Sequence record: DRR378314_109
Direction: 5' to 3' (one strand)
Length of the DNA stretch: 22,898 bases
Shown: piece by piece, positions 1 through 22,898 of the stretch
Position numbering within the stretch: position 1 is the first letter of the stretch
How the letters are laid out: each line of letters starts with the position of its first letter
Notes under the pieces: generated by a model
Database searches by the model: none
What the model was told of the DNA's origin: nothing
Seen by the model: only the letters and a program-made list of their open reading frames with translations
Translations under genes and position numbers: made by a program

Positions 1-1
1 G

Positions 2-814
2 GCAGATGCCCGCAGGCGCAACGAGGTGCGCATCACCATTTCGTCCTCCATGGCAGAGCTTGCCGGGATGGAAGTGCAGCTTTCACAGCGCTACGGAATT
101 CAGGATGTCATTGTCTGTCCCTCAAACGAAGCCGTCCCAGACCCGACGCAATCCATCGCGGCTTCTGCCGGTGCCTATGTAAGTGGGATGATGCAACCCG
201 GTATGTCGGTTGGTGTCGGATGGGGGAAAACCCTTCATTCGATGTTGCAATTCATCGAAAGCCAGACCCTGAGCGATCTGAGTGTGGTGTCCCTGCTTGG
301 CGGGTTTTCGCACGTCCGGCATTTTAACCCGGCGGATTTCGCCTGGCGTTTTGCGGAGCTGTTCCAAGGGGAGGGGTATCTTGTCCCGGCGCCAGCGCTT
401 GTTGATAGCCCGGAAACAAGGCGCGCATTAATCGAACGCTGCGGGATTGGTGAGGTTTTTGCTAAAGCCCACAATCTTGATATGGTGTTGTTGTCGGTAG
501 GCGGAATTGCTCAGGGGGCGACCTCTTTTCAAACCGGTTATCTGACCGATGCCGAACGTGAGGATCTTAAAGCCGCCGGTGCCACGGGGGATCTATTATA
601 TAATTTCATCGATGTCGACGGGCGTTTGATCGACCATCCGGTGAACGACCGCACCATCTCGGTAAGTCTGGAACAGCTTGCAAATGCGAAGGCGCGGATC
701 ATCGTGTCCGGTGGCCCTGAAAAGGTCGAAGTGCTGCATGGTGCAATTGCAGCCATTCGCCCTTCCGCTCTGGTGACGGATGACGCCAGTGCCAGAACTC
801 TTCTGGCGATGTAA
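2..814 (+). CDS. SorC/DeoR-family sugar(-phosphate)-binding transcriptional regulator, 5'-truncated by the window edge
   Basis: The frame is open from base 2 (ADARRRNEVRITI, the end of the HTH region). Sugar-binding domain motifs: VGVGWGKTL, PAPALVDS, LLSVGGI, GATGDLL, SGGPEKVEVLHGAI, LVTD. Confidence 0.88.
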   Translation, partial: ADARRRNEVRITISSSMAELAGMEVQLSQRYGIQDVIVCPSNEAVPDPTQSIAASAGAYVSGMMQPGMSVGVGWGKTLHSMLQFIESQTLSDLSVVSLLGGFSHVRHFNPADFAWRFAELFQGEGYLVPAPALVDSPETRRALIERCGIGEVFAKAHNLDMVLLSVGGIAQGATSFQTGYLTDAEREDLKAAGATGDLLYNFIDVDGRLIDHPVNDRTISVSLEQLANAKARIIVSGGPEKVEVLHGAIAAIRPSALVTDDASARTLLAM

Positions 815-870
815 CAGTGCCAATTTGCTGTCGGGAGCGCGATACAATACTTGACCGAAACCCCGAATAG

Positions 871-901
871 GAACATTAGTATAGTAGCGAAACGATTGTT
901 C
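871..901. promoter_or_regulatory. Candidate SorC-family operator (GAACA-N21-TGTTC) upstream of the hypothetical gene pair
   Basis: GAACATTAGTATAGTAGCGAAACGATTGTTC, with a TTGACC -35-like hexamer at 851-856. Resembles the sites at 4046 and 11673. Confidence 0.5.
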
Positions 902-935
902 AGCACCCTCTAAAACAGAAACTAATGAGAGTTCG

Positions 936-1613
936 ATGATTTCGGGAACCCTGCCTATCAAAGACCTTCTGCGTGGGCTGCGCTCTGGCATGACGGCGGG
1001 GCGGGTTGCCATTGATCCCTTGAGCCGGGATTTCCCCGGACCTCTACGTGATGTTGTGGACGGTCTGGATATCATTGCCACACGGCTTGAGGCGACAACA
1101 TCACGTTTGGCCCATAGTATTCTGGATGATGGAGCAACGTCACGGAAAGGGTTCGGCTGGACCTTGCAAACGCTGGCAATGCACCCGAACGGCGCGACAA
1201 TCTTTGCGCAATTGGCCTACGGTGCCCTTGGTGCTGCATATTCACGATTTGCGCAACAACCCGCGCTGGTGAGCGAAACCCTCGCCGCACAGGCGTTTCA
1301 GGCCGCGATGAGTGCAACATCTGCGGATCGAAGCGCGCTGCCTGCTGAACTTCTTCTTCAACTGATAAGCACCGAAGTCATTCGTTCGGTGCCTTTGGCG
1401 ACTCTTTCACAGCAGAAAGACGATTCCGCCATACTTGCCTATACCGCTTTTGTGATCCTGCTCTGTGTGGAGCGCGCCTCCGAGAGTGAAGAAACTGATC
1501 TGCTTGATCTATGTTGCGACACTGCGCCGCTGATAGCGCGGAAATTCCGTTTTGACCCTGATGAACGTTCCGCTTTGCGTGCCGCGATCGCGGATTGCGC
1601 GCGCTTGATTTGA
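936..1613 (+). CDS. Hypothetical protein (225 aa, probably helical)
   Basis: Long ORF with GAGAG upstream of the ATG. It fills the gap between neighbours and is 12 bp from the next ORF. No recognised catalytic motif. Confidence 0.75.
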   Translation: MISGTLPIKDLLRGLRSGMTAGRVAIDPLSRDFPGPLRDVVDGLDIIATRLEATTSRLAHSILDDGATSRKGFGWTLQTLAMHPNGATIFAQLAYGALGAAYSRFAQQPALVSETLAAQAFQAAMSATSADRSALPAELLLQLISTEVIRSVPLATLSQQKDDSAILAYTAFVILLCVERASESEETDLLDLCCDTAPLIARKFRFDPDERSALRAAIADCARLI

Positions 1614-1625
1614 GAGGTTCCTGCC

Positions 1626-2831
1626 ATGACGCTTCCTGCCCCTGAACTCCTCCTGACGCCGAACACGCAAGTCAGACGTGCGGTTCGCAGGTTGCGCTGG
1701 TTTCGTCGTGCTTTTCTTGAACAGGTGGCGGTTATCTCCGAAGATTGCGGCATTCCCTTCGACGTCGATACCATTCGGCTGGCGGATGCCTTCCTTGAAT
1801 GGAGCGCCGCCTTCGAGCGTAAGAAACCAACATCCCGCGCGGACAAGCGCCGCTATGTTGATCATGTTTCCGGGTTGATGCTTGAGCAATTGCTGCGAAA
1901 GGCCCCTCTATCGGCCAGATGCGGGGACAAGACTCCAAACGATGCGACCCCTGCCCAATTCTGGCCAGAGGGCTATGCCTGCGTGGTCTTCTGTCTGAAC
2001 GTGCGTGCGGCTGTGCTGGCGCAAGATTTCGGAGAGCAGGTTGAAGATGCGCCCCAGATGGAGAGCCTGCGCGATTGGATGAGCTTTCGTGAAAACGTGG
2101 CGGAAACACCAGAAAACGCGATCAGTTTCCTTCAACATTTCGCGGGACTAAAGCCGGACTGGCAATTTCCCAGCCTGTTTCAACCATCGCCCCGTCAATC
2201 ACCGCCACAACTGACATTGGTTCACGCACCCAGCCAGCCTGTTCTGCAAACATTGCCTGCAGATCTTTCACTGGTCGTTTTCGATTTGAATGCGATTTCC
2301 AATAGCCGTGCACTGGTGGCTCAGGCATTGGCACATGTGCTGGGGCGCTACGGCTACACCCTGTCGGATGAATTGATCGATCAACCGCTTGCCGCAGCGA
2401 TGACATTTGTCGCATTGCGAAGTGGGAAGCTATGTCCGGGCAGTTTTACTGAATATTTCCGCAATGCCATGTCCGAAATATTTGCTGCTCAACTTCAACT
2501 ATCCCCGTTAGCCCAAGGTGTTTTGGCCGAGCTTTCAAGTAAAGGCGTGAAACTTCGCATTGCTGTAGACGATAGCAAAATATCTGTATCCGAGGTCGCA
2601 AACTTGCTTTCGCCAGATGGGCATATCGGCTTCTATGAAGCGCCAGAGCCTGAAGGGCGTATTGCATCCGGCAAGGCGAGGCTCTGGGTCAGCGCCGATG
2701 CCCCGCGGCTTCAATCCGCGCGCAAAAACGGGTTTCAAACACTCGGGATTGCAGATCAGGACGGGCGTAAGCCGGAATATTCGGACCAGACCATTCTGTC
2801 CCTGACGGAATTCCCGGAACTTCCCCGCTAG
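1626..2831 (+). CDS. Hypothetical protein: unknown N-terminal domain plus degenerate C-terminal HAD-IA-like domain
   Basis: GAGG RBS. A Pro/Gln-rich linker (FQPSPRQSPPQ) is followed by LVVFDLNAISNS (HAD motif-I-like) and RLQSARKNGFQTLGI...ILSLTEFPEL (HAD-IA-like C-terminus). Confidence 0.75.
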   Translation: MTLPAPELLLTPNTQVRRAVRRLRWFRRAFLEQVAVISEDCGIPFDVDTIRLADAFLEWSAAFERKKPTSRADKRRYVDHVSGLMLEQLLRKAPLSARCGDKTPNDATPAQFWPEGYACVVFCLNVRAAVLAQDFGEQVEDAPQMESLRDWMSFRENVAETPENAISFLQHFAGLKPDWQFPSLFQPSPRQSPPQLTLVHAPSQPVLQTLPADLSLVVFDLNAISNSRALVAQALAHVLGRYGYTLSDELIDQPLAAAMTFVALRSGKLCPGSFTEYFRNAMSEIFAAQLQLSPLAQGVLAELSSKGVKLRIAVDDSKISVSEVANLLSPDGHIGFYEAPEPEGRIASGKARLWVSADAPRLQSARKNGFQTLGIADQDGRKPEYSDQTILSLTEFPELPR

Positions 2832-2989
2832 TTAGTGGAAAGGCAGGTATTTTCCATTCGGGCGAAACAACTCGCGATCCCGCTTTAATGGGCTGAATTG
2901 AACGCATAAGCCAACTCAGACCGGTGTGAAGTATCAGTCAGGGTTGTGTCCGTCAGGGATTTACGGTCGATACCCCTGATGAACCCAGG

Positions 2990-3949
2990 CTATTCTAAAA
3001 GCTTACTTGCGGTTTCTGTATCGGTAACAAGTATTTCAGTTGTCACGGCCTTCAACGCAGCATGGATTGCTTCGACCTTGTGCCGCCCGCCCGCCGCCAG
3101 AACAACACGTGGAATGGCCGAAACTTCCGTTGGCGTAAGTGCCATGATCCGCGAGTTGATTTCATGATCAACCAATTGCCCGTCGGCATCGATGAAATAG
3201 CACAATATATTTGCAACAGCATTCTGCGCGCGCAGTTCTTCTGCGGTTGTTGCAGGCACGATACCGTAGTTGAACACAGTGGCAGTGGGTGCAATTTCTC
3301 CAACTGTCAAAAGCGCAAGGTCGGCCTTCTTTGCGCGTGCCCGCACTTCACCCAATAGCGGCTGGTCCCAAAGCCTTTGGCAGAGTTCGGCGCTATCGAC
3401 CAGAACGGGTGCTGTGATCTGATAGCTGTCCACACCAAGTCGGGTGGCCATGCTGGAAGCAACAATCGATGGGTTGATCCATTGCGAGTGGGGCAGGGAC
3501 CCGACAAGCCCGACAACAGTTGCATCATTCAATTCGCGCCGGTACATGAAGCTGAGACTTGAGTGAAGCGTCGCGCCACCGCCGACAGCGAGGGTCATAC
3601 CGTCAGTCATATTTGTGTTCAGGAAATTTGCGACAGCATGACCAATATAACGTTCCGTGTGCCGCGGATCGCGGGGCGTGGGTACAACAATCGCACTTTT
3701 GAGGCCCCATCGGTCCTCCAATTGGCGTTCAAGGGCGATTTGTTCCGAAGAGGCCGCATTGATTGTCGTGACAATGACATTTCGCTCTATGCTGGCGGCG
3801 AGCGACCGCACAACCTTGATACGGCTGACTTGTAACTCTTGCGCAATCGCTTCCTGTGTCATGCCTTCGACATGATACTGCCACGCAATTTTTACATCCA
3901 AGTCTGATGATGTCAGCGGGCCACGGGGGTCCCTGATTCGTGATGTCAT
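2990..3949 (-). CDS. SorC/DeoR-family transcriptional regulator
   Basis: N-terminal HTH IAWQYHVEGMTQEAIAQELQVSRIKVVRSL, plus LAVGGGATL, AAGGRHKVEAIHAAL and LVTD. Start at 3949 chosen for the AAGGGG upstream; 3979 is an alternative. Confidence 0.9.
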   Translation of the reverse strand: MTSRIRDPRGPLTSSDLDVKIAWQYHVEGMTQEAIAQELQVSRIKVVRSLAASIERNVIVTTINAASSEQIALERQLEDRWGLKSAIVVPTPRDPRHTERYIGHAVANFLNTNMTDGMTLAVGGGATLHSSLSFMYRRELNDATVVGLVGSLPHSQWINPSIVASSMATRLGVDSYQITAPVLVDSAELCQRLWDQPLLGEVRARAKKADLALLTVGEIAPTATVFNYGIVPATTAEELRAQNAVANILCYFIDADGQLVDHEINSRIMALTPTEVSAIPRVVLAAGGRHKVEAIHAALKAVTTEILVTDTETASKLLE

Positions 3950-4045
3950 CGTCGCCGGCCCCTTTGTCACGTCTGCCATGTCTTAATCTGTGCAGCAAAA
4001 AGTCTATAGGCTTCATTCCCAAATTCCCCACTTTTTGCAGAATTC

Positions 4046-4077
4046 GATCATTTGTAATTGACTAGTATCAAATGTTC
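4046..4077. promoter_or_regulatory. Candidate SorC-family operator overlapping the ABC-operon promoter
   Basis: GATCATTTG-N14-CAAATGTTC inverted repeat (8/9 match) containing a TTGACT -35-like hexamer at 4058-4063. Lies in the divergent regulator/ABC intergenic region. Confidence 0.65.
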
Positions 4078-4161
4078 GTGCTTCATCTTGCTTGTCTCAC
4101 TTAGACCCAAGAGGCAAAAAGGGCGGCGATGTGCTGCCGACGACAGTTGGAGGAATACCGA

Positions 4162-5154
4162 ATGACTGAAGACTTCAAACCGAAGACAGTACTTCTCGCG
4201 AGCACAATTATTGCCACGATGGCTTTTTCCAGTGCCGCTTTCGCCGAGAAGCTTGTTCTTTATACGTCGCAACCCGATGCTGATGCCGCTGCGACCGTCG
4301 CAGCATTCGAAGCGCAGAACCCCGACGCTGATGTCGAAGTGTTCCGCTCTGGCACCAGCGATCTGCTCAGCAAGCTGGCCGCGGAGTTCGCCGCCGGTAG
4401 CCCACAGCCGGATGTATTGTTGATTGCGGATGCCGTCAGCATGGAAGGTCTCAAGGCCGACGACCGCCTGATGGCCTATGCCGATGCCAACACCGAAGGT
4501 TTTGATCCCAACGCAATCGACCCCGATAAATTCTATTTCGGCAGCAAGCTGATCACCACCGGAATTGCCTACAATACGGGCGCAAGCGAGCAGCCGGAGC
4601 ATTGGTCCGATCTCACCGGTGACGCTTATAAAAACCTCGTCGTCATGCCGAGCCCGCTTTACTCCGGGGCCGCCGCCTTTCTGCTTTCAACCTTTGCAGA
4701 GCGTGAAGATCTGGGGTGGCAGTATTTCGAGGACATGCAGGCAAACGGTCTTTCCGCCGTACGTGGCAACGGCTCTGTATTGAAATCTGTGGCCACTGGT
4801 GAGAATGCCTATGGTATCCTTGTTGACTTCCTGGCCATGAACGCGATCAAAGATGGATCCCCGATCAAATTCGTCTTCCCCGAAGAAGGGGTGACAGCGG
4901 TAACCGAGCCAGTGGCCATCATGGCGACGGCTTCGAATGTCGAAGGGGCCAAGAAGTTCGTCGATTTTATTCTGTCTGATGAAGGGCAAAAACTTGCGCT
5001 TAGCCAAGGCTACCTGCCCGCAAAGGCCAGCGTCGGTACCCCTGACTGGATGCCTGAAGGTGTCGAGGTCAAGGTGATGGATGCCAATGTTGGCGAGATT
5101 GTCACAAAGATCGATGACAACAAAAAGCGTTTCTCAACGCTGTTTGGCGGATAA
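4162..5154 (+). CDS. ABC transporter substrate-binding protein (AfuA/FbpA-like)
   Basis: GGAGGA RBS before ATG 4162. Signal peptide ends in AFA-E. Motifs LVLYTS, PDVL, FVFPEEG, AKKFVDFILSDEGQ. Confidence 0.9.
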   Translation: MTEDFKPKTVLLASTIIATMAFSSAAFAEKLVLYTSQPDADAAATVAAFEAQNPDADVEVFRSGTSDLLSKLAAEFAAGSPQPDVLLIADAVSMEGLKADDRLMAYADANTEGFDPNAIDPDKFYFGSKLITTGIAYNTGASEQPEHWSDLTGDAYKNLVVMPSPLYSGAAAFLLSTFAEREDLGWQYFEDMQANGLSAVRGNGSVLKSVATGENAYGILVDFLAMNAIKDGSPIKFVFPEEGVTAVTEPVAIMATASNVEGAKKFVDFILSDEGQKLALSQGYLPAKASVGTPDWMPEGVEVKVMDANVGEIVTKIDDNKKRFSTLFGG

Positions 5155-5163
5155 GGCACGACA

Positions 5164-6867
5164 ATGCATCTGTCTGTAAGGGGCGGTCGGGGCCAGTCAA
5201 TGGCCCTGACAACGATGATCTTTGCCATCATCGCATTGTTTTCCCTCCTCCCCATGATCCGGCTTCTGCAAGAAGTCATTCTGCCCGGCGGCACGTTTTC
5301 GACGGAAGCGATCCGATCCGGTCTTGGCGACCCGGTTGTGTGGCGTGCGACGTGGAACACAATCGTGGTCGGGGTCGGTGGCACCGTTGTAGCTGTCCTT
5401 TTGGGTGTGGTTGTTTCAATCATCGTCACGCTGACCAACATTCGGATGACACAGACGTTGATCCTCTTCTTCGTCACCCCTTTGATGATCGCACCACAGG
5501 TAACAGCGCTTGCCTGGTTGCAACTATTCGGTCCTTCCAGCGCCTTTCTCAACGCTTTCGGTTTGGCCCCGCCACTGGGCACCCCAAACCCCTTGTATTC
5601 CGCCGGTGGCATCATTGCGCTTCTGGGGATACAATATGCGCCGCTGGTTTTTCTTATTCTGCGTGCTGGCCTGCGAAAGTTGCCGCGAGAACTGGTTGAG
5701 GCGGCACAGGCCGGTGGGGCAGGGCCTTTTCGCGTCATTGGCACCATCGTATTGCCGCTTATGACCCCCTCAATCGTAGGGGCGGCTGCCCTGACTTTCG
5801 TGTCATGTGTCGGCAACTTTGGCATCCCCGCGTTTCTCGGTATTCCGGCCAACTATCTGGTTCTGCCAACCTTGATCTTTCAACGCCTTGCAGGTGGTGG
5901 ACCGGCTGTGCTGTCCGAGGTGGCCTACCTTTCAGCGCTCATTGGCGTGCTGGCTATGGCAGGTATCGTGCTGCAGGATTACATCAGCCGCCGCCGCGAC
6001 TTCCGCATCACCACAACTTCGCTTCCGATTGACCGCTACAATCTCGGCATCTGGCGGATTCCGATGGAAGCGGCGATGTGGCTGCTCATTGCTGTGATCT
6101 TGGTTTTGCCGATGTGCGGGTTGATCCTTACCTCTTTGGTACGGGGCTACGGTGTTGTTCTAAGCGCGGATACCGTGACGCTTGAGAACTATCGTTTCAT
6201 CCTGTTTGAACACACCGCCGCCAGACGGGCCTTCGTAAACAGCCTTATGTTGTCAGTCACCGCAGCTGTCTTTGCCGTCTTTGTCGCGGTGCCTGTTGGT
6301 TATTTGATCGCCTGGGGCAAGCAGAAGTGGATCAAATGGCTGAACTTCGCAATCGAGCTGCCCTATGCGCTGCCCGGTGTGGTCTTGGCAATTGCATCGC
6401 TTTTACTGTTTCTGAAACCGATTCCGGTCATTGGTATCCAGATTTACAACACGGTCTGGATTATCCTGTTTGCCTATCTGGCACGGTTTCTGGTGCTGGC
6501 AATCCGCCCTACCGTCAACGGCTACGCCCAGCTTGACCGTACCTTGGAAGAGGCCGCAGAAATTGCCGGGGCAAGCCTCTTCATGCGGTTGCGCACCATT
6601 ATCTTCCCATTGGTGGCACCCGCAGCGATGGCCGGCGGCCTGTTGATCTTCATGACCGCATTAAGCGAACTGACCGTTTCTGCGCTGCTCTGGTCGTCGG
6701 GCTCTGAAACGATTGGTGTCGTTATCTTCTCGTTCGAGCAAGGCGGGGATTCCAAATACGCCTCCGCTCTTTCCGCGGTGATCGTTGCGGTCACCTTCCT
6801 CATTATGCTGGGTGTGAACACCTTTGCACATAAACTTCCAGACGGAGTGCTGCCATGGCGGGACTAA
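5164..6867 (+). CDS. ABC transporter permease (fused double-domain, FbpB/AfuB type)
   Basis: Many hydrophobic segments and two EAA loops (ELVEAAQAGGA, TLEEAAEIAGA). Confidence 0.92.
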   Translation: MHLSVRGGRGQSMALTTMIFAIIALFSLLPMIRLLQEVILPGGTFSTEAIRSGLGDPVVWRATWNTIVVGVGGTVVAVLLGVVVSIIVTLTNIRMTQTLILFFVTPLMIAPQVTALAWLQLFGPSSAFLNAFGLAPPLGTPNPLYSAGGIIALLGIQYAPLVFLILRAGLRKLPRELVEAAQAGGAGPFRVIGTIVLPLMTPSIVGAAALTFVSCVGNFGIPAFLGIPANYLVLPTLIFQRLAGGGPAVLSEVAYLSALIGVLAMAGIVLQDYISRRRDFRITTTSLPIDRYNLGIWRIPMEAAMWLLIAVILVLPMCGLILTSLVRGYGVVLSADTVTLENYRFILFEHTAARRAFVNSLMLSVTAAVFAVFVAVPVGYLIAWGKQKWIKWLNFAIELPYALPGVVLAIASLLLFLKPIPVIGIQIYNTVWIILFAYLARFLVLAIRPTVNGYAQLDRTLEEAAEIAGASLFMRLRTIIFPLVAPAAMAGGLLIFMTALSELTVSALLWSSGSETIGVVIFSFEQGGDSKYASALSAVIVAVTFLIMLGVNTFAHKLPDGVLPWRD

Positions 6868-7934
6868 CAATTCGAAACCTGTCCAAAGTCTTTGGCGAGT
6901 TCGAGGCACTGAAAAATGTGTCAATTACAGTAAATTCAGGAGAGTTTCTGGCTGTGCTCGGCCCCTCTGGCTGCGGCAAAACCACCCTTCTGCGGATGAT
7001 AGCCGGGTTTGAAAATGTGAATGCCGGCGAAATCGACATCGCAGGCCAGCTCGTATCCCAGCCCGGCAAAGAGGTCCCGCCAAATGAACGGCGCATCGGG
7101 ATTGTGTTTCAGAACTACGCGCTCTGGCCGCATATGACCGTGGCCGAGAACATCGGATATTCCCTTCGGGTGGCGAAAGTCGAGGCATCTGAAGCCAAAC
7201 GCAGGGTCGATGAGGCTCTTGCTCTGGTTAATCTGGATGGCATGGGAGATCGTGCCCCCGCCAACCTTTCAGGTGGGCAACGTCAACGCGTAGCGCTTGC
7301 GCGCTGCCTTGTGGCAGAACCCAAACTGGTTCTGTTTGACGAACCGCTGGCAAACCTTGATGTGCATCTGCGCGCATCCATGGAAGACGAGTTTGCCGCC
7401 TTCCACGAACGCACCGGAACAACGATTGTTTACATCACGCACGATCAGGCCGAAGCCATGGCGCTGGCGGACCGGATTGCGGTGATGGATCATGGTGTGT
7501 TGATGCAACTTGATACGCCGGAAACCATCTATCACCGCCCGGCGAACGAGATGGTCGCGTCCTTCATCTCTCAGGGCATGGTGATGCCGGTGACTGTGAA
7601 CAGTAAAGAGGCTGACGGCCATTGCGATGCAACCTTGCTTGGTCAACCAATCCGGCTGAACTGTTCCGCCGGGGACGGGCCGCGGCAAGGGGCAAAGGTT
7701 TGCTGCCGTGCAGAACATGTGCGTGTTGCCGAACCTGACGGCGAAGGTATCGACGGGTACATCAAACGGGTCGTTTACCAAGGTGGCGCTGCCCGCATTG
7801 AGTTCGTACCGGATGCCGAAAAAGAAACCTCCATCCAATTTGACCAACCGGACCCGCAGCCCTTTGTGACTGGGGATCGCGCACGGATTCAACTGACCGG
7901 TGGATGGTTGATCCCTGCACAAAGTGCGGCCTGA
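6855..7934 (+). CDS. ABC transporter ATP-binding protein (FbpC/PotA-like)
   Basis: Walker A GPSGCGKT, signature LSGGQRQR, Walker B VLFDEP, H-loop ITHD. Overlaps the permease by 13 nt. Confidence 0.95.
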   Translation: MAGLTIRNLSKVFGEFEALKNVSITVNSGEFLAVLGPSGCGKTTLLRMIAGFENVNAGEIDIAGQLVSQPGKEVPPNERRIGIVFQNYALWPHMTVAENIGYSLRVAKVEASEAKRRVDEALALVNLDGMGDRAPANLSGGQRQRVALARCLVAEPKLVLFDEPLANLDVHLRASMEDEFAAFHERTGTTIVYITHDQAEAMALADRIAVMDHGVLMQLDTPETIYHRPANEMVASFISQGMVMPVTVNSKEADGHCDATLLGQPIRLNCSAGDGPRQGAKVCCRAEHVRVAEPDGEGIDGYIKRVVYQGGAARIEFVPDAEKETSIQFDQPDPQPFVTGDRARIQLTGGWLIPAQSAA

Positions 7935-9085
7935 TGCAAAGACTACACCTACAAGGCGGCTTTGGAGAAAAGGGCCGCACCAGCGTTCTGATCGATGATG
8001 GTGAAAGCCGCGTGATGCTGGATGCAGGCATCAAAGTTGGGGCGGCACCCAAGGACTATCACCCTCAACTTGCCTGCGCTGCCAGTGAGATCGACGCGCT
8101 TTTCATCACCCATGCCCACGAGGATCACATTGGCGCACTCTGCTGGTTGATCGGCCAAGGCTTTACCGGGCCGGTTTTCATGACGCCCACGACGCGTGCT
8201 GAAATGAACGCCACCCTTGATCAATATGCCCATGTTTCTGACCTTGCCCGTTTTCCATCCTCAAACGCCATGATAGAGCTTTTTTTGCCGGGTGACACAC
8301 TTTCCTTTGCAAAGCAAAAGATCAAAACCGGTCATACCGGTCATGTTGCGGGCGGCGTCTGGTTTTCGGTGGAGAGCGGCGGTAAACGGACATTGTATTG
8401 TGGGGATGTGGTGCCCGAAAGCGCGGTCTTTCCGATGACTGCTATGCCAGAATGCGACATGATGTTGCTGGATTGCTCGTACGGCGATGATGGCATCCCG
8501 GCCTCTGAAAGAGCGAAGCAGATTGTTGAATGGGTTCTGGCGCGGCCAGAAGGGGCGGTTTTACCAACACCCCTTTCAGGCCGCTCATTGGAGCTGTTGG
8601 CGATCCTGCCAAGGCCGCTGGCGATTGCAGACGTGATGTATGAGCCGCTCAAAGCGCAAATCGCCGACCCCTCGCTGCTGAGACCAGGTGCCGCGGAACG
8701 CATCACTGCTCGGCTTGACACCGCGCGCCGCTGGCATCCGGGCAGCCCATTGCCTGCCTGTCCGCTTTTGGTGCATGACGGAATGGGCTCGGCTGGTCCC
8801 GCGACACTGGCCCTGGAAATGGCAGAACAGAAGGGGCATCCTGTTCTTCTTTCAGGCCATCTTCCCGAAGGTTCTCCTGCGCACCGGATGCGCGAACAGG
8901 GCCGCGCCGATTGGTTTCGCCTGCCAACCCATCCAACCTTACCGCAGAACAAGTTGCTTTGGGAAAACTCAGGTCGGCCACGACTATTGGGGCATTCAAG
9001 TGAAGCAAAGTTGTTGAACGCGATGCAACAGGCTCTACCCGCTTTGGTTACAACAGCCGTGACCGGCGACAGCATAGAATTTTGA
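7934..9085 (+). CDS. Metallo-beta-lactamase-fold hydrolase with beta-CASP-like motifs
   Basis: TGATG overlap with the ATPase stop. Motifs LDAG, THAHEDHIG, GHVAGG, YCGD, DCSYG, GRSLELL, DGMG, SGHLPEGS, PTHP, LLGH. Confidence 0.85.
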   Translation: MQRLHLQGGFGEKGRTSVLIDDGESRVMLDAGIKVGAAPKDYHPQLACAASEIDALFITHAHEDHIGALCWLIGQGFTGPVFMTPTTRAEMNATLDQYAHVSDLARFPSSNAMIELFLPGDTLSFAKQKIKTGHTGHVAGGVWFSVESGGKRTLYCGDVVPESAVFPMTAMPECDMMLLDCSYGDDGIPASERAKQIVEWVLARPEGAVLPTPLSGRSLELLAILPRPLAIADVMYEPLKAQIADPSLLRPGAAERITARLDTARRWHPGSPLPACPLLVHDGMGSAGPATLALEMAEQKGHPVLLSGHLPEGSPAHRMREQGRADWFRLPTHPTLPQNKLLWENSGRPRLLGHSSEAKLLNAMQQALPALVTTAVTGDSIEF

Positions 9086-9096
9086 CAGGACATAAT

Positions 9097-9837
9097 ATGA
9101 GAATCTTGATCGCCAATGATGATGGTATCGATGCCCCCGGACTGGCGCTGTTGGAACGGGCTGCGCTTAAAATCAGCGATGATGTCTGGGTGATCGCGCC
9201 CTCTGCCAAACGCACTGCGGCGGGCAATTCGCTGACCATTGCGCGCCCGCTCACCATGACCCGTTTGGCAGAACAGCGGTATTCCTGCTCTGGCACCCCT
9301 GCTGATTGTGTGCTGACAGCAATGACATGGTTGTTCAAAGACGGTAAGCGCCCCGATCTGGTCCTGTCGGGGGTCAACGACGGGCGCAATGTGGGCGAGG
9401 ATATCGCCTATTCCGGGACATTGGGTATCGCCCGCGAAGCAACTTTTTGGGGCATTCCCGCGATCGGCTTTTCCCGCGTGAAAAACGCGGAAGTTGCTGA
9501 AAGTGACGCGGATTACCTGACCAAGATCATTCAAGAGCTTTGGATACGCCGTCCTGATTGGGTGGCCGAAGGTGAATGGCTATCGATTAATTTGCCCTCG
9601 AAATTACCAGCTGCTTTGCGCGCCGCACGTATTGGACGCGACAAGGTTGGCCTGATTAGCGAGACCCTAAAGGAAGATGGCGATGTGACCGAGATCATGG
9701 TGCCCCGTGGTCGGCAGGACAGTTCGACACCGGGTGATGAAAACACGCTGATGGCTGAGGGTTTTGCAGCGATCAATCGCCTGAAATGGGCGGGGGAGTC
9801 ACCCTTGCCAAAGGCGCTGCTTGATGCGCTGAGCTGA
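9097..9837 (+). CDS. surE: SurE-family 5'/3'-nucleotidase
   Basis: MRILIANDDGIDAPGL, GTPADCV, PDLVLSGVNDGRN, YSGT. AGGA RBS before ATG 9097. Confidence 0.92.
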   Translation: MRILIANDDGIDAPGLALLERAALKISDDVWVIAPSAKRTAAGNSLTIARPLTMTRLAEQRYSCSGTPADCVLTAMTWLFKDGKRPDLVLSGVNDGRNVGEDIAYSGTLGIAREATFWGIPAIGFSRVKNAEVAESDADYLTKIIQELWIRRPDWVAEGEWLSINLPSKLPAALRAARIGRDKVGLISETLKEDGDVTEIMVPRGRQDSSTPGDENTLMAEGFAAINRLKWAGESPLPKALLDALS

Positions 9838-9865
9838 TCACAGCAAATTAAACTGTCCCAAGACT

Positions 9866-9892
9866 GGGCTGGCCTGTGTCGCCAGCCCTTTT
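9866..9892 (+). terminator. Rho-independent terminator after surE
   Basis: GGGCTGGC-N7-GCCAGCCC followed by TTTT, between convergent genes. Confidence 0.75.
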
Positions 9893-9899
9893 GGTCTTC

Positions 9900-11579
9900 C
9901 TACCCTGGTTTCGGTTTTTTGCCCGGCTTGATCAAACGGCTGCCCCGCAGCAACCCTTCTTCCTCCAGTACCGGATAGGCAATCGCGGCAAGCAGACCAT
10001 TGATCTGTTTCAGATCCCGTACGGTGTCGAGGTGGATCGAACTGGTTTCAATGCTTTCTTCAGTCTGTTGGCGCAAACGATTGAAGTGGCGTTGACGTGT
10101 TTCCCTTTCCAGTTCACGCAGCCGGTCTTTTGCCGAGATCACCCGTCGGGCGGTATCTGCATCGCCATTGATCAGAAGATTAAAGGAAAGGCGGGCATTG
10201 CGCATGACCGCATTATGAAAATCAAGCAGCTCGCGCCAGCCTTCCGCGGTAAACTCAACCTGCCGTTCCATCTTCTTTTGCACGTGCGGGATCAGGTTTC
10301 GCACGATCACATCTCCCGCTTGTTCGAGTTTGATACACACCTCCAACAGGTTCTGGCATTGATGCGCCTGTTCTACGGTCATTTCTTTTTCAGTGATCCG
10401 GGCAAGATAAAGTTTGATGGCATTCTGTCGTTTATCAATGCGATCATCTTGCTGGATAAGTTCCTCAATGGCCTCGGGTGTCGGATCTTCAAAGATCTCC
10501 ATGATGCGGCTTAACATGCTGTCGATGGTCTCGCACATCCGCACCGCTTCACGGGTGGCATTTGCCAAGGCCTGTTTGGGCCGGTCCAGCGCTTCAGGGT
10601 CCAGTGCACTGATTTCTTCTGGCGCGCTGACGGCCGATGTTCCGGCGCTTAAATCCGCCAAACCATGCGAGATGCGCCATGTCAGCCCAGAGAGCGGGAG
10701 GCCAGCAATTAATATAAGAAGATTAAAGGCGATATGTCCGTTGATGATCTGTTGATCAGGCGCCGATCCAAGAAACCCGAAATCCGGCTGCATCATGGCA
10801 ATTGCCGCAAGTAACAGCACAGAACCGAGCCCTCTCATAAGCAAATTCGCCAAGGGGACCGCACGGTATGCCGGCCCCGCGCTGCGGGTGAGTATCGGCG
10901 CGATCAGGGATGATCCAAGGTTCACCCCAAGCACCATGACCACCCCCAATTCGCCCGGCAACACCCCCTGAGACGCAAGTGCCGCCAGTAGAAGTATCGC
11001 GGCGACGCTAGAGTGCAAAAGATAGGTAACACCCGCCGCAATCAGGAAAGAGGTGATAGGATCTCCGCTTAGAAAGTTCAGTATCGTTGGCAAAGACTTG
11101 CTGTCACGCAAAGGACCGGCGGCAGTGCTAAGCAGTTCAAGAGAAAGCAGAATCATCGCAATGCCGATCAGGCTGCGCCCCAACTCATGCCAGGGGCGTC
11201 TGTCGGTTTTCAGATAGAGCCCGGCCCCGATCAACATCAGTACCGGAATGAGCAAAGTCATATCATAGCTCAGAACCTTCGCTACGACCGCTGACCCCAG
11301 TTCACCACCGCGCACAATGATCACGCCAGCCACGCCCGACACAAGCCCCATTCCCGTGAATGAACTGATCAACAGGGTCACAGCGGTCGAGCTTTGTAAT
11401 CCGATCGCCATGACGAAGCCGAACAGCATCGCCGCGAAAGGGTGGTCAACGCGCCTGCGCAGACCACTGCGCAGCTGGCGACCAAAAGCACGCTCCACCC
11501 CGGTTCTTACCAGGCGCGTTGCCCACAAAAGCATGGCAATGGCACCGGCCATATGCAGGAAGAAAACTGAGCTTGTCAT
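9900..11579 (-). CDS. Na/Pi-cotransporter family protein with C-terminal PhoU-like domains (YjbB-like)
   Basis: Repeated LQSSTAV / LHSSVAA motifs, GGELGS / GVNLGS, hydrophobic N-half. Helical soluble C-terminus (DDRIDKR, LEQAGD, ETSSIHLD). Confidence 0.9.
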   Translation of the reverse strand: MTSSVFFLHMAGAIAMLLWATRLVRTGVERAFGRQLRSGLRRRVDHPFAAMLFGFVMAIGLQSSTAVTLLISSFTGMGLVSGVAGVIIVRGGELGSAVVAKVLSYDMTLLIPVLMLIGAGLYLKTDRRPWHELGRSLIGIAMILLSLELLSTAAGPLRDSKSLPTILNFLSGDPITSFLIAAGVTYLLHSSVAAILLLAALASQGVLPGELGVVMVLGVNLGSSLIAPILTRSAGPAYRAVPLANLLMRGLGSVLLLAAIAMMQPDFGFLGSAPDQQIINGHIAFNLLILIAGLPLSGLTWRISHGLADLSAGTSAVSAPEEISALDPEALDRPKQALANATREAVRMCETIDSMLSRIMEIFEDPTPEAIEELIQQDDRIDKRQNAIKLYLARITEKEMTVEQAHQCQNLLEVCIKLEQAGDVIVRNLIPHVQKKMERQVEFTAEGWRELLDFHNAVMRNARLSFNLLINGDADTARRVISAKDRLRELERETRQRHFNRLRQQTEESIETSSIHLDTVRDLKQINGLLAAIAYPVLEEEGLLRGSRLIKPGKKPKPG

Positions 11580-11672
11580 AGGTCGCCTTTTCGCCGCCGC
11601 TGCTGGTGGAAATCTGGATCATTGGTCATCGAGCCGAAAAGGGCGCTACGCTCCTTACGCACACCCGAAACT

Positions 11673-11704
11673 ATACATAAGTAAAAACTAAATTACAAAT
11701 GATC
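11673..11704 (-). promoter_or_regulatory. Candidate SorC-family operator upstream of the Na/Pi gene
   Basis: Minus strand reads GATCATTTGTAATTTAGTTTTTACTTATGTAT. The first 14 nt are identical to 4046-4059. Confidence 0.65.
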
Positions 11705-11707
11705 ATG

Positions 11708-11739
11708 CTGCTTGCGCGCCTAACCAGACGCGCAAGCAG
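11708..11739. repeat. Perfect 11-bp inverted repeat (terminator-like)
   Basis: CTGCTTGCGCG-N10-CGCGCAAGCAG, then TTTCT on the + strand. Confidence 0.55.
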
Positions 11740-11915
11740 TTTCTGACGCGGGAACAGGGCGTTACAACGGGCCGCTTCAAGGTCCGCTTGCACAACCGTT
11801 CGGTGATAGATGTGGGGGAGTGCATATTGCTCTGATACAGCAATTACATGTCATCTGACCTATCGTCAGGATACCCGACGCGGCGCGAAATATCTGCGCG
11901 GGGCCACAGTGGAAC

Positions 11916-11942
11916 AGATCGCCCCGAAACATGGGGCGATCT
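11916..11942 (-). terminator. Probable terminator downstream of the monooxygenase gene
   Basis: AGATCGCCCC-N7-GGGGCGATCT perfect 10-bp stem, 15 nt past the stop. The U-tract is weak. Confidence 0.6.
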
Positions 11943-11957
11943 AGGGGTTTTATTCGT

Positions 11958-13526
11958 TTAGCCGAGGCTTTGCGTCATACCCCGCCCGACAAGATTGATG
12001 TCATCAGGGTTGATAAGGTCAGATCCCGTCCAGCCAGAAAGATCATATTCCCCCATACATTGGGCAACAAAACCTTGCAGGTTGGAGAGATCCCCATTCG
12101 CTGTAGCGTTCAACAAAGTCTCGATGCGAACGTTTTCGTAATTGCCCGCATAGTTGCGTTCATACAGTTCATGCCGGCCACCAAATTCCGTGCCAATCGC
12201 ATCCCATAGCAGTTTCAGCAGCTTCACCCTGTCGATGGCAGCATAACCGTTGGAACCACGCACAAAACGATCAAGATAGGGACGGATCGCCTCGCTTTCG
12301 AAATCCGCCGCCGAGGAGGGCAGATAGATCAGGCCGGACGCCACATGCCGTTCGATCAACTCTTTAATCCGACCATAGGCCATGGGGGCAAAAACCCGAT
12401 AGGCGAGACCGACGTTCGTGTTGGGCAAGTTAAATCCATCCGTGCCCTCCCATGGGACTGGCGATTTGACCATCGCATCAGAAAGCCCATGGAAGAGATT
12501 GCGCCAGGCCAGCACTTCACCCACCGCCGTCTGCACCCCGCGGAAGTCCTTTGATCCGGTGGCTTCGACCGCCATGGAAAACAGACCAGCGATGAAATCA
12601 AGCTTGACCGACAAGCGTGTCAGACCGTGCAGGGTAAAACGCGGCACAAAGCCTGAAGCAGGGAAGAACTGGTTAATCTTGTCCGTGTCCCCATAGACGA
12701 AGATATTCTCCCAAGGGACCAGAACCTTGTCGAACACAAGGATCGAGTCATTCTCATCCATCCGCGAGGAAAGCGGATAGTCAAAGGGAGACCCAGTGGC
12801 GGCCGCATTGAACTCGTAAGAAGAGCGCGCGATCAGCTTGACCCCTTCAGCGTCCATCGGCGCGGTAAAGATCAGCGCAAATTCCTTGTCCTTAACCGGA
12901 ATGCCATAGTGAGCGATAAAGTTGTAATGGGTCAGCGCCGATCCCGTTGCCACGACCTTTGCACCAGAGACGATAAGCCCGGCGTCGGTTTCTTTTTCAA
13001 CATGCATGAATACATCGCGGACCTCTTCAATCGCTCGGTCGCGATCAATAGGCGGATTGACGATAGCGTGGTTCCAGTAATCCAGTTTGTTCTGTGTCTT
13101 GTTGTACCAGTTCAACGCATTGCCGGCATATTCTCCGTAAAACTCTGAGTTGGCGCCCAAAGTACCGAGAAATGCCGCTTTGTAATCCGGCGAGCGGCCC
13201 ATCCAGCCATAGGACACTTTTTGCAGCTCAGCCACGGCATCGCGGCTTTTGATCAGGTCTTCAGATGTCTTGGACCCCAGGAAAAACGGATGTGTGATAT
13301 TGCCCGACCCATTGTCTGCCATCACGCCGATCTGGTCTTTGCGGTCATGAAATTTATCATACCAGCGTGCAACCATACGTGCAGAGTTGCGAAAGGCCGG
13401 ATGTTTGGTGACGTCTTTTACACGTTCGCCATAGATATAGATCTCGCGGCTGTCCTGAATGCTCTCCAAGAACTCTTGGCCTTTGAAAACCTCGGTTTTA
13501 TCGCCGGGCGTTGCATCTTTGGGCAT
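11958..13526 (-). CDS. Two-component FADH2-dependent aromatic monooxygenase, oxygenase subunit (HpaB/PheA1/NphA1 family)
   Basis: [74 protein letters not shown] before ATG 13526. Confidence 0.93.
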
Positions 13527-13606
13527 GGGTCTTTCTCCTCCTGAAAGTGACGAACGGCACAGCGCCGACACGTGCTAATGGCGTTCAAACTGCCCCCGAA
13601 CTCGGC

Positions 13607-13644
13607 AATCGCGCTAGGTATCAACGCATACCAAACGGGGTATC
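13607..13644. promoter_or_regulatory. Possible LysR (CatR/BenM-like) binding region in the divergent promoter
   Basis: ATAC-N8-GTAT at 13628-13643, with GGTATC repeated 22 bp apart (13617, 13639). The canonical spacer is N7, so the match is imperfect. Confidence 0.4.
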
Positions 13645-13709
13645 GCCTGAGAGTGATGGACAGCGTTAACCTGAAAACACCCAGCCAGCTTGAGGAGGAG
13701 CCCGCGGTC

Positions 13710-14285
13710 ATGTTTGATACAACCCAACCCAAATTTTGGCATGGTGAGGTGCCCCGACTTGACGCTAGTGTCGTGACACTTGGTGCATTTGATGGTGTAC
13801 ATTCAGGACATCAGACACTGATATCCGGCGCGATCAAACAGGCGCAGGCACGCGGTGTACCTTCTGTTGTTTGCACTTTTGATCCGCCCCCCAAGGTTTT
13901 TTTTGGTCGCGCTGCCCAGCTATGTTCAATGTCGCAGAAACTTGCGCGTATTTCGGCACTTGGCCCGGATCACGTTGTGGTTTTCTCCTTTGACGAAACT
14001 CTTCGCGCCCTGTCACCTGCCGCTTTTATGGACAAGCTGGCCCTGCTGCGGCCCTACCGAATTTGTGTAGGTGGTGATTTTCGATTTGGGGCGAAACAGG
14101 CGGGTGACGTGCACCTGCTTGGCACCCGCTTTGATGTGCGGGTGCAGCCGCCGGTCTGCTGCGCCGATGGTGAAGTTGTTTCTTCAACCCGCATTCGTGG
14201 CCTGCTGGAGCAGGGCCTGACGACAGCGGCCGCAACACTTTTGCGCCCGGCACTCAAGCCAGAGATTTATCATGAAAACACTTGA
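13710..14285 (+). CDS. Stand-alone FMN adenylyltransferase (FAD synthetase N-terminal domain), no riboflavin kinase domain
   Basis: GAGGAGG RBS. Motifs TLGAFDGVHSGHQ, TFDPPP, VGGDFRFG, VSSTRIR. The ORF ends at 191 aa without the kinase GFPTAN motif. Confidence 0.85.
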   Translation: MFDTTQPKFWHGEVPRLDASVVTLGAFDGVHSGHQTLISGAIKQAQARGVPSVVCTFDPPPKVFFGRAAQLCSMSQKLARISALGPDHVVVFSFDETLRALSPAAFMDKLALLRPYRICVGGDFRFGAKQAGDVHLLGTRFDVRVQPPVCCADGEVVSSTRIRGLLEQGLTTAAATLLRPALKPEIYHENT

Positions 14286-14793
14286 TCCACGCGCCCTGCG
14301 CGATGCCTGCGGTCTGTTCAGTACCGGCGTCAATGTTATTGCCACGCGCCATGAAGATGGTGATCACGGGATGACGGCCAATGCCTTTATGTCAATCTCA
14401 CTCGACCCGCCATTGATCTCGGTCTCAATCGGTGAACGTGCCAAGATCCTGCCTCATCTGCAACGGACCGGGCGCTTTTCAGTCAGCACTCTTGCCGAAG
14501 GCAGTGCGGAGCTTGCCTGGCATTTTGCGGGCCGGCCTGTCGAAAGTCTGACGAACCCCTTCGATGAACTTGACGGCTTGCCCGTGATCCGCAGTGCCTT
14601 GGCCGCTTATGCATGTGACATCGTGAACGAGGTCGAAGCAGGGGATCATACGATTTTCATCGGGCAGGTCAGCCAGTTGATCACAGATCCCGGTGCGCGA
14701 CCGCTTATTTTTTACAAAGGCCGTTTCGGTGCCGTGGCGGCACAAGCCCCCGCGCCGGAACTATGTGATCCAGTCGCTGAAGCCATCTGGTGA
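14272..14793 (+). CDS. Flavin reductase (HpaC/PheA2 family)
   Basis: LRDACGLFSTGVNVI, GMTANAFMSISLDPPL, AGDHTIFIGQV, PLIFYKGRF. Confidence 0.93.
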   Translation: MKTLDPRALRDACGLFSTGVNVIATRHEDGDHGMTANAFMSISLDPPLISVSIGERAKILPHLQRTGRFSVSTLAEGSAELAWHFAGRPVESLTNPFDELDGLPVIRSALAAYACDIVNEVEAGDHTIFIGQVSQLITDPGARPLIFYKGRFGAVAAQAPAPELCDPVAEAIW

Positions 14794-14833
14794 CGCCGGG
14801 CAACAAACCAATACTAAAACGGAGGAGAAGACC

Positions 14834-15703
14834 ATGAGAAACATCACACTAGAAAACATCACCGATGCCGTCACCGGCGCAATGAAAAAGGACATTCCGG
14901 AACGCAACCGCGAAATCATGACTGCGGCGCTCAAACATTTCCATGCCTTTGTCAAAGAGGTGAACCTGAGCCACAGCGAATGGCTGGAGGGTTGCGAGTG
15001 GATGCGTCGTGCCGGCGATATTTCAAACGAGGCACGAAACGAGTTTATTCTTATTTCCGATATCCTTGGTGTCGAGGTTCTGGTGGATATGCTCGACAAT
15101 AAGGTCACCGACGGTGAAAGTGAAAGCACCGTGCTTGGGCCATTCTATCGTGAAAACCCGCCAGTTCTGTCCAAGGGTGCAAGCATCATCCAGAAGGATT
15201 TCGACAACCAAACCACGGTGCGCGTGTCAGGTCGTGTACTCGACATCGAAGGCAATCCCATTGAAGGCGTGCAAATTGATGTCTGGGAGGACGCACCAAA
15301 CGGGCTGTATGAACAACAGGACCCGGATCAGCCGGACTTTAACCTGCGCGGGCGTTTCCTGACGGATGCGGACGGGAGCTATGAGTTTGTTGGCCTGCGC
15401 CCGGAGCCCTATCCGATCCCCTATGATGGTGCGGCAGGGGAATTGCTGAACTACATGGGGCACCATCCGATGCGTCCGGGGCATATTCATTTCATGATCG
15501 CCAAACCGGGTTACAAAACGTTGATCAGCCAAATCTACGACAGCGAGACGGAATATCTCGACAATGACTCGGTCTTTGCCGTGAAGGAGAGCCTGATCGG
15601 AGAAATGAAAACTGCCCCGGAGGGTGCCGACACCGATCTGGTGATGCAGTTTGACTTTCGATTGAAACCCGACGCCGATGTTCAGGCTGTGGCAGCGGAA
15701 TAA
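14834..15703 (+). CDS. Intradiol ring-cleavage dioxygenase (catechol/hydroxyquinol 1,2-dioxygenase; hydroxyquinol-type signature)
   Basis: GGAGG RBS. EFILISDILG, ESTVLGPFY; iron-ligand motifs GLYEQQ, PYPIP, RPGHIH; DSVFAVKESL. Confidence 0.92.
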   Translation: MRNITLENITDAVTGAMKKDIPERNREIMTAALKHFHAFVKEVNLSHSEWLEGCEWMRRAGDISNEARNEFILISDILGVEVLVDMLDNKVTDGESESTVLGPFYRENPPVLSKGASIIQKDFDNQTTVRVSGRVLDIEGNPIEGVQIDVWEDAPNGLYEQQDPDQPDFNLRGRFLTDADGSYEFVGLRPEPYPIPYDGAAGELLNYMGHHPMRPGHIHFMIAKPGYKTLISQIYDSETEYLDNDSVFAVKESLIGEMKTAPEGADTDLVMQFDFRLKPDADVQAVAAE

Positions 15704-15713
15704 CATGACATTA

Positions 15714-15736
15714 GCGGGCGCCCAATGGGCGTCCGC
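15714..15736 (+). other. GC-rich intercistronic hairpin
   Basis: GCGGGCGCCC-AAT-GGGCGTCCGC (one G-U pair) between the dioxygenase and cycloisomerase genes. No U-tract. Confidence 0.5.
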
Positions 15737-15757
15737 ATCAGATTAAAGGAGAATTTA

Positions 15758-16936
15758 ATGACGCCTCCCGCAGCCGAAATCGCTGAAGCTATATCGTTTG
15801 ACCAGAATCTGACGTGTCAAACTGCGATTCGTGAGATCCGCGCCCAAATCCTCACGCTGCCCAGTATTCGCGCGCACCGCCTGTCAAATACAGAGTTCAC
15901 CAGTCGTGAATTTGTACTGGTTCGGGTGTTACTGGCCAACGGTATCGAAGGTATTGGCGAGGCGGCTGTTTTGGGCGGTCCGCGTTGGGCGGAAGAATCG
16001 GTGGAGTCAATTCAGGCAGCGGTGGAGCGCTATCTTGCGCCAGCGCTGATCGGTTGCCCCGCTGCACGGCCTGCCGAAGTTGCTGCGCGTATGGCCAAGG
16101 CTGCCTTCCGCAACAATTCAGCCAAGGGCGCGGTTGAGACGGCTGTTCTCGACGCGTTCACACGCACGCTTGATGTGCCGCTTGCTACCATGTTTGGCGG
16201 CGCGCAGGTGGACAAGCTGCCGGTGCTTTGGGCGCTGGCATCAGGGGATGCCGATCAGGAGGTGGAGGAAGCACTTGCAAAACTAGCAGCCCGCGAACAC
16301 CGTGATTTTAAGATCAAGCTCGGCTTTGCAAGCCCGGTAGACGACCTGCGCCGCCTGCAAAAGCTACGCGATGAGGTTCCCGAAATGCGCCGCCTGATCG
16401 TCGATGTGAACCAAGCCTGGAGCGAGGCCGACTGCCGCCGTTATTTGCCTGCCCTGCAAGAACTGAAAGTTGATTTGATCGAACAACCACTGCCGGGTGA
16501 TAATTTTGAAGGCATGGCGCGTGTCGCGCGTCAAACCCAGATTCCGCTGATGGTGGACGAGGCCGCCTTTTCCAACCGGGAAATTTCCCGCGCCGGGGCG
16601 ATGGGTTGTGGCAGTGTATACTCGCTGAAACTTGTCAAAAGTGGCGGGCTGCTGGCACTGTCACATGCTGCCCGCGTTGCAGAGGCGGCAGGGTTCGAAC
16701 TTTATGGCGGGTGCTTGCTTGAAGGTTCCATCGGGGCCGCCGCACATCTGTCGGTTTTTGGTACATTACCGCAGCTTGCTTGGGGCTGTGAGCATTTCGG
16801 TCCCCGGCTGCATGTCTCCGAGATCGTCCGCGATCCGCTGGTTTTCGAGGAATTTCATGTGCATGTCCCGCAGGGACCCGGATTGGGCGTCGAGCTTGAC
16901 GAAGACCAGGTGCGCGATGCCTTGCGCCCAGACTGA
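15758..16936 (+). CDS. catB: Muconate/chloromuconate cycloisomerase
   Basis: AAGGAG RBS. Enolase-superfamily MLE motifs FKIKLG, VDVNQ, IEQP, MVDE, SLKL, YGGCLLEG, CEHFGP, GPGLGV. Confidence 0.9.
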   Translation: MTPPAAEIAEAISFDQNLTCQTAIREIRAQILTLPSIRAHRLSNTEFTSREFVLVRVLLANGIEGIGEAAVLGGPRWAEESVESIQAAVERYLAPALIGCPAARPAEVAARMAKAAFRNNSAKGAVETAVLDAFTRTLDVPLATMFGGAQVDKLPVLWALASGDADQEVEEALAKLAAREHRDFKIKLGFASPVDDLRRLQKLRDEVPEMRRLIVDVNQAWSEADCRRYLPALQELKVDLIEQPLPGDNFEGMARVARQTQIPLMVDEAAFSNREISRAGAMGCGSVYSLKLVKSGGLLALSHAARVAEAAGFELYGGCLLEGSIGAAAHLSVFGTLPQLAWGCEHFGPRLHVSEIVRDPLVFEEFHVHVPQGPGLGVELDEDQVRDALRPD

Positions 16937-16986
16937 AACTTGTATTTGCGGGGGGAGAGCCGATGATACTTGACGGGAGGGGACAT

Positions 16987-17889
16987 ATGGACTTCAGGCG
17001 GTTGACCTATTTTGTCGCTGTGGCTGAGGAATTGCATTTCGGCCGTGCGGCCAACCGACTTGGAATTGCGCAACCGCCGCTCAGCCGACAGATCGCCCAA
17101 TTGGAATCCGACCTTGGGGTTCAGCTTTTTGATCGTTCACGCAGTCAGGTCCGGCTCACACAGGCAGGTGAGACATTGCTGTTGCGCGGCGGTGATATTC
17201 TTGCGCAAATCGAGCGGGCGGAACGTGAGGTGCGCTGCATTGGCGAAGGTGCCGCCGGGCGGCTGCGGATCGCTTTTGTCGGCACTGCAAGCTATGGCGT
17301 GCTGCCAGAGCTTATTCGCGAGTTCCGAAGCAGATATCCAGATGTCGAGCTTGCACTTTCGGCAATGAACAATGCCGAGCTGAAGACCGCGCTGATCGCC
17401 CGTCACATCGATGTGGCCTTTGCCCGCCCTGCGATTTTTGACGATGAAATCCGCGTGTTCCCGTTTCATGAAGAACCACTCACACTGGCGGTCCCGGAAA
17501 ATTCCGAACTGGCAGCGCAAGACAGATTGCCGCTAGCAGAACTAAAACGCGAAACTTTCGTACTCTATCCACGCCGCCCGCGGCCCAGTTTTGCCGATCA
17601 TATTCTGGAGATATGTAAGAAAGAGGGATTTATCCCTGCCAAGGAAGTGCTTGCCCAGGACTTTCAGACGGCTATCTCACTTGTATCGGTTGGCGTCGGT
17701 ATCTCTCTGGTCCCCCGTTCCGTTTCGCTTTCCCCGCGTCATGGCGTCGTCTATCGGGCCTATGAAGGATATAATCCGGGCACAACCGTGTCGCTTGCCC
17801 TACGTCAGGACAATCAGGGTGTGCATACCCAGAATTTCGTAACAGTGGCCAAGAGTTTTGCGCGTAAGATCCAAAAGGAAGGTCGCTGA
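16987..17889 (+). CDS. LysR-family transcriptional regulator (CatR/BenM-like)
   Basis: MDFRRLTYFVAVAEELHFGRAANRLGIAQPPLSRQI HTH; YPRRPRPSFADH; GGAGG RBS. Confidence 0.93.
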   Translation: MDFRRLTYFVAVAEELHFGRAANRLGIAQPPLSRQIAQLESDLGVQLFDRSRSQVRLTQAGETLLLRGGDILAQIERAEREVRCIGEGAAGRLRIAFVGTASYGVLPELIREFRSRYPDVELALSAMNNAELKTALIARHIDVAFARPAIFDDEIRVFPFHEEPLTLAVPENSELAAQDRLPLAELKRETFVLYPRRPRPSFADHILEICKKEGFIPAKEVLAQDFQTAISLVSVGVGISLVPRSVSLSPRHGVVYRAYEGYNPGTTVSLALRQDNQGVHTQNFVTVAKSFARKIQKEGR

Positions 17890-17895
17890 GTGCAG

Positions 17896-17930
17896 AATGG
17901 CCGTGGAGCAGGTTATGCTCCACGGCCATT
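17896..17930. terminator. Probable bidirectional terminator between convergent genes
   Basis: Perfect 15-bp stem AATGGCCGTGGAGCA-GGTTA-TGCTCCACGGCCATT. Confidence 0.75.
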
Positions 17931-17945
17931 AAAGGTGACCTGGTA

Positions 17946-18791
17946 TCAGGCTGCGGCTGCCATGCGCCCTAATGCATCAATGAAGAAGGGGCGAAAGCCC
18001 TCCGGGTGCTCACTCATCGGGAAATGCCCCAGTTGATCCATGACAGTCAGGCTTGCACCGGGGATTGCATCAGCTGTCCGTTTCGCATCCTCAGGGGTGC
18101 AGGTCAGATCATAGGCACCAACTAGAATGTGAACTGGCGTCTGCTTTGTCGTGATGCTGCTCAGCCGCCCAACAAGGCTTTCATCCTTGGTATAAAAACT
18201 CAGATCTCCACGAAACACGCCGGGACCACTGCTCATAAACATCCACAAGGTATTCCAGCGTTCCACATCAGGCGCGTAGGGCGAAATATTCGCAGAGACA
18301 AGCGCGGCCCCCATTTCGCCCCCATGGGCATCTGGACGATCGAACCAATCGATATCATACCACGCCGCTTGAAAATCAGAGGCTTCAATCGCAATGAAAC
18401 CGGAAAACCAGTCTGCGTGACGCGCGGCGAGTTGAAGCGCAATTCGCCCCCCCATCGAACACCCCGCAAGGATGGGCCGATCAAGCGCAAGCGCTTCGCA
18501 GACAGCCAGCACCGTTGCGATATAGGTGTCAGTGGTAAGAAGATATTCCTCTTGCTCAAAACCGGCAGGGGGCAGGGATTTCCCGTGCCACGGCATGTCA
18601 AATGCAATGAGACGATGCTCAGACGTCACCTCGGTGTCGTTCAGGAGATGGCGCCATTGACGCGTGTCCGCACCTGCTGTGTGCAGACAAAGAACCGGAC
18701 GCCCAGTGCCTGCTTCTTCGAAATAGATCCGCTGCGTCTGACCTTCGATCTCTACATTGACGTATCTTCCGGTGATGTCCTCGATTGTCAT
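17946..18791 (-). CDS. Alpha/beta-fold hydrolase
   Basis: LCLHTAG, FDMPWHGKS, nucleophile elbow GCSMGG, GAYD, GHFP. ATGA overlap with the upstream gene. Confidence 0.9.
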   Translation of the reverse strand: MTIEDITGRYVNVEIEGQTQRIYFEEAGTGRPVLCLHTAGADTRQWRHLLNDTEVTSEHRLIAFDMPWHGKSLPPAGFEQEEYLLTTDTYIATVLAVCEALALDRPILAGCSMGGRIALQLAARHADWFSGFIAIEASDFQAAWYDIDWFDRPDAHGGEMGAALVSANISPYAPDVERWNTLWMFMSSGPGVFRGDLSFYTKDESLVGRLSSITTKQTPVHILVGAYDLTCTPEDAKRTADAIPGASLTVMDQLGHFPMSEHPEGFRPFFIDALGRMAAAA

Positions 18792-19162
18792 GCGGCACCC
18801 CCTTCACGGCCAAGTGCAAGAAATTCTTTGAAAAACCGCAGATTCTTGACCAGTGACAGGATATCGCCGTCAATGTTTGCCCGACCGATTTTGACAAGGC
18901 CAAAAATATCATGAAACCCGGGGGCAGGGCGCGATGCCCAGAAAGCCTCAAGCGCTTCCGCGTCTGTTCTGATGGCAAACCGCCATGGGGTCTTTCGGCT
19001 TGGCCCGGGTTCTATATTTGCCAGCTCACCCTTTTCAAAATGAAGATAGAATTCCTTTGCATCCACCTGCAGTAGAACCGTCTCTGAAAATAATCGCCCA
19101 AGCCGGGTCAGCTGCGGGGACTTGCCGAGCGCCGATTGCATGGTTTCTATTTTCTCAAGCAC
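18788..19162 (-). CDS. Small hypothetical protein, possibly SCP2 (sterol carrier)-like fold
   Basis: AAGGAG 6 nt before GTG 19162 (ATG 19168 is an alternative). Beta-rich N-part and C-terminal GRANIDGDILSLVKNL, resembling the SCP2 G-x-x-x-I-x-G-D pattern. Stop overlaps the hydrolase start. Confidence 0.7.
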   Translation of the reverse strand: MLEKIETMQSALGKSPQLTRLGRLFSETVLLQVDAKEFYLHFEKGELANIEPGPSRKTPWRFAIRTDAEALEAFWASRPAPGFHDIFGLVKIGRANIDGDILSLVKNLRFFKEFLALGREGGAA

Positions 19163-19271
19163 ATCCATCTCCTTTGTTCGAACTGATGGACATGATCGCG
19201 TCAGAAGCTTCACGCGGCAATGGTGGCACCGGTATCGCGCAATACCGTTCCGATCGCGCAAGGGTTCCTTT

Positions 19272-20033
19272 TCACGCCAGGACGCGCATCAAACCTGCCT
19301 GTGCTTGCAGGAGCGGCCCGGCAAACTGCGTGTGCAAGGCCGTGGCGGAATCCTGTGTGGCGGCTACGCCTGTGTTCAATGCGGCAACAACCTGACCGTG
19401 CAGGTTTTTAAGCGGCACAGCAATCGAGCGCAGGCCAAGTTCGACTTCCTGATCATTGATTGCAAAACCATTTGTTCGGACAACGGCCAGTTCATCCATG
19501 ATTTCGCCCGGCGCAGTCAGACTGTAGGGTGTTCTGGGTGACAAATCCGAACGTTCGATCAATGCGCGGGCCTCTGCTTCCGGCAACGCCGCCAAAAGGA
19601 CCCGCCCCATAGATGTACAATGGGCGGGCAGGCGTGACCCCGGCATCAACCCGATGGACATGACCCGGCGCTGCGCCGCACGGGCGAGATAGACAATCTC
19701 TGTTTCATCAAGGATCGAGACGGAAGTAGATTCATTGATTTGCTCGGAAAGTTGATCAAGCCAGGGCTGTACCAGCTGCGGAAGGGGCAAAGCGGCAAGG
19801 GCCCCCATGCCAAGCCGCAAGATGCGCGGAGTCACGGTAAAGAACTTACCGTCATATTCGGCATAACCCAGTTGGTGGAGCGTTAGCAGACAACGGCGCG
19901 CACTGGCCCGGTCAAACCCGGTGCGCTGTGCAACATCGGTAATGGTCAGCCGCGGTGTCTGCGCGCCAAAACACTCGATAACCTGAAGCCCTTTTGCGAG
20001 GGAGGCGATAAAATTGGTTGGTTTGTTCACCAT
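19272..20033 (-). CDS. pcaR: IclR-family regulator of the beta-ketoadipate pathway
   Basis: FIASLAKGLQVIECF, ARRCLLTL, GSRLPAHCTSMGRVLL, DQEVELGLRSIAVP. Divergent from pcaIJF. Confidence 0.88.
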   Translation of the reverse strand: MVNKPTNFIASLAKGLQVIECFGAQTPRLTITDVAQRTGFDRASARRCLLTLHQLGYAEYDGKFFTVTPRILRLGMGALAALPLPQLVQPWLDQLSEQINESTSVSILDETEIVYLARAAQRRVMSIGLMPGSRLPAHCTSMGRVLLAALPEAEARALIERSDLSPRTPYSLTAPGEIMDELAVVRTNGFAINDQEVELGLRSIAVPLKNLHGQVVAALNTGVAATQDSATALHTQFAGPLLQAQAGLMRVLA

Positions 20034-20069
20034 GCGCACAAGGTATGGCGCAATATGAACAAAGGTCAA
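20022..20069. promoter_or_regulatory. Paired PcaR-type operators and candidate pcaR promoter
   Basis: TTTGTTCACCATGCGCACAA (20022-20041) and an inverted copy TTTGTTCATATTGCGC (20048-20063, minus strand). Both resemble GTNCG-N5-CGNAC. Minus strand also has TTGACC-N18-TACCTT. Confidence 0.7.
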
Positions 20070-20136
20070 TATATGCACGGAGTTTGTAGCAATGTCCGAA
20101 ATGACCCGTTACCCGATATCGCAGGAGGATTTGGAT

Positions 20137-20844
20137 ATGGTTAAAACCGTTACGACCCCGAGCGAGGTCATTCAGCAGATTCCAGACGGGGCAACCGTCA
20201 TGATCGGAGGATTTGGCGGTTCTGGCGCGCCGATTGAGCTGATCCATGCATTGATTGATCACGGTGCAAAACACCTGACAGTGGTAAACAACAATGCTGG
20301 CAACGGACATGTTGGGCTTGCCGCATTGATTGAACAGGGGCAGGTGGACAAGCTGATCTGTTCTTTCCCGCGTTCCGCTGATCCCAGTGTGTTTGTTGCG
20401 GCATATAAGGCAAACAAGATCGCGTTGGAAATTGTCCCCCAAGGTACACTTGCCGAACGCATCAGGGCAGGGGGGGCGGGCATTCCCGCCTTCTATACGC
20501 CGACCGCCTTTGGCACCGAAGTGGCTGAGGGAAAACCAGTCGAGGTTTTTGAAGGACGTTCCTATATCCGCGAACTTTGGTTGAAAGCGGATTACGCGCT
20601 TATCAAAGGGAATCTCAGTGACACCCATGGCAATATTACATACCGGATGGCCGCACGGAATTTTAATCCAATCATGGCCACCGCAGCCAAGGTGACCATC
20701 GCGCAAGTCTCGCGCGTGGTGCAGGCCGGGGCCATCGACCCTGAACACGTGGTGACCCCCGGGATTTTTATCAATCACCTCGTGGAGATAACACATCCCG
20801 CACAGGAAGAAGAGCTGAACCGAGCGGAGGCCGTTTACCCATGA
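20137..20844 (+). CDS. pcaI: 3-oxoadipate CoA-transferase subunit A
   Basis: IGGFGGSGAP, NNNAGNG, PQGTLAERIRAGGAGIPAFYTPT, ARNFNP. AGGAGG RBS. Confidence 0.92.
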   Translation: MVKTVTTPSEVIQQIPDGATVMIGGFGGSGAPIELIHALIDHGAKHLTVVNNNAGNGHVGLAALIEQGQVDKLICSFPRSADPSVFVAAYKANKIALEIVPQGTLAERIRAGGAGIPAFYTPTAFGTEVAEGKPVEVFEGRSYIRELWLKADYALIKGNLSDTHGNITYRMAARNFNPIMATAAKVTIAQVSRVVQAGAIDPEHVVTPGIFINHLVEITHPAQEEELNRAEAVYP

Positions 20845-21530
20845 TCGATATTTCAGAAATCAAACTATCGAATGCGCAGATCGCCTGGCGGGCAGCACAG
20901 GATATTCAGGACGGTGCCTATGTGAACCTTGGTATCGGCTTTCCTGAAATGGTGGCCTCTTATCAACCCGAAGGCAAGGAGGTGATCTTTCACACCGAAA
21001 ACGGCGTGTTGGGCTTTGGCGCGGCACCTGCTGTGGGCGAAGAAGACTGGGATCTGATCAACGCAGGCAAGAAAGCGATCACACAGAAACCGGGCACTTC
21101 CTTTTTCCACCACGCTGACAGTTTCGCCATGGTCCGCGGGGGGCATCTTGATGTGGCGATACTAGGCGCATATCAAATTGCTCAGAACGGCGATCTGGCC
21201 AATTGGTCTACTGGTAAAGGCGGTATTCCGGCGGTCGGGGGGGCTATGGACCTTGTACAATCAGCCAAGCGCGTTGCAGTGGTCACCGACCACATCACGA
21301 AAAAAGGTGAGCCCAAACTGGTAGAAAGCTGCACCATGCCGCTGACGGGGGTGGCCTGTGTCACCCGCATTTACAGCTCGCTGGCGGTGATCGACGTAGA
21401 GGACGGCCATTTTGTGCTGCGTGAAAAAATTGCCGCTTTATCCTTTGACGACTTACAGGCCCTGACCGGAGCCGAACTTCTCACAACCAAGGGTGTGGAT
21501 GCCCTGATTTGCCCGGAGGCCCTCGCATGA
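20841..21530 (+). CDS. pcaJ: 3-oxoadipate CoA-transferase subunit B
   Basis: YVNLGIGFP, catalytic HTENG, RGGHLDVAILGA, GGAMDL. ATGA overlap with pcaI. Confidence 0.92.
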   Translation: MIDISEIKLSNAQIAWRAAQDIQDGAYVNLGIGFPEMVASYQPEGKEVIFHTENGVLGFGAAPAVGEEDWDLINAGKKAITQKPGTSFFHHADSFAMVRGGHLDVAILGAYQIAQNGDLANWSTGKGGIPAVGGAMDLVQSAKRVAVVTDHITKKGEPKLVESCTMPLTGVACVTRIYSSLAVIDVEDGHFVLREKIAALSFDDLQALTGAELLTTKGVDALICPEALA

Positions 21531-22720
21531 ACGATGTATTTATCTGTGACTATGTCCGAACCCCCATTGGACGTTATGGCGGCAATCTGGCAAGCGTGCG
21601 CGCTGACGATCTGGGGGCGATCCCGATAAAGGCACTGATCGACAGGCATGATATCGACTGGTCTGCCATTGATGAAGTTTTCTATGGTTGCGCAAATCAG
21701 GCCGGCGAGGACAACCGCAATGTTGCACGCATGTCGGCATTGCTGGCCGGACTGCCTGACAGTGTTCCGGGTACGACACTGAACCGGCTTTGCGGGTCGG
21801 GCATGGATGCAGTGATCACAGCGGCCCGTGCCATCCGTTCGGGTGAGATCCAGTTGGCGATTGCGGGTGGTGTCGAAAGCATGAGCCGTGCGCCATTTGT
21901 CATGCCCAAGGCAGAAACCGCCTTTTCCCGAAGCAATGCAGTCTATGACACCACCATCGGCTGGCGGTTCGTTAACCGGATCATGCAAGCGCAATATGGC
22001 GTGGATTCAATGCCTGAAACCGCCGAAAACGTGGCCGAAGAATTCAACATCTCCCGCGCGGATCAGGATCACTTTGCGCTTCGATCCCAAAGCAAAGCCG
22101 CAGCAGCACAGAGCAGCGGGCGACTTTCAAAAGAGATCACCCCGGTCACGATCCCCCAACGCAAGGGCGATCCACTCGTCATCGAACTGGATGAACACCC
22201 GCGTGCTACCACGCCCGAGGCCCTCGGAAAACTCAAGACCTTTGTTAAGGCAGAGGGGACCGTGACAGCAGGCAACGCATCGGGTGTCAACGACGGTGCC
22301 GCGGCACTGATCCTTGCCTCCGAAGCTGCGGTAAAGGCCCACGGTCTTATCCCGCTTGCCCGCGTGCTTGGTGGAGCAAGCGCCGGCGTGCCGCCGCGGA
22401 TTATGGGAATTGGCCCGGCACCTGCCACAAAAAAATTGATGCACCGCCTCAGTCTGACATCAGACGATTTCGCATCAATCGAATTGAATGAAGCCTTTGC
22501 CAGTCAGGGCCTTGCGACACTGCGACAGCTGGGCATCGCGGACGATGATCCGCGCGTGAACCCCAATGGTGGCGCAATTGCTCTGGGACATCCCTTGGGC
22601 ATGTCAGGCGCAAGGATTACCGGCACGACAATCTTTGATCTGAAATCAGGAGAGAAAAGTCTCTCGACCATGTGCATCGGTGTCGGACAGGGGATTGCCA
22701 TAGCATTGGAGCGGATTTGA
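21527..22720 (+). CDS. pcaF: 3-oxoadipyl-CoA thiolase
   Basis: [42 protein letters not shown] overlap with pcaJ. Confidence 0.93.
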
Positions 22721-22733
22721 CCCCACAGCCCAA

Positions 22734-22775
22734 AGAGTTTCGGGTGAGGGCCATATTTCGTTCACCCGAAACTCT
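22734..22775. terminator. Perfect 14-bp inverted repeat after pcaF (terminator or stability element)
   Basis: AGAGTTTCGGGTGA-N14-TCACCCGAAACTCT, with no U-tract. Confidence 0.6.
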
Positions 22776-22898
22776 GGCACCGGTGTTCAATACCGATGGA
22801 ATGACACCTTAACGTGTAGGATTATCAATCCTGAAATTGATGCCGCTAATCCAAAGAGAACGTGCCCATGGATTCTCAAGTGTCGTTGCGACGGTTTC

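Follow-up and report, generated by a model that had tools for sequence, protein, structure and literature searches.

A bacterial operon encoding an ABC importer, a beta-CASP-fold metallo-hydrolase (MBL) and a SurE-family phosphomonoesterase, conserved yet unstudied, was analysed in a stretch of DNA of 22,898 nucleotides (sequence record DRR378314_109, hereafter the window). Our preferred explanation, with a probability of roughly 0.55, is that the operon imports and cleaves a compound of the methylerythritol-phosphate family, the product of which joins a co-regulated DRL-Aco route; methylerythritol 2,4-cyclodiphosphate (MEcDP) is the leading candidate. The new element is the genomic context, which links the operon to a conserved polyol-phosphate system consisting of a transporter and a kinase (or a glucitol-type PTS), followed by DRL (DXR-II) and AcoABC.

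The operon would be substrate-inducible and under repression by the regulator SorC2. An AfuA-like ABC transporter would take in a phosphorylated small molecule, the binuclear metallo-hydrolase would act in the cytoplasm to open a disubstituted phosphate, either a phosphodiester or a cyclic diphosphate, and a dedicated SurE paralogue would strip the resulting phosphomonoester. The product would enter the polyol-phosphate route carried by the same genomes, in which DRL may convert methylerythritol 4-phosphate to deoxyxylulose 5-phosphate and an acetoin-dehydrogenase-type E1/E2 may convert the latter to acetyl-CoA and glyceraldehyde 3-phosphate. Re-entry of the product into the MEP pathway is the alternative. 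Since the product would enter the DRL-Aco route, the imported compound most likely belongs to the methylerythritol-phosphate family, with MEcDP leading. The released phosphate would be handled, probably by export, by a YjbB-type Na/Pi-PhoU transporter.

Organization of the locus

All ten genes named in the first-pass annotation were located in the window with Pfam and NCBIfam and are closely packed:

2–814, plus strand: SorC1, SorC-type regulator, 5' end cut off at the window edge (PF04198, E 1.7e-56)
936–1613, plus strand: orf225 ("X-prime"), no Pfam match
1626–2831, plus strand: orf401 ("Y-prime-HAD"), no Pfam match; AlphaFold model with HAD fold match
2990–3979, minus strand: SorC2, second SorC-type regulator (PF04198, E 3.7e-55)
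4046–4077, no strand: putative operator/promoter, palindrome GATCATTTG-N14-CAAATGTTC around a TTGAC -35 box
4129–5154 (probable start 4162), plus strand: periplasmic SBP, AfuA-like (cluster D) by its nearest solved chains
5164–6867, plus strand: fused two-domain ABC permease, two BPD_transp_1 stretches
6855–7934, plus strand: ABC ATPase with TOBE domain (PF00005, PF08402)
7934–9085 (long ORF from 7904), plus strand: MBL hydrolase, predicted beta-CASP fold, invariant metal motifs
9097–9837 (ORF from 9082), plus strand: SurE-family phosphomonoesterase (PF01975, TIGR00087)
9866–9888, no strand: terminator-like hairpin, 8-bp stem with seven G-C pairs, then a T-run
9900–11579, minus strand: YjbB-type Na/Pi-cotransporter with two PhoU domains (PF02690 twice, PF01895 twice)

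The tight coupling of the SBP, permease, ATPase, MBL and surE genes described earlier was borne out. The SBP and permease genes are separated by 9 bp, a 13-bp overlap joins the permease and ATPase genes, and the true start of the MBL gene is likely the ATG at 7934, which has one base in common with the ATPase stop codon (TGATG); MBL homologues of 383 amino acids span 97% of the long ORF. Likely starts of surE and the SBP gene are the ATG at 9097, 11 bp past the MBL stop, and position 4162, preceding a signal-peptide-like stretch. The convergent Na/Pi-PhoU gene, the two SorC genes and the two ORFs without Pfam match were likewise recovered; the G+C-rich hairpin lies between surE and the Na/Pi gene and is common to both.

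Conservation of the gene array

The core array SBP-permease-ATPase-MBL-SurE is present in all 11 loci examined, which represent Rhodobacterales, Phyllobacteriaceae plasmids and two metagenome contigs and cover two alphaproteobacterial orders. ATPase, MBL and SurE genes are contiguous and co-directional in every locus with an MBL orthologue (11/11, window included), and the SBP was found in 10 of 10 loci whose contig extends that far. Permease identity between loci ranges from 65 to 95%. In Phyllobacteriaceae the cluster is plasmid-borne (11 of 72,556 plasmid records). The recurrence of the array in other loci indicates that the arrangement is more than chance. Of the outcomes by which the first-pass annotation would have been overturned, neither a lack of co-occurrence in other genomes nor a match to a characterised pathway was found; literature searches gave no description of the cluster.

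The transporter

The nearest solved chains of the SBP are 4r72 to 4r75 (AfuA, E 1.5e-18), 8x1a and 6wce (P5PA). In the 70-bit alignment, Ser37 of AfuA, a phosphate contact, corresponds to the invariant T76 of the SBP, whereas the hexose-reading residues His205, Asp206 and Glu229 correspond to A236, M237 and V258. The SBP therefore appears to be AfuA-like, with one phosphate contact kept and the hexose-reading residues lost. Binding of Fe3+ or polyamines, considered earlier as a counter-possibility, is not indicated by the sequence, which is nearest to the sugar-phosphate protein AfuA and the PLP protein P5PA. PMC4546632 describes AfuA as a proven sugar-phosphate binder that was once misannotated as an "iron" binder. 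Like AfuABC of Actinobacillus and Citrobacter (PDB 4R72–4R75), the system pairs an SBP of cluster D with an ATPase and a fused two-domain permease, and both were annotated as iron transporters. AfuABC, however, delivers hexose phosphates intact, while here the transporter genes are in translational coupling with two hydrolase genes and lie under a SorC repressor.

The hydrolases and the Na/Pi-PhoU protein

The model of MBL (pLDDT 93.5, pTM 0.91) gave full-length Foldseek matches to Ysh1, TTHA0252 and CPSF73 (TMq 0.80–0.83) and predicts a complete beta-CASP enzyme, a binuclear metallo-hydrolase. The residues H70-A-H-E-D-H75, H147, D168, D190, H319, H343 and H364 are invariant in 39 sequences. 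MBL shares motifs 1 to 4 with the beta-CASP ribonucleases (TTHA0252, CPSF73/Ysh1, RNase J), and an acidic residue and two histidines resemble the motif A, B and C positions. In contrast to these enzymes, MBL is about 50 residues shorter, is devoid of C-terminal or KH domains, does not match the Beta-Casp and RMMBL Pfam models even with E up to 5, and is encoded within a small-molecule import operon. To our knowledge, all characterised beta-CASP enzymes are nucleases, and we know of none in such an operon. We propose that MBL is a phosphodiesterase or ring-opening enzyme. A signal peptide was not found in MBL, which would place it in the cytoplasm, so that hydrolysis would come after import.

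SurE proteins are nucleotidases. The SurE of the operon scores 161 bits with PF01975 and 136.2 with TIGR00087 (cut-off 135.1), and the motifs NDDG, SGVN and YSGT are invariant in five of five sequences. Three of four MBL-positive genomes harbor a second SurE copy, and the operon SurE appears to be a dedicated paralogue with intact catalytic motifs. The previously suggested succession of import, diesterase and monoesterase fits a beta-CASP-fold metallo-hydrolase followed by this paralogue, with both activities predicted. By itself, the pair of MBL and SurE points to nucleic-acid fragments as substrate.

The Na/Pi protein (104.7 with NF037997, cut-off 50) contains two Na_Pi_cotrans and two PhoU domains, presumably the same architecture as YjbB of E. 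coli and Salmonella, to which it is likened by Pfam domains. It differs from the latter in its linkage to a Pi-releasing operon, observed in 5 of 11 loci; in L085 the gene is co-directional and directly follows surE. YjbB-type proteins were reported to promote Pi export (PMC7980370), and the protein is probably an accessory Pi handler that exports the released phosphate.

Probable regulation by SorC2

SorC2 is encoded divergently and immediately upstream of the SBP gene in 8 of 10 assessable loci and is predicted to be a divergent repressor of the ABC-MBL-SurE operon. The palindrome at 4046–4077, the sole match in the window, overlaps the -35 box and marks a putative SorC2 operator. Upstream of the SBP gene it was found in five of nine loci with at most three mismatches and, in a degenerate form recognised by eye, in eight of nine; it is kept across orders. 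DRL promoters have the same palindrome/-35 architecture. A composite operator (GAWCAT-N-TTGAC-N-CAAAWGWTC), drawn up after both promoter sets had been seen, yielded 11 hits (7 distinct) in 3.6 Mb with both strands counted, exclusively at SBP and DRL promoters.

Linkage to DRL-AcoABC and the MEP pathway

All four MBL-positive genomes are within the 20 of 301 family genomes that have a DRL orthologue (Fisher p = 1.4e-5, a statistic that ignores genome relatedness). The operon and the DRL-Aco genes are adjacent in L001, L092 and L121, and in Aminobacter both are located on one plasmid island. No DRL was found within the stretch examined in L081, L085, L086, L090 and L091, nor on two plasmids of Phyllobacterium and Nitratireductor OM-1, for which the search covered the plasmids only.

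The linked DRL matches PF21135 and, over its full length, the solved DXR-II/DRL chain 3upl (3UPL/3UPY; E 8.8e-183, about two-thirds identical as read off the printed alignment). In the account given by PMC3847144, DRL/DXR-II is known only as a biosynthetic stand-in for DXR. Here, by contrast, it is encoded in an operon with an acetoin-dehydrogenase-type E1/E2 and a SorC regulator, and the genomes also have canonical DXR (4 of 5 genomes), which suggests a reverse, catabolic direction of DRL. Since E1 genes are missing from 3 of the 11 DRL loci fetched (L115, L116 and L118), DRL can also be simply biosynthetic.

In Rhodobacterales, the first step of the base pathway is represented by an ABC transporter and a PfkB kinase, in place of which Aminobacter and N. 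thuwali encode a glucitol-type PTS. The sorbitol PTS of Salmonella transports methylerythritol (Testa 2004, as cited in PMC3994034). In L121, ispD-ispF and ispG, all exceeding the NCBIfam cut-offs, flank a single array of DRL, E1alpha, E1beta, lipoyl protein, SBP, permease, ATPase, MBL and SurE genes; these flanks may be the mark of a biosynthetic supercluster instead of a catabolic function. In G612, the genome's sole strong IspD adjoins the base operon. According to PMC11192765, plants and microbes export MEcDP, which is a stable compound and resists cleavage by alkaline phosphatase; these properties would make it a case needing a diesterase and a monoesterase. The first-pass annotation had allowed any phosphodiester as substrate; the phosphodiester logic is retained here, while the DRL match, the glucitol-type PTS and the ispDF and ispG flanks narrow the range to the methylerythritol-phosphate family.

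SorC1, orf225 and orf401

SorC1 is 49% identical to the regulator closing the DRL-Aco operon in L001, and its counterpart in relatives is the last gene of the DRL-E1alpha-E1beta-AcoC operon. For orf225, which has 14 homologue clusters, no Pfam or NCBIfam match was obtained, while BLASTP gave matches to protein X of L117, L112 and L108 (E 1e-5 to 1e-6); orf225 appears to be distantly paralogous to X, whose gene comes after that of the PfkB kinase in the base polyol operon. The AlphaFold model of orf401 (pLDDT 80.5) suggests a conserved helical N-domain (about residues 16–172), which shares 33–47% identity with Y proteins that stand alone, joined to a domain of HAD-IA fold (residues 210–400, Z 16.0 to 2hsz). 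With HAD_2 the protein scores just 16.1 bits (cut-off 23.8), and its HAD catalytic motif is degenerate (F219-D220-L221-N222) and variable. X-Y fusion proteins exist, and we propose that orf225 and orf401 are paralogues of the X-Y(-HAD) unit of the base pathway and act together. SorC1 and the two orphan genes are thus present as annotated; they are not private to the operon, being paralogous to parts of the neighbouring DRL-AcoABC polyol-phosphate pathway. X, Y and the HAD domain fit nowhere in the simple scheme proposed here.

Alternative substrates and functions

Another polyol or sugar phosphodiester is a possible, if rather unlikely, substrate: an agrocinopine-type opine-like diester, a teichoic-acid or glycerophosphodiester fragment or a tetritol phosphate ester, with DRL-Aco acting on a non-methylerythritol skeleton. 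The logic of import, diesterase and monoesterase would be the same. It is known from the agrocinopine acc operon of Agrobacterium Ti plasmids and from Ugp/UgpQ, where an ABC phosphodiester importer, a cytoplasmic phosphodiesterase and a phosphatase operate under a sugar-phosphate-type repressor, with plasmid-borne genes in plant-associated alphaproteobacteria. These systems differ in the class of their SBP and use GDPD-type diesterases and an IMPase-type phosphatase instead of a beta-CASP MBL and SurE; Pfam detected no GDPD or IMPase domain in the window. The plasmid location in Phyllobacteriaceae, the occurrence in the L108 and L113 base regulon of GlpD-like and Zn-ADH genes, which also feature in tetritol pathways, and IMPase or histidine-phosphatase genes adjoining the cluster in L092 and L090 are consistent with such a diester, and the NCBIfam list includes IspD-like enzymes acting on ribitol phosphate. 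The close match of DRL to a solved DXP-reductoisomerase-like enzyme, the bona fide ispD, ispF and ispG around the L121 array and the replacement of ABC and kinase on two plasmids by the methylerythritol-carrying type of PTS argue against it.

Oligonucleotides, dinucleotides or cyclic nucleotides are live rival substrates, although we regard them as improbable. They would be imported by the ABC transporter, cleaved to mononucleotides by the beta-CASP enzyme and converted to nucleoside and Pi by SurE, with the SorC regulators sensing (deoxy)ribose phosphate like DeoR of B. subtilis. The nearest sequence and fold relatives of MBL are all RNases, its motif-C-like position is a histidine (H364), which we take to be the RNA-type state, SurE scores as a 5'/3'-nucleotidase, and a deoC-aldehyde dehydrogenase-RbsD cluster adjoins DRL in N. 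thuwali. The top NCBIfam match of the regulator is the B. subtilis-type DeoR, but SorC2 reaches just 165 bits with this equivalog, well under the cut-off of 420. Moreover, the SBP belongs to the small-ligand proteins of cluster D and is closest to AfuA and P5PA, MBL fails to match the Beta-Casp and RMMBL models, and the 11 loci show no recurrent nucleoside phosphorylase, hydrolase or deaminase gene. Nucleic-acid fragments would also leave the DRL-AcoABC linkage, the shared operator and the ispDF and ispG flanks unexplained.

It is very unlikely that the operon belongs to the Pho regulon as a phosphate-starvation system for acquiring P, in which the Na/Pi transporter imports phosphate. Pi-releasing enzymes do adjoin a Pi transporter, and Nitratireductor OM-1 has a phnCDE cluster 1 kb past it. 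However, a search of the window's promoter regions for a Pho box was negative; the sole Pho-box-like hit, with three mismatches, is within coding sequence, and one or more hits of this kind arose in 82 of 100 shuffles. The "scavenging" label of the first-pass annotation is doubtful because the promoter carries a conserved SorC-type palindrome in place of a Pho box and because the transporter is of the YjbB type, associated with Pi export, and is missing from 6 of 11 loci.

An importer of Fe3+, polyamines or 2-aminoethylphosphonate merely adjoining unrelated hydrolases, as might be read from the RefSeq label of the permease ("iron ABC transporter permease") and the best NCBIfam models (PhnS2, PhnU2 and PhnT2), can practically be dismissed, since the scores are all well under the cut-offs (137/392.75, 151.7/593.25 and 318.9/457.7, respectively), AfuA carried the same "iron" label, and in each of the 11 loci the transporter genes are followed by translationally coupled MBL and SurE genes.

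Gene organization and conservation of the core operon

The gene content and coordinates proposed in the first-pass annotation were borne out by the ORF listing and by Pfam and NCBIfam searches. The core operon encodes a substrate-binding protein (SBP), a fused permease, an ATPase, a metallo-beta-lactamase-type hydrolase (MBL) and SurE.

Table. Features of the core operon and its surroundings
2–814, + strand: SorC1, left regulator, 5' end cut by the window edge (Pfam/NCBIfam)
936–1613, + strand: orf225 (ORF listing)
1626–2831, + strand: orf401 (ORF listing)
2990–3979, − strand: SorC2, divergent from the SBP gene (Pfam/NCBIfam)
4129–5154: SBP, likely true start at 4162
5164–6867: fused permease (Pfam/NCBIfam)
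6855–7934: ATPase (Pfam/NCBIfam)
7904–9085 (ORF): MBL hydrolase, likely start at 7934, the ATG having one base in common with the ATPase stop codon
9082–9837 (ORF): SurE, likely start at 9097, 11 bp past the MBL stop codon
9866–9888: strong hairpin with T-run, between surE and the convergent Na/Pi gene
9900–11579, − strand: Na/Pi-cotransporter with two PhoU domains, convergent with surE

A full-length orthologue of the MBL was found in one of the 80 loci kept from a scan of genome contigs (L001, Frigidibacter sp. ROC022; 78% identical), in 11 of 72,556 plasmid records (Nitratireductor, Aminobacter and Phyllobacterium) and in two of the 80 loci retained from metagenomes. A sample of 301 genomes from the family to which L001 belongs contained four carriers, and one of 401 genomes at class level, 1 of 401 being the centre genome itself; the 113 genomes searched from the genus of locus L073 were all without it. 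Among the matches listed, homologues of the MBL formed 120 clusters (50–98% identity), many of which carry names from Mesorhizobium and other Phyllobacteriaceae.

In the 11 loci compared (window included), the genes for ATPase, MBL and SurE are adjoining and co-directional without exception, and the SBP was found in all ten loci with a contig long enough to show its position. A divergent SorC2-type regulator is located immediately 5' of the SBP gene in eight of ten assessable loci; on the metagenome contig L121 it heads a longer array, and L092 is devoid of it. The core genes, which the first-pass annotation had taken to work together, thus co-occur in other genomes, and a chance juxtaposition is ruled out because the arrangement is conserved. 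The Na/Pi-PhoU gene is present in 5 of 11 loci (window, L081, L085, L086 and L092) and in L085 follows surE co-directionally after 55 bp.

In all four Phyllobacteriaceae plasmids, a protein of approximately 122 amino acids without Pfam match is encoded tail-to-tail with sorC2 (L081, 7311–7679; L084, 4520–4888; L085, 4755–5120; L086, 4620–4994); it is not present in the Rhodobacterales loci. In Nitratireductor OM-1 (L086, 11917–14292), a DUF6543 gene is located between surE and the Na/Pi-PhoU gene, and a phnCDE phosphonate transporter is encoded less than 1 kb beyond the latter. The N. thuwali plasmid harbors anmK, murQ and a RES/Xre toxin-antitoxin pair upstream of the cluster (L081, 3780–7134).

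The ABC importer and its ligand

The solved chains closest to the SBP are 4R72–4R75 (E 1.5e-18), 8X1A, 6WCE (the PLP binder P5PA) and an AEP binder. According to the accessible text of PMC4546632, 4R72–4R75 represent AfuA in its apo form and with G6P, F6P and S7P, and AfuABC transports sugar phosphates rather than iron. The ligand contacts described there were transferred to the window SBP by a HMMER alignment.

Table. AfuA ligand contacts (accessible text of PMC4546632) and aligned residues of the window SBP
Ser37 (phosphate contact): Thr76, invariant
Thr150 (phosphate contact): Ala181, beside the invariant Ser179
His205 (hexose contact): Ala236
Asp206 (hexose contact): Met237
Glu229 (hexose contact): Val258

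In contrast to AfuABC, the contacts are overall not kept in the window SBP, where the first one alone is conserved in kind (Ser37 to Thr76). From its sequence, the SBP appears to bind a phosphorylated ligand other than a hexose phosphate. The NCBIfam equivalogs for the AEP importer PhnS2T2U2 scored 137, 151.7 and 318.9 (cut-offs 392.75, 593.25 and 457.7) and that for the ferric ATPase 275.9 (cut-off 496); the other ferric and the polyamine equivalogs were also far below their cut-offs for the importer genes. An adjacent Tyr-Tyr pair, the iron ligands of FbpABC-type importers, was not seen in the stretch of the SBP covered by an alignment to a protein other than FbpA.

On L090 (genome G410; 11948–16822), a histidine-phosphatase gene is convergent with surE and is followed by a second Fe3+/AfuA-type ABC transporter, the ATPase, permease and SBP of which are 39%, 27% and 31% identical to those of the window. 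This transporter and the phosphatase may form another organophosphate import module.

The MBL hydrolase, SurE and the Na/Pi-PhoU transporter

The structure model of the MBL (pLDDT 93.5, pTM 0.91; 39-sequence alignment) gave full-length matches to Ysh1, TTHA0252 and CPSF73 (TMq 0.80–0.83) and predicts a complete beta-CASP fold, with the beta-CASP domain inserted in the MBL fold. MBL motifs 1–4 are kept (D40, H70-A-H-E-D-H75, H147 and D168, invariant in the 39 sequences); D190, H319, H343 and H364 are invariant as well. In beta-CASP enzymes, motif A is acidic, motif B a His and motif C either His or Val. By their places in the sequence alignment and the model, D190, H343 and H364 are candidates for motifs A, B and C. 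Up to an E-value of 5, the Pfam profiles Beta-Casp and RMMBL were not matched, the only matches being a faint one to Apyc1 and those to models of the Lactamase_B type. The protein lacks a signal peptide and any additional domain. Some homologues are named “phosphoribosyl 1,2-cyclic phosphodiesterase” after PhnP, a short MBL protein without the beta-CASP insert; assignment to this family was rejected because the full insert is present.

The SurE domain was clearly recognized (PF01975, 161.3; cut-off 22.1), the SurE equivalog TIGR00087 was borderline (136.2; cut-off 135.1) and other equivalogs remained under their cut-offs; the profile match spans residues 6–189 only. N12-D13-D14-G15, S96-G-V-N99 and Y110-S-G-T113 are invariant in all five cluster SurEs, NDDG and SGxN being metal-binding/catalytic motifs of SurE nucleotidases. 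The cluster SurE is a second copy in three of the four MBL-positive genomes, the fourth being fragmentary, and the MBL-negative genome G612 has one SurE copy. The protein encoded by the convergent gene comprises two Na_Pi_cotrans and two PhoU domains, an architecture of the YjbB type (NF037997, 104.7; cut-off 50).

The DRL-AcoABC operon and its probable connection with the MEP pathway

An operon encoding DRL (DXR-II; PF21135), E1alpha, E1beta, AcoC and, as its last gene, the SorC1-type regulator directly adjoins the MBL-SurE cluster in L001 and L092. AcoC contains lipoyl, E3-binding and alpha/beta-hydrolase parts (NF011457, 354; cut-off 307). DRL matched the solved chains 3UPL and 3UPY, which we take to be the Brucella deoxyxylulose 5-phosphate (DXP) reductoisomerase-like enzyme, with an E-value of 8.8e-183 and approximately two-thirds identity (read off the printed alignment). 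Orthologues with at least 62% identity were found in 20 of 301 family genomes, including all four MBL-positive ones; Fisher's test for the co-occurrence of MBL and DRL, with genome kinship ignored, gave p = 1.4e-5, or 7e-4 without the partial copy of genome G677. Two MBL-carrying plasmids lack DRL in the plasmid sequences covered. E1 genes are located beside DRL in eight of the 11 DRL loci fetched and are missing in three, where the solitary DRL may be biosynthetic. DRL carries out the DXR reaction (accessible text of PMC11192765). Canonical DXR was detected in four of five genomes tested, so that DRL is here an extra enzyme. Some strains are described as having both the DXR and the DXR-II type in the accessible part of PMC3847144, which mentions neither “acetoin” nor “genomic context”.

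In Aco-positive loci, the divergent operon encodes an SBP_bac_1 or CUT2-type ABC system, a PfkB kinase and the proteins X (orf225 type) and Y (type of the orf401 N-domain), to which a Zn-ADH and a GlpD-like dehydrogenase are added in L108 and L113. In the plasmids of Aminobacter and N. thuwali, genes for Y, HAD, GutM, a glucitol-type PTS (IIC, IIB, IIA), PtsP and a SorC1-type regulator adjoin the DRL-Aco block without a break; the PTS replaces the ABC system and kinase there. To go by the title of a 2004 report, Testa and co-workers are said to have found that the sorbitol PTS of Salmonella transports 2-C-methyl-D-erythritol.

The pair formed by the ABC-PfkB-X-Y arm and the divergent DRL-AcoA-AcoB-AcoC-SorC arm occurs in about 20 of 301 Rhodobacteraceae-family genomes and is apparently undescribed (L117, 2321–9075; L112, 1579–9128; L111, 1295–9156; L113, 752–16683). 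In N. thuwali, a deoC-aldehyde dehydrogenase-RbsD-CUT2 ABC cluster is located beside DRL (L119, 18546–26009).

On L121, DRL, E1alpha, E1beta, a 79-aa lipoyl-domain protein to which E2 is reduced, SBP, permease, ATPase, MBL and SurE are encoded in one co-directional array headed by a divergent SorC. Upstream of the array lies ispD-ispF (178–1370), and 186 bp downstream ispG (12113–13471); IspD, IspF and IspG exceeded their NCBIfam cut-offs (206.9/181.3, 207.3/116.45 and 455.6/345, respectively). These flanks rest on a single metagenome contig and could equally indicate salvage into biosynthesis instead of catabolism. In G612, the sole strong IspD of the genome adjoins the base operon, i.e. transporter with kinase or PTS, DRL and AcoABC.

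The orf225 and orf401 proteins

The model of orf401 (pLDDT 80.5) consists of a helical N-domain and a C-domain of HAD-IA fold, the latter aligning with 2hsz (Z 16.0, rmsd 3.2, 191 residues). HAD motif I is degenerate (D220-L-N222, not DxD), its second position varies in homologues (N, D, A, C or E), and HAD_2 scored below its cut-off (16.1 vs 23.8). Whole-model searches, the lists of which were filled by the HAD domain, gave no fold match for the N-domain. This domain (Y) is 33–47% identical to stand-alone proteins of approximately 205–240 amino acids in other loci; in Aminobacter and N. thuwali, the gene after Y encodes a separate HAD protein with intact DxD. The orf225 protein (X) shows distant homology (E 1e-5 to 1e-6) to a protein without Pfam match preceding Y in other loci. 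Pfam contains no family for X or Y, and in the ESM Atlas orf225 and the orf401 N-domain hit only unnamed clusters (scores 0.78–0.93) without a usable family.

The Y profile matched 214 representatives among 1.84 billion proteins at E-values up to 0.001. These matches include two Y-HAD fusions with significant HAD_2 (P0150 and P0155) and three X-Y fusions (P0158, P0166 and P0176), to the N-halves of which the X profile aligned with E-values of 3.8e-27, 3.5e-31 and 3.4e-21. Because such fusion proteins exist, X and Y probably act as one unit. In P0159, Y is joined to a faint ROK-like region (E 0.0011). A 257-aa protein occupies the position of X beside Y in locus L120; the X profile had no significant match to Phyllobacteriaceae hypothetical proteins of 255–257 amino acids or to the 122-aa protein (E 0.1 or higher).

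SorC regulators and operators

Both SorC regulators of the window contain the sugar-binding domain PF04198. They scored 165 and 161 with the DeoR equivalog (cut-off 420) and 125 and 85 with that of LsrR (cut-off 486), which places them in the SorC family but not among the orthologues of DeoR or LsrR. The spacer between sorC2 and the SBP gene contains the only site of its kind in the window:

4046–4077: candidate SorC operator, palindrome GATCATTTG-N14-CAAATGTTC around a TTGAC box

With up to three mismatches, this operator was found 51–116 bp upstream of the SBP start in five of nine loci and, in a degenerate form judged by eye, in eight of nine; the background amounted to 51 matches in 111 other loci (1.62 Mb). 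A composite pattern, GAWCAT-N-TTGAC-N-CAAAWGWTC, composed after both promoter sets were known, gave 11 matches, seven of them distinct, in 120 loci (3.6 Mb, both strands counted). These are located at the SBP promoters of the window, L001 and L084, at the DRL promoters of L001, L117 and L109 and at the PfkB-SorC promoter of L113, with no match beyond these promoters in the 3.6 Mb scanned. The spacer 5' of orf225 is also conserved (window 815–935 and L001 14017–14386: CTTGACCGAA...GAACATTAGTAT...GAAACGATTGTTC); it contains GAACA/TGTTC half-sites of the kind present in the SBP and DRL operators and may therefore be a SorC1 site. No intergenic Pho box was found in the window with up to three mismatches to the E. 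coli consensus.

Proposed pathway and alternatives

DXP is a methyl-ketone acyloin and thus the kind of substrate used by acetoin-dehydrogenase E1, which is why the base pathway may be read as DXP cleavage. Methylerythritol would be taken up and converted to methylerythritol 4-phosphate (MEP) by the ABC system and kinase or by the PTS, DRL would operate in reverse from MEP to DXP, and AcoABC would cleave DXP to acetyl-CoA and GAP. The window operon would add a phosphorylated entry point, with methylerythritol 2,4-cyclodiphosphate (MEcDP) taken up by the AfuA-like ABC importer. Both phosphates of MEcDP are disubstituted, so a diesterase-type enzyme (MBL) and then a monoesterase (SurE) should be needed: the beta-CASP-fold enzyme, derived from nucleases but acting on a small molecule, would open the cyclic diphosphate, and SurE would take off the 2-phosphate. 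The resulting MEP would be reused by IspD or burnt via reversed DXR-II and the acetoin-dehydrogenase-type complex. The freed Pi would be released from the cell by the YjbB-type transporter, YjbB being reported to promote Pi export (accessible text of PMC7980370). MEcDP is a stress metabolite. Plants and microbes export this stable compound, which resists alkaline phosphatase, and its entry into and exit from cells is listed as an open question (accessible text of PMC11192765).

With a probability of roughly 30%, the window operon is the first dedicated system for MEcDP uptake and dismantling, joining an undescribed catabolic or salvage branch of the MEP pathway. This putative branch would be composed of the window operon and the methylerythritol uptake operon in plant- and alga-associated alphaproteobacteria. 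All catalytic assignments are predictions; what was observed is the gene anatomy and linkage, the conservation of genes and residues, the folds and the fusions. In the literature searched, with subscription journals mostly outside its reach, neither the operon nor any beta-CASP enzyme encoded within a metabolite-import operon was found described, and the same holds for the catabolism of methylerythritol or MEcDP. Other systems are known to share the import-diesterase-phosphatase design; new here are its enzyme families, its regulon and its likely substrate.

A different polyol or sugar phosphodiester is a plausible but less probable substrate, as the import-diesterase-phosphatase logic would be identical. 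Nucleic-acid fragments, suggested by the enzyme families, are less probable in view of the SBP type and the DRL/MEP linkage. Scavenging of the Pho type is improbable, with a SorC operator instead of a Pho box and the Na/Pi transporter missing from 6 of 11 loci. That the transporter imports iron, polyamines or AEP and has unrelated genes as neighbours is highly improbable from the equivalog scores and the gene coupling.

If MEcDP is the substrate, extracellular MEcDP and methylerythritol would gain a fate, a beta-CASP “nuclease” would act on a metabolite, DXR-II would have a catabolic role alongside canonical DXR, and the second SurE copy would get a job. Whatever the substrate, the analysis defines a conserved operon open to testing, together with its operator and regulators, and two new protein families, X and Y, fused together or to HAD domains in other organisms; it also corrects the RefSeq annotation of these genes as “iron ABC transporter”.

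Genes to the right of the core operon

Right of 11.7 kb, the window harbors an aromatic-catabolism cluster unrelated to the core operon (11958–22720). It encodes an HpaB-type monooxygenase (− strand), a FAD-synthetase-like ORF, a flavin reductase, an intradiol dioxygenase, a muconate cycloisomerase, a LysR regulator, an alpha/beta hydrolase, an IclR regulator and, of the beta-ketoadipate type, two CoA-transferase subunits and a thiolase.

Follow-up and report, generated by a model that had tools for sequence, protein, structure and literature searches.

Two translationally coupled genes, encoding a small protein with a modelled SCP2 fold and an alpha/beta hydrolase, probably form one heteromeric enzyme that converts muconolactone and water to 3-oxoadipate in the subfamily linked to cat genes. 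We put the probability of this reading, which was drawn from sequences and structural models, at about 0.6. The gene pair, its coupling, the folds, the catalytic triad, the linkage to catA and catB, the absence of catC from the searched genomes, the fusions and the complex model were obtained by computation; the substrate, product and chemistry of the pair are what we infer. An earlier note on this DNA had proposed that the pair converts muconolactone to 3-oxoadipate in place of both catC and pcaD. All the computational checks suggested in that note spoke for the conversion, but a canonical pcaD was present elsewhere in the genomes of all five relatives examined, and the proposed function was limited to one subfamily.

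Few catabolic routes have been studied as thoroughly as the beta-ketoadipate pathway, in which catC counts as an obligatory step. The Roseobacter group contains major marine consumers of algal and lignin-derived aromatics. Pathway reconstructions of Roseobacter-group bacteria have a hole at catC, according to PMC9873259. Because of this hole, automated tools rate the catechol branch as incomplete. Were the pair to fill it, the pair would be a non-homologous replacement inside a textbook pathway, and a function would be assigned to more than 1000 "hypothetical" proteins and their hydrolases. A route from muconolactone to 3-oxoadipate in one complex could also interest engineers of beta-ketoadipate and muconate production. 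In the full-text literature outside subscription journals, we found neither the pair nor an alternative muconolactone isomerase described, nor any hydrolase partnered with an SCP2 protein.

The window, that is, the whole stretch of 22,898 nucleotides analyzed here (sequence record DRR378314_109), contains the following features.

11958..14793, feeder module: HpaB-type oxygenase (11958-13571, minus strand), FAD-synthetase-like domain (13572-14285) and flavin reductase (14272-14793)
14834..15703, plus strand, intradiol (catechol 1,2-) dioxygenase, catA-like, with Dioxygenase_C and Dioxygenase_N
15725..16936, plus strand, muconate cycloisomerase, catB (TIGR02534, 383.9 bits; cut-off 334.95)
16963..17889, plus strand, LysR-type regulator of the CatM/BenM kind, convergent with the hydrolase gene
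17946..18791, minus strand, alpha/beta hydrolase subunit, 281 aa
18788..18791, minus strand, ATGA stop/start overlap coupling the two genes (tcat on the plus strand)
18788..19168, minus strand, small subunit with modelled SCP2 fold, 126 aa from ATG 19168 or 124 aa from GTG 19162
19272..20078, minus strand, PcaR/PcaU-type IclR regulator (TIGR02431, 321 bits; cut-off 285)
20092..21530, plus strand, 3-oxoadipate CoA-transferase A and B, pcaIJ (TIGR02429 and TIGR02428, above cut-offs)
21509..22720, plus strand, 3-oxoadipyl-CoA thiolase, pcaF (TIGR02430, 669.5 bits; cut-off 597)

The window thus holds a catechol-branch cluster in which catA, catB, the CoA-transferase, the thiolase and the regulators lie together. 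Its catB, pcaIJ, pcaF and pcaR products scored above curated cut-offs, and the catA-like protein was under every NCBIfam equivalog cut-off. The feeder module, whose FAD-synthetase-like domain is stand-alone, probably turns phenol into catechol. Family searches agreed with the first description of these pathway genes. Besides regulators, the first 11.9 kb contain only an ABC transporter, an MBL-fold protein, SurE, a Na/Pi transporter and two ORFs without a Pfam match. The claim that the window lacks catC was borne out: an HMM built from 10 CatC sequences gave a best E value of 1.2 against its six-frame translation. Judged from sequence, no gap filler other than the pair can be named in the window. 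Neither maleylacetate reductase nor dienelactone hydrolase was found in the window or in two family-annotated ben-type loci, and a chlorocatechol or hydroxyquinol route was rejected for the window because both enzymes were absent.

The pair is located between catA-catB-LysR and pcaR-pcaIJF, and the PcaR-type gene lies 103 nt upstream of it in the same direction. ORF translations agreed with the coordinates and gene structure first described for this minus-strand pair. An AGGAG sequence at 19169-19173 is 6 nt ahead of GTG 19162 and 0 nt ahead of ATG 19168, and 124 aa is the length of most homologues of the small protein. GTG 19162 is therefore the probable true start of the small gene, which upheld the earlier size estimate of about 124 aa. 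A promoter and terminator scan of 17800-20200 gave nothing exceeding shuffled controls. Short contigs from the RNA-labelled run X19 (17922-18072 and 18166-18316) and from X18, whose RNA label is a guess (18622-18792), fell in the hydrolase gene at a depth of 2-5, DNA carry-over being possible. Among the RNA-labelled runs, at this depth, no contig bridged both genes by 31 letters, and these data weigh neither for nor against expression.

Genomes of relatives stood in for the window's own genome, which may carry a catC outside the window. Five relatives carrying the pair all had catB and, elsewhere in the genome, a canonical pcaD, and none had catC (PF02426). With pcaD present in all five, those genomes truly lack the isomerase alone. 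The hydrolase would then be a cluster-specific counterpart of catD, and there is no strict need for a second lactonase. The earlier note had seen no recognisable enol-lactone hydrolase in the cluster, and its reading needed amending at the level of these genomes. Among 301 family genomes, 16 had the pair and catB, 2 the pair without catB, 2 catB without the pair, and 281 neither (Fisher p = 1.6e-22, kinship not corrected); the genomes are mutually related, many are drafts, and the counts are not independent events. The 2 of 18 pair-bearing genomes without catB had no recognisable catB even at E 1e-15.

All 18 catB-bearing genomes had the pair or catC. Fifteen had the pair only, two had catC only (next to catB), one had both, and none had neither, which is the pattern expected by the earlier note, with the pair present where catC is absent. 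In the genome with both, the pair and catC were each beside their own catB; catC was not found in the other 15 of the 16 genomes with pair and catB. MIase-family matches were also present in 15 genomes without catB, indicating that MIase is not tied to catB alone. Of 351 alphaproteobacterial genomes sampled across the class, four had catB: two with the pair and without catC, one with catC adjacent, and one with neither, in which catB was 2.5 kb from the contig start.

To describe the neighborhood of the pair, 80 loci with pairs of at least 64% identity were kept from 211 confirmed relatives. The hydrolase gene adjoined the small-protein gene in 79 of the 80 loci. The two genes overlapped by 4 nt in 73 of 76 measurable loci and by 10-11 nt in the other three. 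A catA homologue was beside the pair in 74 loci and a LysR gene in 71; the stored flanks of the other six loci had no catA. Feeders varied (benA-D in 30-43 of 80 loci, the HpaB-type module in 9), and so did the lower pathway (3-oxoadipate:acetyl-CoA acetyltransferase in 45, pcaF in 1). Therefore, the constant partner of the pair is the central catA section. CatC was found in none of the 80 loci at E ≤ 1e-3 within 10 kb. The two family-annotated loci, L056 and L035, contained no further recurrent conserved unassigned gene; the comparison of all 80 loci covered homologues of named genes. Median identities to the window proteins were 80% for the hydrolase, 69% for the small protein, 60% for catA and 40% for catB.

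The pair was present in 42 plasmid records. On a Sulfitobacter D7 plasmid, the order is catB-benABCD-ABC-LysR-catA, followed by the divergent small-protein and hydrolase genes. Growth of Sulfitobacter sp. D7 on benzoate is reported, and its catC is reported missing, in PMC9873259.

The small protein (P0001) matched no family in Pfam or NCBIfam, and PF02036 did not match it at E ≤ 1. Weak PF02036 matches were seen in 6 of 50 relatives, with a best E value of 0.0049. When five genomes were searched in six frames with PF02036, other SCP2 genes were recovered and the small-protein gene was missed. A profile of the family gave nothing meaningful against PDB sequences (best E 0.31). In an hhalign comparison of the family profile (A1) with seven SCP2 proteins, the probability was 3.75% and the E value 0.011; the alignment was colinear over 90 columns and placed the G-x-x-x-(I/V)-(D/E)-G-D motifs together. 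The nearest named cluster in the ESM Atlas (score 0.90) had SCP2 in 43% of its members, which serves as a lead only.

The AlphaFold2 model of the small protein (pLDDT 95.3) shows the SCP2 fold, in which helices at both termini pack against a sheet of five strands. Foldseek against the PDB gave SCP2-fold proteins for all of the best 41 ranked matches, 29 of them at E ≤ 0.001. The top matches were UbiJ-SCP2 6h6p (E 1.2e-5), 1wfr, Thermus SCP2 2cx7 (TMq 0.72) and 3bn8. The SCP2 fold of the small protein is thus confidently modelled, and the earlier label "SCP2-like" stood at the level of the fold but not at that of Pfam. Conserved positions included the P81-x-P-G-F-H86-D87 motif, K114 and R121. 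More than 1000 homologues were found, named only "hypothetical" or "SCP2 domain-containing". None of the solved SCP2-fold matches was annotated as an enzyme in its own right, and we know of no SCP2-fold protein with catalytic activity.

The hydrolase scored 63.5 bits against Abhydrolase_1 (cut-off 25.8), and databases currently name such proteins "pimeloyl-ACP methyl ester carboxylesterase" or "alpha/beta hydrolase". Its nucleophile S112 lies in G-C-S-M-G-G, and D228 and H256 complete the triad. The three residues are invariant, align with the triads of six PcaD sequences, and were kept family-wide along with 56 invariant columns. The H-T-A-G sequence (residues 37-40), which the earlier note had singled out as unusual for a Ser hydrolase, was unchanged in all 77 cat-linked hydrolases and in all 13 distant partner hydrolases. 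The six canonical PcaD sequences mostly have N-S-L-G at this site (N and S in five of six, L and G in six of six). The best named NCBIfam relatives of the hydrolase were enol-lactonases (NF051488, 77.4 bits; TIGR02427, 70.1 bits). No protein of the window reached the TIGR02427 (PcaD) cut-off of 255.85. The hydrolase model had a pLDDT of 90.9, and its nearest solved folds were the Thermogutta esterase 4uhc and then the PcaD enol-lactonase 2xua (TMq 0.78-0.79).

Fusions pointed to a physical association of the two proteins. All five longer relatives found contained hydrolase domains. One fusion of 424 aa (P0185) has an SCP2-like part at 7-120 and a hydrolase at 171-403. Another of 427 aa (P0277) shares 60% identity with the small protein (10-132) and 67% with the hydrolase (146-425). 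The earlier note had also called for a complex prediction. Folded without alignments, the complex scored 0.67, versus 0.00 for the best of three controls, which it thereby passed. Of solved complexes, 51 of 78 attained that mark, as against 2 of 108 mismatched pairs; in the calibration of the tool, 7 of 44 blind neighboring gene pairs also passed. Contacts agreed by at least 87% between runs, and the pLDDT of the partner was at least 87. On the small protein, the predicted interface uses P81, P83, G84, H86, D87, F89, L110 and K114, which are the most conserved residues of its family. On the hydrolase, it uses the lid (144-182) and the neighbors of the catalytic D228 at positions 226, 227 and 229.

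The proposed complex would cover the double-bond shift of CatC, from muconolactone to 3-oxoadipate enol-lactone, and then ring hydrolysis of the CatD/PcaD type. Two versions may be considered, both equally tentative. By analogy with known enzymes, the hydrolase may perform both steps. The proton would then be shifted via the hydrolase His, as in the tautomerization by C-C hydrolases of the same fold, and the SCP2-fold subunit would cover the pocket and give it its shape, as the SCP2 domain does in alkylsulfatases. Alternatively, going by the modelled interface, the SCP2-fold subunit may provide the base for a 1,3-proton shift, with D87 or H86 as candidates. Both residues are in the predicted interface and face the lid and the D228-bearing loop of the hydrolase. 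The labile enol-lactone would be hydrolysed before it could leave the complex.

CatC (EC 5.3.3.4; PF02426, MIase) performs the step proposed here and stands at the same point of the pathway, after CatB and before the lactonase; among catB genomes, CatC and the pair are distributed in a complementary way. The small protein has no sequence relation to it, and the folds differ: CatC is a small ferredoxin-like oligomer. CatC also acts without a bound hydrolase, unlike the proposed pair. PcaD/CatD (EC 3.1.1.24; TIGR02427; 2xua) shares with the hydrolase the alpha/beta fold (rmsd 2.6-3.1 between 2xua and the model), the Ser-Asp-His triad, and the cap residues W149, R178 and W183. However, identity is 19%, the score is 70 bits against a cut-off of 256, and N-S-L-G replaces H-T-A-G. 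The hydrolase, unlike PcaD, has an obligate SCP2-fold partner or fused domain, and canonical PcaD is encoded apart in the same genomes.

PcaL/PcaDC (NF051488 and NF051487) is a precedent for joining a lactonase to the maker of its labile enol-lactone. NF051488 was the top NCBIfam match of the hydrolase, far below its cut-off of 390, and only the hydrolase part aligned. The partner in PcaL/PcaDC is a CMD-family decarboxylase of the protocatechuate branch, whereas that of the pair has an SCP2 fold. UbiJ and UbiT of ubiquinone synthesis and the C-terminal domain of the alkylsulfatases SdsA1 and Pisa1 share the fold of the small protein (Foldseek E 1.2e-5 to 5e-3). In alkylsulfatases, as proposed for the pair, an SCP2 domain accompanies a catalytic domain that is hydrolytic. 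The ligands of these modules are long and hydrophobic, unlike the small dicarboxylic lactone that is the proposed substrate of the pair. The conserved P-x-P-G-F-H-D motif occurs in the small-protein family and sets it apart from them. The C-C hydrolases BphD, MhpC and DxnB2 have the fold of the hydrolase and were among its nearest structures. In meta-cleavage-product C-C hydrolases, a single active site carries out both tautomerization and hydrolysis, a precedent for the hydrolase performing both steps. These enzymes differ in their substrates, in the bond cleaved and in having no SCP2 partner, and the hydrolase scored 37 bits for BphD against a cut-off of 462.

Other explanations were weighed against the heteromeric enzyme. 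It is unlikely that the hydrolase is a cluster-specific enol-lactonase analogous to catD, with the SCP2-fold partner serving for stability or substrate binding and the isomerase being another protein or a side activity of a CatB- or PcaC-type enzyme. The enol-lactonases among its closest named relatives and the lack of enzyme annotations among the SCP2-fold matches speak for this explanation, as does the fact that Acinetobacter and similar bacteria keep catD and pcaD as separate genes. However, it leaves the catC gap in 15 of 18 catB genomes and in a benzoate-growing strain, and no other recurrent unassigned gene was present in loci L056 and L035 to close it. In addition, Pseudomonas catC mutants do not grow on benzoate despite having pcaC.

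We also consider it improbable that the pair acts on another lactone or ester, such as methyl- or chloro-muconolactone, dienelactone or protoanemonin, as an enzyme for side products or detoxification. Such a role would leave the either-or pattern with catC unexplained. Plain catechol is the product of benABCD, which is encoded in 30-43 of the 80 loci, and the window and the two ben-type loci gave neither maleylacetate reductase nor dienelactone hydrolase. In its favor, the catA proteins of the window and its relatives matched the chlorocatechol dioxygenase model slightly better than the catechol models, all below cut-off, and the wider family occurs in many contexts, once beside a dienelactone hydrolase. 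Least probable of all, the pair would be non-catalytic in the pathway and serve as a carrier or sensor, or it would simply travel with catA on plasmids as a passenger module. Although the pair is often plasmid-borne and is better conserved than its neighbors, its triad and 56 invariant columns were kept family-wide, selection acting on an enzyme is suggested by its translational coupling and fusions, and its association with catB is genome-wide, beyond local linkage.

Returning to the heteromeric enzyme, its proposed function applies to one subfamily. A wider pair family, fused or paired, was found in 39 of the 351 alphaproteobacterial genomes and also in Rhodococcus and Peribacillus. The earlier note had made its reading depend on a linkage of homologous pairs to cat/pca genes. 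Pairs with at least 64% identity were beside catA in 74 of 80 loci, but those at 28-40% identity had no cat-gene linkage, so the function is limited to the cat-linked subfamily. Twenty wider-family loci from the class sample were surveyed. Their neighbors included four SDRs, two 3-hydroxyisobutyrate-dehydrogenase-like genes, a B12 mutase, CoA-transferases, an old yellow enzyme and one dienelactone hydrolase. A common context was rejected for the wider family, as no neighbor occurred in more than 4 of the 20 loci. Because the contexts (SDRs, B12 mutase, CoA-transferases, aldehyde dehydrogenases) are unrelated, function is not transferable from relatives.

If the proposal is true, it would open a wider, unstudied family of SCP2-partnered hydrolases. 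A bolder and rather doubtful extension is that the SCP2-fold subunit is itself catalytic, with the invariant H86-D87 at the pocket mouth making the 1,3-proton shift, and that one chemistry is family-wide. An alpha,beta-unsaturated gamma-lactone would be converted to an enol-lactone and then to a 4-oxo acid. This would be muconolactone to 3-oxoadipate in the cat-linked clade, and plain butenolide to succinate semialdehyde in a clade in which a succinate-semialdehyde dehydrogenase gene follows the pair. With a catalytic SCP2-fold subunit, the pair would be an isomerising lactonase whose active site is composite, and the SCP2 fold would gain its first enzymatic role. Rhodococcus contributed 14 of 19 distant plasmid matches, and the triad of pair and dehydrogenase thus comes from few lineages. 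The butenolide idea was suggested by this triad: a succinate-semialdehyde or other aldehyde dehydrogenase gene directly followed the pair in four of five distant plasmid loci (two from Rhodococcus, one each from Peribacillus and Agrobacterium), the exception being Martelella.

Profile searches and ORF reading were used to map the cluster. The first 11.9 kb of the window contained no pathway genes; those further on are as follows.

11958-13571, minus strand, HpaB-type oxygenase (profile search)
13572-14285, plus strand, stand-alone FAD-synthetase-like domain protein, 237 aa (profile search)
after that protein, flavin reductase (profile search)
after the flavin reductase, intradiol dioxygenase (profile search)
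15725-16936, muconate cycloisomerase, catB (TIGR02534, 384 bits; cut-off 335)
after catB and before the pair, LysR regulator (profile search)
17946-18791, minus strand, hydrolase of the pair, 281 aa (ORF reading)
18788-19168, minus strand, small protein of the pair, 126 aa (ORF reading)
beyond the pair, in this order, PcaR, PcaI, PcaJ and PcaF (profile search)

As positions 18788-18791 read tcat on the plus strand, the small gene's stop codon overlaps the hydrolase gene's start codon in ATGA. The minus strand 5' of the small gene reads AAGGAG-ATG-GAT-GTG; the Shine-Dalgarno-like AGGAG lies directly against the ATG at 19168 and 6 nt before the GTG at 19162. Since most homologues are 124 aa long and their alignment begins at the GTG, the product is probably 124 aa, the approximate length given in the earlier note.

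We propose, with a probability of about 0.6, that the pair forms a heteromer converting muconolactone to 3-oxoadipate. A search of the window's six frames with an HMM made from ten CatC sequences, taken from related genomes, found nothing (best E 1.2), in agreement with the earlier note that the cluster lacks catC. Five pair-holding genomes all contained catB and canonical pcaD, and none contained catC; in these relatives, catC was thus missing but pcaD was not. In 301 genomes of the same family, the small protein (called at E ≤ 1e-46) was present in 18, catB (over its cut-off) in 18 and both in 16 (one-sided Fisher p 1.6e-22, not corrected for kinship). Among the 18 catB genomes, 15 had the pair and no MIase match, 2 had catC directly adjoining catB and no pair, 1 had the pair and catC, each beside its own catB, and 0 had neither. 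The prediction that the pair occurs where catC is absent was borne out among these catB genomes. There were exceptions. Two pair-bearing genomes had no recognisable catB, and 15 of the 301 genomes had MIase-family matches without catB. In a sample drawn from across the class, catB was found in only four of 351 genomes, of which two had the pair, one had catC and one had neither; in the last, catB is 2.5 kb from the contig start. These exceptions stand against a clean either-or picture. The MIase-bearing genomes with no catB over the cut-off include G064, G099, G135, G136 and G192, and in six of the 15 the MIase match has an E of 1e-33 to 1e-37.

Related loci were taken as the best 80 of 211 confirmed places, on contigs from one genome per species. 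The hydrolase gene was 3' of the small gene in 79 (the exception being a 2-kb contig), with a 4-nt overlap in 73 of 76 measurable loci. The expected linkage to cat genes was also found, with a catA homologue in 74 of these loci and a LysR regulator in 71. Within the stored flanks, catB was present in 28 loci (19 of the 41 with full 10-kb flanks), and no locus had a CatC match at E ≤ 1e-3. The genes benA to benD occurred in 30-43 loci, the HpaB-type module in 9 and pcaF in 1. A typical roseobacter cluster, L056, has the order catB-benABCD-LysR-catA and, divergently, small protein-hydrolase-acetyltransferase-CoA-transferase-benE. The feeders and the lower pathway thus vary between loci, and the constant partner of the pair is the central catechol-cleavage section, which argues against an upstream ester-hydrolase role.

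The lower pathway of most related clusters differs from the pcaIJ-pcaF of the window. At L056:11469-13653 it ends in a 3-oxoadipate:acetyl-CoA acetyltransferase (NF053568, 500 bits), as in 45 of the 80 loci; together with a CoA-transferase pair where one is seen (subunit A in 19, subunit B in 15), this enzyme stands in for pcaIJ-pcaF. The catB of the window is about 39% identical to that of most pair-bearing loci (L006-L080), whereas the pair itself is 69-80% identical, so catB genes of two distinct lineages have come to accompany the pair. Three contigs of one Tropicibacter sp. S64 assembly (L024, L027 and L030) carry identical small-gene copies with catA and the hydrolase; the cause is either duplication in the assembly or an element present in several copies.

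Sulfitobacter sp. D7 is reported to use benzoate as its only carbon source and to lack catC, and its benzoate genes are on a plasmid and expressed in algal medium (PMC9873259). The plasmid order is catB-benABCD-ABC transporter-LysR-dioxygenase; divergent from these are genes for a "hypothetical protein", which shares 69% identity with the window's small protein, and then for an "alpha/beta hydrolase". As D7 grows on benzoate with the pair and without catC, the pathway runs in at least one such strain.

The small protein matched no family in Pfam or NCBIfam, and its family profile found nothing in PDB by sequence. It was modeled using AlphaFold2 (pLDDT 95.3, pTM 0.87), and the best 41 ranked Foldseek matches were all SCP2-fold proteins, including UbiJ-SCP2, Thermus SCP2 (TMq 0.72), AF1534, alkylsulfatase C-terminal domains and human SCP2. 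When its profile was compared with that of seven bona fide SCP2 proteins, the alignment was colinear but statistically weak (probability 3.75%). The earlier label "SCP2-like" is therefore right for the modeled fold, which is SCP2, but not for Pfam family membership. More than 1000 homologues, chiefly from Rhodobacterales, are annotated as no more than "hypothetical" or "SCP2 domain-containing".

The larger protein of the pair is an alpha/beta hydrolase, scoring 63.5 bits with Abhydrolase_1, whose cut-off is 25.8. Of the named NCBIfam families, enol-lactonases match it best, with scores (77 and 70 bits) well under the cut-offs of 390 and 256, and its homologues carry only generic names. The nearest solved folds to its AlphaFold2 model (pLDDT 90.9) were Thermogutta esterase 4uhc (E 1.9e-20) and PcaD enol-lactonase 2xua (E 7.6e-20, TMq 0.78-0.79), with C-C hydrolases next. 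An alignment covered three sets: 77 hydrolases linked to cat genes, 13 whose partners are distant small proteins, and 6 canonical PcaD. S112, D228 and H256 were invariant throughout. The region reported earlier as unusual proved to be so: H37-T38-A39-G40 was invariant in all 77 and 13 partnered hydrolases, whereas PcaD mostly has N-S-L-G.

The earlier note had put the pair forward for complex prediction. The complex model scored 0.67, against 0.00 for the best of 3 controls. Of 78 solved complexes, 51 attained this mark, as did 2 of 108 mismatched pairs. Contact agreement between runs and partner pLDDT were each at least 87 (the former in %). The model supports, rather than shows, binding of the small protein to the hydrolase. 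The predicted interface comprises small-protein residues 80-90, 93 and 104-114, including the family's best-conserved positions (P81, P83, G84, H86, D87, F89, L110 and K114), and hydrolase residues 144, 154-171, 179, 182, 226, 227 and 229, which belong to the lid and the loop carrying catalytic D228. Residues 141-160, the least confident lid part in the hydrolase monomer model, fall in this interface. The two proteins also occur fused. P0185 (424 aa) has an SCP2-like part at 7-120 and a hydrolase at 171-403, and P0224 shows the same fusion; in P0147 and P0170 the hydrolase match is under Pfam's cut-off. A search for longer relatives gave five (408-460 aa), all with hydrolase domains. In P0277, the small protein is matched by residues 10-132 at 60% identity and the hydrolase by 146-425 at 67%. 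The class sample, too, has many open frames of 420-460 aa where the family matches, which speaks for fusion as well.

How the two steps would be divided can be read in two ways. The hydrolase might carry out both, which is favoured by the matched SCP2-fold structures, all carrier or accessory modules, and by the ability of alpha/beta-fold hydrolases to tautomerise substrates. Equally possibly, the small subunit would itself be catalytic, through H86-D87, which is invariant and lies next to the catalytic loop in the predicted interface; PcaL, an enol-lactone-making enzyme fused to a lactonase, would be analogous. Full-text searches of open-access articles found no description of the pair or of any CatC alternative. 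We regard the proposed route as a variation on a known pathway that relies on a hitherto uncharacterised enzyme family.

An HMMER search of 1.84 billion representatives gave 306 clusters at E ≤ 0.001, with identity down to about 25-40%, and the family profile matched 39 of 351 alphaproteobacterial genomes. A quick tree separated 81 cat-linked sequences, including that of the window, from 23 others by a branch of length 3.3 (SH-aLRT 100); only this gap is informative, because the 80 loci were chosen as best matches. Distant members occupy other contexts, such as a B12 acyl-CoA mutase operon (L118). In 4 of 5 plasmid loci inspected, a succinate-semialdehyde or aldehyde dehydrogenase directly followed the pair, pointing to a possible shared chemistry from alpha,beta-unsaturated gamma-lactone through enol-lactone to 4-oxo acid. 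A plain butenolide would give succinate semialdehyde, and muconolactone would give 3-oxoadipate. K59, R80 and K108 are extra basic residues of the cat-linked clade (M, V and A/Q in distant members); we speculate from the sequences that they would suit muconolactone's extra carboxylate. The pair-dehydrogenase triad is kept across three phyla, on plasmids of Rhodococcus, Peribacillus and Agrobacterium (L082, L083, L084 and L086), with pairs 28-37% identical.

Elsewhere in the window, adjacent plus-strand ORFs at 936-1613 and 1626-2831 (225 and 401 aa) lack any Pfam family match. The LysR and hydrolase genes converge on a 56-nt gap, in which two 14-bp arms (17896-17909 and 17917-17930) form a perfect inverted repeat around a 7-nt loop. 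This repeat is likely a two-way terminator, missed by the terminator scan because it has no T run. In the protein at 13572-14285, FMN-adenylyltransferase (FAD_syn) is the sole RibF domain; its gene is flanked by those of the HpaB-type oxygenase and of that enzyme's flavin reductase. All 9 related loci with the HpaB module also have a homologue of this protein, whose role may be to supply FAD specifically to the monooxygenase.
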